Of a DNA stretch of 64,000 bases, positions 1 to 64,000 are shown piece by piece. This stretch comes from a virus (taxonomy: Duplodnaviria; Caudoviricetes). Both the position numbers and the translations under genes were made by a program. The stretch's first letter is position 1, and every line of letters begins with the position of its first letter. The stretch spans positions 64,001 through 128,000 of IMG/VR virus record IMGVR_UViG_3300049573_000247. One strand, written 5' to 3'. The notes beneath the pieces are model-generated. The model was not told where the DNA came from. It ran no database searches and saw only the letters and a list, made by a program, of their open reading frames with translations.

Positions 1-96
1 CGTCACGCCCGGCTGCGTGTTCAAGTCAGTCAATGTCACTCCATCCCATGCGTATATCAATATGCATGAATAACTAGCGGTCACTGGTACCGATTC

Positions 97-132
97 ATCG
101 AACGATTTCTATGCAATTGGGGGTCGGGACAC
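97..132 (-). promoter_or_regulatory. Repeated intergenic element, copy 1 (ATCGAACGATTTCTAT-N5-TGGGGGTCGGGACAC)
   Basis: Same two blocks with identical spacing recur at 4490-4525; the second block recurs at 9428-9446. Confidence 0.65.
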
Positions 133-840
133 TCAGCCTTGGAAGTACTCCACGCTGTCGCCGATGGACACGCGCGTCGGCACGGTGCCCTCCTTCGTCA
201 GCACCTCGGCATCGGCCGTGTCGTAGTGGATGCTCACGCGCAGCTCGCAGTCGGCGAAGTAGGCGTACACCTGGACGCCGCCGACCTCGATGCACGGGAG
301 CACCCCGTCGCTCCCCATCGGGAGGAACCGCGCCGCCGCGTTCAACTCGGCCGCCCGCTCCTCGTCGAGCAGTGTCTTCCCCGGCTTCACCGGGTCGGCC
401 TGCCCGCGACCGTAGGTGTCGGTCAGGGTCAGGACCCGCCGCTCCTCACGGCCGTCGGGGTACACCAGGACGAGCACGTCGCCGGTGTCCAGGATCGGGT
501 GGTCTTTCGCGTACACCTGGCCCGACGCGGCCGTGCCGGTCGAGTCGCCGTGTGCGCTGATCACCGTGGCCTCGGGTTCGAGGAGGACGGTGAACTTCTC
601 GTTGGTGCCCTTGTTGTACGGGTCGAGGTACTTGCCGTCGCCGCCGATCGGACCCATCGCACCCCACTTGGTCTCACCGGGGTGGGGATTCGGTCGGCGC
701 AGATTGCTCCACACCTGGAGGCGGGAGGGCCCGGCATCGCGCCTGGTGCGGTAGACGTACATCGAGGTGAACTCGACGCCGTAGTGATCGCGCCGGTACT
801 CGTCGCCCTCGACCAATTCGATGCGGTGTTCCATGCTCAT
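133..840 (-). CDS. Hypothetical phage protein
   Basis: Long ORF with protein-like composition; GAAAGG RBS before ATG at 840. Confidence 0.75.
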   Translation of the reverse strand: MSMEHRIELVEGDEYRRDHYGVEFTSMYVYRTRRDAGPSRLQVWSNLRRPNPHPGETKWGAMGPIGGDGKYLDPYNKGTNEKFTVLLEPEATVISAHGDSTGTAASGQVYAKDHPILDTGDVLVLVYPDGREERRVLTLTDTYGRGQADPVKPGKTLLDEERAAELNAAARFLPMGSDGVLPCIEVGGVQVYAYFADCELRVSIHYDTADAEVLTKEGTVPTRVSIGDSVEYFQG

Positions 841-905
841 CCTTTCTCTGGGGGGCAGAACCATCACGGCGTGGGGCCCGCCAGGGCGGGCCCCACAGTG
901 AGCGT

Positions 906-1751
906 TCAGTCCTCGAAGTCCGCCTCGCGCGGCGGCGTCAGTTCACCTGACCGCATCTGATCGGCCGCCTCGATCAACCGCGCCGCCGACACATGCCGCT
1001 CATCGAACAGCCGGGGGAAAAACCCGGAGCCCCACGCACGGCGCATGCGACTGCGGGCCCGTCGGCACGCGTAGTACACCGACTGCACGGGACCAAACGG
1101 CTTCGACCACCACAGCCAGTGCCGCAGGCGAGGCAACCACCGTTCCTCTTTCGGCTTGCCGAACATCGGCTTGGGAGGGAATCCCTGGTGGAGGTACATG
1201 CGGGTCACGGTGCCGTGGGTGATTCGCCACTCGGCGATGACCGTGTGCTTCGGTGCGGCACCGGCGCAACCAAACCCACCGGAAAGCGCTTGCGCTGTCA
1301 TCTCCAGGAACGGGAACGCCGTGGCGATCTGCCGCCATTCGGCTTCGATGTCGTCAACCTCGGGGTACTTGACGCCTATGTGCCAGTCGGGCCGGATCGT
1401 GCCATCCCAGCGCAGCCAGCCACCAGGCTCATCCGAGTGCGACATGATCGCGTCGTTGTCCAAGTGGGACAACCCGAGTGATCCGATCGACTCACCGTAC
1501 GCGTCAGCTATCGTGTGTCGTTCGTTGACCCACGCCCACCACTGAACGCACTTGTCGTCGTCGCAGACCTCCTCATGCCGGTCGTACCAGCCAAGAATGC
1601 ACGCCACGATGTGCCGCCACTCCTCGTCGTTGCACGCCGTGAAACGCCAGTCGTTGGTGCGCATCATGACCTCGTTGGTCTGCTCGCGCGTCAGCGGCTC
1701 ACCGACCGTGAGCATCCGCGCCCACCGGCCCAACCCGTCCTCGTACCCCAT
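906..1751 (-). CDS. Hypothetical phage protein (Trp-rich)
   Basis: 281 aa ORF, GAGGG RBS, part of co-oriented gene array. Confidence 0.75.
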   Translation of the reverse strand: MGYEDGLGRWARMLTVGEPLTREQTNEVMMRTNDWRFTACNDEEWRHIVACILGWYDRHEEVCDDDKCVQWWAWVNERHTIADAYGESIGSLGLSHLDNDAIMSHSDEPGGWLRWDGTIRPDWHIGVKYPEVDDIEAEWRQIATAFPFLEMTAQALSGGFGCAGAAPKHTVIAEWRITHGTVTRMYLHQGFPPKPMFGKPKEERWLPRLRHWLWWSKPFGPVQSVYYACRRARSRMRRAWGSGFFPRLFDERHVSAARLIEAADQMRSGELTPPREADFED

Positions 1752-1778
1752 AGTTCCCTCTTCTCATGCCCGCTGCGG

Positions 1779-2747
1779 TCACAGCGGGCGGCACGGCGTA
1801 CCGCACACCGCGACGTGGAAGACCGCATCAGCGGCCGTCGGTGAGAGCGGGGCCTTGTACCCGTTCCAGTCGCACGTCACCAGGTCGCGGCATTCCAGCG
1901 CCACCGCCGGGTCGACGCGCATCGACCCGGTCGCGCACGCCACCAGCGCCATCCAGATCCGAGCCGCATCGACCTGGACCGCGTCGTTAGTGCCGCACAC
2001 CAGCCAGTACGACCACCACGCCTCCCCCTCGTTCTCGTGGCCGGTGACCGTGAACGCCTCCAGCGTCGCCGGTTCAGCCACCGCCTTCCACAGGTTCAGC
2101 TCGCGCCGCCGGAAGGCCCAGGGCCGTTCCTGCGGAAACGTGACCGACTGCTCCAGCTCGACTTCGGCCAGCGCCCGCTCGGCCTCCTCGACCGCGTACT
2201 CGTAGCCGACCATGCGCGACGACGTGTAGTCGCCGCCCCCTTCCAGCGGCTGCCACTCGGTGCGCTTGAACCCCGTCGCCGCGTGCGACCACTCGACCTC
2301 GTACTCGACCGCATAGCCGTACACGTCGCCCTCGTTGAAGTCCTTCACGAACGTCACGGCCTGCTCCAGCGCGGCCTCGACGCCATCCTCGGAACCGACC
2401 GCCGAAGCAACCCACCTCGGTGTCGACACGGCCCACCAGGTGTCCCCGTCCGAGTCGGTCTGGATGAGTTTGACGCGCACCCCGTAGGCCAGCCACAGGT
2501 AGCGCGCGGTCAGCTCCTCCCGAACGTTCCCGATCGCGTAGTGCGAGGCGGCCCACGCCAGACGCGTGGTGTCGAAACCGTCCTCCCACTGGCCGCCTGC
2601 CTGGACGACCGGCGAGCCGTCACGGTTCGGCTTCGGAACCGACACGACCAGCGGCAGGAAATCGCCCTGATCATCCAGCTCCCCAGGGTCCTCATCGGAG
2701 AACACCCGGACCCGCAGGCCCTCCACCCTGACTGATTCGATCTCCAT
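1779..2747 (-). CDS. Hypothetical phage protein
   Basis: ORF starting MEIESVRV after AGGAAGGG RBS. Confidence 0.75.
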   Translation of the reverse strand: MEIESVRVEGLRVRVFSDEDPGELDDQGDFLPLVVSVPKPNRDGSPVVQAGGQWEDGFDTTRLAWAASHYAIGNVREELTARYLWLAYGVRVKLIQTDSDGDTWWAVSTPRWVASAVGSEDGVEAALEQAVTFVKDFNEGDVYGYAVEYEVEWSHAATGFKRTEWQPLEGGGDYTSSRMVGYEYAVEEAERALAEVELEQSVTFPQERPWAFRRRELNLWKAVAEPATLEAFTVTGHENEGEAWWSYWLVCGTNDAVQVDAARIWMALVACATGSMRVDPAVALECRDLVTCDWNGYKAPLSPTAADAVFHVAVCGTPCRPL

Positions 2748-2814
2748 TGCAGCCCTTCCTCTCGCGAATAGGTCTACAGCGGAGGCCGGGCGGTGCCCGG
2801 CCCCCACTGAGGGC

Positions 2815-3351
2815 CTACTCGATGTAGCCCGCTGCGCCGCCCTCGGTGACGTCGAAGACGTACACCCACTGCGGCTTTCCGCCGGTCCGTCCGGGCACCG
2901 ACCGGAACGCGGCGCCCCTGCGGTTCATGGTCTGCTCGGCCCACTCGGTCCAGTCGAACAGGTCCCGGATCGCCGAGTTCGACAACTCGCCCCAGCGGGA
3001 GAACCCGCGCCGCGCCCCGTCCCAGGTAGCGAGGTGATCCAGCAGGGAACCCGCCCCCAGATCCTCAGGGCTGGCGAACTGGTCGCAGCAGAACGCCTCA
3101 TCGGATTCCCACCGGCCCTTGAACGCGCCCGCGTTCGCCCACCGGACCACCGCCGAGTACGGGTGGGCGTCGTCGGCGCGCCGCCACGCGTGCACCGCTT
3201 CGATGCCGTCCCTGCCGTGAATCTGGGCGAGTTCGATCGTGAGCGGGTGTGCCAGGTCGGCCCGACCCCCGGGCGTAATCGCCGGATCGGCCTCCTTCCA
3301 CAGCGCCCACGACAGCTGCCGACCAGGCAGTGCCTCGTAGATCGGTTCCAT
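2815..3351 (-). CDS. ArdA-like antirestriction protein (putative)
   Basis: Pattern F-x-G-x-W-x-S-x-E-x-F ... F-D-W-x-x-W-A ... YVF resembles the ArdA C-terminal domain. Confidence 0.45.
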   Translation of the reverse strand: MEPIYEALPGRQLSWALWKEADPAITPGGRADLAHPLTIELAQIHGRDGIEAVHAWRRADDAHPYSAVVRWANAGAFKGRWESDEAFCCDQFASPEDLGAGSLLDHLATWDGARRGFSRWGELSNSAIRDLFDWTEWAEQTMNRRGAAFRSVPGRTGGKPQWVYVFDVTEGGAAGYIE

Positions 3352-3354
3352 TCC

Positions 3355-3732
3355 TTACGCCCCTTCCTCGGTGATCTGGTCGCATTCCACGGCGAAGCAC
3401 GGCACCACCCAGACTTCGACGCCGCGCGTCACGTGCGAGAGCGAGCCGCCCCCCATGGGCGACCCCTTCGGTCCGTGCAGGCGCGCTCCCCGCTCCAGAG
3501 CCTCGATGAGCTTGTCGTACCCCGTCCTGAGCAGGCGGCCGTCGTAGAGTTCGCCTGCCTTCCGGAACGCTCGCGCCTCGTCGTTGGTCTGGGCGATGTG
3601 CGCGAAGTGGTAGAAGTGCCCGGCCATGATCATCACCGCCTCGTCGACGGTCACGCCGTGGTCGATGTTGTCGGGATTGGGCGCGTCGCCGACCTCGTTG
3701 TACCCGACGGCCCAGTGCTGGACTTCGTACAT
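3355..3732 (-). CDS. Hypothetical protein
   Basis: ORF tightly packed with neighbours. Confidence 0.7.
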   Translation of the reverse strand: MYEVQHWAVGYNEVGDAPNPDNIDHGVTVDEAVMIMAGHFYHFAHIAQTNDEARAFRKAGELYDGRLLRTGYDKLIEALERGARLHGPKGSPMGGGSLSHVTRGVEVWVVPCFAVECDQITEEGA

Positions 3733-4434
3733 CTACCGCTCCTCCCGCGCACCCTCACGGGCCGCCTCTTCACTCGCGTACACGTCACCGTGCGCTTTGA
3801 CGACCCCGCCCATGCCCCGCACGTCCACGGTCACGTTCGCCTCGTCGAAGGAGAACACGGTGCCCTGCATCAGGTCACGCCCGAAGACGCGCACCCACAC
3901 CGCAGCACCGACCCCCACGCGCTGGCCGCCTGCGATCTCCACGGTGTTCTCGTACTCGACCAGGTAGGCCAGGGCGTTTCCTGCTCGGGTCATGGCCTCG
4001 CCGAAGTCGGCGACGCCGTGCCGGTAGTTGTTCATACCGACTGCCCCGGTGCTGACCCACTGCTCTTGGGATCGGCTGGTGACCTCGTGTCGGTGCAAGT
4101 CGAACGAGTACGTGCCGTCCTTGTCGCGGAAGACGCAGACGCGCACGCCGGTGGACTCGGCGGTGATGATCTCGACGAGGCCCCAGCTGCCCCGGTCGTA
4201 CCGGCGAGCGCCGCCGCCGCTGCCGGGCTGGTTTGCCAGCTCGGCTTGCAGGGTCTGGACCTGGTGCTCCAGTTCTTTGATGCGCTCGGTCGCGTGGGTC
4301 TCGCTCGCCAACCGCGTGACCTCCCTCTCGTCCTCTTCGAACGGGCCGAAGTCCTCGCCGGAGGAGAACCACGGGCTGCTCCTCGGCGCTTCGCCGACCG
4401 CCTCCCGGTACGTCATGCGCTCCACAGTGCACAC
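3733..4434 (-). CDS. Hypothetical protein with short coiled coil
   Basis: ORF; segment ERIKELEHQVQTLQAEL. Confidence 0.7.
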   Translation of the reverse strand: MCTVERMTYREAVGEAPRSSPWFSSGEDFGPFEEDEREVTRLASETHATERIKELEHQVQTLQAELANQPGSGGGARRYDRGSWGLVEIITAESTGVRVCVFRDKDGTYSFDLHRHEVTSRSQEQWVSTGAVGMNNYRHGVADFGEAMTRAGNALAYLVEYENTVEIAGGQRVGVGAAVWVRVFGRDLMQGTVFSFDEANVTVDVRGMGGVVKAHGDVYASEEAAREGAREER

Positions 4435-4489
4435 CTTTCATCGATCAACTTGAATGCGAAGTGTCGTCGCCGGTAAACGGCAACAATCA

Positions 4490-4544
4490 ATCGAACGATT
4501 TCTATATCAATGGGGGTCGGGACACCACCGTGCCCCGACCCCCA
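4490..4544 (-). promoter_or_regulatory. Repeated intergenic element, copy 2, with hairpin
   Basis: TGGGGGTCGGGACAC-CACC-GTGCCCCGACCCCCA inverted repeat plus the ATCGAACGATTTCTAT block. Confidence 0.65.
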
Positions 4545-4549
4545 CACGC

Positions 4550-4765
4550 TCACGTGCGCGGCGACGCCGCCGACTCCTCGCGGCATGCCCGCTGATGGGC
4601 GCGAACCAGCTTGTCGTGCAACGCGGAGTATTTTGCGTGCGCCTCACCTGCTATCGGATCACCCGCGTTGGTGCCCGAACTCGACACGTTGAGCCAGTGG
4701 CTCGCCTTCGCCTTAACCGCGCTCGCCATGAGCAGCAGCTCTTCCCGGCTGTAATCAACCATCAC
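4550..4765 (-). CDS. Hypothetical protein
   Basis: 71 aa ORF overlapping upstream stop. Confidence 0.6.
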   Translation of the reverse strand: MMVDYSREELLLMASAVKAKASHWLNVSSSGTNAGDPIAGEAHAKYSALHDKLVRAHQRACREESAASPRT

Positions 4766-5082
4766 CGATGGCGCTCCTTCTCGGCGCGCTGTTCGAGACG
4801 GTAGGCAACGCTGGTCAGCGTGTCTCCCGCTTCCCCGAACCGCTCACCCTCCCCGGGATTCCCTTCGACGCGCACCGCCTCGTCCTGCCGCCGGTAAGCG
4901 CACTCACCCATGGCGCGAACCCACCCGGCCGTGATGATCGACGCACCGACCAGCGCTTCCATGACGTCAACGGCCACCGCTTCGCCGTGCTTGTCGCACA
5001 CCTCCCGGTAGACTTCGACACACGCCTCCAGCTGCTCGTCGGTGGACAGCTCCACCAGCCTTGTCAACTCCAGCCGTTCCAT
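4762..5082 (-). CDS. Hypothetical protein
   Basis: Start MERLELT at 5082 with GAGG RBS. Confidence 0.65.
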   Translation of the reverse strand: MERLELTRLVELSTDEQLEACVEVYREVCDKHGEAVAVDVMEALVGASIITAGWVRAMGECAYRRQDEAVRVEGNPGEGERFGEAGDTLTSVAYRLEQRAEKERHR

Positions 5083-5093
5083 GGCACCTCTCC

Positions 5094-5276
5094 CTACCCT
5101 TCCAGGCATTCGGAATCTTCGACGGAGCAGGCGTCGGTTCCCACCGAAACAACCTGCTCCTTGAAGTCGTCGAAGAACTCCTGCGCGGCCAACGTTTCGG
5201 CCTCCTCTCGCGTGGCGGCTTCGACCTGCATGTGGACCGTTCCATTCACGGCGATCCCGACGTCCCACGTGGGCAC
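5094..5276 (-). CDS. Small acidic hypothetical protein
   Basis: GGAGG RBS; VEAATREEA motif typical of small phage proteins. Confidence 0.65.
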   Translation of the reverse strand: MPTWDVGIAVNGTVHMQVEAATREEAETLAAQEFFDDFKEQVVSVGTDACSVEDSECLEG

Positions 5277-5352
5277 AGCGCCTCCTCTTTTCGCTCAACC
5301 GATAGGACTTCGGCCGAGACCAGCACCCCCGCACCTGGTCACGACCGGACTC

Positions 5353-5748
5353 CTAACCGTCGGCCTTGATCGCCTTCCCGTCGGCGAGCCCGTCGCGGTA
5401 GGCGTTCGACACGTGCGCGGCGACCTCTTCGATCCCTTCCCACTGCGCGCGCGTCAACCGCACGCCCGCCTCCTGCTCGCCCCGGCGCATCAGCCGCACC
5501 GCCGCGCGCATCGGACCCGGCACCAGGGCCGCGTCCAGGCGCGCGCCCTCGACGACGCCCTCGATGAACGAGATCGCGCACGCCGCACCGCCGGTCCGGT
5601 CGTCGTAGGTGATGTTCCGCTGGTCCGAGAGGTACCGGACCCCGTTGCCGAGGTCCATACCAAACGAGAACCAGTCGGTGCCGGTGGTCTCCTCGACCTT
5701 GCGGATCACGGCCTTGACCTCGTCGGGGTCCCATTCGAAGGCGCTCAT
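5353..5748 (-). CDS. Hypothetical protein
   Basis: ATGA overlap with upstream gene. Confidence 0.65.
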   Translation of the reverse strand: MSAFEWDPDEVKAVIRKVEETTGTDWFSFGMDLGNGVRYLSDQRNITYDDRTGGAACAISFIEGVVEGARLDAALVPGPMRAAVRLMRRGEQEAGVRLTRAQWEGIEEVAAHVSNAYRDGLADGKAIKADG

Positions 5749-5978
5749 GCGCTCCCCTTCCGCGAGTCGGCCAGCCACTGGGCCATCTCTTCGATCAGCG
5801 CGGCGCGCTCGTCGCTCTCGGGCAGCCCGGTGTTCGCGGCCCCGATGAGACCCGCGACGCCCACGCTCGTGACCTCCATGCGGAACTCCTCGTCGCCGCC
5901 AGGCCAGTCCTCGTGCGCCGCTTTGATCTTCTCGAACGCCTCGCGCACACTCGCGACCGTCTCCGTCTTCTCCGTCAT
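5745..5978 (-). CDS. Hypothetical protein
   Basis: Start MTEKTET with AAGGGG RBS. Confidence 0.6.
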   Translation of the reverse strand: MTEKTETVASVREAFEKIKAAHEDWPGGDEEFRMEVTSVGVAGLIGAANTGLPESDERAALIEEMAQWLADSRKGSA

Positions 5979-6001
5979 CGATCCCCTTCCATTGCTGCTG
6001 G

Positions 6002-6265
6002 TTACTGCTGCGCGAGGACGCGCAGCGCGGCCTTCTCGCACCGCTTGCACGGGCGCTGGTCGAACAGCGCCGCCTTGTAGCGGACCTGCGCCAGGGCCTC
6101 GCCGACCGTGGCGAAGACCTGCCCGTCGTGCCCCAGGCGTGTACCGCCGGGCCGATAGGCGATCGCCGCGCACTTCATGACCGGCTCCTCCTCGCAGTCT
6201 TTTGGCACCTCCTGAATGTGGATCACGCGCGGGCTGTACCGGAGCACGTAACTCCGCTCACCCAT
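6002..6265 (-). CDS. Small Cys-containing protein (possible Zn binding)
   Basis: GGAGGG RBS; C..C and CKRC motifs. Confidence 0.6.
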   Translation of the reverse strand: MGERSYVLRYSPRVIHIQEVPKDCEEEPVMKCAAIAYRPGGTRLGHDGQVFATVGEALAQVRYKAALFDQRPCKRCEKAALRVLAQQ

Positions 6266-6351
6266 GCCGCTCCCTCCTTTCGGTCTTGTAGTTCGCCGCC
6301 CGGCACAGGCACCCCCGTGCCCTGTGCCGGACGGCCAGCCACAATCTGGGC

Positions 6352-6654
6352 TCAGTAACCCCAGTCGAAGGCGGGTTCACGTTCTTCCCTGATCTCGCGG
6401 GCGATGCCCTCCAAGATCCCGGCCTCCACGCCCACCAGGTACGCGGTCTCGTCGACCGTGAACCCTTCCCGCGCTTCGGTGACCTCGATGCCCCGCACGT
6501 AGGCGGCGACCGCTTCGATCCGGTCGGGGTTGGCGTCGAGCCACACCAGGTGCGCGCTGCCCCGGTCCCCATACGTTCGGTACAGCACCTGCCACGTCTC
6601 GTACAGCTCCTTGCACTGCTGCTCGATGAGCGCCGCCATGACCATCACCCACAT
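6352..6654 (-). CDS. Hypothetical protein
   Basis: ORF in array; start uncertain. Confidence 0.6.
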   Translation of the reverse strand: MWVMVMAALIEQQCKELYETWQVLYRTYGDRGSAHLVWLDANPDRIEAVAAYVRGIEVTEAREGFTVDETAYLVGVEAGILEGIAREIREEREPAFDWGY

Positions 6655-6685
6655 TTCCTATCGACTATCTATGAATGCTGCTGGT

Positions 6686-7051
6686 TTAGAGGCACGCCTC
6701 GACTTTGCCCAGCGCCACACCCATGGCGGTCTCGGCCCCGCTCGTGGAGTAGTACTCGCTGGCGTACCGCTCCAGCTCAGCGGCCGTGATCAGACCGCCC
6801 GCGACATTGCGCGGGAACGCCCCGTTCCCGTAGTGCTGGATCGCCTCGAAAAAGAACGTCGGCCACACCGACGCGTCCCCCGCCTCGTGCTTGCGGATCG
6901 TCTCCTCACTCGCCCACCCGGTCACGTGCACGTGCACGCGGGTGTCCCCGACCCGGTAGACCCGGGTCTCACGCCCGACCTTCCACCCCGGAAAGTCCCG
7001 CAGCTCATCCGAGGACCGCTCGGCGTTCGCTATGGTCAGCTGGTCACCCAC
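6686..7051 (-). CDS. Hypothetical protein
   Basis: GGAGG RBS; overlaps upstream gene. Confidence 0.65.
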   Translation of the reverse strand: MGDQLTIANAERSSDELRDFPGWKVGRETRVYRVGDTRVHVHVTGWASEETIRKHEAGDASVWPTFFFEAIQHYGNGAFPRNVAGGLITAAELERYASEYYSTSGAETAMGVALGKVEACL

Positions 7052-7490
7052 GCAGCACCTCCTCCACGCCCGCGTACTTGACCCAGGTGTAACCCGACTC
7101 GACCCGGTAGGGACGGATCAGGTTCAGCACCTCCTTGAACGTGTCGATTTCCATGTCCCCGTAGTCCACGACGATGCGCATCCGCGCCCACCCGCCGGAG
7201 TCGATGAAAGCGGCCTCGACCCCGACCTCAGCGAATCGCCGCAACGATTCGATCAAGGCGGTCTCACGCCGCGAGGCCGCGCCCTCCCACCCGTTGAACG
7301 TGACGTCGTAGAACGGCCACTGGTGGTTCGACCAGTGCAGGTGCACCGCGCCGCGCCGCTCGGGACTGGACATGGTCCGCGTCGGGAACGCCTTGATCAG
7401 CGCCGCGAACGGCGCATAATCGTTCCCGTCGGTGGACGGCAGCGAATCGAGCAGTTCATTGAACGCTTCCCGCGCACTCTTCTTAGCCAA
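7044..7490 (-). CDS. Hypothetical protein
   Basis: 148 aa ORF. Confidence 0.65.
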   Translation of the reverse strand: MAKKSAREAFNELLDSLPSTDGNDYAPFAALIKAFPTRTMSSPERRGAVHLHWSNHQWPFYDVTFNGWEGAASRRETALIESLRRFAEVGVEAAFIDSGGWARMRIVVDYGDMEIDTFKEVLNLIRPYRVESGYTWVKYAGVEEVLRG

Positions 7491-7601
7491 ACCGAACCCC
7501 CTAACGTGAGGAATCTACAGCCTGTGTGGTTCGACAGACCCCACGAACCGGCCCGCACCCCCGTGCACGGACCGGCCATGGGCAACCAGCGAACCAGCCG
7601 G

Positions 7602-7964
7602 TTACTCGTCTTCGGTGGTGAAGCGCTCGCCCTGCCGCTCCTTCACGCCCTCGGCGTCCCGCCGTCCCTCGGCCTCGGCCTCACTGTCGAACCGGCCCGA
7701 GACGTGCAGGTATTCGAGCACCGCCCGCGCCTCCGGTGCGGACAGGTCGACGCCGAACACGGCCGCGACCCCACCCAGATACGACAGGGCCGACGCCGCA
7801 CCCGCACCGCCCAACCAGAGGCGCCCGCGAAACCCCCCGTGATTGGGGACGTACCGCACGCCCTTCCCGTCGCCGGGATTGTTGATCTGCAACCAGTCCC
7901 GGTAGCCGGTCGCCTCGCAGACGGGCAACAGCACCCGGTGCACCTTCGCCGATGTCAACCGCAT
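7602..7964 (-). CDS. Hypothetical protein
   Basis: GAGG RBS. Confidence 0.65.
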   Translation of the reverse strand: MRLTSAKVHRVLLPVCEATGYRDWLQINNPGDGKGVRYVPNHGGFRGRLWLGGAGAASALSYLGGVAAVFGVDLSAPEARAVLEYLHVSGRFDSEAEAEGRRDAEGVKERQGERFTTEDE

Positions 7965-7983
7965 CGTTCACCTCACGTTCTCT

Positions 7984-8229
7984 CTACTTGCTGGTGATGC
8001 CGTACTCGGCGATCTCCTCGGGACGCAGGCCCGCGAGCCACGCGTCGCACTCGGCCTCGAACGCGTTCTGCTCGAACGGAATCGTGGCGTGGCCGACGCC
8101 GTCAGTGGAGGTCCAGACGTTGTTGGTGGCGATGGCGTACTCGCCGCCGTTCCACACGTCGATGTACTCGCCGCCCTCCCACGTGAACGTCACGCCCCGA
8201 CACGAGTACGACAGTTCCTCGTCTCCCAT
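7984..8229 (-). CDS. Hypothetical protein
   Basis: GAGG RBS, acidic 81 aa. Confidence 0.65.
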   Translation of the reverse strand: MGDEELSYSCRGVTFTWEGGEYIDVWNGGEYAIATNNVWTSTDGVGHATIPFEQNAFEAECDAWLAGLRPEEIAEYGITSK

Positions 8230-8240
8230 ATGCGCGCCTC

Positions 8241-8735
8241 CTACTCGTCGTCGTCGTTGTCGTTGTCGGCGCTGGCGAACATTCCGTATGCGATCTCCCC
8301 GATCGCATCGGGAACGCTGGAATGCGCGACCGCCTCACTCAGGCGGCGCACCTGCTCGTCGTCCAGTTCCCGACCTGTCCACGCCTCCAGCTGGCTGCGG
8401 GTGACCGCGAGCGTGACCCGGCCGTCCTCGCAGTAGGACTCCACGGCCGCGAGGATCGCCGCCGCTTCCGCACGGCCCTCCCATGACCCGGTCCCGTCCC
8501 AGATGAAGAAGCTATCCAGCTCCTCGGGCACCGCGTGAGCCGCGATCTCCTGCCTGACCTCCCACCCGTGCAGGACCGCCCGCAACAGAGCGGTCTTCCC
8601 GAACGGCTCGGCGAGCACACCCGACCGGTGCGCCTCGTTGATGATCGACAGGCCCCACCCGTTGGCGAACTGGTGGATCTCGTGAGCGCCTTCGTCATCG
8701 ACCCACGTGTCGACTGGTTTGGACTTCACGCCCAT
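8241..8735 (-). CDS. Hypothetical protein
   Basis: AAGGAG RBS before MGVKSKP. Confidence 0.7.
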   Translation of the reverse strand: MGVKSKPVDTWVDDEGAHEIHQFANGWGLSIINEAHRSGVLAEPFGKTALLRAVLHGWEVRQEIAAHAVPEELDSFFIWDGTGSWEGRAEAAAILAAVESYCEDGRVTLAVTRSQLEAWTGRELDDEQVRRLSEAVAHSSVPDAIGEIAYGMFASADNDNDDDE

Positions 8736-8815
8736 GCGTTGTCTCCTTTCGCTATAGGTGGATGCAGCGCGCCACCACACCCGAAGATGTGGTAACCGCT
8801 GGAACGACCTATCGC

Positions 8816-9133
8816 CTACGACCCGGAGCCGCCTTCACCGAGGACCCCCCGGCGGATCGCCGCGCACATCGCGCGCACCCGCTCGCGCTCGACCGGTTCA
8901 CGACTGCCGTTCGCGATCACCCAGCAGTCCAGCTCATGGCAGACCCGACGCCACGTGTCGCGCGTCGCGATCAGTACCGCTTCCCCCTCGCCCAAGTAGT
9001 CGCAGCAGTCGCCGTCCCGGCGAACGGCCACCATCGTGTCCGACCACTGGCCCAGACGCCACAACTCGTTGCCCGACACCGCAACCCGTGCGATGTGCTC
9101 AGGCCACGCCGACTCGTCCTCGATCACTCTCAC
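8816..9133 (-). CDS. Hypothetical protein
   Basis: GGAGGG RBS. Confidence 0.6.
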   Translation of the reverse strand: MRVIEDESAWPEHIARVAVSGNELWRLGQWSDTMVAVRRDGDCCDYLGEGEAVLIATRDTWRRVCHELDCWVIANGSREPVERERVRAMCAAIRRGVLGEGGSGS

Positions 9134-9151
9134 TGCCGCAGCTCCCTCCTG

Positions 9152-9337
9152 CTAGTCGACCGCCGTGTGAGTGACCGGCTTGCCGTCGACCTCGGCCAGC
9201 GCCACGTTGATGGTCGGCCGCTTCTTGCGCCCCTTGTACAGCGCGCGCGCCTTCACGCTCGCCTGGTACAGGTCCTCGGCCTCGATCTCGTGCCGCTGGC
9301 CCTCGACAAACGCGATGTACCCGTTCATGTGCGTCAC
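9152..9337 (-). CDS. Small phage protein
   Basis: MNGYIAF..G.RHEIEA..LY.A pattern typical of small phage proteins. Confidence 0.65.
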   Translation of the reverse strand: MTHMNGYIAFVEGQRHEIEAEDLYQASVKARALYKGRKKRPTINVALAEVDGKPVTHTAVD

Positions 9338-9475
9338 CCTCGCTTCGCATAGAAACCCATCAATAGATGGGATGTATTGATCTCAAAGAATATGTGCAGG
9401 TAGAACCCGGTGTGATTACCGAATCTCTGGGGGTCGGGACACCACCCCTACCCGCCGGAAGCCCAGCACGCGCGT

Positions 9476-10021
9476 TCAATCCGCAGTGCTGTACCGCTTA
9501 CGCTCCCACCGCTCCAGCTCGCACAGCACGGAACTGATCGCGGCCCGAATGGGTTCGTGTTTGTGGTTGTGCTCGCGTGCTTCGGCGCACGAGGAACGCC
9601 ACGCGGCAAGCGCGTCCATGTAGACCCCGTACGCGAACAGGCCGTGCGTGTCCTCCCGGTAGTCCTCGCGCTTCGGCGACGCTACCGTCCCCCGGTATGC
9701 GAGGTCACGAGCGGAACCCGGATTGAACCGACCGCTCGGCGCGTGCTTGGTGTAGAGGAACTCGTTGCCGTCTCCCGTCGGAACGTCACTCAAGACGTGT
9801 CTCGACAGGTACTCGACTGTGACCGGCTTCCCGGGCCAGTACGACGCCATGATGACCGCTCGCTTGCCGAGCCCGTGATGCTTGACGGTCAGCGTCGCTT
9901 CCCACGTCTTCCGCTCGCGCGGATTCGGGTTGCAGACGTCGCGGTACGACTCATCGAGCGTGGATTCCTCCACCAACCAATCCGCTTGCGACAGTGTGTT
10001 GAAGTAATACGGGACGGTCAT
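9476..10021 (-). CDS. Hypothetical protein
   Basis: GGGAG RBS, 181 aa. Confidence 0.7.
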   Translation of the reverse strand: MTVPYYFNTLSQADWLVEESTLDESYRDVCNPNPRERKTWEATLTVKHHGLGKRAVIMASYWPGKPVTVEYLSRHVLSDVPTGDGNEFLYTKHAPSGRFNPGSARDLAYRGTVASPKREDYREDTHGLFAYGVYMDALAAWRSSCAEAREHNHKHEPIRAAISSVLCELERWERKRYSTAD

Positions 10022-10042
10022 GCCGTCACTCCCTTTCTCCTG

Positions 10043-10522
10043 CTACCGGACGCCCAGCGCGGCCATGAACTCGCCGCGCACCTCGGGCGTGATGCCCTCG
10101 AAGTGCAGGCTGTAGTCGAACCGGGTGCAGCTCTCGAACTCGTAGTTCTCGTGCGCGGACACCCACAGGTTCTCGTCGGCCGCATCCCACGGGACCGAGG
10201 ACGGTTCCCACTCCGAGGTCGGGAACACATCCCAGTCCGCGAGCACGGTCGCGAGCGCGCTTTCGAGCCGATCGCACACGCAGTCGTCGGGCTCGTCCGG
10301 TTCGGACTCGCACTCGCACGGGGCCTCGATCAGTTCCCAGACCACCGCGAGGGTGCCGAGCTTTTCGGGCTCGTCCGCATCCTCCTCGCAGCGCGCGAAC
10401 TCGGTGCGGTACATCCGCACGGCCGTGAAGTCCTCCCCGGCCCTGATCTCGCGGTGTTCCTCGGGCGTGACCTTGTCGAACTCGTCATCGACCCGCCGCT
10501 CTTCCAGCTTCCACATGGGCAA
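10043..10522 (-). CDS. Acidic hypothetical protein
   Basis: 159 aa, Glu/Asp-rich. Confidence 0.7.
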   Translation of the reverse strand: MPMWKLEERRVDDEFDKVTPEEHREIRAGEDFTAVRMYRTEFARCEEDADEPEKLGTLAVVWELIEAPCECESEPDEPDDCVCDRLESALATVLADWDVFPTSEWEPSSVPWDAADENLWVSAHENYEFESCTRFDYSLHFEGITPEVRGEFMAALGVR

Positions 10523-10598
10523 CCTGCTTTCTTTCGCTACTGGGGATTGGCCCGAACCCGCCCCCGAACGGGGGGCGGGCTCGGGTTAACCTCCAGGG

Positions 10599-10940
10599 CT
10601 ACTCCACGCCCGCGACCTCCCGCGCCACGTCCTCGCTCACGCCCAGGTGCACCAGGAGGCGCAGTTTCTGGATGCGGGCGCGCCGGTCCAGGTCCCCGGA
10701 GAACAGACCCGGACGCGAGGGCGAATCGTTGATGGACAGATCCACGACCATTTCCCGCGCGTCCTCGTCCGACATGCGGGCCGTCATCGGCCGGTCCGGT
10801 TCCCGGTCCATGACCAGGTGCACCCACACCTGGCCGTACCGGGGCGGGAACCAGCGCGTGATCCGCGCTTCCCACGTCTTCTTGCGGTGGTTCGTCTTGT
10901 CGGCCGCCGCGCGGCGCGCCAACTCCAACTTGTCGTCCAT
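10599..10940 (-). CDS. Hypothetical protein
   Basis: AAGGA RBS before MDDKLEL. Confidence 0.7.
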   Translation of the reverse strand: MDDKLELARRAAADKTNHRKKTWEARITRWFPPRYGQVWVHLVMDREPDRPMTARMSDEDAREMVVDLSINDSPSRPGLFSGDLDRRARIQKLRLLVHLGVSEDVAREVAGVE

Positions 10941-11150
10941 CGTGACATCCTTTCGCATTGTTCTAGAAGGTTGTGACAACCCGCCCCCACACCCCCGTGG
11001 GGCGGGCTCTCGGAACCCGCTACAACCAGCAGTGACCGGCCTTGCGGAACCACCGCGTGTGACGCCACGGACCCCAGCCCGGCGCACCCCACGCCCGGCG
11101 CCGCACCACCCAGCCGCCGCACACACGGCACCGACGCCGCTCCCAGCGCT

Positions 11151-11456
11151 TCACGACCCCACCACCGGACGCAACTGCACCCGGTACGCGTTCACCTGCA
11201 CCGACGCAGGTAGGTGCACCACCAGGCCCAACGCCCGCTTCTCGCGAGCCGTCGCCTTGCGGAACACGAACACCTCGCCCGTCGCCGGAGCGTCCAGGCG
11301 CTCACGCACCCACGCCACCGCCTCCGGGAACCCGCCCCCAGGGAACCGCGCGTCGTGCTCCCACACAAACGGGGAACCCTCCAGCGCGCGCCCCACGAAC
11401 GCCTCCGCGCCCTCCGGCCTCACCTGGATCTCAAACTCCAAACCCGCCACTGCCAC
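11151..11456 (-). CDS. Hypothetical protein
   Basis: GGAGG RBS. Confidence 0.65.
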   Translation of the reverse strand: MAVAGLEFEIQVRPEGAEAFVGRALEGSPFVWEHDARFPGGGFPEAVAWVRERLDAPATGEVFVFRKATAREKRALGLVVHLPASVQVNAYRVQLRPVVGS

Positions 11457-11597
11457 AGTGACCTCCTCTCACGTCGGGAACCTTGCCGCAACCCAGAGAC
11501 CGCCCCACCCCCGAAGGGACAAGACGGTCTCTGGGCTCCCGTAAAGCGCCCTACTCGCGGACCCGCGCACCTTCGCACGCAGGGTTAACGACCCGCT

Positions 11598-12140
11598 CTA
11601 GAGCCCCTGCCGCGTCGCCTGATCGGTGAAATTCCACTCGTACTCCTCGTGCGTGAGGTCCGACGTGGGGTAGCCCTCGCTACTCAGGCCGTCGCACAGG
11701 GCAGCGGCGTCCTCGTACGCCAACCCGTCCGCCTGCGCCCAGTCGACGCAGTCCATGGTCGCGGTCTCGTCCACGGGCGGCAGGTCGCTCTCTTCGGGCG
11801 ACACGTACTCTGGGACGCTCGCGTCCTCTTCAGAGGTCACCTCCCCTACGGTCACGACGGCGTCCACCGTGGACTCGCCTTCCGCAGCGGGCGCGGTGTC
11901 CACCACACCCGACATGTCCACCATGGTGGGCTCAGGCACGTGCATTGCCTCAGGCACCGGCACGGGCGTCTCGTCCGGCACGGCCGCCACGTAAGGCCGC
12001 TCGCCGCGATCCAGCGCGGGGGCAACCACCGTGTCAGCCACGGCCACCGTGCCGGGAGCGACCTCCGCCGCAGCGCACCCGGCCAAAGCCGCGAACCCCG
12101 CAAACGTGAGACACACCCCCACAAATCGATTACGCATCAT
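11598..12140 (-). CDS. Acidic lipoprotein
   Basis: Basic N-terminus, hydrophobic stretch and LAGC lipobox; Pro/Glu-rich linker. Confidence 0.7.
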   Translation of the reverse strand: MMRNRFVGVCLTFAGFAALAGCAAAEVAPGTVAVADTVVAPALDRGERPYVAAVPDETPVPVPEAMHVPEPTMVDMSGVVDTAPAAEGESTVDAVVTVGEVTSEEDASVPEYVSPEESDLPPVDETATMDCVDWAQADGLAYEDAAALCDGLSSEGYPTSDLTHEEYEWNFTDQATRQGL

Positions 12141-12288
12141 GTCCTTTCTTGCTCTCGTTAGCTATAACCAGAGACCACCCGACACCGGGCGACCCCCACT
12201 TGCGACTGCCGCCCTCCTTCCATGCTGGAAACCTGGCGGAAACCCGCCCCCACCCGGGAACGGGCTCCCGTCAAACGTCCAACCCGGC

Positions 12289-12642
12289 TCAGCCCAGCAG
12301 CACCGCGTTATGAGCCGCCCGCGACACCGGCACATGCCGACCCCACCGCAGCCGCACCACGCGACTCCCCCGGTCGTACTCCGCGAGCACCGCCGGAAGC
12401 ACCTCCGGCGGACGCTGACGCGCCAGCCACGACACCGCCCGCGCCGGATCAGCCTCGAACCGGCCCCACGGCACCTCCACCGCACCCGGCAACGGATTCA
12501 CCGCCCCGAACTCCCACGCCTCCAACGACCCGTCCGGAGCCGCAACCCGGTCGCCCTCGCACAACTGGGCATACAGCCAGCCCGCGAAACGCGCATCCGT
12601 CTGCGCCTCCACCACAACCTCAACCCGACCCACACCAGCCAC
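12289..12642 (-). CDS. Hypothetical protein
   Basis: GTG start after GAGGGG; the longer track ORF overlaps the upstream gene. Confidence 0.55.
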   Translation of the reverse strand: MAGVGRVEVVVEAQTDARFAGWLYAQLCEGDRVAAPDGSLEAWEFGAVNPLPGAVEVPWGRFEADPARAVSWLARQRPPEVLPAVLAEYDRGSRVVRLRWGRHVPVSRAAHNAVLLG

Positions 12643-12656
12643 AGGCCAACCCCCTC

Positions 12657-13079
12657 TTACAGCTTCTCGATACGAACCGGAACCGACCCGAAATCGCGCA
12701 CAAAGTGCTCGCTCCACGCCAGCTCCATCACGCCCTTGAACGAGTCCTCCTCCGGCTGATACGACGACACACCCCACTTCGGGTGCGTCACCTCCAACGA
12801 CCAGCCCTGATACAGCAACTCGCCCTGCGAGGACATCGACGCGTTCACGACGATCTCCACACCCAGCTCCGGCGCCGCCGTCTGCACGAACGCCGCCCGC
12901 TTCCGACCCGAGAACCACGTCTCAGGCTTCACGTTCCCCGCCTTGTCCTTCGGAGTCGTCTCCTCCAGGACATCCGCGACCACCCGCGCCAGCTCCCTAC
13001 GGGACCCGTGCGGCATGACCACCGACCCGATCGCAGCCGCGATCGTCTTCACATGCTCTGTTGCCAACCGGTGCACCAT
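12657..13079 (-). CDS. Hypothetical protein
   Basis: GGAGG RBS. Confidence 0.7.
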   Translation of the reverse strand: MVHRLATEHVKTIAAAIGSVVMPHGSRRELARVVADVLEETTPKDKAGNVKPETWFSGRKRAAFVQTAAPELGVEIVVNASMSSQGELLYQGWSLEVTHPKWGVSSYQPEEDSFKGVMELAWSEHFVRDFGSVPVRIEKL

Positions 13080-13082
13080 CAG

Positions 13083-13295
13083 CTACACCTCCCCGCAACG
13101 GACGGACGAGTACACCTCGCCAGAACGAGCGATCTCGGCCCACTCCACGAACAACGTCGCGTTGAAACGCGCGTTGTCCGCAATGAACACCTCGATCATC
13201 GCCCCCAGCAGGTCGTAGAACACCTTGTCAGGCATCTCCACACCCGCGACCAGCTCAGCGAACTGCTCATAGGTCGTCTTGCTCATACGCGGCAT
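13083..13295 (-). CDS. Small phage protein
   Basis: DNARFN..LF motif common in small phage proteins; AGGAG RBS. Confidence 0.7.
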   Translation of the reverse strand: MPRMSKTTYEQFAELVAGVEMPDKVFYDLLGAMIEVFIADNARFNATLFVEWAEIARSGEVYSSVRCGEV

Positions 13296-13384
13296 GACAA
13301 CTCCTCTCCTCGTGAAAACACTCAGGCCCCACCCGGAAACCCGGATGAGACCTAAGCAGGTTCACGACCTGCGCCGAACGGCCC

Positions 13385-13561
13385 TTACACCTCCTCGCAG
13401 ACGGCCTCGGACCAACCCGCAGGCGTACCCACCGACGGCCGGAACGGCAGCGTCTCCAACTCCTCAACCTCGCAGTGCAGACAGAACACCCCGAACCGAC
13501 GCTCGCACGCCTGCACCAGCTCCTCACCCAGAATCGTGACCTTGTGCGTCCTACCAGCCAT
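13385..13561 (-). CDS. 58 aa Cys-containing protein (not in ORF track)
   Basis: Translated by hand: MAGRTHKVTILGEELVQACERRFGVFCLHCEV...; GGAGG RBS. Confidence 0.6.
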   Translation of the reverse strand: MAGRTHKVTILGEELVQACERRFGVFCLHCEVEELETLPFRPSVGTPAGWSEAVCEEV

Positions 13562-13616
13562 AACCCCTCCTTACTTGAAACTTCAATGACTTATTTCCCG
13601 GGGAAACACCCCAGCC

Positions 13617-13979
13617 CTACTCCGCTTCCGCGTACACCCGCATAGCGCCCTGATGCGTCCGGAACGTCAACCCCTCCGGAGCAACCGAACCCGGCTCCAC
13701 CAGCGAACCCAGCTCCGTATACACCACCGGGAACGGACCCACCAGACGCAAATCCGGGTGCCCGAACGACTTCAGATCCCGCGCCATACGCGCAGCATCC
13801 GCATACGACGCCGCATCCTGGCACCACGGGTCCGCCTCCGCATTCGGAGTGACCCACACCGACCACTGCTCGTACACCACCGAGCCGTCCCAGTCGCGCC
13901 CGAAATAGCACCCGACCTCAACCGACTCGATACAGCCACCCATGACCTCAAGCTGCGAAAACATTCGAACCTCCTTCAC
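13617..13979 (-). CDS. Hypothetical protein
   Basis: ORF in array; start may be the internal MFSQ. Confidence 0.65.
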   Translation of the reverse strand: MKEVRMFSQLEVMGGCIESVEVGCYFGRDWDGSVVYEQWSVWVTPNAEADPWCQDAASYADAARMARDLKSFGHPDLRLVGPFPVVYTELGSLVEPGSVAPEGLTFRTHQGAMRVYAEAE

Positions 13980-14538
13980 TAACGGGGCAGGTGGGACAGA
14001 AACAGAGAAAGCCCCTTCATGCCGTTACGCGACTCAACCTCGTTGCACGCGCGCTCCAAGGCGGCGCACAACAGACGCCAATGCACCCGGCCCGACGACA
14101 ACCACCCGGCAACCCGGATGATCTCCTCATCACTCAGCGGCTCTCTCATGACCCGTCCTCTCACATTTCCCGGGCGCACCAAGGGACCCGCCCACCCGAA
14201 GGCAGGCGGGTCCCAACTCACCCGGATTTACCGTATGACCCGCACGTCGACATGATTGCCGCTCACCCACATCCCTCCGGTTCGGTGGCCGGAAGCGCGG
14301 GGCCGCGCTCGCTCTACTCCGCGTGCCAGGTCTGCCCTCTGGGGACAACTCGCGCGCACCGACACCCAACCCGCAAGGGAAGGCACCCGATGCGCATGAA
14401 AAATACTCAGAGATCCGACCTTATGACTCGTAACCCGCTAGACAGTGTCCAGATTGTCCCGAATTTTATATTTCATGTGTGGTCTGTTCATGTTGGGGCC
14501 GCACGGGTTGCGTTGGTTTTGTCCGTTTTGGGGACATG

Positions 14539-14563
14539 AAAAAAGGCCGCCCGTGGGCAGCCT
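14539..14563 (-). terminator. Intrinsic terminator
   Basis: AGGCTGCCCACGGGCGGCCTTTTTT on minus strand after the 14585-15469 gene. Confidence 0.7.
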
Positions 14564-14584
14564 GATTTCTTTTGCGCGGTTTGT

Positions 14585-15469
14585 TCACTTTTCGACTTTC
14601 ACGAAGGTTGCGAGGTCCTTCAGGAATTGTCCGAATTCTCCGGACTTGTAGCGTTTGGGCAACCCTTGGGTCAAGCTGGTCACTTCGCTAGGCGAGTAAA
14701 GGTCAATATCGACCATTTCGCCCGGTTCGATGCGTGAGGCCAGTTCCCGTAGCGTGTCGCTGCGGTTGTCGCCTGCCAGCTTGCCGCGCTTGGCTTGAAT
14801 GTCGTGCACCCTTGCGAGCATGACGAGCATGTCGCGCGGGATTGCGAGCGTGTACCGGTTCGCGACCGGTTCGCCAGCGCTTGCGGGTTCGGTTGCGTCT
14901 CGCATGACGTTCGCGAGCGCTTCCCTTGCCGTAGGGTCGCTTTTGTACATAAGGTGCTTATTGCGTGCCGTGAGTGGTTTATCCACCCCGGCACCGTGCG
15001 GCATGACGTACTCGATACCGCCCGTAGACACGTGCCGCTTTTGCGAGCGCGCTTTACGTGCGATCGGAGAGAGCTTGTCAAGATACGCGTCCGATGAGAA
15101 CGCGTCGATTGCCGCGTGATAGTAGCCGGTTTTGCGGTAGCGGTCGCGCGCTTCCGTCGAAATACCCGATTCATCCCTATGCGGGAGGTTGGGGCCTTCC
15201 GACAGTTCGCGCACATCCATCACTGCGGGAGCGTGCTTGCGGTACTTACCCGCAAGCGCCGCCGCGTGATTGGGGCCGCTAACGATACCGTCGGCCGGGA
15301 AAGTCGTCTGCGCTGGCGTAAGTTCGCCACGATTGCCCTGATATGAAATTCGGGCGTCGTAGGCGTGTTGCGCCATCGCTTCCGCGTTTTGGTCCGACCG
15401 GATTTGCTTGGCGCGTTCGGGAGTCTCGTAAGCCTCCACATCCGCAGCCGTGATGAATGCTCTATGCAT
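14585..15469 (-). CDS. Orphan protein with atypical codon usage
   Basis: 294 aa, GAGG RBS, own terminator. Confidence 0.75.
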   Translation of the reverse strand: MHRAFITAADVEAYETPERAKQIRSDQNAEAMAQHAYDARISYQGNRGELTPAQTTFPADGIVSGPNHAAALAGKYRKHAPAVMDVRELSEGPNLPHRDESGISTEARDRYRKTGYYHAAIDAFSSDAYLDKLSPIARKARSQKRHVSTGGIEYVMPHGAGVDKPLTARNKHLMYKSDPTAREALANVMRDATEPASAGEPVANRYTLAIPRDMLVMLARVHDIQAKRGKLAGDNRSDTLRELASRIEPGEMVDIDLYSPSEVTSLTQGLPKRYKSGEFGQFLKDLATFVKVEK

Positions 15470-16064
15470 GGCAAACCTCTCGGTAGCTAGTCCTCGCGCA
15501 ACTATCCCCTTCGCATATAGCTAGCCGTGGCACAGTTCACCCCCAAGGGAGCGCCCAGCGCTGGGCGGGATTCGTCGCGCGTCTGCGCTTCAAACACACT
15601 GTTCGGTTAAGGCGGCCGCAATGAGGGCCGCACGGTGACAACATTCGCCTGCCCGGGTTCTGCGCCCCCTTGCGGGTTCGCGTCGCTCGGAAGCGATGAC
15701 ATAACTATGTCAGACGCCAGCGCGGGCCGTTTTCACGGGCCTTGAGCTGGGGTTTCATTTTGTCCGTTTTGCGTTTCGCCTGGTCATGGGCTTATGGGAG
15801 GAAATGGGGTCGGCCCTTGGGGGGTCATGAGAGCGCTTGCCAGAAAGGTCACGGTTTGGTAAAGACTGCGTATGGGCTGGTCATGGGCTCAAGATTCCTG
15901 AAATTCGCACGGTATCGACATTGTGGACAGTCGAGCGGTAAGCGCTTGCCTTACACAGTGGACAGTCACAGTAGTCACGCTAGGCAACAGACGTCACAAG
16001 CGGCCAGCGCGCGCCCGGATCGCAGGCTGTGACAGAGGGAGGCTAGCGGTGCGAGACGATACGG

Positions 16065-16268
16065 ATGAGGCATTGACGGCGTGAGCTGGGAGGATACAGC
16101 GTTTCGCCTGGTAGATTCGTTGCACTGTCGCAAGTGGAGCCGGGAGCGTCCAGAGTGGACGGCTTGGGGCTGTAGTGGCGTACGCCTGCCAGCGCGACAG
16201 GATTAGTCGAATGAGGCAATGCGGCCGTGAGCTGCGGAGATACGCGTTTCCGCTGGTAGATTGCTTGC
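16065..16268. repeat. Two imperfect direct repeats of about 58 bp
   Basis: 16065-16123 vs 16211-16268 (ATGAGGCA..GTGAGCTG..GATAC..GCGTTTC..CTGGTAGATT..TTGC). Confidence 0.8.
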
Positions 16269-16639
16269 GACCGGTTCGCCTAGGCCGCTAGGGCAGGCGT
16301 AGCGCGCTCCTGTGGCGCGGCCTAGGCCACGGGTAGGGACGCGCCACGGGAGCGGCGTAGGGACGCGTACAGCGGCCTAGGCAGGCAGGCGGGTACGCCT
16401 GCCCTAGCCCTCTCCGCACGGTGCGCATGTGTGCGCGCGAAATAGCACAGTGCCGCGCTGGCGTCAAGTCATGGACAGTGATTGTTATCGAGTCGTGATG
16501 TCGTGCTGGCACGGAATGGAGCGCTCCCAAAAGTGGAGACGCTGGTCAAGCGCACATTGCGTGCATACCGAGTATGAACACATTGTTCACGGAATGCCAC
16601 ACCGCGAGACGCCAGCTACGGAACGCAACCACACAGCTA

Positions 16640-16910
16640 CACAGAGACAGTCCACATGAGAGGCAGATAACCGCGCGGCAAGTGCCAGCACGCTAAACCG
16701 CAGATTCCACAAGAGACGCCCACAGATTCCACACAGGACACGTCCACAAGAGACACGCAAGCCTCCACATCGGACGCCCACACAGGACAGACACGAAACC
16801 ACACGTCCACACACGACAGTCCACACAGGACAAGTCCAAAATCGACAGTCCACACAGGAGGGCCGATCCGTCGACAGTGGACGCCACCCCCTTAAAAGAT
16901 AGGGGGGGTC
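16640..16910. repeat. TCCACA box cluster (iteron/DnaA-box-like); candidate origin
   Basis: TCCACA at 16651, 16706, 16728, 16743, 16764, 16806, 16820 and 16849, followed by an AT-loop hairpin and a skew switch. Confidence 0.65.
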
Positions 16911-16952
16911 GTGAAATTTTCCGAGATCATCATGGTAGCACGTGAAGGATGT

Positions 16953-17252
16953 TCACGCCTGGGGGTGGCGTTTTCCGGGGGCGGCTGGTCTGCCGATGGT
17001 GGGGCTTTGGGCTGCGCGTTGGTGGCTGAGGGTGATGCGTTGTTGGTTCCAGGTTTTCCAGTCGTGTTCGCGTTCTTGGAGCCAGAGGGGGGTGGGGGTG
17101 GTTTTGTTGCCGATGAGGTGTGCGTCGGGTGGTGGGCTGGGGAGGTCGGGGTCGTTGTGCCATTTGTTGATGAGGTGGTTGATGTTGCTGGGGGCGTATC
17201 CGAGGGTTCTGGCGATGTGGCTGGTGGTGATGTAGGTGGGTGGGGTGTTCAT
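16953..17252 (-). CDS. Helix-turn-helix DNA-binding protein (AlpA/Xis-like)
   Basis: YITTSHIARTLG..SNINHLINKW...PPPD...PLW pattern. Confidence 0.55.
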   Translation of the reverse strand: MNTPPTYITTSHIARTLGYAPSNINHLINKWHNDPDLPSPPPDAHLIGNKTTPTPLWLQEREHDWKTWNQQRITLSHQRAAQSPTIGRPAAPGKRHPQA

Positions 17253-17378
17253 TGGGTGGTCCTTGGTGGTGGGGTGCCGCGCTGCTCGGGGTATGACTGC
17301 CGTGCAGCGCGGCGGCTTGGGTGTTCATGGATGTTTGTGGTGTTCACGTTAGCAGGTTGTGGTGGTGGGGGTAGGGCG

Positions 17379-17957
17379 ATGTCGGGTGAGGTCGCGTCGT
17401 GTTCGGGTCTAGACTTCCTGGCCATGCAGGTGAGACGTAATCTGCCTTTCGGCCATGTGCCGGAGGAGCATCGGGTGCAGGTGTTCGCGGGTTTGGGCGC
17501 GGAGTACGGCTCTGTGGAGGAGCTTGAGAAGGTCGAGTTGTGGTTGTCAGTGGCGGCGGCTGAGTGCACGTCTTGTTGTCAGCGTCTGGTGTGGCTACTG
17601 GCTAAGGATGTGGGGGCGGTGGCGGCGTTGGGGAAGGTCGTGAAGTGGTTGTTCACGGCTGCGCCGCCGCCGGAGGGGGCGCATGAGGAGTTGATGGAGT
17701 TGTTGCGGTGGAGTTCGGTGGGTGATCGGGCGGATCTGGTGGTGGAGGTTGCGAACGATTTTGTTGCGCGGCGGCGTGCGGTGAGTGGGGATGTTGCGGG
17801 GTCGTTGGGGGGTGGTGAGTTACTGGTGGGGTTGGAGGAGGGGGGTGATGGGCTGGGTTTCGCAGGGGAAGACGGCGGTTTTGGGGTGGTCGGGTGTGGC
17901 GTGGAGGAGGGTTTCGAGGGGGTTGAGTGGGGTGAGGAAGGCGATGACGTGCCATAG
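17379..17957 (+). CDS. Hypothetical CxxC protein
   Basis: Globular-looking part of the track ORF from MSGEVAS; 3' end overlaps a convergent gene. Confidence 0.5.
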   Translation: MSGEVASCSGLDFLAMQVRRNLPFGHVPEEHRVQVFAGLGAEYGSVEELEKVELWLSVAAAECTSCCQRLVWLLAKDVGAVAALGKVVKWLFTAAPPPEGAHEELMELLRWSSVGDRADLVVEVANDFVARRRAVSGDVAGSLGGGELLVGLEEGGDGLGFAGEDGGFGVVGCGVEEGFEGVEWGEEGDDVP

Positions 17958-18266
17958 GCCGGTGGTGTCGTGGGGTGGGGGGTTTCCCCAGCCGGGGATG
18001 ACGGTGAGGGTGTTGGTGAGGTGGGGGTAGCGCAGGAGGGCGTTGCGGGTCCATTCGGGGACGGCGAGGAAGTAGGGGCTGTCGCGCCATCGGTAGCGGA
18101 GTTCGAGTTGTACTGATTCGATGAAGACGCCGAGGAGTCGGGTGGTGTCGGTGGGTTCTTCGGTGTCGGAGAGTTTCCAGTAGGGGGTGTCTCCTGCTGC
18201 TTCGATGATGCGTCGCATGGTCATGTTGATGTGGGCGTGTACGGGTCCGGGGATGTCGGTGCGCAT
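17820..18266 (-). CDS. Hypothetical protein
   Basis: 148 aa ORF directly downstream of the DUF6879-like gene. Confidence 0.55.
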   Translation of the reverse strand: MRTDIPGPVHAHINMTMRRIIEAAGDTPYWKLSDTEEPTDTTRLLGVFIESVQLELRYRWRDSPYFLAVPEWTRNALLRYPHLTNTLTVIPGWGNPPPHDTTGLWHVIAFLTPLNPLETLLHATPDHPKTAVFPCETQPITPLLQPHQ

Positions 18267-18280
18267 GGGGTGACGCTAGC

Positions 18281-18964
18281 TTAGAGGCGTTTCCCGGGCT
18301 GGTATTTCTCTCGTGTTTCGAGGTAGTCGTCGGGTAGCTGTTCGACGGGCCCTGGGGCGGGGAGGCCTTGCACGTGCCTGGCGAAGTACTGGGCGAGTGG
18401 CTGTCCGGCTTGCCAGAGGTGGCGGGTGTAGTTGCGCCACGGGGTGACGACGTCGGGGTCGGTGAATCGGATGTTGCGGTCTTGGACGCCGTGTTCGTCG
18501 TAGGTGTGGAGGTAGAGGACGGTGTCGTCCATGGTGCAGATCTCGGGGAGTTCGGAGCCGTAGGTGTGTTCGTCGCCGGTGGTGACGGTGGTGGGGAGGA
18601 CGCGGATGGTGCCTTCGAAGATCTCGTCGCGTAGGCGCAGCAGGTGGAGTTCCCATTGGAGGTAGGGGCCGATGGGTTCGTCGACGATGCGGATGCGGCG
18701 TGCGGTGATGTCGTGTTCGGTGGTTTCGCCGTAGTGGGCTTTGAGGTCGGCGCGGCGTCCTTCGATGAGCTGGAGGGCGAGGTTCCAGTTCCCGCGTTGG
18801 AATGCCTGCCATGAGGCGTCGTGTGGTTCAGCGAAGTGTGTGGCGCGTTCGAGTTTCCAGAATTCGGTGGCTTGCCAGAAGCGGGTGTTGAAGTCGGCGA
18901 AGAAGGTTTCGTCGGGGAGGTACTCGCCGTCGGTGGGGTCCAGTGGTGGTGGGACGGTCGTCAT
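18281..18964 (-). CDS. DUF6879-like protein
   Basis: FWKLER..HFAEP..SW.AF..G.W...L; RRIRIVDEP..YLQWEL. Confidence 0.7.
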   Translation of the reverse strand: MTTVPPPLDPTDGEYLPDETFFADFNTRFWQATEFWKLERATHFAEPHDASWQAFQRGNWNLALQLIEGRRADLKAHYGETTEHDITARRIRIVDEPIGPYLQWELHLLRLRDEIFEGTIRVLPTTVTTGDEHTYGSELPEICTMDDTVLYLHTYDEHGVQDRNIRFTDPDVVTPWRNYTRHLWQAGQPLAQYFARHVQGLPAPGPVEQLPDDYLETREKYQPGKRL

Positions 18965-19169
18965 CGCGGGTGCCTTCCGGTGGGTATGGGACAGCCCGGG
19001 GGACGGAGGTCACCCCGGGCTGTTCGGGTTGGGTGGCCGAGACGGTGGCTGCCCAACCCTATGTGTCGTCATACTTCGCGTGCGCCAGCGTAGCATCCGC
19101 GACCGGCTCGCGTTCGCCCGGTTCACCGCAACACTTCGTGAACATTGTCCGGTTCTGTACGATTTGTGT

Positions 19170-19811
19170 ATGTCGAATTGGGATGAACCGATCGAACTCG
19201 ATGAAGACATCGAGTTGTGGGAGCAGCAGCCGGGCGAGACCGACGAGCAGTACACCTTGTTCAAGATGTACATGAAGCTGTCGCCGCAAGCCGACACGGA
19301 CAGCCGTGAAGTGCTGCCCCGTCGGATCTCCGAACTGTTCGGCAAGACCGACTTCTCCGACCGACACGTCAAGCGCCTCGCACGCCGCTACTGCTGGGAG
19401 GTGCGGGCTCGCGCGAACGACCTCGCGAAGGTCCAGTCCGTGCAAGGCCAGCTCGAACACCACTGGCTCGTCCTGGTCGAGAACCGGTTGAAGCAGCTGT
19501 CGAAGGCCGAAGAGATGATCTTCAAAGCCATGGAAGTGATGCTGCAGGAAGCCGACACATGGAAGCTTCGCGACCTGGTCTTGCTGTGGGAGACATCGGT
19601 GAAGGTCGGCAACGGCATCCTCGGTATGACCCGACTGGGCGGACCCGAGCAGGCTGCCGTCGCGCATGCCATGGCCACCTCCCGCACCGAAGTCACCGTC
19701 GGCGGCGCCGGTGACTCGCTTGACGCCCGCACCATCGAACTTGCCGAGGAACTCCGGCGCAGGGCCGAACTCGCCACCGCTGCCCCGGCACCGGCGATCG
19801 AACAGGACTAG
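19170..19811 (+). CDS. Terminase small subunit-like protein
   Basis: WEQQPGET..QY.LF..Y and W..RA.A.D motifs seen in actinophage TerS-like proteins. Confidence 0.6.
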   Translation: MSNWDEPIELDEDIELWEQQPGETDEQYTLFKMYMKLSPQADTDSREVLPRRISELFGKTDFSDRHVKRLARRYCWEVRARANDLAKVQSVQGQLEHHWLVLVENRLKQLSKAEEMIFKAMEVMLQEADTWKLRDLVLLWETSVKVGNGILGMTRLGGPEQAAVAHAMATSRTEVTVGGAGDSLDARTIELAEELRRRAELATAAPAPAIEQD

Positions 19812-20185
19812 TCGACGACGCGCTGCTGCTGCTCGATGAGTTCGACCAGCGCGCGCAGATCATCAGCGACCGCGCTGGCCCGCTCGGTCAACGTCATGAT
19901 CAGCAGCGCGTTCGGCCGTTTGATGTCAGGGCCGGGAAGGAGCGCCCCGGGTTCGACCTCCAGCGCTTCGGCTACGAGGACGAGATCGGTGACGCTGATC
20001 GGCTGCGAGCCCACTTCCCAGCGGGCGATGCTGACCTGATGGACGCCGACTTCCTCGCCGAGCCGCTCCTGCGTCCACTCGCGCTCTTTACGGACCTGCG
20101 CGATCCGGCGCCCGACCAGCGGCACGATCTGCGTGGCATACCCGGGACGCTTGAACTTGCGCGAGGACATCCGTATCTCCTTCAT
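19808..20185 (-). CDS. XRE/Cro-CI family HTH regulator
   Basis: IAQVRKEREWTQERLGEEVGVHQVSIARWEVG. Confidence 0.9.
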   Translation of the reverse strand: MKEIRMSSRKFKRPGYATQIVPLVGRRIAQVRKEREWTQERLGEEVGVHQVSIARWEVGSQPISVTDLVLVAEALEVEPGALLPGPDIKRPNALLIMTLTERASAVADDLRALVELIEQQQRVVD

Positions 20186-20286
20186 GATGGCGGCGTGGCG
20201 TATTGATCATCGCCGACGACGCCCCGCTACCATCAGCGGGTACTTCATGTTCGGTCTGTCACCCTCACCATGGAACAGGAGCGCCT

Positions 20287-20727
20287 GTGAACCCTTCACG
20301 ACATGACGTCGACCTCCACCTGGACGAGCGGTTGTCTCACGAGCAGCGGCAGGTACTGCGGCGGATGCCGGAAGCGCGGCGGCTGGTGTGGACCGCGCAC
20401 GAGATCGGTCTCAGCCAGTGCCTGGCGTGTTCGAGGAACATGGCGAACCGGGTAGCCGCCTCAACCGAGGCGATGATGGAACTGGCGCGCCTCGCGCACG
20501 CGACTGATCTCGCCCTGGAGAAACCCAGCGCCTACCATGACGGGCTGCCGCACCGGCTCGACGAAGCCGCGCTCCGCGACGACCTCTACCAGGCGTCCGC
20601 AATGCAGCGACGCGACATGGCCGTGCAGGCCCTCCACATGCTCGCCCACGACCTCCCCGCCGCCCGACGAAAGGCAACGCAATGGAAAACGGAACTGGAC
20701 ACGGCTACCGATCCCACTACCGGTTGA
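20287..20727 (+). CDS. Hypothetical CxxC protein
   Basis: CAGGAG RBS then GTG; CLAC motif. Confidence 0.65.
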   Translation: MNPSRHDVDLHLDERLSHEQRQVLRRMPEARRLVWTAHEIGLSQCLACSRNMANRVAASTEAMMELARLAHATDLALEKPSAYHDGLPHRLDEAALRDDLYQASAMQRRDMAVQALHMLAHDLPAARRKATQWKTELDTATDPTTG

Positions 20728-21173
20728 TCGTCGACGGGGACGGCGTCCGCGAAGCCCTCGGCGAAGACCGGCACGTCGCGCTCGCCGAGAACGCGGTCTG
20801 CGCTGAGCTGGACGGGTGCGTGCCCTGCTTCGAAGCGGTCATCGACGACATCGCGGCCGAGCCGACCGCGCTGCTCACCGCGCGCCGGTTCGGCTCGCTC
20901 ATCCTCGGATTCGCCGAAGGCATCACGCCCATCGGGTCAGACGAAGAAGCGCAGGAGCTGCAGATGATCGTGACGCACCTCGCGCAGTCACGTGGCCTCG
21001 CGGCCGAGCTGCTGCAGTTCTGCGCCATGAACATGCTCGCCGCCCACCACGGACACGAAGCACACCCCCACCACGGGCGCAGCGGAGGCGGCGCGAAAAC
21101 GAAGAAGCGGAAAGTCGTGCGCCACCCGAACCCGCGAGTGCGCACGAAAGGCGAACGACGCCAGGACGGCTAA
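20682..21173 (+). CDS. Hypothetical CxxC protein with His/Lys-rich tail
   Basis: CVPC motif; overlaps upstream gene. Confidence 0.65.
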   Translation: MENGTGHGYRSHYRLIVDGDGVREALGEDRHVALAENAVCAELDGCVPCFEAVIDDIAAEPTALLTARRFGSLILGFAEGITPIGSDEEAQELQMIVTHLAQSRGLAAELLQFCAMNMLAAHHGHEAHPHHGRSGGGAKTKKRKVVRHPNPRVRTKGERRQDG

Positions 21174-21586
21174 GGCCGTGGCGGCGTCAGCGAACCGAGG
21201 AACCTGATCTGGTAGATCCGGCACCCGCACGGCTGGTTGACCTCCTCCAAAGAGACCTGGCCGTGGTCGTTAATGTGGTACGCGCCGGTATAGCCGATGA
21301 TGGCCTCGTCGCAGGACTTGCAGCGCGGCGGTAGCTCACCGGAGGCGTCGTCGACACGAGCGCTCCCGAGGCGTTCAGCAACGGCTCGCTGCATCGCATG
21401 CGCCTGGCGGAAGATCAGCACGAGCATGCCGGTCTGCGCCATGACGACGACTGAAGCGACCAGGACGATGATCGCCGTGGCCATGAGCATTGACCCGAAC
21501 ACCTTCGGAGTCCCGGAAGCGAAACCGACAGCCGTCGCCAGCCCCGAGAGCGCCGCAACGGCGGCGAGGAAACGCACTGATTTCAT
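21170..21586 (-). CDS. Membrane protein with C-terminal Zn-ribbon-like motif
   Basis: Two hydrophobic helices; CKSC...PCGC. Confidence 0.65.
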   Translation of the reverse strand: MKSVRFLAAVAALSGLATAVGFASGTPKVFGSMLMATAIIVLVASVVVMAQTGMLVLIFRQAHAMQRAVAERLGSARVDDASGELPPRCKSCDEAIIGYTGAYHINDHGQVSLEEVNQPCGCRIYQIRFLGSLTPPRP

Positions 21587-21642
21587 GAAGGATCATCCTT
21601 GCTGTTCATAGATTCGTCGCAGGCCCAGCAGCAGATTCGCCG

Positions 21643-22545
21643 CTAGCTGAGGGTGTGGAAGACTTTCTCGGCCTTGCGGCAGGACCGCATGAACTCGTTG
21701 ATGCCCATCGTCGTCATCCTCAGCCTGTGCACCATCACCGAGGGCAGCAGCGTCGCCACCGACAAGTGGACGGTCTCATCCTTCCAGTGGTCTTCCACCG
21801 TGGGATCGGCGAACGCGTCGATAATGTCCTCTAGCGCTTCCACCGGGAACTCGCCGTGGAGCAGCTCCATGTCCTCCGCGAGCCGGTCGCGTTCCCCACG
21901 GTCAGGATTACGGCCTTCGAAGAGCATGTGGAGGGCGCCGCTGGCGGCGTTGTAGACCATGACCGACCGCTGGTGAGGCGTTTTCGTGTCATCTTTGAAG
22001 AGCAGCTTCGCGGCGCCATCGGGGTCGACGCAGACCGTCCTGTAGAACTCGGCGTAGTCCTCACCGAACGCCTCGATCATCGACTGGCGTCCCCGCGCGA
22101 AATGGTCCACGGCGTTGCCCACCCAACGGTCGACGTCGGCGTCGGTGAAGGCGGCGACAGCGTAGATGCCGTGCGGAAGAAGAAACGCCGTGCGGCGCAT
22201 GACCGTGGGGTGGATCGAGTCCAGCCGCCGCTGCGCCGCCACCGAATCAGGCGTGAAGCAGCTCTCGATGATCGTGGCCAGCGCGAACGTGTCGACCGGC
22301 TCGTTGAAGATGCGGCGCATGCGGGAGGCGAGGGTCCGGATCTGTGCAGGCTTCGGCATGTTCGGCATGTTCGGCATGTTCGGCATGTTCGGGAAGCCGG
22401 TCATGATGGCCTGCTGGGCGGCGCAGGAGCGGAGCATCGCTTGTTCGTTCGCAGGCCACTGGTCGAGTTCGGTCTCGGCGGCGGCGGGGTCGGTAAGGAT
22501 GAGGCGGAAGAAGCGGACCACGTTGGGGTCGGGTGGGTTGGTCAT
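21643..22545 (-). CDS. Hypothetical helical protein with (PNM)n tract
   Basis: ATG immediately after tRNA-Tyr; two similar halves (F.R.I..DP.AA). Confidence 0.75.
   Translation of the reverse strand: MTNPPDPNVVRFFRLILTDPAAAETELDQWPANEQAMLRSCAAQQAIMTGFPNMPNMPNMPNMPKPAQIRTLASRMRRIFNEPVDTFALATIIESCFTPDSVAAQRRLDSIHPTVMRRTAFLLPHGIYAVAAFTDADVDRWVGNAVDHFARGRQSMIEAFGEDYAEFYRTVCVDPDGAAKLLFKDDTKTPHQRSVMVYNAASGALHMLFEGRNPDRGERDRLAEDMELLHGEFPVEALEDIIDAFADPTVEDHWKDETVHLSVATLLPSVMVHRLRMTTMGINEFMRSCRKAEKVFHTLS
22352..22392. repeat. 9 bp tandem repeat (TTCGGCATG)x4.5
   Basis: Read directly; in frame, encodes PNMPNMPNMPNMP. Confidence 0.95.
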
Positions 22546-22546
22546 G

Positions 22547-22628
22547 TGGACCGGGCAGGATTTGAACCTGCGATGCATGACGCAGCTGGTTTACAGCCAG
22601 CCCCTTTTGGCCGCTCGGGCACCGATCC
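22547..22628 (-). tRNA. tRNA-Tyr(GUA)
   Basis: GGATCGG/CCGGTCC acceptor stem, GCTGG-CTGTAAA-CCAGC anticodon arm, long variable arm, GGTTCAAATCC T-loop; CCA not encoded. Confidence 0.92.
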
Positions 22629-22734
22629 TTGTCGCCCGGCCTTCCCCCACGGATGACCGGGCGCGCCCGCTTTGCGGGGAGTCCTACAGGGGTCGTCGCC
22701 TTGCGGCGGGTCCCCACCGGCCTTCCCCGACAAG
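22629..22734 (-). ncRNA. Candidate structured RNA in tRNA leader
   Basis: Closing stem TTGTCG/CGACAA, GCAA tetraloop hairpin, duplicated GGGGAAGGCCGG. Confidence 0.35.
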
Positions 22735-22880
22735 AAGCGACGTGAGTCTAGCACGCAGTCGGGTGTTTGTGGTGGTCGGCGGCGCCGCGCACAGTGTGTG
22801 AAGCAGACTGCGGCGCCGCCGAAACCGTGTCAGCAGCGTTGCTCGTAACGTGCCCGCAGTGCGGGTTGCCGACATGGCGG

Positions 22881-23144
22881 TTATTCACCCGGAGGTGAGT
22901 ATACGTCGGCTGCGTCGTGAGCGCACGACATGTCTGGGACGTCGCCGTTGATGGCGAAGGTCTCGACCTGGTCGGCGATGCCGCGAATGAACTGGGCGAG
23001 TTCGACCGTGACGATGACCTGGTGGTCGTCGCCGTAGTGCGGGAGGATGGATGCGGGCAGTTGCCCGGCGGCGATGGGGTATTCATCGCCTTCGGGGCCG
23101 CGCATGATCATCGTCCATTCGCCGAGGTTCATTGTGCTCGCCAT
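22881..23144 (-). CDS. Hypothetical protein
   Basis: AGGAG RBS just after the terL stop. Confidence 0.65.
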   Translation of the reverse strand: MASTMNLGEWTMIMRGPEGDEYPIAAGQLPASILPHYGDDHQVIVTVELAQFIRGIADQVETFAINGDVPDMSCAHDAADVYSPPGE

Positions 23145-23152
23145 TGCTGCTC

Positions 23153-24667
23153 CTAGAACAAGTCGGTAGTCGACCAGTCGACGGGGTCGGCGTGGATGCT
23201 GATGCCGATGGGGGGTTCGATGATCTCGCCTCGCCCGTATCCCGATCCTTTGAGGAGTCCCTGGGCGAGGTAGACGGTGGCGTCGATGCGTCCGGGCGAC
23301 TCTCGCGAGCCGGGTTGCCAGGTGGTCCACTGCTGGATGAGTTTGTCGTGTTCGCCTACGAGGCGGATGTCGCCTTGTACCCAGTATTGGGCAACGGGGT
23401 CCGCGCGAATGCGTTTTCCGTATCGGGCGCGAACTTCATCTATTCGGGGGATGGGGACATCGGGCGGAATGGTGCCGTCCTCCTCCAGATCGGACCATGC
23501 CGACTGGATCTGGAGTTTGCACATCTCGCCGCCGAAGTTCGTCTCCACGAAGATGACGTCGGCAGTCAGCTCGTAGGACATGAGAGCGACCTCGCGGGCC
23601 CACTCGGTGGGTGAGGCCTGTCGGGATTTGTCGTGGGTGATGTAGCAGCGGTGGTCGTCGCCGAGGAATCCGGCGACGATTCCGGCTTCGTCGCCGCCTG
23701 CGGTGCCGGAGGGGTCGACGGCGACGGCGACACGCAGTTTGTCGGGGAGCGGTTCCCCGGGGCGGTGCCGGGAGGCTTCGATCTGTTCGAGGTTGAGGAG
23801 TGCGCCTTCGGCGGGCTGGGGGTCGCATTGGAAGAGCGCGAACCAGTCGCGTTTGGACAGCGAGGATTGGAGGCCGCCCCAGTGGGCGAGGAGCGCGTTC
23901 GTGTCATCGTGGGGGATTTTGGGGTGGCCGAGGGGTTCGCCGAGGGCGCGGCCGAGCGGGTCGTTGGATTCGACGGCGATCGCGGGGAGGCGGATGACGT
24001 CCCATTCGTCGCCTTCGCGTTTGAGGAGGCGACCGGCTATGTCGTCTTCATGCCAGCGGGTGAGCACGAGGACGATGGGGGCGCCGGGTGAGCCTCGGGT
24101 GAGGAAGGTGGAGGTCCACCAGTGGTCGACGGCGTCGCGGAACAGCTTCGATTCCGCTTCTTCACGGTCTTTGTGGGGGTCGTCGCAGATGAGGAGATCG
24201 CCGTCATGGCCTGTCAGACCCGAACCGACACCGACAGTTTTCATGCCGCCGCCGGTAGTGAGCTTCCAGGCTTGGGCGGTGCGTGCTTCGGGAGAGATGG
24301 TGAGGCCGAGCTTGTGGCCGTGCTCGCGGACGGCCTTGCGGACGTCGCGGCCCCAGTTTTTGGCGAGGTCGGAGCCGTAGGCGGCGGCGACGACCTGGTG
24401 ATGGGGGTGGTGGGCGAGCCACCACAGCGGGAATTTCTTGGTGACCAGCTCGCTTTTGCCGGTGCGCGGCGGCGCGAAGATCATGATCTTGCGTTTGCCG
24501 CCGGGTTGGCGCAGCCGTGCGAGGCGCTCGCCGATGAGTCGGTGGTGGGGGCAGATCTGGTAGCGGGGTTCGAGCCACGCGCCGAGGCTGGCGGGATCGT
24601 GGAGCGCCTGGACGCGCGCGGCGTAGGCGTACAGCTCCGCGTCAGACAGCTTCGAAAGATCCGGCAT
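23153..24667 (-). CDS. terL: Terminase large subunit
   Basis: Walker A APPRTGKS, Walker B LLICDDP, motif III LTRWHEDD, RNase H-like VAVDPS and terminal D.ID. Confidence 0.95.
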   Translation of the reverse strand: MPDLSKLSDAELYAYAARVQALHDPASLGAWLEPRYQICPHHRLIGERLARLRQPGGKRKIMIFAPPRTGKSELVTKKFPLWWLAHHPHHQVVAAAYGSDLAKNWGRDVRKAVREHGHKLGLTISPEARTAQAWKLTTGGGMKTVGVGSGLTGHDGDLLICDDPHKDREEAESKLFRDAVDHWWTSTFLTRGSPGAPIVLVLTRWHEDDIAGRLLKREGDEWDVIRLPAIAVESNDPLGRALGEPLGHPKIPHDDTNALLAHWGGLQSSLSKRDWFALFQCDPQPAEGALLNLEQIEASRHRPGEPLPDKLRVAVAVDPSGTAGGDEAGIVAGFLGDDHRCYITHDKSRQASPTEWAREVALMSYELTADVIFVETNFGGEMCKLQIQSAWSDLEEDGTIPPDVPIPRIDEVRARYGKRIRADPVAQYWVQGDIRLVGEHDKLIQQWTTWQPGSRESPGRIDATVYLAQGLLKGSGYGRGEIIEPPIGISIHADPVDWSTTDLF

Positions 24668-24709
24668 AACCCGAATCTACCTGAATGTCCGTTTCATTCA
24701 GCTATGAGA

Positions 24710-25040
24710 GTTCTGCGCCGCGCTGCTATCGCGCTTCGAGCCATGAAGCAGCGCGGCGCAGAACCACACAGGCCCCCCGGGACGACAGACCCCTCCTGTG
24801 CGCTGTAGTGCGGCCGTGTCCGATGCACGCCGCACGCGGCAAGTACCCACCTTGCAGTCTGCGATTGCGCCGGGTCACCCCGTCTGTCCAACGGGGCCTT
24901 CGGAACCTCCGATGCTACCTGGAGGTGTGGCCTCACTGGTACGCGCGTCACTTCGTACCGTACGGAGCGTCTCCGCTAACGTCCGCCTCTCCTGTGGCCC
25001 AGGGGGAGGCGACTGGCGGTGAAGCCACATGTGCCAGCTG
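24710..25040 (-). ncRNA. Candidate large structured RNA upstream of terL
   Basis: No credible ORF; at least 6 nested stems; TATAAA upstream; 18 bp terminal hairpin 24710-24764. Confidence 0.45.
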
Positions 25041-25046
25041 CCTGTT

Positions 25047-25289
25047 TTATAGCATCCCGTCGGCGCCGTCGCTCAACCACAGCCCGAACCCGATGGTGCC
25101 CTCAGCGTGGCCACTGGAGTGCCTGACCATCCACGCCAGTGCGGCCTCGCGCGTGGGGGCGGTGGCGCAGGCGCTGCACGATGCGCGTCCCTGGCAGCAG
25201 ATGACCACCGGGTAGCAGTAGCCGATGTCGTCCAGCAGCCGGTTGAACGACCACAGCGGCGTGCCCGCGATCAGCGCATCAGGGTTCAT
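25047..25289 (-). CDS. Small Cys/His-rich protein
   Basis: MNPDALI...CC...CSAC...H...H. Confidence 0.55.
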   Translation of the reverse strand: MNPDALIAGTPLWSFNRLLDDIGYCYPVVICCQGRASCSACATAPTREAALAWMVRHSSGHAEGTIGFGLWLSDGADGML

Positions 25290-25638
25290 GGCCTGATGGT
25301 AGTGGGGGCGGCGGGGCCGCGAGGTCGTCTTCGCCGATGAAGTACGCGCGCGGCGCGGTCCACCATGCGATCGGTTGGCCGCTGTCACCGGTGAACGGCG
25401 GATCGCCGTAGAGCACGAACACGCCAGGCACCACCGTGATGTACCCCTGCGGTGCGTCGGAGCCGTAGTCGTCCCTGTCGCGGCGTCCGACGTGGATCTG
25501 GATGCCTGCATCGAGCTTGCCTTCGACATCGGTGGCCCAGTCGGCCAGGCGCAGCATCAGCCGCGACTTCAGATCGGGAGGGCACACCAGCGTGATCGGT
25601 GGCTGGGACAGATAGGAGTCGTCGATCTGCTCGCTCAC
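25279..25638 (-). CDS. Hypothetical protein
   Basis: GTGA overlap with upstream gene, GGAG RBS. Confidence 0.6.
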   Translation of the reverse strand: MSEQIDDSYLSQPPITLVCPPDLKSRLMLRLADWATDVEGKLDAGIQIHVGRRDRDDYGSDAPQGYITVVPGVFVLYGDPPFTGDSGQPIAWWTAPRAYFIGEDDLAAPPPPLPSGHEP

Positions 25639-25982
25639 ACGGTCTCCAGGTCGTCGGGGAAGTCGGCGGCGGTGATCGTGAACGAGGGACCGCGCAGCAG
25701 CTTGTGCCACCAGCGCCACCGGATTGTTCTGCCCCGCGACGTGAACGGCAGCGGCCCGTACTGGTCGAGCATCGGTGCCTCCACGGTCCAGTAGGCCATG
25801 CTGCGGCAGCCGCAGGAGGAGGCGGTGCGCAGGTGCAGGCGCGCATCGGTGCGGCCCTCGGGCGTAGCGCACCACGAGACCAGCGCCTGCGCGAGGCGCT
25901 GCTTCACTGCGTCGTCCTGCGGCAGCAGTTCGATCAGGCGCGGATCGCGGCGCACCGGTGCGGGGAGCGCCGGGTCTCTCAT
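25635..25982 (-). CDS. Hypothetical protein
   Basis: ATGA overlap with HIT gene. Confidence 0.6.
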   Translation of the reverse strand: MRDPALPAPVRRDPRLIELLPQDDAVKQRLAQALVSWCATPEGRTDARLHLRTASSCGCRSMAYWTVEAPMLDQYGPLPFTSRGRTIRWRWWHKLLRGPSFTITAADFPDDLETV

Positions 25983-26401
25983 CGCTGCTCCGTGTCGGCA
26001 GGGACGGGTGTCCATGGCAGCGCGATATCGTCGCCGTCGCTTCTGGGAAGGTAATGCAGATGCAGGTGGTCGACGGTCTGGGTCGCTTCGGCGCCGATGT
26101 TGATGATGAGGTTGAACGGCTTGCGCTGGGCCAGGGCGTACTGCCATGCGGCCATCCACATGTACGCGGTCGGCGAGTGGCTGACAGCGACCCCGTGGTC
26201 TCTGGTGACGTGCAGGCGCGGGATGAACAGCACGTGACCCTCAACCCGGGGGTTGAGGGGGACGATCGCGATGGCGTTGGTGAACTTCGCGACGACCTGG
26301 GCCGGTGCTTGACCGGTGATGATGCGGCAGAACGGGCACGGGCCGTCGACGCGGGCGTCCACCTCGTTCTTGCTCGCTGCTTGACTGGACGCCCGCGTCA
26401 T
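25979..26401 (-). CDS. HIT family nucleotide hydrolase
   Basis: CPFCRII, GHVLFIPRLH, QTVDHLHLHYLPR histidine triad. Confidence 0.92.
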   Translation of the reverse strand: MTRASSQAASKNEVDARVDGPCPFCRIITGQAPAQVVAKFTNAIAIVPLNPRVEGHVLFIPRLHVTRDHGVAVSHSPTAYMWMAAWQYALAQRKPFNLIINIGAEATQTVDHLHLHYLPRSDGDDIALPWTPVPADTEQR

Positions 26402-26850
26402 GCTCCTGCTTCCACAGTGTATCCGATGGATTCTCGTGTCCACATCGAACACGGGCCGGTGGTGTCGATGAGGTGCTGTTCGCCCGGCGGGACGATGCCG
26501 CCGGTGGCCAGCTGATGGCGCTGGCGCCGCGCGCAGGCGGCGATGCCGACCTCGGGGCGCTCACCGGTGCGACGCTGGCGGGCGAGGTACTGCTTCGCGC
26601 GGCGACGCTCAGCTTTGGTCGTGCGCGCCTGGGGCATGAGCCCGGCAGCACGCAGCTGTGGTTCGAGAACATCGGACAGGCAGGCGGACAACTCGCTGAA
26701 GGAGGCCTGCAGGCCCTCGACGGCGTCAGCGAGGGACTGCCCCACGGTGTGCATGTACGCCTGCAAGGACGTGAACGGAAGATCGGTATCGGTCACCGAC
26801 CTATATTCGCGCACAGCGGCACCGAAATCAGGGATAGAACAGCTTCGCAA
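26398..26850 (-). CDS. Hypothetical protein
   Basis: Stop overlaps HIT start; true start likely internal. Confidence 0.5.
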   Translation of the reverse strand: MRSCSIPDFGAAVREYRSVTDTDLPFTSLQAYMHTVGQSLADAVEGLQASFSELSACLSDVLEPQLRAAGLMPQARTTKAERRRAKQYLARQRRTGERPEVGIAACARRQRHQLATGGIVPPGEQHLIDTTGPCSMWTRESIGYTVEAGA

Positions 26851-27391
26851 CGCGCAGCGCTGCCCGCTTGCACTTGCGGGCCGCTCGTATCTGGCCGCTG
26901 TTACTGGTGACGACCGCTTTTATGAACGCGCCGTCGGGGTCGTAGTGCATCTCCATGAGCTTGGCGTGGTCGGTGTCCTCGTCGAACAGCCAGAAGTCAT
27001 GGCCCATCTTGCGGACGTGCTTGATCCACTGCCCCGGTTCGACCCACGCGATGCGGATGTTCTCCCCGGCCGCCTTGGTTTCGGCGTAGACGGCCAGCTC
27101 GAACCGGAGGTAGTCGTTGAGCGCCAGTCTCCCGGTCTCGTCGGTGGTGCGCTCGATGACGTGCACGCGTCCGATGTCGCGGCCGTGCTCCACGGCAGGC
27201 GCGATGACGTTCTCGATCCACGGCTTGACGTGGCTCATGTCCCTATCGCCTGCGAGGAATCGTTCGAAGGCGTCCTGTTCGTAGCCGACGTCGTAAGCCT
27301 GGAGGGTCTCCAGGCGCCACGCCGAGTCGGTAAAGCCGGTGAAGTACGCCTCGAATTCCGGGTCATCGAGGCTCGTGATCGTTGTCGGCAT
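26828..27391 (-). CDS. DUF6879-like protein
   Basis: SAWRLETLQAY.V..E...F..FLAG; IGRVHVI; YLRFEL; DFWLFD. Confidence 0.8.
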   Translation of the reverse strand: MPTTITSLDDPEFEAYFTGFTDSAWRLETLQAYDVGYEQDAFERFLAGDRDMSHVKPWIENVIAPAVEHGRDIGRVHVIERTTDETGRLALNDYLRFELAVYAETKAAGENIRIAWVEPGQWIKHVRKMGHDFWLFDEDTDHAKLMEMHYDPDGAFIKAVVTSNSGQIRAARKCKRAALRVAKLFYP

Positions 27392-27406
27392 CGTGGTGCT
27401 TTCTGG

Positions 27407-27736
27407 TTAGGGCCTGCGCCAGCGCTCCCGGATGCGGGCGGCCATGCGCATTCGCCTGCCTGATCCGCCGCATGCATCGCACATGGTGAACGTTTTCTTC
27501 CAGATGTACTTGGCGAAGTGCTTGCCTCGGCCTTTGCAGACTCGGCACGGTTTTTGGTCGCGGATGAAGGCGCCGTGGACGAACCAGACGATAACAAAGG
27601 CAATGGCGGCAATGATGACGGCGGTGCGCAGCTGCGGATAGTCGACCAGGAGTTCCCAGATGATGAGTCCGATGTCGCGCAGGATGCTCCCGATGGCGAG
27701 GGCGAAGGTGCCCAGCGCTGGCCAGAGGTCGCTCAT
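27407..27736 (-). CDS. Membrane protein with DnaJ-type Zn finger
   Basis: TM helices plus CRVCKGRG and CDACGGSG. Confidence 0.75.
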   Translation of the reverse strand: MSDLWPALGTFALAIGSILRDIGLIIWELLVDYPQLRTAVIIAAIAFVIVWFVHGAFIRDQKPCRVCKGRGKHFAKYIWKKTFTMCDACGGSGRRMRMAARIRERWRRP

Positions 27737-27737
27737 G

Positions 27738-28232
27738 TCACCGTGTGGTCTGGGCGTTGGTGATCTGCTCAGCTGCTTGTTCGAGCTGGGCGATCACCGC
27801 TTTCGTGCCTTCGACGCCGTCGTCGAGCTGCGGCAGCATGGCCATGATCGAGGCGACGGCGGTGTTCTTGGCCTCTTCGACGGCTCCGGTGAGGGTGGCG
27901 AAGAAGTCGTTCGCGGCACCGGCATTGCTGACCGCGTTCTGGCAGGCCTCCTGTGCGGCCAGCACGAATGGCAGTGTGCCCTGTCCGGCGCTGGTCGTGG
28001 CCGAGACGTGCTCTTCGGCGGGGCCGATGGTGGCATCGACTGAACCCTTGGTCGCGTCGGCCTGCGCTGCAAGCGAGGTGACCAAGCCCTGGAGTTCGCT
28101 GAAGGCGGCGATGACGGCTCCGGCGGTGGCCTCGGCGGTGGTTTTGAGGTGCTGTTCGCTCTGCGTGGCGAGGGCCTGCGCTTCTGCGGTAGCGGCTGTC
28201 ACGGCGGCGGCGTGGTCTTCGGAGGCGCTCAT
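27738..28232 (-). CDS. Ala-rich helical protein
   Basis: GAAAGGA RBS; amphipathic helical repeats. Confidence 0.7.
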   Translation of the reverse strand: MSASEDHAAAVTAATAEAQALATQSEQHLKTTAEATAGAVIAAFSELQGLVTSLAAQADATKGSVDATIGPAEEHVSATTSAGQGTLPFVLAAQEACQNAVSNAGAANDFFATLTGAVEEAKNTAVASIMAMLPQLDDGVEGTKAVIAQLEQAAEQITNAQTTR

Positions 28233-28369
28233 GAACATCCTTTCGGTGCTGGGTGATTCGTGAGGATATCCCACGTCCTCATGGGACCGGTTTTCGCCCG
28301 ATACCAGAGACAAGTACGTTTTTGAACTAGTTCGTCGTGCATTTACACTTTTGTCCGGTTTATGCTGTT

Positions 28370-28855
28370 GTGGTGGATGACTGGCTGACGATCGCGCTTG
28401 CCCTGGCCATGACGGCCAGGATCACGAGGCTGATCACGTTCGACACGATCACCCAGCCGATCCGCGATCGGCTGCCCGGACTGCTCGGGGCGCTGGTCCA
28501 GTGCCCTTGGTGCTCCGGGTTCTGGGTCGCCGTCGCAGTCGGCTTCTCCTGGCACTGGTGGGCCGACCAGACCTGGTGGCAGATCAACGCACTGATCTGG
28601 GCGCTCTCCTGGTTCGCTGGAGCCGTTTCCAACGCTGCGATGCCCGGTCAGCATGAGGTCGCCATGGTCGGACCCGTCGCACTGCTCAACGCCGACGAAC
28701 CGGTCCGCGAAACCGTCGAACGGGTCGAGACCACCAACGAGATCCACATCGACACGCGCGAGGAAGCCGACCCCGAGGAAATCGCCCGGATCGTCGTCGA
28801 AGCACTCCAGCGCGCCAAGTGGGGTCCGGCGAACAAGGCGGGCGGGTCTGACTGA
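28370..28855 (+). CDS. DUF1360-like membrane protein
   Basis: RITRLITFDTIT.PIR...LVQCPWCSGFW; directly precedes portal. Confidence 0.8.
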   Translation: MVDDWLTIALALAMTARITRLITFDTITQPIRDRLPGLLGALVQCPWCSGFWVAVAVGFSWHWWADQTWWQINALIWALSWFAGAVSNAAMPGQHEVAMVGPVALLNADEPVRETVERVETTNEIHIDTREEADPEEIARIVVEALQRAKWGPANKAGGSD

Positions 28856-30594
28856 TGGGATTCGGCTCGCAGCTCAAAAGCCTGACGGCCGCCATGTTTC
28901 GCGGTCGGCCGGTCGGCGTACCCACCGGCCGCATCGGGATGGGCTCCTATGCGCTGCAGGGCGCCACCGCCGAATGGCAGGCTGAAGCCGCTGAGCTGTA
29001 CAACGTCGTCCCCGAGCTGCGCTACGGCATCTACTGGATCGCCTCCTCATCCTCCCGCGCCACGCTCACCGTCGCCAAGAAGCCCACCGGCGAACAGGCG
29101 ACGCCCGAGACCGTCTCCCGCGACAACCCCGCGTGGGAGCCACTCAACGAACTCGCGCCCACCGCCCCCGAGCAGGCGATGCTCATCTACCGCATCGTCA
29201 CGCTCATGAAGCTGCTCGGGCGATGGCGCCTCGTCGGCTTCGACACCGACGACGGCAAGCGCCAGTGGGTCGTCACCTCCGAATACGACTACAACGAATC
29301 GGGCAACGGCGTCAGCGTCCACGACGCCACCACCGGCGTCAACTACACCCTCGGCCGCGACCAGGTGTGGTCCATTCCCATGCTCATGCCCCACCCCATC
29401 CGCTCCTCCGAACCCGACGCCCCCACCAGAGCGCTCATTCCCACCCTCCACGAACTCATCGACCTCTCCGGACACGTCCAGACCGCCGCCAAGTCACGCC
29501 TGGCCGGAGCAGGGCTGCTCCTGATTCCCAACCAGGTCTCCACCGTCGCCCCCGGCCAGTCCAGTGGCGTCAACCCACCCGACGGCGACCCGGCGATGAC
29601 CGCACTCATGCGCACCGCTCAGGCCAGCCTGCGCTCCCCCACCGACGTCTCCCGCCACCTCCCGGTCATCTTCAAAGGCCAGCAGGAAGCGCTCAACGCC
29701 GTCCGCCACCTCAGCCTGCAAACCCCGTTCGACGAACGAGTCGACTCGCTCAGAACATCAGCAGTCCGGCGAATCGCCATCGGATTGGACATTCCACCCG
29801 AAGTGCTCACAGGCATGGGCGACCTGAACCACTGGACAGCATGGGCTGTCGAGGCCTCCGGCCAGCGCGTCAACATCGAGCCCACGTTGAATTTCGTGTG
29901 CCGGGAGTTGACCACGAAGTTCCTGCAGCCCGCGCTGAAAGCTATGGGGTTGCCCGACGCCGACCAGTACATGGTCTCGTTCGACCCGGCCGGGGCGCAG
30001 TCCGAGGCCAACAAGGGCGACCTCGCGCTGGCGGCCTACGAGTTGGGCATCATCTCGGCCGACGCGGCTCGCAGCTCCTTGGGCTATGGCTCGGAGGATG
30101 CGCCGGAGCCGGGATCGGTGCCGCCGGGCCAGGCAGTGGTGCCCGGTGGGCGCGAGGGCGGCCTGGTCCCCAGTGCGATGGACCGCCTTGCCGACCGGCT
30201 GCGCGACCAGACCAACCGCGCCGGTCCCGCGTCGGGGACGCAGTCGCAGGTCGGGCTCGAATCGCTCGCGGCCGACGCCGGATGGGCGGCTTGTGCCGAC
30301 ATCGGGGCGCGCCGCGCGCTGCGCCGGTGCGGGCAGTACCTCCTGGGTTCTTCACGGGCGCTGCGCGGCCGGTATCGCGATACGCCTCTTGAGGCGATGC
30401 ATACCCAGATCCGTGCGGAGCCCGACACGGTTGCCTCCGCGTTGCGGGATGGGTTTGCCGAATTGGCTGAGGCCGCGCCGCAGTTGGTCGACCCCGTAGC
30501 CCGATATGTCCGCTTTAGGATAGAAACAGGTACTAAGCACGATAAGTCAGAAATGTGCAGGTATCTTCTAGAAGAGGCGAACACGAGGGGGTAG
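28855..30594 (+). CDS. Portal protein
   Basis: Position and size; VPELRY, SRLAGAGLLLIP, RRIAIGLDIPPEVLTG..NHW.AW motifs of actinophage portals. Confidence 0.85.
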   Translation: MGFGSQLKSLTAAMFRGRPVGVPTGRIGMGSYALQGATAEWQAEAAELYNVVPELRYGIYWIASSSSRATLTVAKKPTGEQATPETVSRDNPAWEPLNELAPTAPEQAMLIYRIVTLMKLLGRWRLVGFDTDDGKRQWVVTSEYDYNESGNGVSVHDATTGVNYTLGRDQVWSIPMLMPHPIRSSEPDAPTRALIPTLHELIDLSGHVQTAAKSRLAGAGLLLIPNQVSTVAPGQSSGVNPPDGDPAMTALMRTAQASLRSPTDVSRHLPVIFKGQQEALNAVRHLSLQTPFDERVDSLRTSAVRRIAIGLDIPPEVLTGMGDLNHWTAWAVEASGQRVNIEPTLNFVCRELTTKFLQPALKAMGLPDADQYMVSFDPAGAQSEANKGDLALAAYELGIISADAARSSLGYGSEDAPEPGSVPPGQAVVPGGREGGLVPSAMDRLADRLRDQTNRAGPASGTQSQVGLESLAADAGWAACADIGARRALRRCGQYLLGSSRALRGRYRDTPLEAMHTQIRAEPDTVASALRDGFAELAEAAPQLVDPVARYVRFRIETGTKHDKSEMCRYLLEEANTRG

Positions 30595-30600
30595 GGCGCG

Positions 30601-32337
30601 ATGCCGGTAACCGTGAACACTGACCTGCCGCTGCACCCGGAGCGCGACACCGCCTGGGACGGCGACGCCGCCCGTGCCGCGATGGCCCGCCGCTGCTCCT
30701 CCGAAGACGGCGTCATGGCCGACTGCATGGGAGCCGGGTTCGTGTGGCGTGACGGCGACGCCAACGCCTCCACCATCGGCGCCTATTCGCTTCCAGTCGC
30801 CGACGTCTTCTCCGGCGATCTCCATCTGGTCCTGTCGGGCGTGCAGGCGGCGGCCAACGCCGTCTCCCCGGCTCGTGAGCCCGGTGGCCCCCGCGCCATG
30901 GGCGGCACTGAGGACGAGCTGAACCAGATGCGCTCGGCGATCGAGCGCATCCTCGCTCGCTTCGCCCGCGAATTCGACGACGACACCATCCGCGCCCCCT
31001 GGGAAGCAGAGCCCGAATCCGAACGCGCCTCGGGCGCCGCACCGGTAGCCGTTGCCGGATGCTGCGGCGGCTGCGGGTGCGCAGGCACCAAGACCACTGA
31101 CAACACCGAGGCCCAGCGGCCCGAACCGAAGCAGGAGGGGGAGGCTGCTATGCCCGACATCGCCAGCGCCCAGAACATCGAACTGGGCCGTCCCCGAAGC
31201 CGCGTCATCCGCGCCTCGGCCACCGGCGGGGAATGGCGCCCGCCGGTCGACCACTTCGCCAACCCGCACCTGAATGAGCCGACCAAGCTGACCGTCACCG
31301 CTGACGGCAGGGTCTACGGCCACCTCGCGACCTGGGACCAGCCGCATATCGGCTATGACGGCAAGCTCGTCTACCCGCCGCGCAACCGCGATGGTGCCTA
31401 CGGCTACTTCCGGCAGTCGCAGGTCGTCACCGCCGACGGCTCGGTCGTCCCGGTCGGGATTCTCACCATGAACACCGGTCACGCCGACGAGTCGCTCTCG
31501 GCCGACGCCGCCGCCGCGCACTACGACAACACCGGCACGATGATGGCCGCCGTCAACGTCGGCGAAGACTCGATCGGCATCTGGCTGGCCGGTTCGATGC
31601 TGCCCGATGTGTCTCCAGAACTGCGCAACCGCTTCTCGCTGGCGCGCGTCTCCGGCGACTGGCGCCAGCCCAAGCCCGGCGCGCCGCTCGAACTCATCGC
31701 CGCGCTCAGCGTGCCCAACCCGGGTTTCCCCGTCCGGCAAAGCGCTGAGTTGCTGGCGTCCGACCGCCTGACGCTCGCTGCTTCCGGACTGGTCAAGGCC
31801 GAGGCTGGGGAGATCCGCACCTTCATCTGCGCCGGTGCGACCGTCGTCGATGAAGCCCAGCAGGCCGCGCTCACTGACGCCGTCCGCACCGCGATCGGCC
31901 CCGACTTCATCAACCAGGTAAAAGACGCCGTCATCGAAGCGATCAAGTCGCAGGCTGACCTCGCTCCGAAGGAAGCCGAACCGGTTCCTCCCGTGGCTCC
32001 TGCTGCTCCGGCCGCTCCAGAAGCGCCAGCGACGGACGCCCCGGTCGAGCCTGCGGCCGAAACGGCCACCGAGGCCCCGGCCGAGGAGGAGCTGCCAGGA
32101 CAGGACCCGCTGCCGATGCCCGAACCAGCTCCCGCTGACGCCGCCGCAGCGGCCACCGACGCGGGGGGTGCCGGTGTGCTTCCTGCCGTGGACTCTGCCG
32201 CCGCACCGGCACCGCCCGTTCCCGCTGAAGCCGCGCAGGTCGCCGCCAGCGCCCTGGCGAAGCACCTGCTCAAGCATCGGTCCATCACGGCCCGGCAGAA
32301 GCTGCTCGCTGCTGCAGGGCGAGGAAAAAAAGCCTGA
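30601..32337 (+). CDS. Capsid maturation protease/scaffold-like protein
   Basis: Between portal and capsid; GRVYGHLA.W, VGED..GIW.AG, SGDWR motifs; Ala/Pro tail. Confidence 0.75.
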   Translation: MPVTVNTDLPLHPERDTAWDGDAARAAMARRCSSEDGVMADCMGAGFVWRDGDANASTIGAYSLPVADVFSGDLHLVLSGVQAAANAVSPAREPGGPRAMGGTEDELNQMRSAIERILARFAREFDDDTIRAPWEAEPESERASGAAPVAVAGCCGGCGCAGTKTTDNTEAQRPEPKQEGEAAMPDIASAQNIELGRPRSRVIRASATGGEWRPPVDHFANPHLNEPTKLTVTADGRVYGHLATWDQPHIGYDGKLVYPPRNRDGAYGYFRQSQVVTADGSVVPVGILTMNTGHADESLSADAAAAHYDNTGTMMAAVNVGEDSIGIWLAGSMLPDVSPELRNRFSLARVSGDWRQPKPGAPLELIAALSVPNPGFPVRQSAELLASDRLTLAASGLVKAEAGEIRTFICAGATVVDEAQQAALTDAVRTAIGPDFINQVKDAVIEAIKSQADLAPKEAEPVPPVAPAAPAAPEAPATDAPVEPAAETATEAPAEEELPGQDPLPMPEPAPADAAAAATDAGGAGVLPAVDSAAAPAPPVPAEAAQVAASALAKHLLKHRSITARQKLLAAAGRGKKA

Positions 32338-32369
32338 CCGCCGCCCCGCCGCCCAGCGCGGTGGGGTGG
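32323..32369 (+). other. Probable programmed -1 frameshift signal
   Basis: GGA AAA AAA (7 A) before the stop, plus GC hairpin 32341-32369; -1 frame is open into the next ORF. Confidence 0.7.
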
Positions 32370-32666
32370 GTCGACCTTCCCGGTGAACGGAACTGGGTAG
32401 ATCGGTCGGGCGGTACCCAATCGGATCTCAAAGACGTCGCCTTGCACCTCATGGCGAAGGGCATGACGCAGTCGCATGCGATCGCGGTGGCCACGAACGT
32501 CATCCGGCGCTGGTGCCGGGGCGGCGCTTCCGGCAATCCCGGCGACAACCTCAACTGGCCTGGCAGGCAGCAGGCCACGTTGAAAACGCGGATCAAAGGC
32601 TGCAAAGCGGTTCTGGAATACAACGCGAAACGGGCGTTGGCGAAGGCACGTTCGGCCGCGCGGTAG
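32331..32666 (+). CDS. Basic domain, probably a frameshift extension of the maturation protein
   Basis: No RBS before GTG 32361; continuous -1 frame from 32331. Confidence 0.65.
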   Translation, partial: SLTAAPPPSAVGWVDLPGERNWVDRSGGTQSDLKDVALHLMAKGMTQSHAIAVATNVIRRWCRGGASGNPGDNLNWPGRQQATLKTRIKGCKAVLEYNAKRALAKARSAAR

Positions 32667-32689
32667 CGGCAGGCAGGAAGGACAGATCG

Positions 32690-32881
32690 ATGTGCGGTTG
32701 CTCCAAGAACGCCGCTGGTGGCGGCAGTGTCTGGTCGTCGAATCGGACGCGGTGGCAGGTGGTGACGCCTTCGGGTGCTCGGGTGACGTACGGGCGTCGT
32801 GAAGACGCGGTGCGGCATGCGGAGATCCACAATGGCACCGTTGAAGAGATTCGCCCCGGTATGACCCTTAAGAAAGCTTAG
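32690..32881 (+). CDS. Small MCGC-type head-module protein
   Basis: AAGGA RBS; M-x-C-G-C-type start seen next to actinophage capsid genes. Confidence 0.7.
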   Translation: MCGCSKNAAGGGSVWSSNRTRWQVVTPSGARVTYGRREDAVRHAEIHNGTVEEIRPGMTLKKA

Positions 32882-33037
32882 TACACTTTCGAGAGCTAAA
32901 TGTCTGATTTACCGTTTGCTGTGGTAATGTCCGTTTTATCCAGTGTCTGGGGCGTGGGTGACCAGGCACTGAGCGGACCGCTGGCGTGAGGGCCGGGGAC
33001 GACAGCGACGCGCCCACTCCACATCCGGAGATACGAC

Positions 33038-34789
33038 ATGACGCTCGACGAACTCATCGAGGCGCTCGCCGGTCTCGATGCCGAGGAGCGGCTCGCGCGA
33101 ATCGAGCAGCTCGTCGGCGAAGTCTCTGAAGACGACCTGGCCACCATCCGCGACGCCGCCATCGAAGCCGCGCAGGCCTACATCGACGAAGTCCCCAGCG
33201 ACGAGGCGTCCATCGCCCGCGCTGAGGCGCTGACGGTGATCCTCGACGCGATCGACCGGCGCACTGGCGACGCGGAGACCGAGACCGAAGCCACCGAAGC
33301 CGAGGAAGCCGACCTCGAAGCCACTGCTGCCCGTGCGGCTTCGGCTGAAGAGGTGGCCGAGCCCGCCCGCGAAGGCGAACTCGTCGCCGCTGATGGAGCT
33401 CCGCAGACCCAGAAGGCGAGTAATCAGATGCCGATCCCGCTGGCCCAGGCCGCCTCCGTCGCTCCGACGCAGGCGAGCGCAGCCGATCGCACCGACCGTG
33501 TGAAGCACACCGTCGTGGCCGCAGGCGACCTTCCCGACTATCGCGGGGGCACCGAGCTGCCGGACACCAAGGCCATCGCCGCCGCCGTCCAGGCCGGTAT
33601 GACCGTCGTCTCCCGGTCGCAGGCCCCGGGCGTGCGACAGGGCCTGTGCTCCATCAAGCGCGAGGCGCCCGATCACCTCAACTACACCGGTGCCTCGGAC
33701 TGGCTCAAAGTCGACGAGGTCACCAACCAGAAGAACCTCCCGGGGAAGTCGCTCGTCGCCGCTGGCGGATGGTGCGCCCCTTCCGAGGTGCTTTATGACG
33801 TTTGTCCCATTCCGGTGTCGCGTGACGGCATGGTCGACCTGCCGACCATCACCGCCACGCGCGGCGGTGTCAAGTACTCGCGTCGGCCCGACTTCGCCCC
33901 GTTCTGGTCCCTCGTGGGCTTTGAACAGACGGAAACGGACGCTATCGCTGGAGTTGAGAAGCCTTGCTTCGAAATTCCGTGTCCTGATGATTTGTCCGAA
34001 TGCCGGATGGACATCGAGGGCATCTGCCTCGTGCAGCCGCTGCTCACCGAGCGCGGTTGGCCAGAGAAGGTCGAGGAGTTCGTCGAGTACGCGATGCTCG
34101 CGCACGCCCACCGCATCAACGCCCGGCGCATCGAGCGCATGGTCGACATGGCCACCTGGGCCATCACCGTCCCGGGCCCGACCCGCAGCCCCGCTGACAA
34201 CACACTGCCCTCCACGGGCATTACCGTCGACGACCACGGCCCGGGCGCATTCGAGTCGCTCCTGAGCGTCCTCGAACTGCAGGTCGAGTTCTTCCGCTAC
34301 TCCATGCGCCTTTCCCGCAGCGCGCTGCTGGAAGGCATGGCGCCGTACTGGCTGCGCGGCCTGCTCCGCGCTGACATCTCGAAGAAGCTCGGGATCGACA
34401 ACCGCTGGGGCATCGCCACCGACGAGATCCTCGACCGGTGGTTCGCCGACCGTGGTGTCCGAATTCAGTGGGTTTATGACTGGCAGGACAGTATGTCCGA
34501 GCAGGACCCCGCTGCGTTCGGCGGCACGCCGCCCACCGCATGGCCTGACGAGGTCTCGATCCTCCTGTGGGAGCCGGGCACCTACTTCGCGCTCCAGCAG
34601 GACGTCATCAACCTCACCGGGGTGTACGACCGCATCGACCTGCAGCGCAACGTCTACACGCGCCTTTTCACCGAAGAGGGATTCGCGGTGTGCGCCCGTT
34701 GCGGTCGCAGCATGCTCATCACCATCCCACTGTGCCCGAACGGCCTGTCCGGCTCTCAGGAGCTGACCGTCTGCTCGACGACCGCGTAA
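33038..34789 (+). CDS. Major capsid protein (with N-terminal scaffold-like region)
   Basis: SLVAAGGWCAPSE..YD, DLPTI...RGG motifs; acidic coiled-coil N-terminus. Confidence 0.9.
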   Translation: MTLDELIEALAGLDAEERLARIEQLVGEVSEDDLATIRDAAIEAAQAYIDEVPSDEASIARAEALTVILDAIDRRTGDAETETEATEAEEADLEATAARAASAEEVAEPAREGELVAADGAPQTQKASNQMPIPLAQAASVAPTQASAADRTDRVKHTVVAAGDLPDYRGGTELPDTKAIAAAVQAGMTVVSRSQAPGVRQGLCSIKREAPDHLNYTGASDWLKVDEVTNQKNLPGKSLVAAGGWCAPSEVLYDVCPIPVSRDGMVDLPTITATRGGVKYSRRPDFAPFWSLVGFEQTETDAIAGVEKPCFEIPCPDDLSECRMDIEGICLVQPLLTERGWPEKVEEFVEYAMLAHAHRINARRIERMVDMATWAITVPGPTRSPADNTLPSTGITVDDHGPGAFESLLSVLELQVEFFRYSMRLSRSALLEGMAPYWLRGLLRADISKKLGIDNRWGIATDEILDRWFADRGVRIQWVYDWQDSMSEQDPAAFGGTPPTAWPDEVSILLWEPGTYFALQQDVINLTGVYDRIDLQRNVYTRLFTEEGFAVCARCGRSMLITIPLCPNGLSGSQELTVCSTTA

Positions 34790-34804
34790 GGAAGCCGTAA
34801 CTCG

Positions 34805-36232
34805 ATGCTCAGGTTCCGAGTCGATCCGCCAACCGTGCAGCCAGTGCCGCACGGGCTGCTCGACGTGGCCGAGGTCGTCACCCGTGACGACCCGCACTGG
34901 CGCACGGGCATCGAATACGACAGCTACGCCTGCACGCAGGCGAAACTGTGGGGGCGCTGGTGTACCGCCATCGGTACGCCAGCGACCCTCCCGGACGCGC
35001 GGACCATCGCGATCGCACTGACGGGGCAACTGACAGCGGGCACCTATTCGATGTTGGGGGCCGCCGGGGACAACGACGGTCCACGGCAGCTGCTGTTCAC
35101 CTACTACGACGAGGGCGTCCCCACCGAAACGGCCTACGTGACTGGCACCGCGCCGGTCACCGTCGCATCGGATGACGAGCCGCTCAACGGGCACTTGGTG
35201 ATCACCGACGTGCTCACCGGGCTGCACGTGGACTGGAACATCGTCCAAGACGCCACTACCGGGGAGATCACCCACCCCGGTGAAGAGGCGATCCTGTGGC
35301 AGGTGCCCCAGCCCGCGATCCCCGAGGGCTGCGAGTCGATCACCACCACCATCACCGCCCAGGACGCCACGCCCGCCGAAGGAGTGGCCTTCGCCATCAC
35401 CTCGGCGGGTGTCGTCACCAGCGAGCGAGCCGTCACCATCGCCGGACACCGCGTCGTACTCGACGCCGGTGACACCGAGGGCGCACTGGTCATCGCCAGC
35501 GGCGTCGGCGAAGGCGTATGGCCGATCTCCGTCCACGACATCGACTCCGGTTCGTTCGTCTCCGGGTGGATCTACATCGACGACACGCTTGCCGGGACCG
35601 CTGTGCTCCTGCAAGCAACCTGCCCCGTCAAAGAAATCCGGTCGGCGCCGTGGACGACGCTGTTCGCCCCGGCCTGGACCGTCTATGCCGAGGTCCAGTG
35701 CCAATCGATGGCGTTCGACGACGCGGCGGCCTCGGCCTCCGACGTCTTCGCGCTGGCTGAGGCGAAGGTCGTGGAGGCCTCCTGGTGGGACCTTGCTTTC
35801 GACCGGGCCCGCACGATTGGCACTGGGCTCTCGATTCCGGCCGCTATCGCCGAGTTGGAGCACTACCTCGCTGTCAACTACAACGGGCTCGGGATTATCC
35901 ACGTGCCTGTCTACATGGCGGCGTGGCTGGGCAGCGTGTGGGGGACGTTCACGCGCGGCCAGAGCCTTACCGAGCACGGTGTCCTGCACACCTTGCGCGG
36001 CACGCCCGTCGTCGTCGGCTCGGGCTACCCGCGTCAAGGCGACCCCGCCGGAGCAGGCGTCGCCATCATGGCCACCGGCGCTGTGCGCCTCTACCGGTCC
36101 GGCGTCGAGGTCATCTCGACGATCGACCGCCGCACCAACCTCCGATCCGCTGTCGCCGAGCGGACCTATGCCGCCGCTGACGACTGCGTGCAACCGGCAG
36201 TCGCTTTCGTGGATGTGGAGGCCACCACGTGA
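34805..36232 (+). CDS. Head-associated/minor capsid protein with inserted beta-rich domains
   Basis: Follows MCP; P.P.GLL..A N-terminus and AERTY C-terminus; Thr-rich beta insert. Confidence 0.6.
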   Translation: MLRFRVDPPTVQPVPHGLLDVAEVVTRDDPHWRTGIEYDSYACTQAKLWGRWCTAIGTPATLPDARTIAIALTGQLTAGTYSMLGAAGDNDGPRQLLFTYYDEGVPTETAYVTGTAPVTVASDDEPLNGHLVITDVLTGLHVDWNIVQDATTGEITHPGEEAILWQVPQPAIPEGCESITTTITAQDATPAEGVAFAITSAGVVTSERAVTIAGHRVVLDAGDTEGALVIASGVGEGVWPISVHDIDSGSFVSGWIYIDDTLAGTAVLLQATCPVKEIRSAPWTTLFAPAWTVYAEVQCQSMAFDDAAASASDVFALAEAKVVEASWWDLAFDRARTIGTGLSIPAAIAELEHYLAVNYNGLGIIHVPVYMAAWLGSVWGTFTRGQSLTEHGVLHTLRGTPVVVGSGYPRQGDPAGAGVAIMATGAVRLYRSGVEVISTIDRRTNLRSAVAERTYAAADDCVQPAVAFVDVEATT

Positions 36233-36295
36233 TCATCGATGTCCGATTTATCCATACAACTACCGCTCTGTCGGTGTTGAGCGGGGAGGGCCGTC

Positions 36296-37825
36296 ATGGC
36301 TGAGACTTCTACCGTCCGAGGCAGGATGGCGCGGTTCACGCGCCTCGACGAGCTGGGACGCCCGCTGTACGGCATGGGCAACCAGGCCGTCACCAAAGGC
36401 ATCATTTCGGTCACCTATACCCCCAACGTCACCGAGGGTGAAGCCACCTCGGTCACCAACTTCGCCGGTGAGCAGTGCATCTCGGCGCCAGCGCCGTGCG
36501 CGACCATCGACAACTGGACCGTGGCTGTCGAATTCTGCGCAGTCGACCCATGTGTCGTGTTGATGATCTACCCATCCTGGATTCCGATTTACGACGATTT
36601 CGGGTCGATCAAGGGTTTCCAGATCGTCGGCGGTTTGAGCTGCGACGTTGGCTTCGCCCTGGAGATCTGGGGCCAGATCGGTTCGGCCGGGTCCTCGATC
36701 CAGTGCGGCCCAGGCGCCGTCTCGGGCTCCACCTACTGGCTCGCACCCCGCCTGGTCGGCGCCGCCCCAGGCGAAATCACGATCAGTAACGAGGCCACGT
36801 CGTTCACGTTCAACGGCACCACGACCTCGCCGGTCGGCTGGCGTCGCGGTCCCTACTTGGTCGACATCGTCGACGGCGTTCCGTCGGTCCTGCGCGACCC
36901 GGTCGACAGCGCTGCACAGCTGGTCGAGTTCACCACGCAGGTGCGTCCGCCCGAGCCCACCAACGGATGCGTGGAGCTGCCACGCCCGGTCCCGGAGGAG
37001 GCCAGCGTCATCATCGACCGCGTCCCCACGGACGCGACCGGCATGTGCGCGCGTCTCATCATCGACAACCACGGATTCGGGCCCGTCACAGTCAACTGGG
37101 GCGACGGCACCGACCCCGAGACCAGCGGCGACTGCTCGACCATCACTCACTGCTACACGACGCCAGGCACCTACACGGTGTGCGTCGCTGACCAGCAGAC
37201 CCCGGCGATCTCGACCTGCCGCGAGATCGTCGTGCCGATGCCATCCGATCAGCCGACCATGACCGTGGCAGTCGATCCGACCGACGACATGTGCGTCATC
37301 GCGACCATCGACATGCCACCGCAGTCGGATGGGCGCGTGGAGATCACCTGGGGCGACGACACCGCTGCTTCGACCGTCGAAGTCACGCCCGGAACACCGG
37401 TCGAGGTGTCGCACTGCTACTCGACGCCGGGCGTCTACACCATCCGGGCCGTCCGCGTGGAGCAGCCGGACTACTACGCCACCGCAACCGTCGTGGTGCC
37501 GGTCATTCCGAACCCAATGGTGTCCGCCGCCGTCGACGGCCAGATGGTCACGCTGACCGTCGACAACAACGGCAACGGTCTCACCACTGTGGAGTGGGGC
37601 GACGGCGCCACGACCTCCGGCCCGAACACGGACGGAGGAACCGTCCAGCACACCTACGCGGCAGACGGCGTCTATTCGATCACGGTCACCTCGGTGTCCA
37701 ACCCACTCTCGACCACCACGGTGCAGGTCACCGTCGGCGCCGCTCCAGGCCTGCAGGCCGGAGTCGACGCCGATGGAGGCGATGTGTCGGGCATGACGGT
37801 CGACGTCACCTGGAACAACGCTTAG
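36296..37825 (+). CDS. Major tail protein with 3 PKD/Ig domains and a terminal half-domain
   Basis: RG..AR.TRLD..G.P tube N-terminus, FCAVDP; three W-G-D...H.Y...G.Y repeats. Confidence 0.85.
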   Translation: MAETSTVRGRMARFTRLDELGRPLYGMGNQAVTKGIISVTYTPNVTEGEATSVTNFAGEQCISAPAPCATIDNWTVAVEFCAVDPCVVLMIYPSWIPIYDDFGSIKGFQIVGGLSCDVGFALEIWGQIGSAGSSIQCGPGAVSGSTYWLAPRLVGAAPGEITISNEATSFTFNGTTTSPVGWRRGPYLVDIVDGVPSVLRDPVDSAAQLVEFTTQVRPPEPTNGCVELPRPVPEEASVIIDRVPTDATGMCARLIIDNHGFGPVTVNWGDGTDPETSGDCSTITHCYTTPGTYTVCVADQQTPAISTCREIVVPMPSDQPTMTVAVDPTDDMCVIATIDMPPQSDGRVEITWGDDTAASTVEVTPGTPVEVSHCYSTPGVYTIRAVRVEQPDYYATATVVVPVIPNPMVSAAVDGQMVTLTVDNNGNGLTTVEWGDGATTSGPNTDGGTVQHTYAADGVYSITVTSVSNPLSTTTVQVTVGAAPGLQAGVDADGGDVSGMTVDVTWNNA

Positions 37826-37834
37826 GAGGCTGCC

Positions 37835-39136
37835 ATGACCGTCCAGATTCAATGGGACGCTGACGCACCGCTGACGGGGCAGCCCGATGCGGGCACGGCG
37901 ACGAAGGTCTACACGACCGCTGGCCCTGGGACGGTGACGATCACCGACGAGGCCATCGGCGGTGACAGCGTCACTCTCGAATACACGGTGCCGCTCGACC
38001 TCACCACGGTCGTAGCGACGCCTGATGCTGTCGACTCGGCTGGGAACCTCGCGGCGCGCACGATCTCCGTCGCGGGCCAGGGCTTCCCGGCCAACACGGC
38101 GGGCACTGTCGCCATCGCCACCGGTGTTCCTGGTGCGTTCGGGACGACCCTGGTGTCCACCTCAGCCGCCACCAACGCCTCGGGGATCTTCACCGATGTG
38201 GACGTGGTGGTCCCCAGCGACTCTGCCGCTGGTGATTACCACCTGGAAGTCAGCTTCGGTGCCATCGTGGACCTGTCGGAAGCGATCACGCTGACCAACA
38301 CCGAGCTGACCGCACCGACTGGGCTCGCGTCGCCATCGCAGACACCAACCACCGTCACGCTTACGTGGACGGCAGTCCCCGAGGCGGAAACGTACGTGGT
38401 GCGTCGTTCGCCTGCAGGCGTTGGCACGTGGACGGAGCGGCCTCCTGTTGCGGCGCTCACGGATACCGTCACCGGCCTGACGGCGTCGACGAACTACGAC
38501 TTCCAGGTCAAAGCGCAGGCGGTCGGTTCGACCGACTCTCCGTGGTCGACGACGTTCACGCAGGCCACGCCAGCGCAGCCGGTCCTGGATGCCCCGTTGA
38601 ACCCGGCGACCGGAACGCCGACGACAACGGAGATCCCGTTCTCGTGGGATGCGGTCACCGACGCCGAGACGTACACCGTGGAGTACCGGATCAGTCCGGC
38701 TGGGGCGTGGACGTCCATCTCCGGCATTGCCACGACCAGTACCACCGTTACCGGACTCGACCCGAACACCACATACGACCTGCACGTCAAGGCCGTTGCC
38801 AGCGGGTTCACCGATTCTCCGTTCTCGGCGACGGTCACCGAATCGACCGACGCGCTCGGGACGCTGACGACTCCGGCCACGCCGACGTCGTCGGGGCAGA
38901 CGGCGACCACGGTCACCGTCAACTGGACGTCGGTCGCCAACGCCGAGCAGTACCTCGTTCGCTGGTCGCCCGCCGGTGCGGGCACCTGGACCGAACGGCC
39001 AGCGGTCGCAACGCTGACAGACACGGTCACCGGTCTGGCGGCATCGACCAGCTACGACTTCCAAGTCAAGGCCATGGCCGCCGGATGGGTTGACAGTTCC
39101 TTCTCCGCATCGCTGACCCAGTCCACTACCGCTTAA
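37835..39136 (+). CDS. Virion decoration protein: half-PKD, Ig and 3 FN3 domains
   Basis: AP.GL....T.TTV.L.W..V..A..Y...TVTGL...T.YDFQVKA repeats. Confidence 0.85.
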   Translation: MTVQIQWDADAPLTGQPDAGTATKVYTTAGPGTVTITDEAIGGDSVTLEYTVPLDLTTVVATPDAVDSAGNLAARTISVAGQGFPANTAGTVAIATGVPGAFGTTLVSTSAATNASGIFTDVDVVVPSDSAAGDYHLEVSFGAIVDLSEAITLTNTELTAPTGLASPSQTPTTVTLTWTAVPEAETYVVRRSPAGVGTWTERPPVAALTDTVTGLTASTNYDFQVKAQAVGSTDSPWSTTFTQATPAQPVLDAPLNPATGTPTTTEIPFSWDAVTDAETYTVEYRISPAGAWTSISGIATTSTTVTGLDPNTTYDLHVKAVASGFTDSPFSATVTESTDALGTLTTPATPTSSGQTATTVTVNWTSVANAEQYLVRWSPAGAGTWTERPAVATLTDTVTGLAASTSYDFQVKAMAAGWVDSSFSASLTQSTTA

Positions 39137-39151
39137 GAGAGGAGAGCCGCT

Positions 39152-41107
39152 GTGCCTATCGTGTTGCAGCCTGTCGACCAAGTCGCGCACAACCAACTGG
39201 CGCAGCGGCTCGCCTGCTGGGCCCAAACGCCTGACGGCCTGACCGACATGGCGCTCATCTACCAGTCGTGTTGCGTCTCGCCGACCGGTCAGACCATCGG
39301 CCGATGGGTCGTACCCGAAGATCTCTGCGACGTCTACGGACCGTTCAACTTCACCGCCAACGAAGGCGACGTCATCCCGTGCCCGCCCACGGGATCAGCG
39401 GAGTACGTCAACTACTACATCTACGACGACGACGTCCACGACATCGACCCCAACACGTGCATCGAGGTCGTCCTCGCCGCGCCGACCAGTCTCGCGTCGC
39501 CAACCCAAGGCCCGGACACCGTTGACCTCACCTGGAATGCGGTCGCTGGAGCTGACACGTACGTCGTGCGGTGGTCGATAGCCGGTGCAGGCGAATGGAC
39601 CGAATCTGCGCCCACGGCATCGACGAGCATCGAGATCGGTGGACTCACCGACGAGACCTCCTACGACTTCCAGGTGCAGGCACTGGCAGTAGGAGCGGTG
39701 GATTCTCCATGGTCAGCGACGTTCACGCAAGAGACCACGTCGCTTGGCGAACTCGTAGCGCCCACCGGTGTCGCAGCACCATCGTCTACCGGCACCACTA
39801 TCGATGTCACCTGGAACGAGGTCGAGAACGCGACCTCGTACACCGTGGAGTGGTCACCGACTGGCGCGGGCACGTGGACGCCCGCGACCAGCGCTGACAC
39901 GACGTACACGATCACGGGACTGGACCTCGGTACCTCATATGACATCCGGGTCAAGGCGACCGCTCCCGGCTGGACTGATTCGCCCTATTCGACGCCGATC
40001 GTCGGCTCGACCGAAGAGCAGCTCGCGACCGTGACTGGGCTCGCGTCGCCTTCGCAGACCGGTACCACGGTGGTGCTCACCTGGGATGACTTGCCCGAGG
40101 CCACCACCTACGTGGTGCGTCATTCGCCTGCAGGTGCGGGCACGTGGACGGAATTGGCGCCCGTGGGCACCGATGGCGCGACAGTCACCGGGCTGAGCGC
40201 GGGAACCAGCTATGACTTCCAGGTCAAAGCACAGGCCGAGGACTTCGTCGACTCTGAGTGGACAGCGTCGCTCACGCAGTCGACTGCTGCCGCGCTGGGC
40301 ACGCCCGTGGTCACCAGTCCAGCTCAGACCGATACCAGCGTGAGCCTGTCGTGGGCCGCGATTCCGAACGCCACCTCCTACACCGTGCAGTCGGCGCCGA
40401 CCGCTGGCGGCCAGTGGGAAGCTCTCGTGCCCGACCCGACCGGGACGACCGCAACGGTGACGGGCTTGACGGCTGGCACCTCTTACAAGTTCCGCGTCAT
40501 CGCGCACGCGAGCGGATGGGCCGACTCCGCTTGGTCAGCCGAGTTGACTCAGGCCACCGAAGCGGCGCTGCTCGCCCCGGCGAACCTGGCGGCGGGTACT
40601 CCGACGACCACGACGGTGCCCCTGTCATGGGACGCAGCCGTGAACGCCGACACCTACACCGTGGCCTGGTCGCCTGCCGGAGCGGGAGTCTGGACCGAGA
40701 TCCCGATGATCGCGGGCACGAGCACGACCGTTACCGGCTTGACCGTTGGCACGCTCTACGACTTCCGGATCAAGTCCGTGGCGACCGGATTCGCCGATTC
40801 CGGATGGTCGGCCACGATCACCGACAGCACCGCCATCGACGCTCCCACCGGACTCGCTGCTGGGACGGTCACCTCGACCAGTGTCGCCCTGAGCTGGAAC
40901 GCCGTCACTAACGCCGATTCCTATCGCGTCCGGTGGTCACCTGCGGGGGCAGGAACGTGGACGCAGCTGCCGACGACGACCAACCTCACCGACACGGTCA
41001 CGGGGTTGACGCCCAGCACTTCATATGACTTCCAGGTGAAGGCGATCAGCAACACGCTGACCGACTCGGCCTGGTCCGCCACGCTCACGCAGGCCACTAC
41101 CGCCTAG
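39152..41107 (+). CDS. Cys-rich N-domain plus 6 FN3 domains
   Basis: Six FN3 repeats counted. Confidence 0.88.
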   Translation: MPIVLQPVDQVAHNQLAQRLACWAQTPDGLTDMALIYQSCCVSPTGQTIGRWVVPEDLCDVYGPFNFTANEGDVIPCPPTGSAEYVNYYIYDDDVHDIDPNTCIEVVLAAPTSLASPTQGPDTVDLTWNAVAGADTYVVRWSIAGAGEWTESAPTASTSIEIGGLTDETSYDFQVQALAVGAVDSPWSATFTQETTSLGELVAPTGVAAPSSTGTTIDVTWNEVENATSYTVEWSPTGAGTWTPATSADTTYTITGLDLGTSYDIRVKATAPGWTDSPYSTPIVGSTEEQLATVTGLASPSQTGTTVVLTWDDLPEATTYVVRHSPAGAGTWTELAPVGTDGATVTGLSAGTSYDFQVKAQAEDFVDSEWTASLTQSTAAALGTPVVTSPAQTDTSVSLSWAAIPNATSYTVQSAPTAGGQWEALVPDPTGTTATVTGLTAGTSYKFRVIAHASGWADSAWSAELTQATEAALLAPANLAAGTPTTTTVPLSWDAAVNADTYTVAWSPAGAGVWTEIPMIAGTSTTVTGLTVGTLYDFRIKSVATGFADSGWSATITDSTAIDAPTGLAAGTVTSTSVALSWNAVTNADSYRVRWSPAGAGTWTQLPTTTNLTDTVTGLTPSTSYDFQVKAISNTLTDSAWSATLTQATTA

Positions 41108-41121
41108 ACAGGAGAAACGCC

Positions 41122-42009
41122 ATGCCTATCGTGCTACAGCCGATCGACCAGACGGCCAAAGCGGAACTCGCGCAGCAGCTCGCCTGCTGGGCGCGTGCCG
41201 CCAACGGCCTGACCGACGTCGCGGTCCAGTACGGCACCTGCTGTGTCTCGCCGACCGGCGAAACGCTGGGTCGTTGGACTATTCCCAACGACCTGTGCAC
41301 CACGTACGGGCCGTTGCCATTCACGGGCAACAACGGCGAGGAAATCGTTTGCCCGCCTGTCGGTTCCGCCGAGTACGTGTCGTACTACATCTACGACGAA
41401 GACGTCGACCCGATCGACGTGGACACCTGCACGCCGTTGGTCGCGCTCGCCGCGCCGACCGCGCTCGCGGCCGGAACGCCGACCGACACCACCATTCCGC
41501 TGACGTGGACCGGGTCGGCCAACGCCAACGCCTACCTGGTGTCGTACTCGTCGGACTCGGGCACCACGTGGCTGGAGGTGCAGGCGAGCGGATCGCCATT
41601 CACCCTGACCGGGTTGACGCCCGAGACGGACTACACCATCCGCATCCGTGCGCTCGACACCACGAATTCGTTCGCGAAGTCCCCGTGGACGACCACGGTC
41701 ACCGCGACCACCGAATCGTCGCTGCCTGAGCTTGCCGTCCCAGCGAACCTCGCGACCGGCACCATGACTGCGACGACGGCGCCGCTCACGTGGGACGCGG
41801 TCACGAACGCGGTGGACTACCACGTCCAGTACAAGGCGACAGCGTCGCCGACGTGGCTGGACTGGACGCCTGACCCGGCCACGCCGTCGACCACGGTCAC
41901 CGGCCTGGTCACCGCCACCTCGTACGACTTCCGCGTGCGGGCCAACGCCGACAACATCTCGTTCTCCGACTCCGACTACAGCGCTGTGGTCACTGACACC
42001 ACCGCGTAA
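41122..42009 (+). CDS. Cys-rich N-domain plus 2 FN3 domains (paralog of 39152)
   Basis: N-terminal ~105 aa aligns with 39152 (LAQ.LACWA, CCVSPTG, CPP.GSAEYV.YYIYD). Confidence 0.88.
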   Translation: MPIVLQPIDQTAKAELAQQLACWARAANGLTDVAVQYGTCCVSPTGETLGRWTIPNDLCTTYGPLPFTGNNGEEIVCPPVGSAEYVSYYIYDEDVDPIDVDTCTPLVALAAPTALAAGTPTDTTIPLTWTGSANANAYLVSYSSDSGTTWLEVQASGSPFTLTGLTPETDYTIRIRALDTTNSFAKSPWTTTVTATTESSLPELAVPANLATGTMTATTAPLTWDAVTNAVDYHVQYKATASPTWLDWTPDPATPSTTVTGLVTATSYDFRVRANADNISFSDSDYSAVVTDTTA

Positions 42010-42015
42010 GCAACT

Positions 42016-42060
42016 AGAAGATGCCCGGTCTCACTCCATGAGGGGAACCGGGCATCTTCT
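42016..42060 (+). terminator. 14 bp stem hairpin
   Basis: AGAAGATGCCCGGT ... ACCGGGCATCTTCT. Confidence 0.65.
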
Positions 42061-42092
42061 GATTCCACACTTACATCCCTTTGGAGGGTTCC

Positions 42093-42845
42093 ATGCCCAG
42101 CATCAAGTGGTATCCGGACCGGACAGTCCCACGCAAGGGCAAAGCGCGCGTTCTCGACGTTCCGCAAGCGTATGTGTTGGCGCTCGGCGACGGCACCACG
42201 TTCCCCAAAGACCTCGATGACGTCTACCCACACACTTACGCGGCGGCAGGCCCGTACGCACTGTCGGTCGTTCGCATCGGCGAAACCGAACCGGCAGCGA
42301 CGCTGCTGCTGAACGTCCTCGACGCCGTCGTACCGAACGTGTCCATCACGTCGCCGCCGAACTCCCAGACCATCCGGGTGACGTTCCTCGACCCGGAGAT
42401 GCCAGTAGTCGGCCGGTACACGGTCGACTGGACGCCAACGGAGAGCCAGGACGTGCTCGCCGAACCCGACAAGTATGTCGAGCGGCTGTTCACGCCGGGC
42501 ACCTATCCGATCCGCGTGACCGACCACTGGTCGGCACTATCGGTGGTGCAGGACGTCGTGGTGGCACCGGTGACTGCCGATCCGGGTTTTAGCCTCGCCG
42601 AGGACACCTCCGATCCCGGCCGCATGACGGTGCAGCTGGAAGTCGTGACGGTGGCTTCGGCGCAGCCCGGAGACACACTGCTCGTCGACTGGGGTGACGG
42701 CAACACTGACACCATCGACGCCACGGTCAGCACGATGATTTCGCACGCGTACGCCTACGACGACGAGTACATGGTCGAGTTGTCGTACACCGACGCCCCC
42801 GAGATGAGCACCGTCGAGTTCGTTTGGCTGCCGTTCGACGCCTAG
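42093..42845 (+). CDS. PKD-domain protein (about 3 repeats)
   Basis: GDG..HTY...G.Y and VDWGDG...HAY motifs; GGAGG RBS. Confidence 0.8.
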   Translation: MPSIKWYPDRTVPRKGKARVLDVPQAYVLALGDGTTFPKDLDDVYPHTYAAAGPYALSVVRIGETEPAATLLLNVLDAVVPNVSITSPPNSQTIRVTFLDPEMPVVGRYTVDWTPTESQDVLAEPDKYVERLFTPGTYPIRVTDHWSALSVVQDVVVAPVTADPGFSLAEDTSDPGRMTVQLEVVTVASAQPGDTLLVDWGDGNTDTIDATVSTMISHAYAYDDEYMVELSYTDAPEMSTVEFVWLPFDA

Positions 42846-42860
42846 CGTTTGAGATGAGGG

Positions 42861-42889
42861 AGCGGCCCTGCCTGTTCGTCAGGGCCGCT
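42861..42889. terminator. Hairpin between PKD gene and convergent tRNA
   Basis: AGCGGCCCTG ... CAGGGCCGCT. Confidence 0.55.
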
Positions 42890-42892
42890 TCG

Positions 42893-42966
42893 TCGCGGAG
42901 GCGGGATTTGAACCCGCGACCTTCAGGTTATGAGCCTGTTGAGCTACCGAACTGCTCTACTCCGCA
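42893..42966 (-). tRNA. tRNA-Met(CAU), initiator-like
   Basis: TGCGGAGTAGAGCAGTTCGGTAGCTC-AACAGGCTCATAACCTGA-AGGTCGCGGGTTCAAATCCCGCCTCCGCGA. Confidence 0.9.
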
Positions 42967-43136
42967 TTGGTGTCGCTTCTCCTACCGATGGCGCAGACGC
43001 GGCATTGTCTTGGTCGGGCTCGCTCAGCGCATCCATGGCGCCCGTTGGCGTCGAGCGGAACGAGTGCACTCCCATCAGACCATGTATACCAGTTTCATGA
43101 TCTATAGTCTATATGTCTGGTTTGGGGGGGTGTCCT

Positions 43137-45206
43137 GTGGCTATCGTCGAGTACAGCGACCTGTTCTGGTTCCCCTCAGGCGCCATCGCCGCCGACGTCC
43201 CTGCCCGGGTCTTCCTCATCGACGACAACGTCTTCGCTGACCTCTACACCGACGCCACCGGCACGACCCCGTTGCCGAACCCGCTCAACACCGCCGCAGA
43301 CGGGACCTTGACGTTCTGGGCCGAAGAAGGCCCCTACTGGCTCCACATCGACGACGAGACCTTCCGCATCCACGTCGGCCCCGACCCCGCAGGACCGTTC
43401 CTGCCGCTGACCGGTGGCACGCTCACCGGCGATCTCACCCTCGCCGCCAACCCCGACCAACCGCTCGAAGCCGCCACCAAACAATACGTCGACGCTGGCG
43501 ACGCCACCACCCTCGCCAGCGCGGAAACGTACGCGGACAGCGGGGACGCGTTGAAGGTGTCGAAGGCCGGGGACACCATGACCGGTGATCTCGTGCTGGC
43601 CGGGAACCCTGACCAGCCCCTGGAGGCGACGCCGAAGCAGTACGTCGATGCCGGGGACAGTGCGACGTTGACGGCGGCGCAGACCTACGCGGACACGCAG
43701 GACAACGCGCGGGTCGCGGTCGCGGGCGACACGATGACCGGTGATCTGATCCTTGCCGGTGATCCGACGCAGCCGCTGGAAGCGGCCACGAAGCAGTACG
43801 TTGACGCTGGTGATGCGGCGACGCTGACCGCTGCCGATGCTGCTGCTGACGCGGGTGATGCGGCGACGTTGGCGTCGGCGCAGTCGTTCGCGACGGCCGG
43901 GGACGCGACTCGGGTGTCGAAGGCCGGGGACACCATGACCGGTGATCTCGTGCTGGCCGGGAACCCTGACCAGCCCCTGGAGGCGACGCCGAAGCAGTAC
44001 GTCGATGCCGGAGATGCTTCGACGTTGACGGCCGCACAGACCTACGCGGACACGCAGGACAACGCCAGGGTTGCGGTCGCGGGCGACACAATGACCGGTG
44101 ACCTGGTCCTCGTCGGCGATCCAACGCAGCCGCTGGAAGCGGCCACGAAGCAGTACGTCGACGCCGCCGACGCCGCGACGCTGGCGAGCGCGGAAACGTA
44201 CGCGGACGCCGGGGACTCGACGCGGGTGGCGAAGGCCGGTGACACGATGACGGGCCCGCTCACGATCACCTATGGCGATTTCAGCATGAGTGTCGCCCAC
44301 GACCTGTCGGTGGCGTCTTCCACCGGCATTGTGCACCCGTCGGCTCCGATTACCCAAGCTGGTCCCACCTCGGTGAACATTCCTGCTGGGGTGGCGCAGT
44401 TCGTCGACCACACGCCGATCACCGATTACTTCACAAGTGTGGAATATGGTCCTGTCACCGTCTCGCTGGATGATCCCACTGACCCGGTCACCTATTTCAT
44501 GGTGGACTCTACCGGCGCCATCGTGCAGAACGCGGGCGTTCCGACCCGAACTCAGCGCCGTCAGTTCGCGATCCTGGGGCGTGCCGTCGTGATCGGCGGC
44601 GTCATCGTGAGCGTCCAGGACTCCCCGATCCTTGCCGCACATCCCATGGCGTTCGCGTACGACATGCTCAACGCGCTCGGTGACATTCGTGTCGACGGTA
44701 TCCGCGCCAGCCCGATCGCCGCGAGCATGACGTTCAGTTTGACCGGTGGCAACATTTTCAACCCGGGCGCGAACTACACGGTCGATCCCGATGACCCGAA
44801 CGTGTCGCCGTTCAATGCCGTCTCACCGGCCGCGTTCCGGTACGTCACGCAGTCGGGCGTGGTCGGGACGTTCCGTACCACCATCGACCCGACCATCTAC
44901 GACGTCGGGGGCACTGTGACCGCTGTCGGTGGCGGCTCGGGTACCGCCACTATCCAACGCGTCCACTGCTTCCCCACCCAGAATGTGTTCATCCAGCTGG
45001 GCCAGTCCACGTACTCCAGCCTCGCTGCTGCCGTTGACGCGCTCGCGGTCGGAGACGCCCCCAGCTTCGTGACCCACCCCGACCTGCGCGGCGGCGGTGT
45101 CCGGACCGCGTTCATCGTCACCACTCGGACCGCCACCAACCTGGCTGACACCACAAGCTGCCGTGTACTGCGCGCGACCCGGCTCGGCGATCCCGGCGGG
45201 ATATAG
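43137..45206 (+). CDS. Tail/head fibre-like protein with repeats
   Basis: Five G(D/G)T(M/L)TGDL.L...P.QPLEA..KQYVD units. Confidence 0.8.
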   Translation: MAIVEYSDLFWFPSGAIAADVPARVFLIDDNVFADLYTDATGTTPLPNPLNTAADGTLTFWAEEGPYWLHIDDETFRIHVGPDPAGPFLPLTGGTLTGDLTLAANPDQPLEAATKQYVDAGDATTLASAETYADSGDALKVSKAGDTMTGDLVLAGNPDQPLEATPKQYVDAGDSATLTAAQTYADTQDNARVAVAGDTMTGDLILAGDPTQPLEAATKQYVDAGDAATLTAADAAADAGDAATLASAQSFATAGDATRVSKAGDTMTGDLVLAGNPDQPLEATPKQYVDAGDASTLTAAQTYADTQDNARVAVAGDTMTGDLVLVGDPTQPLEAATKQYVDAADAATLASAETYADAGDSTRVAKAGDTMTGPLTITYGDFSMSVAHDLSVASSTGIVHPSAPITQAGPTSVNIPAGVAQFVDHTPITDYFTSVEYGPVTVSLDDPTDPVTYFMVDSTGAIVQNAGVPTRTQRRQFAILGRAVVIGGVIVSVQDSPILAAHPMAFAYDMLNALGDIRVDGIRASPIAASMTFSLTGGNIFNPGANYTVDPDDPNVSPFNAVSPAAFRYVTQSGVVGTFRTTIDPTIYDVGGTVTAVGGGSGTATIQRVHCFPTQNVFIQLGQSTYSSLAAAVDALAVGDAPSFVTHPDLRGGGVRTAFIVTTRTATNLADTTSCRVLRATRLGDPGGI

Positions 45207-45214
45207 GAGGCACC

Positions 45215-46054
45215 ATGCCAGTCATCAACCCACAGGCTCAGGTCCCTGAGAGTGAGGCGGGCGCCCTGTATCCGTGCGAGCCGTGGCCGATCGACCCGGT
45301 GTGCTGTCCTGGGTGGCCTGCAGACCAAGCGGACTGGGATGAAGCGCACTTCGAGGCGCAGTGGCTCGCTACCGTCGAGCTGTGGCGTGCCGTGGCCGGA
45401 GTGATCGGTCTGTGCCGCACCACCGAGCTGCCTTGCCTTGACCGATGCGTGGCCCGCCCATTGGAATCGGCGTGGATGTACCCCTACCGAGATGTCAACG
45501 GCGCCTGGTTCAACTCCAAATGCGGATGCCGCGACACCTGCTCGTGCACGCAGCTGTGCACCGTCACACTCCAGGGACCGGTCTACCAGATCGAATCAGT
45601 TACCGTCGATGGCGTCACGCTGGAGTCGGATCAGTGGAAGCTCCTGACCGGCAACCGGCTCGCCCGCTGTGGTGGCTGCTGGCCCAAATGCCAGGATTTC
45701 TGCGCCGAGGACGGCCTGGTCGTCACTTACCTGCGGGGCACGCCACCGGGCCTCGACGCTATCCGAGCCGCCAGCATTCTCGCTTGCCGCAGGCTCCAGG
45801 AATGCCCTCCAGGCGGTGGCGACTGCGGAACGTTGCCCTCTGGTGTCACTAGCATCAGTCGTGAAGGATTGAATATGCAGCTGGATTCGACTATCGGCGC
45901 GGGCGAAGACGGCGTCATTCATTTCACCGGCATCGCGCGGGTTGATCGATGGATCGCTTCGATCAACCCGTATGGCGTCACCTCCAACCCGTCGGTGTGG
46001 TCGCCTGACGTCGACACGCCGCAGGTCTGGCGTAGTGGATCGGTGAACCCATGA
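45215..46054 (+). CDS. Head-to-tail adaptor
   Basis: PV..I..VTVDG, WP.CQD, LP.GVTSISREG, TGI..VD.WI...NP motifs. Confidence 0.8.
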   Translation: MPVINPQAQVPESEAGALYPCEPWPIDPVCCPGWPADQADWDEAHFEAQWLATVELWRAVAGVIGLCRTTELPCLDRCVARPLESAWMYPYRDVNGAWFNSKCGCRDTCSCTQLCTVTLQGPVYQIESVTVDGVTLESDQWKLLTGNRLARCGGCWPKCQDFCAEDGLVVTYLRGTPPGLDAIRAASILACRRLQECPPGGGDCGTLPSGVTSISREGLNMQLDSTIGAGEDGVIHFTGIARVDRWIASINPYGVTSNPSVWSPDVDTPQVWRSGSVNP

Positions 46055-46275
46055 TCCCCTTGATCGTCAGCCTGGTCTATGTCGTGGCCATGTTGTTCAC
46101 CGCTCGCATGCTCTACCGCAACGCCGTCACCAGCGGATTCGATGTCACTACCTCCTCGCGCCTGCTCATGGGCGTCGGCTTCGCATTGATTTACGCGCTG
46201 GCGTGGCCGCTGCTCCTGCTGGGTTTGGGGGCGGTGCGCTTCATCGTGCATCGGGCCAAGGGGGACATCGCGTGA
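46051..46275 (+). CDS. Small two-TM membrane protein
   Basis: Two hydrophobic helices; overlaps both neighbours. Confidence 0.7.
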   Translation: MIPLIVSLVYVVAMLFTARMLYRNAVTSGFDVTTSSRLLMGVGFALIYALAWPLLLLGLGAVRFIVHRAKGDIA

Positions 46276-46937
46276 ACGTCCTGGATTACCTCGAAAACGA
46301 GCTGCTGTCGTGCCTGTGCTCGATGCTGCGCACCGAGGGACGTCCAGCCTGCGAATGTCACCACTTTGGGGGCGATGTGCCGCCAGTCGGGGACCGCTGC
46401 CAGGCCAACACCGCCGGAGAGAACGGGCAGGTGTGGATCAGGCGCGTCTCGCAGGCGATCGAGTCCGATCCTGAGGAGATCACGTTCGGTGGCTTCGCAT
46501 GCGACTCGTCGTGGCAGTCGCAGATCGAACTGGGCATCTATCGGTGTATCACGGCGATCCCCGACGACAACGGGAACGCCCCGTCCCCGGCATCCTACGA
46601 CGCCGACCGAGACCTGCTCGCCGCCGACCGGGCGACGCTGGCACGTGTGCTGTGCTGCTGGCCGCTGGCCGGTGAGGCTCCGGCTCCGGTGGCTTTTGAT
46701 CTGCCCATTGCCGTTATTGCGGCGCAGATTCTGCCGTTGGGGCCCACGGGGGGATGCGCCGGGTCGGTGCTGACGCTGGTCGTCAACGCCGCACTCACCG
46801 TCGAAGAGCCAGTGGCGCAGCTGGTTGCCGGTGTCGATGCCGATCCAGGCGATCCAACGGGCCAGACGGCTGTGGTGACATGGCGAAACGAACTTGCGGA
46901 GGAGGTTTTCGTTTCCCGTCCAGCCGGAGGTGGCTGA
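46272..46937 (+). CDS. Tail terminator-like protein
   Basis: IELGIYRC and PLGP.GGCAG motifs; position. Confidence 0.65.
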   Translation: MNVLDYLENELLSCLCSMLRTEGRPACECHHFGGDVPPVGDRCQANTAGENGQVWIRRVSQAIESDPEEITFGGFACDSSWQSQIELGIYRCITAIPDDNGNAPSPASYDADRDLLAADRATLARVLCCWPLAGEAPAPVAFDLPIAVIAAQILPLGPTGGCAGSVLTLVVNAALTVEEPVAQLVAGVDADPGDPTGQTAVVTWRNELAEEVFVSRPAGGG

Positions 46938-47443
46938 TGGTCATCCGGATGCGCGTGACCCGCGTTGACATCAACATGGCTGAAGCCAACCGGTTGCTTA
47001 ACTCGCCGCAAGGCGAGGTGGCGTCGCTGGTGGTGTTGACCTCGCAGCGGGTGCGGGCGATGTGCGTTCAGCAGACCCCGGTGCAGGACGGGAACATGAA
47101 GGCGAGCTATGGGTTCGCTCTGCGAGTGCGGCCGTTCCGGCACGTCATGGGCCGGGTCATGAACTTCGATGAGGCGGCGCTGTGGGTGCAGACCGGTACA
47201 GGCATCTACGGTAGGCGCGGTCGGCCGATCACCTCGTCTCGTCCTGGGGGTGTGCTTCGCTGGCCTAACCGGAATCCTGGTCGCGGTAACGTCGGGGACG
47301 GGGCGTTCGTGTATCGGCGCAGTGTGCGTGGTCAGCCTGCGAATCCGTTCATGTTGCGTGGTCTTATTCGGGGGACGTCGGGGCGGCAGCGGTGGGTCAT
47401 CACGCCGGGTCCGGGGGTGCGGAACATCGGTCCGGGGCCGTGA
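46937..47443 (+). CDS. Tail completion/neck protein (HK97 gp10-like)
   Basis: Basic; PV..G.MK.S, A.WV..GTG.YG, VRGQPANPFM. Confidence 0.7.
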   Translation: MVIRMRVTRVDINMAEANRLLNSPQGEVASLVVLTSQRVRAMCVQQTPVQDGNMKASYGFALRVRPFRHVMGRVMNFDEAALWVQTGTGIYGRRGRPITSSRPGGVLRWPNRNPGRGNVGDGAFVYRRSVRGQPANPFMLRGLIRGTSGRQRWVITPGPGVRNIGPGP

Positions 47444-47498
47444 CACACCGAAACGCAAATGTCTGGTTTTGTCGCATTCGTAGGGTTAGATCCTTTAT

Positions 47499-48011
47499 GT
47501 GACCGATGATCTGTTTACCTCACGTCCGCTGGCCGATGCCCAGAAGCAGTACGCCAAGACGAGCCCCACCGCGCAGCCGCAGGCCGGGGTGCAGCCCCAG
47601 CGAGCCATCCGGCCCCAGCCGATCCTCGATATGAACCTCGACGATGTCCCCGAGACGTCCTACGCCGAGTTCGTGTTCCAGCTCAAGGGGAACATCTACA
47701 CGCTCGGCATCGAAGACGACAGCGTGCTGTTCGACATTGCCGAGATGAGCATGGACGAGGTCAGCCCCACCGAGCTTTTCGAGTACTTCTTCGAGCGCAC
47801 CTTCCGACGCGCCGTCGACGAGAACGGCGACCCGATCGAGGACGGCCTCGGCGCGCTCCTTCGCGCCACTGCCGCCCGACCCCGCGACAACTCGCGGCCC
47901 GTGCCGCGCCAGCAGCTGCTGCGCATCATGAACACCGCCGTCGAGGACTGGATGGGTGAACTCACCGACACGAACATGCGGCCCAAGCGCCGCTCCGGAC
48001 GCCGTCGTTGA
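47499..48011 (+). CDS. Tail assembly chaperone (putative)
   Basis: Position two genes upstream of tape measure. Confidence 0.6.
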   Translation: MTDDLFTSRPLADAQKQYAKTSPTAQPQAGVQPQRAIRPQPILDMNLDDVPETSYAEFVFQLKGNIYTLGIEDDSVLFDIAEMSMDEVSPTELFEYFFERTFRRAVDENGDPIEDGLGALLRATAARPRDNSRPVPRQQLLRIMNTAVEDWMGELTDTNMRPKRRSGRRR

Positions 48012-48538
48012 TCTTCTCGTTCGCCACTACCGTCCACATGCCCGGCATCTCGCCCGACCGCGTGCTGCTGCGCATCGATGATGAGGACTTCGAGCTGCCA
48101 GTACCGGGGGTGCAGCGCCTGCTGGACATCGGTGCTTCGTACGGCTGGCGCCACCTCATGCCCGACGGACTGGTCACGGCGGACAAGGAGCGCATGTACG
48201 AGCGCCTGAAGGACCCTGAGGACTTGATGAGCTGGAAGCGGCTGCACGTCATCGCGCAGACGCTAGGTCTGTATCTCTACGGTTTCCCCTTCTTCGTGGC
48301 CTCCCGTGCGTTGGGCACGCTGCGGCATTACCTCACGTCGTTTCGCATGTGGGCTGTGTGCAACCTGCGAATCGACCTGTCGACGGCGAGCGCGGCCGAT
48401 TGGTGTGCAGCGGCGGTGACGTGGCTGGTGCAGACGGGCGACAAGGAGGAGAAGCGGTTGGAGATGTGGGCGCAGTTGACGACGCCGGGGGTGCTGCCGA
48501 TGGAAGCGCCTGGGGTGAGTCCGGATTGGATGGCTTAG
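48008..48538 (+). CDS. Second tail assembly chaperone (putative)
   Basis: Overlaps the previous gene in the -1 frame; precedes tape measure. Confidence 0.55.
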   Translation: MIFSFATTVHMPGISPDRVLLRIDDEDFELPVPGVQRLLDIGASYGWRHLMPDGLVTADKERMYERLKDPEDLMSWKRLHVIAQTLGLYLYGFPFFVASRALGTLRHYLTSFRMWAVCNLRIDLSTASAADWCAAAVTWLVQTGDKEEKRLEMWAQLTTPGVLPMEAPGVSPDWMA

Positions 48539-48605
48539 CCAAGCCCAAGACGTACCATAATACCCGTATGCCCGATTTGTGATCTAATGAGAGCTTGGGG
48601 GGGTT

Positions 48606-51600
48606 ATGGCAGTAATCGCGACTGCGGAAGTTCGTGTTGTCGCCGACACCAGCCGCTTCCTCTCCAACCTCCGTCGACAACTGCGTGGTGCTTTCAGCCA
48701 GATCGGCGCTCAGGCGGCGCAGCAATTCACCAACGCGTTCAACCAAAACGTCGGTAACCAGTTCACCGGCGGCCTCCGTCGCGCCGGACAGCAGGGCGGC
48801 GTCTCTTTCACCGACGGCCTGCGTACCGCGCTGCGCCGGGGCCTGCGCGGCATTCAGATCCTCGGCTTCCTTAACCTCGCCATCGCCCAAGGCCTCCAAG
48901 GCGCTGCACAGCTCGTTGCCCGAGGACTGCGTGTCGCCTTCGTCGAAGGCGGCCGGGGCATCGTCACCGCCTTCCAGAACGCCGTGGTCAACCCACTGCG
49001 CACCCTCATCGGCAACCTCTTCGGCAGGGCACTCAACGCCACACTCTCACGCCTTGCGCCCCTCTTCGCAGCTGCCGGAGCCGCAGCCCGCAACGCATTC
49101 TTCAGCCAGATGGCCGGTATCGGTGCGGCCATCACCAACTTCATCAACAGCCCCGTAGGACAAGCCCTCGGCCGACTCCCAGCGCTCTTCCGGGCCGCCG
49201 GTGACCTGGCCCGTGAAGCGTTCTTCCAGCGCATGGCAGGCATCGGCGCCGGAATCATGAACATCATCGAAGGGCCCATCGGCCGCGCCGCTGCGCGCAT
49301 CAGCCAGCTCTTCGGCGCTGCCGGTGTCCTCGCTCGCGAATCCTTCTTCCGCAGCATGGCCGGTATCGGCGCGGGCATCATGAACTTCATCGAGAGCCCC
49401 ATCGGCCGGGCCCTCGGCAGGCTGCCAGCGCTCTTCCGGGCTGCTGGCGATCTGGCCCGTGAAGCGTTCTTCCAGCGCATGGCAGGCATCGGCGCGCTGA
49501 TCACCAACGTCCTCGAAAGCCCCATCGGCCGGGCCCTCGGCAGGCTGCCTGCGCTGTTCCAAGCGTTCGGCACCCGCGCCAGTAACGCCTTCGGCCAAGG
49601 GCTGGCACGACTGCGACTTGCCGGAACCACGGCGATGAACAACATCACGGCCGCCATCAACCGTGCTGGACCTCGCATCCAGGCCGCTGCTACCAGGGCA
49701 TTCGGGCCCGCCGCCCAAAGTGTCCAGCGCGCTTTCAACCTCGTCCCGTGGGCGCGCATCGGTCAGGGCATCGGCCGACTCTTCGGTCGGGGCCTGGGCG
49801 ACGGCGCTGAAGAGGAAACTCAGCAGCGCGGCCAGAGCATTGGCGCGCGTTTCGGCGCCGCTATGACGCGGGGCCTGACCACCGGGCTGCGAGGTCTGGG
49901 CACTGCTTTGGCTTCCATCTCGCTTCGTCCACTACAAGGCCTCGCGGGGATCTTGAGCAATGCCACGAGCGAGATGATCTCGATGGCGGCACAGGCCCTG
50001 GTCGTTGTCGGCCTTCTGGAGTCTCTCTCGGGCGCCCTATTCGCGCTCCCAGCCGCCCTGAACGTCGTCGGCGCCGGTTTCGCCACTGTCGCCCTCGGCT
50101 TCAGTGGATTCTCCACTGCCATCAACACCGCGTTCGAAGACCTGTCGAATGTCGAGGCGGCCATCGCCGACCTCGCCCCGGCCGCTCAAGCAGTTGTCCG
50201 CGAGATCGTCGCCCTCGGCCCGGCTCTGACCAACCTGCGGCTGGACACACAGCAAGCACTGTTCTCCCAGCTCGCAGGCACCTTTACCGCCGTCGCCAAC
50301 AACCTGCTGCCTGCTCTGAACGAAGGCCTCACCCGCTCCGGTGCTGCCTTCGGCAGCATCGTCGCCGGGATCGGCGAGTTCCTCGCCCAGGCCGCCACAG
50401 CCGATACCGTCACGGCGACCTTCGACACCCTTGTCGCGATCTTCGACGCACTCGCCGTGTCGACGGTGCCCTTCCTGGAGGCGATGCGCCTCCTGGCCGA
50501 CACGTTCCTGCCCCGGATCGCGGAAGCGGCGGGCCCCATTGCCGGGCTCGGTGCTCAGTTCCAGGCCTGGACCGAGCAGGTCGTCGCCTCGGGCGACGCC
50601 ATGGCAGCGTTCGATTTCGCCATCCAGGTATTCCAGCAGCTTGCGGGGATAGTCGGCGATCTCGCCGGGATCTTCCAGGCGACGTTCTCCGCCGCCGAGC
50701 TCGCCGGAGTCGACGCGCTCGGCGCGATCGGTGAAGCGCTCGAAGTCGTGCGCACTACCTTCGAATCGTTCGAAGGACAGGCCGCCCTAGCGAACGTCTT
50801 CACTGCCATCGGCGACACCGTCAACGCCCTTGCGCCGGTCTTCGCCACCCTGATTACCCAGCTTGGCCTCGTCTTCCCGATCATCGGGCAGCTTGCCGAG
50901 GCTCTCGGCCCTAGCCTGTCGGTCGTCCTTGAAGGGCTGGGCCAGGCTCTCCTCGCACTCGGGCCCGGTGTCATCGCCGTTTTCGACGGCATCGCCGCCG
51001 CCGCCGAGGCCATCGCGCCCGCCCTGCAGCCCTTGGGTGAGGCCATCGGAGCAGTACTAACTGCAATCGCACCGATACTCCCTGTAATCGGGGAGCTGAT
51101 CGGCATCGTCATCACACTCGGTGCACAGATCCTGTCCGTGCTCGCCAGCGCGATCATGCCGATCGTGCAGGCGCTCGCGGGCGCCCTCGCACCAGTGCTG
51201 CCCCTTATCGCCGACCTGTTCACCAGGCTCGTCGAGGCGCTTGCGCCCGTGATCGAGGCCCTCGGCGCTGGGCTGGCAAGCGTTATCGCGACGCTCCTGC
51301 CGCCGATCCTGCAGCTCGTCGTCGCCCTGGCCGATGCCTTGATGCCCGTGATCGAGGCGCTTTTGCCGGTTTTGACACCAATTATTGAGATTTTCTTCCA
51401 ATTGGTGAATGTGATCGGTTCACTGCTCGTACCTGTCATTTCGCTCCTTTTGCCCATCATTGAGGCGCTTAGTCCGGTTTTGCAGCTCGTCGGGCTCGTC
51501 CTCGCCCCCCAGCTGGAGCTGTTCTCGGCGATCCTGCAGCCGATCACCACGCTGATCACCCTGATCGCGAGCCTGCTCACGCCCGTGATCGAGTTCCTCG

Positions 51601-52388
51601 CCGAGATCATCGGCACGATCATCGGCATCGCGCTCGTCCCGCTGACCGCTGCCTTCGAATTCCTGGCAGATGTACTGGCCGACCACGTGATTCCATGGTT
51701 CGAGGCGAGCGCCCTGGTACTGAGGATGTTCTGGGAGAACGCGATCGAGCCGCTGATCCAGTGGATCGGCCGACTGAGCAGCGGCGTCAACGAGCGATTC
51801 GGCACTATCCGTGACGCAGTGAGCACTCTCTGGAATCTCTGGAAGAACCGCTTCGATCTCATGGAGAGCCTGATTGAGACCGTGGTCGACGTGGTCTCCG
51901 ACGCTGCGAGCAGCATCGCTGACTTCTTCAGCGACATGGGCGACACAATCAGTGACGTCTTTGACAACATGCTCGACGGCCTGCGCAGTGCCCGCGACAC
52001 CATTTCTGGCATCGTGGACTCGATCGTCGGTTTCGTCCAAGACGCCATCAACACCGCCCAGAACCTCGGCAATATCGATCTCAGCCCGTTCGCCAACGGC
52101 GGGATCGTGAACGGCCCCACTGCCGCACTCATCGGCGAGGCGGGCCGCGAGGTCGTCATCCCGCTCACCCGTCCGCAGCGTGCCGCTGAACTCGCCCAGC
52201 AGTCCGGCCTCATCGACTTGCTCGCTTCGCAGGGCGCCTTGGGCGCCGCCCAGGCCACCACCTCCGGACCACCAGTCGAAATGCATGTCCATTCGGGCAT
52301 TGCCGACCCCGAGCAGATCGCCCGGCGCGCCATCCGGATCATCGAGCGGCGCATGGGCGGTCGCGGATTGGAGCGACTGGGCACATGA
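48606..52388 (+). CDS. Tape measure protein
   Basis: 1260 aa, Ala/Leu-rich amphipathic repeats; C-terminal FANGGIV.GPT.ALIGEAG.EVVIPL. Confidence 0.93.
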   Translation: MAVIATAEVRVVADTSRFLSNLRRQLRGAFSQIGAQAAQQFTNAFNQNVGNQFTGGLRRAGQQGGVSFTDGLRTALRRGLRGIQILGFLNLAIAQGLQGAAQLVARGLRVAFVEGGRGIVTAFQNAVVNPLRTLIGNLFGRALNATLSRLAPLFAAAGAAARNAFFSQMAGIGAAITNFINSPVGQALGRLPALFRAAGDLAREAFFQRMAGIGAGIMNIIEGPIGRAAARISQLFGAAGVLARESFFRSMAGIGAGIMNFIESPIGRALGRLPALFRAAGDLAREAFFQRMAGIGALITNVLESPIGRALGRLPALFQAFGTRASNAFGQGLARLRLAGTTAMNNITAAINRAGPRIQAAATRAFGPAAQSVQRAFNLVPWARIGQGIGRLFGRGLGDGAEEETQQRGQSIGARFGAAMTRGLTTGLRGLGTALASISLRPLQGLAGILSNATSEMISMAAQALVVVGLLESLSGALFALPAALNVVGAGFATVALGFSGFSTAINTAFEDLSNVEAAIADLAPAAQAVVREIVALGPALTNLRLDTQQALFSQLAGTFTAVANNLLPALNEGLTRSGAAFGSIVAGIGEFLAQAATADTVTATFDTLVAIFDALAVSTVPFLEAMRLLADTFLPRIAEAAGPIAGLGAQFQAWTEQVVASGDAMAAFDFAIQVFQQLAGIVGDLAGIFQATFSAAELAGVDALGAIGEALEVVRTTFESFEGQAALANVFTAIGDTVNALAPVFATLITQLGLVFPIIGQLAEALGPSLSVVLEGLGQALLALGPGVIAVFDGIAAAAEAIAPALQPLGEAIGAVLTAIAPILPVIGELIGIVITLGAQILSVLASAIMPIVQALAGALAPVLPLIADLFTRLVEALAPVIEALGAGLASVIATLLPPILQLVVALADALMPVIEALLPVLTPIIEIFFQLVNVIGSLLVPVISLLLPIIEALSPVLQLVGLVLAPQLELFSAILQPITTLITLIASLLTPVIEFLAEIIGTIIGIALVPLTAAFEFLADVLADHVIPWFEASALVLRMFWENAIEPLIQWIGRLSSGVNERFGTIRDAVSTLWNLWKNRFDLMESLIETVVDVVSDAASSIADFFSDMGDTISDVFDNMLDGLRSARDTISGIVDSIVGFVQDAINTAQNLGNIDLSPFANGGIVNGPTAALIGEAGREVVIPLTRPQRAAELAQQSGLIDLLASQGALGAAQATTSGPPVEMHVHSGIADPEQIARRAIRIIERRMGGRGLERLGT
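49098..49560 (+). repeat. 123 bp (41 aa) repeat x4 within tape measure
   Basis: FF..MAGIGA units start at 49098, 49221, 49344 and 49467. Confidence 0.9.
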
Positions 52389-53599
52389 TCACCGACCGCG
52401 CTGGATGGCTCGCTTTCGACGGTACCGAGATCATCAACTCCGCACGCCTCGCCGCATACCTCGCGCACAACCCCTGCACGCCCGGCGCCACCACCATCTG
52501 CGTCCCATGTCCCGAGCTGATCGCGGAGGTATCGGACCCTCCGTTCATCTCGCCGCAGGACGACAGCGCGCCCTGGTACGACCCTGCGCTTCCGGTGTCC
52601 GCTGACTTCCTCGGCGTCGGCGGCATCGACATCGAGGGCCTGTGGATGCAGCCGTCCGAGGTCGTCGACGGCGTCATCGTCCGCGACATGAGCGTTCGCG
52701 TCGTTCTCGCGGGACGGTCCGAGGCCGCTGTTTCCTACGGCCTCGCATGGCTAGCGCAGGCGCTGAACGGATCGTTCTGCCCCACGGGATCGTGCGTCGG
52801 CGGTCAGATGTGTGTGGCAGTCGCGTGCCCCACGGAGAACGCACCCGATCCAGTGCGCACCCTCGTCGACGTCATTGCCTTGGAGAAGCCGCAGGTCGTG
52901 CAGGTCTGGTCCTCCAGTGGCATCACCTGGTGGGAAGTCGAATTCGTGATGCGCGCTCGCAACTCGGGTCTCTACCAGGAGTCGGGCATCTCCCTGACGT
53001 TCAACGCCCAGACCGGTGCCGTCGAAACTGTCAACCTCCTCGAAGCCTACGAGGGATGCAACGACGTCCAGCCGTGCGCTACTGACCCCGAATGCCCACG
53101 CCCGCTGATTCCCGAGATCCCGCAACCACCCATCGACGCCTGCTACCCCACCGAAGACTTCGAGGCGCACCGGTCGATCGCTTCCATCGACGGGTTCGTC
53201 GTTCCCTCGTGGCTGGAACTGGTGCCCGTCATTACTATCCGCGCCGGATCGACCGTTCCCTTGCGAAACGTGGTGTTCCGGTTCTACCAGAATCCCCTCG
53301 GACTCGATTGCACCGATCTCATCACCGTCGACCCCTGCGCTGCCTGCACTGACATCACCGTGCTCTACGTCCCACCCGGCGGTGTCACCGTCATCGACGG
53401 ACGCACCTCACGCGCACAGACCAACTGCCTCGGTGGCGACGTGGATGTCCCAGCTCTCTACGGGCCCGGAGGCAGAACCTTCAACTGGCCCACCTTCTCC
53501 TGCGGGTACGGCCTGTGCGTTGAAGTGCTCGCTGCCGCCGGAGACAACCCCGAGGCCGAGGCAACTGTCGAGTTCTACACCCGATGGGAAGCAGCCTGA
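52385..53599 (+). CDS. Minor tail (distal tail-like) protein
   Basis: Follows TMP; GWL.F.GTEIIN.AR, APWYDP..P.S..F.G. Confidence 0.8.
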   Translation: MITDRAGWLAFDGTEIINSARLAAYLAHNPCTPGATTICVPCPELIAEVSDPPFISPQDDSAPWYDPALPVSADFLGVGGIDIEGLWMQPSEVVDGVIVRDMSVRVVLAGRSEAAVSYGLAWLAQALNGSFCPTGSCVGGQMCVAVACPTENAPDPVRTLVDVIALEKPQVVQVWSSSGITWWEVEFVMRARNSGLYQESGISLTFNAQTGAVETVNLLEAYEGCNDVQPCATDPECPRPLIPEIPQPPIDACYPTEDFEAHRSIASIDGFVVPSWLELVPVITIRAGSTVPLRNVVFRFYQNPLGLDCTDLITVDPCAACTDITVLYVPPGGVTVIDGRTSRAQTNCLGGDVDVPALYGPGGRTFNWPTFSCGYGLCVEVLAAAGDNPEAEATVEFYTRWEAA

Positions 53600-54825
53600 T
53601 GAGCGACCTCACCGCATCATCACCGATCCTCGGCTGCGCCAGCAGCTACCGTGTCGAGGTGTTCCTCCTCGAACGCACCGACAACAACGACGTACCGCTG
53701 CCCGCCGCACGCATGCGGTATATCGGTGTACTCGAAGGCATCACCCAGATCGTCTGGGGGCGCAGGCTCCGGGACTTCTCCGAAGCGGAGATCACGCTGG
53801 ACTTCAACGCCTCTGACTCCGAGTGCTGCCGCATGTTCAACATCTTGGCCAACTCAGTCCGCGTAGCGCAGCTCCGCATCTGGAGAGATGAAACGCAGGT
53901 TTGGGAAGGCGAGGTCATGCAGGCCTCAGAAGTGACCGGCTCTACGGTGAAAACCATCGTTGCCCGCGACATGGTGCAGCGCCTCGACGACACCGTCAAC
54001 GACTTCTCCCTCGACTACGTCGAAACGTCCGTCACCGAGATCGCCTACGACATCATCGAACGGAATCTGAACGATGCCGCCTTCGCCAACCCCCTCGACG
54101 ACACACTGATCCTTTCGCAGATCGTCGTCGAAGCCGTCACTGACCCCGACGACGTCATCAACTACCGGCCCGGCCCAAAGGTCGCCACCGTCGGCGAACT
54201 CCTACGGACCCTCGGACAGTCCTACGGGCTCGACTTCACCACGATCAACCGATCTATCCGGTTGCAACGACGGCGCACCACGCAGGACCAGACCTACGCC
54301 CGTCTCAACACACAGCACCTCATCGGCGAGGCCGAAGCCCGCTCTAACGGTCTCGCTGCTGCAACGCGAGGTTGGGCCACCACGCAGAAGGAAGACGACA
54401 CTGAACCTCGTGGCACCGAGACGAATGAGTACTGGCCTGGAATCACTCAGAACTTCGGGACCACCGGAACCAGGTACGGTCGCATCGACGTGCTCAACCG
54501 CGTACAAGACAACAACGCCGATGAATCTGACGTGCTGTCCTCAGCTAAACGCGCAGCATGGGGAAGGAACCCACCGCCATCGGAGATCCTTCTGCCGACA
54601 TCAGCGCAGTTGTCACCTTCAGCGCCTCTTACGATGCCTGAACTGGTGCCAGGGATGAGAATCGACTTCTTCGCTGAGGAAGGGCTGTGCCGACCGATCC
54701 GGCAGGGTATGCGTCTGCTCGCCGTGGAAGTCACATGGACTCCATCCGGAGCGAACACCTCCGACGGCGAAGAGGTAGCAGTAGAACTCTCCACCCTCTC
54801 GGATGTCACCGGTGTAGAACCTTAA
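53599..54825 (+). CDS. Minor tail/baseplate hub protein
   Basis: W.R....SEA, LRIWRD...VWEG, L.P.AP.....LVPG motifs. Confidence 0.75.
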   Translation: MSDLTASSPILGCASSYRVEVFLLERTDNNDVPLPAARMRYIGVLEGITQIVWGRRLRDFSEAEITLDFNASDSECCRMFNILANSVRVAQLRIWRDETQVWEGEVMQASEVTGSTVKTIVARDMVQRLDDTVNDFSLDYVETSVTEIAYDIIERNLNDAAFANPLDDTLILSQIVVEAVTDPDDVINYRPGPKVATVGELLRTLGQSYGLDFTTINRSIRLQRRRTTQDQTYARLNTQHLIGEAEARSNGLAAATRGWATTQKEDDTEPRGTETNEYWPGITQNFGTTGTRYGRIDVLNRVQDNNADESDVLSSAKRAAWGRNPPPSEILLPTSAQLSPSAPLTMPELVPGMRIDFFAEEGLCRPIRQGMRLLAVEVTWTPSGANTSDGEEVAVELSTLSDVTGVEP

Positions 54826-54833
54826 ACGGCATG

Positions 54834-54872
54834 AAAAACGTCCCCCGCGCTGATGATCGCGCGGGGGACGTT
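54834..54872 (-). terminator. Intrinsic (possibly bidirectional) terminator
   Basis: AACGTCCCCCGCGC ... GCGCGGGGGACGTT with T-tract on minus strand. Confidence 0.75.
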
Positions 54873-54888
54873 CGGTGTATCGCTGTGC

Positions 54889-55068
54889 TTACGTCTCGAT
54901 GCGGTACTTCTCGAAGAGCCGCTTCCAGTCTGCCTCGTTCTCGAAGTATGAAATGTCGATGTATCGAAGCAAAGCACGCTCTAGGTGGGATCGCTTGGTT
55001 CCCACACCGTCTTCGCACATGTCGTCTAGAGCGTTCCAGATCGACTCGTCGATTTGGAATGAGAGCAT
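54889..55068 (-). CDS. Ribbon-helix-helix (CopG-like) protein
   Basis: LSFQIDESIWNALDDMC..G..KRS..ERAL..YI. Confidence 0.6.
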   Translation of the reverse strand: MLSFQIDESIWNALDDMCEDGVGTKRSHLERALLRYIDISYFENEADWKRLFEKYRIET

Positions 55069-55081
55069 TCTCCTCGGTGGC

Positions 55082-55570
55082 TCACTGGGCTTCCCCACTG
55101 GCGTACCTCTCCTTGGCGGTGATGTGGTCCGAGTAGAAACCCGTCTCCACACAACGGTCCGCGTAGGCGTCAGGGACCACCTCAGGGTCATGCGCGTTGA
55201 CGCCGGTTTCGATGAGTATGGTCATCCCCTCGCCGATCTCGGTGATGCCCTGCTTGTCGCACCAGTCGCGGACCGCGTCGATCAGGAAGATCGGGACTCG
55301 ACCATTGAGCTGGTCCTTGTCCTGACGCGGGGCCTTGACTCGCTTTCGCAGACGCTGCTTCCTCGCCTGCTCCGGAGAAACGGAGCCGATGTTATCGCTG
55401 GTAGGCGTCCTAGCTAGCATCCTAGGAGTCGTCCTAGGACTCTCACCAGCGGTTTCTTCTCTGGCGTTGCTAGCTGCTGGCCCGGTAGGCTCGTCGTTGT
55501 TCTCGGCAGGAGACGGCGACGCGAACTCGTCGTCGATCTCGGGGTCGTCTTTCGGTTTCGCCCTAGGCAC
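55082..55570 (-). CDS. ParA partner (ParG-like, disordered N-terminus plus RHH)
   Basis: Overlaps parA stop; QLNGRVP..LIDAVRDWC...G. Confidence 0.6.
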   Translation of the reverse strand: MPRAKPKDDPEIDDEFASPSPAENNDEPTGPAASNAREETAGESPRTTPRMLARTPTSDNIGSVSPEQARKQRLRKRVKAPRQDKDQLNGRVPIFLIDAVRDWCDKQGITEIGEGMTILIETGVNAHDPEVVPDAYADRCVETGFYSDHITAKERYASGEAQ

Positions 55571-56279
55571 GGATCACTCCCTCTTCCTTCATCTCGGTGA
55601 CGATCTTGCGGACGGGGCTCATGTCGAGGCCCTTGTCCTGGGGGTGGAACTTGAAGACTTCTTCGAAGATCTTGCGGTCAGGCAGCCAGCTGGAAAAGAC
55701 GTTGAGGTCATTTTTGAGGTAGTTGTCGACGTACCCCTCGAACTCCTCGGAAGGTTCATGGCCTCCGCTGAACTGGCGCAGGGCGCGCTGGGTCTTGACG
55801 CGTCCGAAGAGCACCCAAGGGGTGAGCTTCTCGTGTTCGCGGCCGTGGTCCATCAAGCCTGAACGGATGCTGTTGCGAGCGGTCACGACCTTCACGCGGT
55901 CGAACTTCGACATGGTGGTGCAGATGATCATGTCGGTCGCGTCTTCGGTGACGGCGCGCGTCATGACGTCGTCGCCGCCCTGGAGGTCGTAGATCCGGAT
56001 GTCGTGCTCGGGCAGTTCGTTGTTGGCGGCGTCGACGATCTGCTCGTGACCGGCGGTGATGTAGTGGAAGGGCAGTGGGGTACCGCTGCCCTTCTCGCTG
56101 CGCTGCTTCACGGCAGCGAGCCATTCGCGCGTGGTGGCCGATCGTCGGTCGCCATCGACGAAGCCGACGCGGTAGCCCTCAAGGGCCAGCTGGAAGGCCT
56201 TGAGGACGGCGGCTGTGGTCTTACCGACGCCGGGCTTCATCGAGCTGTAGCCGAGGACGGTGTGGGGGAGGGTGGACAT
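55563..56279 (-). CDS. parA: ParA family ATPase (short, type Ib-like)
   Basis: Deviant Walker A KPGVGKTT; RVGFVDGD; DIRIYD. Confidence 0.88.
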   Translation of the reverse strand: MSTLPHTVLGYSSMKPGVGKTTAAVLKAFQLALEGYRVGFVDGDRRSATTREWLAAVKQRSEKGSGTPLPFHYITAGHEQIVDAANNELPEHDIRIYDLQGGDDVMTRAVTEDATDMIICTTMSKFDRVKVVTARNSIRSGLMDHGREHEKLTPWVLFGRVKTQRALRQFSGGHEPSEEFEGYVDNYLKNDLNVFSSWLPDRKIFEEVFKFHPQDKGLDMSPVRKIVTEMKEEGVIRA

Positions 56280-56294
56280 GGAACTCCTTTCAAA

Positions 56295-56322
56295 CAAGAA
56301 AGATCAAGCTTGATCTTTCTTG
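56295..56322. promoter_or_regulatory. Perfect 28 bp palindrome upstream of parA
   Basis: CAAGAAAGATCAAG|CTTGATCTTTCTTG. Confidence 0.8.
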
Positions 56323-56446
56323 ACAGTTGATGAGGCTAGCACATGTTCCAACCGGATTTTTCGTGCCGGTTTGGCGCATAAGTGCTGTCTGCTCCCTAAC
56401 GTGCGATGATGGTGTTAGTGCACCAATGACCGTTTCGGGAGAGTTC

Positions 56447-58315
56447 ATGGTGAGATGTGGGTGTAACGCGGCCTCTGCCACCACATGTGACGCGATCGTG
56501 CTGTGCGTGGCGCAGAACCTGGGGCCCGGCTTGCGCTACGACACGGCTAGCGGCCTCATCGGCGTCCAGATCTCGGGGAATGCGGGGAACGCCACGATCA
56601 TCGGTACCGATGGCGGTGTCTATACCCCCGGAACTGGTGCATCTCCCGACCCGGCCTCCGGGCGCCGTACAGTCGCTGGTCTCGGCGAACAGATCATCTG
56701 CGCCCCTACGGGCGGTGGCGGCGGCATGGCGCCATTCTCCAGCCCATATGGCATGGAGTATGCCGTTGCCAACCGCATGGACATGATCTCCCTGCATACG
56801 TTCGCGTTGGCCGACGGCGTCGCCGTCAACCGCATCACTGGCCCCCGCGATGACATCGCCAGCCATACCGACAACCCATCCAGCATCGAGTGGGAGAACA
56901 TTTCAAGCCTCGCGTTGGAATCGCTTTTGGTCGATGCTGGATCGCGGGTCTCACCGACAGGGCGTGAATCCGGTGCCCCGGCGGCTCTGCTCAGCCCCGA
57001 CGGCGGCTGGTGGGGGTTCTATGCCAACAACTGGGTACCGCAGACCTTGGCCCAGGCACTGTGGCAGCTTGCTGCTCGCTCAGTCGCACATCTAGTGGCG
57101 TACGGCGCTGATGTCCAGTCAGCTGTCGACAGAAACATCACTGCCACGATCAACGCGGTGATCCAAACCGGTGCGCAGGCCTGGACCATCACGGGTGCTC
57201 CCGCCTACGTTCAGGACAGCGGCGGCGATGTCATCCGAGGAACACTCGCAGCCAACGTCGCTTCGATTACCGGCGCGGGCCTGGTGGCGCTCGCTGATTT
57301 GTTCGATGAGCAGGACCTCATCGGGACCGAAACTCCATTCACCGCCGCCGAGATCGTCGCAACCGGAGCTACGTGGGTGCGCGTTGTCTCTCCTCGCCGC
57401 AGTCAGGACGTCATCACCTCCGCGCGGATCACCGAGCTTGTTGATGCCGGACTCAATGTTCTGGTAGCTACGACCGGTCGCCACGCTGACACAACTGACA
57501 TGTTCGCCCTAGGGGTGCGCGGCATCGTGTCCGACTCGCCCGTGTACTCCCGTGGCGTCCGGGGCCAGACCGGTGACCTCGACTACCGCAAGGAAATTGT
57601 CATTCCCGGCCTGCAAAGCCGGGGGCCTATGGAAGGCGATCTGACCCTTCGCACCGATGACGGCCATGGCGTCGGCGATATCGGTTACGCACGTCAGGCT
57701 AGCGTCGGCCGCTACTTCCAGCCCGGTTTTGGTTGGACCGGAGGGATCGGCAACCACTTCATGTCGCAGCTTTTGGGCGAATTGTGCCCAATCCCGGTGG
57801 CCAGCGGTTACCGTCTGCGCATCCGGTTCCGTATCGCGCCCGAACAGGTCACCACGATCACCGGCACAATCCCGAAAATGGGCGTCTTCTTCGCTGCTCC
57901 GACCGATCTACCGATCGAATGGGCGACCGCCGATGGCGCACCGAGCTACCAGAACGGTTACTGGTTCACCGTCTCGGTGGGTTCAGGGAACGCCGGAGAC
58001 ATCGTGCTCGGAAAGGTGAACGACGGCGACTTCTCCGTCGTCGACGACTCGCTGTCGTTTCCGGCGGTCGACTACACCGCCTGGTTCAACTTCAACATCC
58101 ACGTCATCGATTCCGACACCATCTCTTTCGGCGCCGGTCATGACGGCGTCGAGGTAGGAACCACCATCACCGACGCCGACCACCGGGGACCGTATCTGTT
58201 CTACGGGTGGGAAGACGACTACACGCTCCCGGCAGCCACGTCGCAGCAGTTCGGACACGGATATGCACCGTACGAGCTGTTCGATGACGGCTCGCCGATG
58301 ATCGAGTTTGACTAG
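56447..58315 (+). CDS. Tail spike-like protein with degenerate GDPD-like barrel and lectin-like C-domain
   Basis: RCGC N-terminus; LADGV.V and LGVRGIVSDSP resemble GDPD motifs; GGAGAG RBS. Confidence 0.65.
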   Translation: MVRCGCNAASATTCDAIVLCVAQNLGPGLRYDTASGLIGVQISGNAGNATIIGTDGGVYTPGTGASPDPASGRRTVAGLGEQIICAPTGGGGGMAPFSSPYGMEYAVANRMDMISLHTFALADGVAVNRITGPRDDIASHTDNPSSIEWENISSLALESLLVDAGSRVSPTGRESGAPAALLSPDGGWWGFYANNWVPQTLAQALWQLAARSVAHLVAYGADVQSAVDRNITATINAVIQTGAQAWTITGAPAYVQDSGGDVIRGTLAANVASITGAGLVALADLFDEQDLIGTETPFTAAEIVATGATWVRVVSPRRSQDVITSARITELVDAGLNVLVATTGRHADTTDMFALGVRGIVSDSPVYSRGVRGQTGDLDYRKEIVIPGLQSRGPMEGDLTLRTDDGHGVGDIGYARQASVGRYFQPGFGWTGGIGNHFMSQLLGELCPIPVASGYRLRIRFRIAPEQVTTITGTIPKMGVFFAAPTDLPIEWATADGAPSYQNGYWFTVSVGSGNAGDIVLGKVNDGDFSVVDDSLSFPAVDYTAWFNFNIHVIDSDTISFGAGHDGVEVGTTITDADHRGPYLFYGWEDDYTLPAATSQQFGHGYAPYELFDDGSPMIEFD

Positions 58316-58324
58316 GGAGCATTC

Positions 58325-60148
58325 ATGGCACGGTGCGGATGCGCCTCAACGAACGCGACGACCTGCGCGGCAATCGTCGCCTGCATCGCCTCGAACTTGG
58401 GTCCTGGCCTGGAGTTCAGCAACAACCTCATCGGTGTACACATCTCCGGGGATGCGGACAACGTCACGGAAATCGGCACCGATAACGGCTTGTTCACGCC
58501 GACCGGAAGCGTTGGCCCAGGTGAACAGACGTGGCTTCGGACGGTAGCGACACTGCCTGCACAAGCGATCAGCGCTACAGGGGCTGGTATCGGCGTCGGG
58601 CCGTCCACGTCGCCGCACCTCATTGAGTACTGCATCAACAACGAGATCGACATGTACTCCACGACCGTCCTCATGGGCGCCGACGGTGTTGCTCTGGAAA
58701 CTGTGCAGGGCCCTGGAAGCTCGGTCACCGTCTTTACCGACAACCCGGGGCCGCTCGACTGGGGCGATGGGTCGGCACTGACTATGAGCACCATCAACTA
58801 CGACGCAGGTACCAGGGTAAATCCGACCAGCAACAACTCCAACGCCCCGGCGCAGTTTTTGACTCCGGACGGCGGATGGGCCGGATTCTACCTCAACCAG
58901 TACACCGGTCGTTCGGTCGCCGAGACGTTGCGGATGGTGCGTGGCCGAATCATCATCGATCTTCGCGTCTCCCGCAACGGTGTCACGGAAGACGAGATTG
59001 AGGCATCGATTCGGGCTTGTGTCCAGGCGGTAGTGGATGCGGGTGCGCAGGACTGGTGCATTGTCAACGTCCCCGGCTACCTCGATGATGACTCGCTTGC
59101 GCCCATCCTGGATTGGGTGCCGCTGGTGACCAGCCAAGGCATCACCGCAGCGGTGAATTTGATCGTAGAGTCGGAAGCACCGGTCATCCAGCCCGTTGCC
59201 GATATCGTTGCCTCGGGTGCAACATGGGTTGCTGCGGTCCGTGACGACCATATGCCGGACACCGTCAGCGATACTCGCATCACCGAGCTGGTCACGGCCG
59301 GTCTGCAAGTCATGGCCCGCACCACCTCCAGGCAATACTGGACCACCTATAACTTCACCACCCTCGGGGTTCGCGTCGTCGAAGGACCAGACCCGGTCTA
59401 CGCACGGGGAGTGCGTGGCGTCGCCGGTGACCTTGACTACCGGCAGACGTTCATCCCCGGTCTCGATACCCGCACGCCCATCAGTGGAGCGCTGACGAGG
59501 GTCACCGACATCGAACGGGGGGTGTGGAACGGCGGATTCCCGCGCCTGGACCTGCCGGGCCGGTGGTTCGAGAAACGGTACGGATGGGACGGCACCATCC
59601 TGGTCAACGAGGTGAACCAGATCCTGGGCACCATTTGCCCGATCCCCAACACCACCGACTACGAGATTCGGCTGCGTGTACGACGCGAAGCGGACGCCAC
59701 AATGACTTCCAACCAGGAAGTCAGCATCTTCTTCGCTATCCCCGACGACCGCGACATCTCCACGCCCACGGGCGAGAGCAACGTCTTCAAGGATGGCTAC
59801 TCGGCGCGGATCACATCGCAGAGCACCTCTTCGTCGTTTCGACAGATCTCAATACGACGCTGGACCAACGGCGGTTTCACGACGTTGGTGAGCGAGAGCA
59901 ACACGGTGGCGTTGCCGACGAACTCGTGGGCGGACCTGACCGTTCGCGTCCAGGGTTCCCAGCTGACGTTCATCGCGACAGTGGCGGGAACGACCCGGAC
60001 GTTGACGATCGCCGACAGCACTTGGCGAGGTCCCTATGTCGCCTACTCGTGGCGCGACGAGTTCAACACCGGAAATGCCGCTTACCCGGGTTTTATTCAC
60101 GGTTACACGAACCCGGTGGATTTGGTGATGTATGCACCGCTCTCTTAA
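58325..60148 (+). CDS. Paralogous tail spike-like protein
   Basis: Colinear similarity to 56447 (NLGPGL, PDGGW.GFY, RGVRG..GDLDYR, LG..CPIP). Confidence 0.7.
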   Translation: MARCGCASTNATTCAAIVACIASNLGPGLEFSNNLIGVHISGDADNVTEIGTDNGLFTPTGSVGPGEQTWLRTVATLPAQAISATGAGIGVGPSTSPHLIEYCINNEIDMYSTTVLMGADGVALETVQGPGSSVTVFTDNPGPLDWGDGSALTMSTINYDAGTRVNPTSNNSNAPAQFLTPDGGWAGFYLNQYTGRSVAETLRMVRGRIIIDLRVSRNGVTEDEIEASIRACVQAVVDAGAQDWCIVNVPGYLDDDSLAPILDWVPLVTSQGITAAVNLIVESEAPVIQPVADIVASGATWVAAVRDDHMPDTVSDTRITELVTAGLQVMARTTSRQYWTTYNFTTLGVRVVEGPDPVYARGVRGVAGDLDYRQTFIPGLDTRTPISGALTRVTDIERGVWNGGFPRLDLPGRWFEKRYGWDGTILVNEVNQILGTICPIPNTTDYEIRLRVRREADATMTSNQEVSIFFAIPDDRDISTPTGESNVFKDGYSARITSQSTSSSFRQISIRRWTNGGFTTLVSESNTVALPTNSWADLTVRVQGSQLTFIATVAGTTRTLTIADSTWRGPYVAYSWRDEFNTGNAAYPGFIHGYTNPVDLVMYAPLS

Positions 60149-60326
60149 AGCACCGGATGTCCTCGACCGCCGATGCGCGCGTTGCCGGAAGGATGTCGGG
60201 GATGCCAGCGAGTGGTGGTGCTCAGAAGAGTGCTTCAGCGAGTGGCAGCGCGAACAATGCACCTAGGTGCAAGGGGGAGGGGCTCGGCACCTGCCGTCGG
60301 GAGTAGTCGGCCGCCCAGCCCCTCGG

Positions 60327-60593
60327 TCACGCGAGGTCGTTGTGGATGATGCCGTATCGGGTGATTCCGAACTTCGTGCCTTCGATGGTGATGTTCTCGC
60401 CGATGTCAGCTCCAACCGCGTCGTAAAACTCAGCGGTGTCGCATTCGGTCAGCTCACCCGTCACATTGTTGTAGATACCAACCGATGACACGGTGTAGTT
60501 GGAGGGGATGACGACACCGCCACCGAGAGCGGCAGCGAGAAAGTCCCTGATGAAGCTCGCGCGGATCAGGGCCGGGGTGGTAGTCGGCATCAT
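60327..60593 (-). CDS. Hypothetical protein
   Basis: Protein-like C-terminal part of the track ORF from MMPTTT. Confidence 0.55.
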   Translation of the reverse strand: MMPTTTPALIRASFIRDFLAAALGGGVVIPSNYTVSSVGIYNNVTGELTECDTAEFYDAVGADIGENITIEGTKFGITRYGIIHNDLA

Positions 60594-60660
60594 GGCCCTA
60601 TTGTGACTGATGATCACAGTTGGCGCAATCCGCAATCGTGTCACATTTCCGCGTCGAGAA

Positions 60661-61200
60661 TCAACCCACCTGCGGGAGTCGATCGCGGCGCACGATCGCA
60701 TGCCGGGGCCACTCGTCGTCCTGGTCGTGCCACGTCCACAGGATGCCCTGGTAGTCGTTGCCAGCGAACCAGTTCCGGACCAGCGCCCACAGGCTCGTGG
60801 TAGGCACATACTCGAAGTCGGCACGCTCGGCAGCGCGAACGAGCCCATGACGGACGATAGTAGGGTGCTCCAGGCCATGAGGGTTCTTGGCGATCTTGGG
60901 GCCGATGAGTTCATAGTAGGCCGCGCGATCGGGCTCGAAACCCTCACCCATCGTGGCGAGATCATCAAGACTGCCCATCGCGGACCGCAGGGTCTTCGGC
61001 GCGTCATCGACCGGCTTCCAGACCTCCTTGGCCTCGGCGCTGGCAGGCCCGAACTCCCATCCGCGTTGCGGGGAGAAGCGGAGTGTGCGGCCGAGGTAGA
61101 GGGGGCTGGGTGTGCCGTGTCGACCGACCCAGTCGACGGCAACGTCCAAGGTATAGGTGCCCTCGGTGTCAGTGGCGAAAACGTCAGGCGCAGTAATCAT
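60661..61200 (-). CDS. Phage RNA-ligase-like protein, motif I degenerate
   Basis: YELIGPKI..NPHGL....IVRHG and QGILW. Confidence 0.55.
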   Translation of the reverse strand: MITAPDVFATDTEGTYTLDVAVDWVGRHGTPSPLYLGRTLRFSPQRGWEFGPASAEAKEVWKPVDDAPKTLRSAMGSLDDLATMGEGFEPDRAAYYELIGPKIAKNPHGLEHPTIVRHGLVRAAERADFEYVPTTSLWALVRNWFAGNDYQGILWTWHDQDDEWPRHAIVRRDRLPQVG

Positions 61201-61253
61201 GCCCTCACTATATCGCTTTGTCGCGTTTTCGCCGTGACGGTGCGGCACCGAAC

Positions 61254-61700
61254 CTATTGGGGAGGCAGTCCCGCACCGTCTCTTTCACCGTATATCGGTT
61301 CGCCGAGGAGGTGGGCATCGTGTGCGGTGATCGCTTCCATCTGCTCGGCCATGGAGGCGCGTGCGCCTTCGGAGATCCATCCGACCGTAGAGCACAGGTC
61401 GAACCAGGTGGTCATGAGCAGGCTCGGCGGCGGCGGTAGCGTGGCCGGATTGGTGCCGCGCATGTCTCTGAAAATGAAGGCGTTCATGGCGATGTAACCG
61501 GTCTCCAGGTGCGTGATCGTGAGGCGGCTGAATCCTTCGCGTGCTCGCCAGTCATAGGAGAACTCGTCGTTCTCGACATGGCTGCGGTGCAGGTGCGGGG
61601 GATAGTGGACGTGAATGTCGCTGAGGTACCACTTGAAGAACGCGATGGTCTTGGAGCGGATCTCGTCGGGAATCCGCAAGTGCTCGGCGGGATTGTCCAT
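61254..61700 (-). CDS. Hypothetical protein
   Basis: 148 aa ORF. Confidence 0.6.
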   Translation of the reverse strand: MDNPAEHLRIPDEIRSKTIAFFKWYLSDIHVHYPPHLHRSHVENDEFSYDWRAREGFSRLTITHLETGYIAMNAFIFRDMRGTNPATLPPPPSLLMTTWFDLCSTVGWISEGARASMAEQMEAITAHDAHLLGEPIYGERDGAGLPPQ

Positions 61701-61738
61701 CCGCGCATTCTATTACCGGTTTGCGTATATTCGTCGGA

Positions 61739-62098
61739 TTACCCGCCGTTGATGGCCGATTCGCGGGCCGTGCGGATCTGGTCGCGCATGCTCGTGAGCC
61801 GCTCGATTTCGGTGTTGAGGTCGACCAGGAGGTCGTCGAGGACAGCAGCGCGGTAGGTCAGCAGCCACACGGCGACGTCGCCGATGACGTAGTAGCGGGT
61901 AGGACCGGGGCCGGTGATGACCTCTTTGACCGGCGCCGGGAAGTGGGGGTGACGTCGAGCCCAGACGTTGACGGTGCTGGTGTCGCGGTGCGCCATCTTG
62001 GCGATTTCGGGAACCGAGACGAGTTCGTCCTCGCGTCCCCGGTAAGTCTCGTCGAGCCAGCGCGTTTCGTAGCTCTTGGAGGGACTGGGGCGGCGCAT
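61739..62098 (-). CDS. HTH DNA-binding protein (AlpA/MerR-like) with coiled coil
   Basis: LVSVPEIAKMA.....TVNVWARRH..FPAP; AAGGAG RBS. Confidence 0.75.
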   Translation of the reverse strand: MRRPSPSKSYETRWLDETYRGREDELVSVPEIAKMAHRDTSTVNVWARRHPHFPAPVKEVITGPGPTRYYVIGDVAVWLLTYRAAVLDDLLVDLNTEIERLTSMRDQIRTARESAINGG

Positions 62099-62111
62099 GG
62101 TGCTCCTTCGG

Positions 62112-63182
62112 TCATTCGATGCGGTAGTGCCCGGCGACGTGTGTCTGCGGGACGTCTTTTCCGAGTGATCGTAGTATTTTTGCCGATGCGGTGCCGTCGT
62201 CTTTGTCGTACCCCGGTCGGTACTTGAGGTGGTGGACGGCACCGTTGGCGTCGTAGGTTCCTTCTTCGAGGCCGAGGTGGCTGATGACGTCCATGACGTG
62301 GGCTTTGCCTCGTTTGGGTTTGTCGATGTTCGCGCGTAGGCGTAGGAACTCCATGAGGTCGTTCTCAGCGGTGCGCAGCTGTTTACCGAATTGTGCTCCG
62401 GCTTCGACCAGTTCGGTTGCCGCCTCGTCCCGGAGGGGGTCGGCGTTGTCTTTTCCCAGGCAGCCCGATTTGAATTCGCAGGAGATGCACGGGGAGTAGG
62501 GCGCGAACGCGTCGGAGGTGTGCTTGCCGAACCAGCGCGGGGCGACCTCGTCCCCGGCGAGGGACAGTCCGTGCTCGAAACGGGCGGTGGCCGCTTGGAC
62601 TTCGGCGTCGGTCCAGGCGCGGGTGGTCATCTCCCAGTTTCGTTCGGGGTCTTCGATGTCGATGTAGTAGATCCAGTAGCCGCGCATGGGAGCGCCGGTT
62701 TGGTGCTCAGTGATCAGGCCTCCAACGCGGCACTGGTCGAGGTGGGAGCGTTTGGGCTCGCCGCCTTGGGCGGCTTTCACGAGGTACTTCGCACCGGTTT
62801 TGAGTTCGACGATGGCGAAGGAGCCATCGGTGAAGAAGACGACCAGGTCGGGATGGGCGACCAATGGCCCGAGACTCGCTTCGGTGCTGTGGGCAGCGTC
62901 ATCGATGAGGACTTCCTCGACCTGCGGGTCGGCCGCCCACTGCTCGGCGAGCAGTGGCAGGTAGTAGTCGTGGATGGCCGTGCCGATCTGGGCGCGGAGG
63001 TTCAGGCGTACGGCGACTTCGTCGGTCGCCGAGGTACGCCGGTACCGCAGCTGGACTTGGCGGGGGCATTCGTGGAGCGCTGAGACGTGGATCTTGCCGT
63101 CGTTGAAGTGTTCGCGGTTGCGGCGCGAGGCGGTGCGCCACGCTTCCGTGGCGTGGCGCACCGCTTGTTCTCTGCTGATCAT
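62112..63182 (-). CDS. Cas4-like PD-(D/E)XK exonuclease
   Basis: S.L..CPRQ, GTAIH, HPD...IVELKT, Q, C..C.F...C. Confidence 0.88.
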   Translation of the reverse strand: MISREQAVRHATEAWRTASRRNREHFNDGKIHVSALHECPRQVQLRYRRTSATDEVAVRLNLRAQIGTAIHDYYLPLLAEQWAADPQVEEVLIDDAAHSTEASLGPLVAHPDLVVFFTDGSFAIVELKTGAKYLVKAAQGGEPKRSHLDQCRVGGLITEHQTGAPMRGYWIYYIDIEDPERNWEMTTRAWTDAEVQAATARFEHGLSLAGDEVAPRWFGKHTSDAFAPYSPCISCEFKSGCLGKDNADPLRDEAATELVEAGAQFGKQLRTAENDLMEFLRLRANIDKPKRGKAHVMDVISHLGLEEGTYDANGAVHHLKYRPGYDKDDGTASAKILRSLGKDVPQTHVAGHYRIE

Positions 63183-64000
63183 GCAGGGTCCTTGTACAGT
63201 TGGTCGTTACCGGTGATGCCCTCCATGGCGTTGAGTTCTTCGGTGCGGTTGTGAAGGTGACCGGCTACGTCGTCGAGGCGTTCGCAGGCGGTGGCGTGGG
63301 CTTTGAACTTCTCCACTTCGTCGCGTTCAGCGTCGAGGATCTTGTCGGCCGCGTCCATCCACTCGGGGATCGGCGAGTTGATGGTGAGCGCCTCCCACGC
63401 ATACTGCGTCTGCGGAGCAGCGGGAGCAGCCTGGGTGGGCGTGGTGGAGGAGCCGGTGGCGAGTTCGTTGATAGCGCCCTTCACGTTCTCCTTGACCTCT
63501 TCGGGCCACCAGGCGCCGTCGCGAACCCACTGCCACGCTTCACGCAGCACATGCCGGTCGGCGGTCTGCAGCTGCTTTAGGTAAGCGCTGGCTTCGGCGG
63601 CAACGGTGTTGTCGATGCCGTCGAGTTCGGCGAGCATGAGGTCGGCGATCTCAGGTCCCGGGTCGGCGAACACGGTGCCGGTGGGCATTGCGTACCTGAA
63701 GTCGACGGTGCCGTCGTCCTTGGGCCGCAGCTTGACCAGCGCGGTTTTTTCGACGATGGCGCGGTGGACGTCGGTTGCGCCTTTGCGCAGGTTGGTGTCG
63801 TGCGCTGTGGTTTCCTGCTTGAGCGCGCGTTCCATGCGGAAGATGAAGTCGGCCTCGTGGGTGATGCCCTTGCGGGCGTCGAGCTTGACGCCGACCGGTT
63901 CTTGCTTGACGAACTCGTTGGCCTGCTCGAAGCACATGATGATGTGCGCGTGCATTTTCAAGCGGTTGAGGTTGTTGTACAGGGCTTTCTCTTCGGCCTT
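63179..64000 (-). CDS. AAA/Sak4-like recombination ATPase, 5' truncated by window
   Basis: Frame open to the window edge; HIIMC...KLDARKGITHEADFIFRM; adjacent to Cas4-like nuclease. Confidence 0.6.
   Translation of the reverse strand, partial: KAEEKALYNNLNRLKMHAHIIMCFEQANEFVKQEPVGVKLDARKGITHEADFIFRMERALKQETTAHDTNLRKGATDVHRAIVEKTALVKLRPKDDGTVDFRYAMPTGTVFADPGPEIADLMLAELDGIDNTVAAEASAYLKQLQTADRHVLREAWQWVRDGAWWPEEVKENVKGAINELATGSSTTPTQAAPAAPQTQYAWEALTINSPIPEWMDAADKILDAERDEVEKFKAHATACERLDDVAGHLHNRTEELNAMEGITGNDQLYKDPA

Follow-up and report, generated by a model that had tools for sequence, protein, structure and literature searches.

Immunoglobulin (Ig)-like and FN3 domains decorate the tail tubes of several phages, where they are joined covalently to the tube protein (lambda gpV, T5 pb6) or added to it by a programmed frameshift (SPP1 gp17.1*) (review PMC8718954). 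A different kind of joint has been solved in the baseplate of the Lactococcus phage Tuc2009, in which a 25-residue hairpin at the C-terminus of BppU completes the sheet of BppA domain 2, and the composite resembles a titin Ig domain (crystal structure; PMC4742702). Chaperone-usher pili (Fim, Pap) also complete Ig-like folds between polypeptides; in them an N-terminal extension supplies a single G strand, assembly depends on a periplasmic chaperone and an usher, and the products are polymers. SpyTag/SpyCatcher, an engineered pair made by splitting a CnaB2 domain, becomes linked by an isopeptide bond. We found no report of strand or fold completion on phage tail tubes in the literature searched, nor by terms in the structure paper of mycobacteriophage Douge.

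The window analyzed here is a 64,000-nt stretch of DNA, positions 64,001-128,000 of IMG/VR record IMGVR_UViG_3300049573_000247 (Duplodnaviria; Caudoviricetes). The genome that hosts the split domain described below is that of an uncultured 141-kb actinophage. Features are listed in Table 1.

Table 1. Coordinates, within the 64,000-nt window, of the split domain, its two carriers and the adjoining signals.
Feature	Position	Strand	Description and basis
Major tail (tube) protein	36296..37825	+	509 aa: tube core, three whole PKD repeats, C-terminal donor tag
PKD repeat 1, whole	36998..37246	+	phmmer envelope 235-317; alignment A3; PKD_4 match
PKD repeat 2, whole	37259..37501	+	phmmer envelope; alignment A3
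PKD repeat 3, whole	37508..37741	+	Pfam PKD residues 412-480, 48.7 bits; repeat alone E 1.1e-6; alignment A3
Donor tag 1	37751..37822	+	24 residues at the tail protein C-terminus; strands A and B of a fourth PKD-like domain
TAG stop codon	37823..37825	+	Falls in the B-C loop, where the domain is split; all located relatives retain a stop
Shine-Dalgarno AGGAGG	37824..37829	+	Overlaps the stop codon, 5 nt before the ATG
Putative decoration (arm) protein	37835..39136	+	433 aa: acceptor half-domain, one Ig-like domain, three FN3 domains; Pfam fn3 x3
Acceptor half-domain	37835..38002	+	Residues 1-56; strands C to G of the split PKD-like domain; alignment A3, AF2
Tail-terminator-fold protein (phrog_810)	46272..46937	+	221 aa; carries tag 2; AF2 pLDDT 82; Foldseek; gene order
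Donor tag 2	46821..46889	+	Hairpin cassette inside the terminator-fold protein, close to its C-terminus

The first gene product is a siphovirus major tail protein, as established by a match of the phrog_792 'major tail protein' profile over its tube core (residues 1-367, E 8.2e-55). With tblastn, residues 3-316 matched proteins annotated as major tail proteins in phages of Arthrobacter, Microbacterium and Mycobacterium, and the protein was matched in 793 phage records, the listed ones nearly all being annotated as major tail protein. Pfam placed a PKD domain at residues 412-480 and a PKD_4 domain at residues 265-297, both passing the gathering score (48.7 bits against a cut-off of 23.5, and 41.7 against 27). 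The three whole repeats can be aligned to one another and to intact relatives (alignment A3), and constitute decoration of the covalent type. In the same alignment, the last 24 residues of the tail protein line up with the first two strands of these repeats, and the arm protein encoded immediately downstream begins at the third strand, C. The stop codon, the ribosome site and the ATG of the arm gene, which is in frame with the tail gene and lies 9 nt past the TAG, all fall in the B-C loop. An initial annotation of this stretch, made without database searches, had described three whole PKD repeats followed by the first two strands of a fourth, with the missing remainder opening the next gene in frame and 9 nt after the stop; each of these statements held.

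Taken together, the tag and the acceptor are collinear, with no rearrangement, with 15 intact domains (alignment A3), and the composite junction domain is homologous to bona fide PKD repeats over its whole length. Searches with the read-through junction (phmmer) matched intact relatives at E 2e-8 to 1.6e-12; the best of these matches, to an intact natural domain, extended across the cut (query positions 6-88), as did a match to repeat 1 of the same tail protein (query positions 16-88, E 1.6e-4). Across 1.84 billion representatives, matches fell into three classes: acceptor-only matches that start at residue 1 of their protein, donor-only matches that sit at the C-terminus of a tail protein, and intact internal domains. 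The family profile A3 also matched collagenase PKD domains (E about 1e-3). No Pfam PKD match (PF00801 or PF18911) was obtained on the composite junction domain (read-through, P0001), even at E 10, and its membership in the PKD group therefore rests on homology to the neighboring repeats.

AF2 modeled the read-through chain as a seven-strand sandwich (pLDDT 90.1, pTM 0.79), with two strands contributed by the tag (8-13, 22-28) and five by the acceptor (36-41, 47-51, 53-59, 64-72, 79-86), and the cut falls in the loop joining strands 2 and 3. The best PDB matches of this model were PKD domains (4l9d, 4tn9 and 1l0q; E about 6e-3, TM about 0.5), with FN3 domains scoring similarly (Foldseek). On the basis of alignment A3 and the AF2 strand map, a short hairpin on the carrier is thus predicted to supply the strands that its partner lacks. 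When the tag and acceptor were modeled as two separate chains, support for their pairing was weak: the score was 0.39 (runs of 0.42, 0.39 and 0.39) versus 0.01 for the best control, with at least 81% of contacts shared among runs and a partner pLDDT of at least 65. In calibration, 58 of 80 solved complexes reached the mark for two-chain predictions, as did 2 of 110 mismatched pairs; of these, only 7 of the 80 complexes, and both of the passing mismatches, did so with scores of 0.60 or below. Furthermore, the halves of one fold may score through their likeness to solved Ig domains and not through affinity.

The split is conserved among relatives. We located 10 junctions in the clade of the window (tail proteins 65-95% identical to that of the window where measured), and all 10 retain the TAG, a purine-rich ribosome site and an ATG, separated by gaps of 9, 9, 10, 10, 10, 11, 14, 14, 15 and 16 nt. 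Tag 1 is conserved in 10 clade relatives. Beyond the clade, a distant phage (L022) is cut at the same place, with a TGA and a 10-nt gap; in three others (L020, L023 and L027) the cut comes one strand later, after the WGDG strand, and in two of these (L020 and L027) the stop and start codons overlap by 4 nt. Both halves are conserved at the protein level, with the fold-defining positions kept, among tail proteins that have diverged to 65% identity and beyond. On the arm side, more than 40 homologs all share the same N-terminal start residues, and their distal domains are variable; the acceptor always forms the extreme N-terminus and is the best-conserved part of these proteins, so that it looks like an anchor. 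Several relatives carry two tandem tags with a single acceptor gene, an arrangement that a simple one-to-one picture does not explain.

The layout of the junction raises the possibility that recoding, by amber readthrough here or by a frameshift in relatives, fuses the tail and FN3 proteins in some translations. In favor of this explanation, the arm gene of the window is in frame just behind its TAG, as it is in two relatives (L026 and L007); the addition of FN3 to a tail-tube protein by frameshifting is established for SPP1 (PMC8718954); and a Tyr replaces the stop in one 143-aa soil metagenome fragment. Against it, the in-frame share of clade junctions (3 of 10) is what chance would give, and one of those three has a second stop right behind the first. 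The stop codon itself is not conserved, varying by lineage among TAG, TGA and TAA, some junctions are stop/start overlaps, and initiation signals of the arm gene's own (a ribosome site and a start codon) are present at every junction other than these. The tag in the terminator-fold protein, described below, has no downstream partner at all. Finally, neither the search of all representatives nor a look among longer proteins turned up a fused form, apart from the 143-aa fragment, which we treat as unreliable because it is an unlocated singleton from one soil run and is changed at otherwise conserved acceptor positions (Trp7, Gly20, Lys24 and Tyr26). As neither the frame relation nor the stop codon is conserved, no recoding appears to be involved; a conserved recoding route is absent, and fusion by recoding retains almost no plausibility. 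The features that would mark a recoding site of the SPP1 gp17.1* type (a fixed frame, no initiation signals of its own and a conserved slip or readthrough site) are not met.

A second copy of the tag lies in another protein of the same genome. It is identical to tag 1 at 15 of 23 residues, and the next best of about 282,000 23-residue windows (six frames, 141 kb) reaches 9 of 23. A scan of the genome with a tag profile returned the two tags and nothing else (tag 2, E 2e-12), and the terminator protein used as a query matched tail-protein tags in four other genomes. At the DNA level the two tags share 48 of 72 positions, and only 14 of 24 third codon positions; the low identity indicates conservation at the protein level, under selection, and not a recent copy, and recent gene conversion between the tags is ruled out by the same figures. 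A search of the whole genome for the acceptor returned one, and no further tags or acceptors were found across the 141 kb, a tally that suits a single arm docking at two places.

The protein that carries tag 2 is predicted to be a tail terminator of the lambda gpU type, on the basis of its fold and of gene order in the neck and tail region. Its AF2 model matches lambda gpU (3fz2, TM by target up to 0.60), the P74-26 neck, T5 p142 and the Mu terminator (E 4e-4 to 2e-3, Foldseek), and its gene is placed after a head-tail adaptor gene (phrog_783). The only sequence-family name it carries is phrog_810. AF2 modeled tag 2 in the carrier alone, with no partner present, as a hairpin (residues 183-190 and 200-207). 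Among 44 homologs in the terminator family, about half carry the tag as a discrete block of about 27 residues, and the rest, including one that is 85% identical, lack exactly that block; a conserved tail of about 15 residues comes after it. These patterns show the tag to be a cassette, and it is likely that the tag is a portable module that an unrelated protein has acquired. The initial annotation had already noted that the half-domain recurs at this site in an unrelated, terminator-like protein. Both points held, with two corrections: the tag is an internal cassette with a conserved tail after it and not a terminal element, and the carrier gene most likely starts at the GTG at 46272 and not at 46203. 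Tags of terminator and tail proteins gave no clean signal of co-variation within genomes. Their similarity reaches 16 of 21 in one clade, and values in the clade of the window are no different from those between genomes.

The favored explanation, for which the balance of evidence is positive but which remains a prediction without binding data, is that the tag and acceptor complete one fold in trans and thereby dock an FN3 arm on the tail. In this model, a single PKD-like Ig domain is cut at its B-C loop and spread over two genes. The tail-tube protein would keep a 24-residue beta-hairpin (strands A and B) as a donor tag, and the next gene would open with five strands (C to G) as the acceptor, followed by an Ig-like domain and three FN3 domains. 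The two proteins would be made separately, the arm gene using its own ribosome site and ATG, and would join non-covalently by fold completion, giving one outward FN3 arm per tube subunit. The hairpin cassette in the terminator-fold protein would bring the same arm to the capping ring of the tube. The arms would most likely serve in weak adhesion to host or environmental surfaces, as has been proposed for other phage Ig-like and FN3 domains. The split, its conservation and its collinearity with intact domains are shown; physical binding, stoichiometry and the function of the tag-acceptor pair are inferred.

One alternative is that the split is a remnant of fission, in which a long ancestral tail protein was cut and its halves no longer meet, the pieces being unstructured or serving other partners and the FN3 protein being attached by another surface or not at all. 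It is consistent with this explanation that binding is unmeasured and the complex score lies in the weak band only, that Pfam finds no PKD domain in the composite, and that tandem tags are unmatched by acceptor numbers. Against it, both halves have retained their fold-defining positions across diverged lineages, and the acceptor is the part of the arm protein that has been best conserved. Uptake of the tag cassette by an unrelated protein, and its retention in about half of that family, is unlike the behavior of a leftover, and divergence at third codon positions with conservation of the protein indicates selection. In addition, known Ig-like fold topology implies that a five-strand half-sandwich on its own would leave much of its core exposed. 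We consider fission without reunion improbable.

A second alternative is that the hairpin stabilizes the tube and neck, by pairing with an adjacent tube or terminator subunit or, where hairpins are in tandem, with one another, so as to lace the tail surface. The tag is indeed borne by two proteins that form stacked rings of the same tube, tandem tags exist, and AF2 draws the terminator tag as a hairpin without a partner. However, the whole PKD repeats have all their strands, with no edge left open where two more could pair (alignment A3). About half of the terminator homologs lack the tag, which therefore is not part of the ring contacts, and lacing would leave unexplained why an acceptor without exactly these strands is always encoded directly downstream. 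Stabilization is accordingly a remote possibility, less credible than fission.

A third alternative retains docking but adds a covalent lock, with an isopeptide bond forming between tag and acceptor after completion in the manner of SpyTag/SpyCatcher. The only hint of this is that a Lys (K24) is invariant in 44 of 44 acceptors and that Asp residues are invariant in the tag. However, PKD folds are not known to contain isopeptide bonds, the invariant Lys aligns with the His of the His-x-Tyr motif usual in PKD repeats (alignment A3), the tag-strand residues beside it are unconserved, and no catalytic acid was identified. A covalent bond can be set aside with little reservation.

Completion of the fold in trans, without a covalent bond, brings the locus closest to the Tuc2009 BppU-BppA joint, its nearest solved precedent by analogy. 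In both, a hairpin on a virion protein completes (here, by prediction) an incomplete beta-sandwich in a separately encoded accessory protein, and the sizes are alike: a hairpin of about 25 residues and an incomplete sandwich of about 57 in Tuc2009, and a tag of 24 residues and an acceptor of about 55 here. They differ in that the Tuc2009 joint lies in the baseplate, at one site, with the incomplete domain at the partner's C-terminus, whereas here the carriers are tail-tube and terminator-fold proteins, the incomplete domain is N-terminal and encoded directly downstream, the fold is PKD-like, and the tag can also be present in tandem or as a cassette that some homologs lack. With lambda gpV, T5 pb6 and SPP1 gp17.1* the locus shares the projection, inferred here for the arm, of Ig-type domains from the tail tube; unlike in SPP1, the FN3 arm is a separate gene product with its own start codon. 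As with SpyTag/SpyCatcher, a short tag and a truncated Ig-like domain would rebuild one fold, and the tag would function in other carrier proteins, but no isopeptide bond is indicated.

The likeness to pilus donor strands that the initial annotation had drawn is only a loose one. An Ig-like fold that is incomplete in one polypeptide and completed by a strand of another is common to both, but here the donated strands would be A and B, supplied as in Tuc2009 by a hairpin, which is C-terminal or internal, and the product would be a defined decoration. Donor-strand complementation of the chaperone-usher type was rejected, since two strands are donated and not a single G strand, and a partial search of neighboring genes gave no match to chaperone or usher families. 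The same annotation had preferred docking in trans over amber readthrough, and had named three outcomes that would count against docking: the absence of a completed Ig fold, a sense codon in place of the TAG in relatives, and failure of the second tag to align in a profile comparison. None of these refuted it. A completed fold is predicted for the read-through chain, although support from two chains is weak; none of the located relatives has a sense codon there, the sole exception overall being the unlocated Tyr fragment; and the second tag aligns both with the terminator protein as query and with the tag profile. The preference for docking is thus supported, and the readthrough alternative is rejected on comparative grounds and by the absence of a fused form.

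If docking by fold completion is correct, it would add to covalent fusion and programmed frameshifting a third way of decorating tails, in which a split fold is completed non-covalently. Such a split would uncouple assembly of the tube from its decoration, let one arm serve two carrier proteins, and allow arms to be swapped without altering the tube gene. For annotation, it implies that a short orphan piece at the end of a gene, or a domain that seems "truncated" at the start of one, is not necessarily an error or a pseudogene. A 24-residue tag and a small matching domain, naturally grafted into an unrelated protein, would also be a candidate for phage display and protein assembly, with the reservation that there are no binding data. 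A bolder reading, for and against which we find the case evenly poised, is that a lineage of soil actinophages uses the 24-residue hairpin and the 55-residue half-domain as a natural and portable code of tags and sockets. According to this reading, the same arm would be recruited wherever a virion protein received the cassette, in any loop that is exposed, small adapters with one socket and two tags would multiply docking sites, and gene boundaries would fall repeatedly inside PKD domains so that tail proteins snap together.

Cultured relatives of the junction domain were not found by tblastn among 50,697 phage records, and blastn of the two genes likewise gave no match to cultured relatives; with no cultured phage bearing the module, there are no virion data. 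The nearest cultured tail proteins (e.g. that of Arthrobacter phage SilentRX, with an annotated gene of 897 nt) are short, their ends being unread, and the gene that follows them is annotated as a peptidase.

The major tail protein was found to end partway through a PKD-like domain, the rest of which opens the next gene. Its final 24 residues (37751-37822) match strands 1-2 of the three complete PKD repeats that precede them (Pfam PKD at residues 412-480, PKD_4 at 265-297) in A3, our alignment of the composite domain with intact relatives and these repeats. The loop after the second strand holds a TAG (37823-37825), an overlapping AGGAGG and the ATG at 37835. Residues 1-56 of the downstream FN3 protein, hereafter the arm, begin at the third strand and reach the domain end, and are followed by one Ig-like and three FN3 domains. 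We refer to the A-B hairpin as the tag and to strands C to G as the acceptor. When the junction was translated through the stop, phmmer matches spanned the cut, both to a natural unsplit domain of a distant relative (query 6-88, E 1.6e-12) and to the tail protein's own repeat 1 (query 16-88, E 1.6e-4). AlphaFold2, run on this chain with an input alignment of 15 intact domains, predicted a seven-strand sandwich (pLDDT 90.1, pTM 0.79), with tag strands at 8-13 and 22-28 and acceptor strands from 36 on. A Pfam scan of the composite gave no PKD call and the model's top PDB matches were PKD domains at E of only ~6e-3; we call it PKD-like because it is homologous to the neighbouring repeats. On the alignment, the matches across the cut and the predicted sandwich, the split PKD domain reported in the initial annotation held.

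The same annotation placed a second half-domain at 46821-46889, and this also proved real. The hairpin there is identical to the first tag at 15/23 positions, the runner-up among ~282,000 windows of the whole genome reaching 9/23. The DNA of the two tags is identical at 48/72 positions and at 14/24 third codon positions, so their likeness reflects protein-level selection and not recent copying. Homologs of the carrier are ~220 residues long and start at a position matching GTG 46272, therefore the likeliest start. The carrier's AlphaFold2 model (pLDDT 82) matched lambda gpU, the P74-26 neck, T5 p142 and the Mu terminator (E 4e-4 to 2e-3), supporting its earlier label of tail-terminator-like. 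Across 44 aligned carrier homologs the tag is a ~27-residue block between two conserved stretches, present in about half and precisely missing in the rest, and thus an internal, optional and portable cassette. One tagless homolog shares 85% identity; the longest contig carrying it is equal in length (43.7 kb) to that of an FN3-protein homolog.

The alternative first proposed for the junction was amber readthrough, yielding a long tail-protein fusion. We read ten junctions in the window's clade (tail proteins sharing 65-95% identity with that of the window in those measured), and all ten had both a TAG and an ATG together with a purine-rich ribosome site, with stop-to-ATG gaps of 9, 9, 10, 10, 10, 11, 14, 14, 15 and 16 nt. 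Only three were in frame, one of them with a TAA immediately after the TAG. In more distant phages the same loop carries TGA plus 10 nt (L022) or a 4-nt stop/start overlap (L020, L027). The junction was searched against 1.84 billion representatives, where matches were acceptor-only from protein residue 1, donor-only at a tail-protein C-terminus, or intact internal domains. Neither there nor in a separate search limited to longer proteins was a tail-protein-arm fusion found. The sole exception, P0045, is a 143-residue singleton from a soil run with no contig on record; it continues through the junction with Tyr in the stop position, has four otherwise conserved acceptor residues changed, and may represent either a contig full of errors or a fused copy that has decayed. 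Given the frames, the varied stops, gaps and overlaps, the arms' own start signals and the absence of a fusion in these searches, we rejected readthrough as the mechanism.

We consider it likely that the arm instead docks non-covalently by fold completion in trans, with binding, stoichiometry and function inferred and not shown. The arm would be translated separately, from a start codon 9-16 nt past the carrier's stop or overlapping it. Alone, its five-strand N-terminal half-domain is inferred from Ig-fold topology to leave part of its core exposed, and an A-B hairpin from a tail-tube or terminator subunit would complete it. We favour trans completion because the whole genome holds two orphan tags and one acceptor, no more; because the acceptor is the best-conserved region of arm proteins, whose distal domains range from FN3 to other Ig-like repeats; and because two-chain prediction gave weak support (0.39; runs 0.42, 0.39 and 0.39; best control 0.01; contact agreement ≥81%, partner pLDDT ≥65). 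The mark applied was passed by 58/80 solved complexes and 2/110 mismatches, and at scores ≤0.60 only 7 of the 80 complexes passed, together with both passing mismatches. This pass may reflect the likeness of the fold halves to solved Ig domains. Co-variation between the two tags of one genome gave no clean signal.

Split joints recur in other phages. The L020 and L027 tail proteins each stop inside a PKD domain, just past its WGDG strand, and the remainder of that domain opens a 185-residue adapter (L020:9447-10004, L027:1947-2504). The adapter also contains a single unsplit copy of the present domain and has a pair of orphan tags at its end; the arm gene lies directly next, its protein beginning at strand C. 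This layout suggests that the adapter may be a branching connector. The tail protein of L023, another distant phage, is also cut after the WGDG strand, and a second split pair lies in its distal tail genes, where the upstream protein (7257-8015) ends in an A-B-like piece and, 9 nt past a TAG, the downstream one (8025-8987) opens with the WGDG strand, the B-C loop being cut. Elsewhere two tandem orphan tags end the tail protein (L007:7525-7620 and L009:7525-7620 in relatives, and L022:7830-7987), yet only one acceptor gene follows, a stoichiometry that the trans-docking picture leaves unexplained.

Known Ig-type domains on tail tubes are either covalent extensions, as in lambda gpV and T5 pb6, or frameshift products, as in SPP1 gp17.1* (PMC8718954). 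The closest precedent for the present pair is the Tuc2009 tripod, in whose crystal structure a 25-residue hairpin (BppU residues 296-321) completes the Ig-like sandwich of BppA domain 2 in trans (PMC4742702); the sizes of its two parts match those of the tag and acceptor here. Unlike in Tuc2009, the sites here are the tube and terminator, the fold is PKD-like and the N-terminal socket is encoded directly downstream; these features, the cassette tag, the tandem tags and the adapter proteins are new. The tube core shares ~31-36% identity with proteins annotated as major tail in phages of Arthrobacter, Microbacterium, Gordonia and Mycobacterium. The module was absent from the cultured phages searched (blastn with two genes; tblastn with the junction domain against 50,697 phage records). 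The one cultured tail gene examined, from Arthrobacter phage SilentRX, is too short for a PKD extension at 897 nt, and its next gene is annotated as a peptidase.

The IMG/VR virus record comprises 141,154 bases (65% G+C, ~99% complete by estimate), of which the window is bases 64001-128000.

Structural genes and neighbouring features, in window positions
Feature	Position	Remarks
Portal	from 28855	
Major head protein	33038-34789	phrog_777
phrog_779 protein	34805-36232	475 residues; role unknown; between major head and major tail genes
Major tail protein	36296-37825	phrog_792, E 8e-55
Five genes after major tail gene		products FN3- and PKD-rich
tRNA-Met	42892-42966	minus strand
Tail fibre	from 43113	
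Head-tail adaptor	from 45215	phrog_783
phrog_810 protein	46272-46937	terminator fold; second tag
Two presumed chaperones	47499, 48008	by position only; no family match
Tape measure	48606-52388	

The family profile of the phrog_779 protein covers its C-terminal 190 residues only. Two adjacent proteins (39152-41107 and 41122-42009) share a Cys-rich N-terminal domain of ~100 residues without a family match, followed by six FN3 repeats in one and two in the other. The tRNA-Met sits within the structural block, with a PKD protein (42081-42845) on one side and the tail-fibre gene on the other. A strongly hydrophobic 74-residue ORF without a family match (46051-46275) lies between the head-tail adaptor and terminator-fold genes, overlapping the likely GTG start of the latter.
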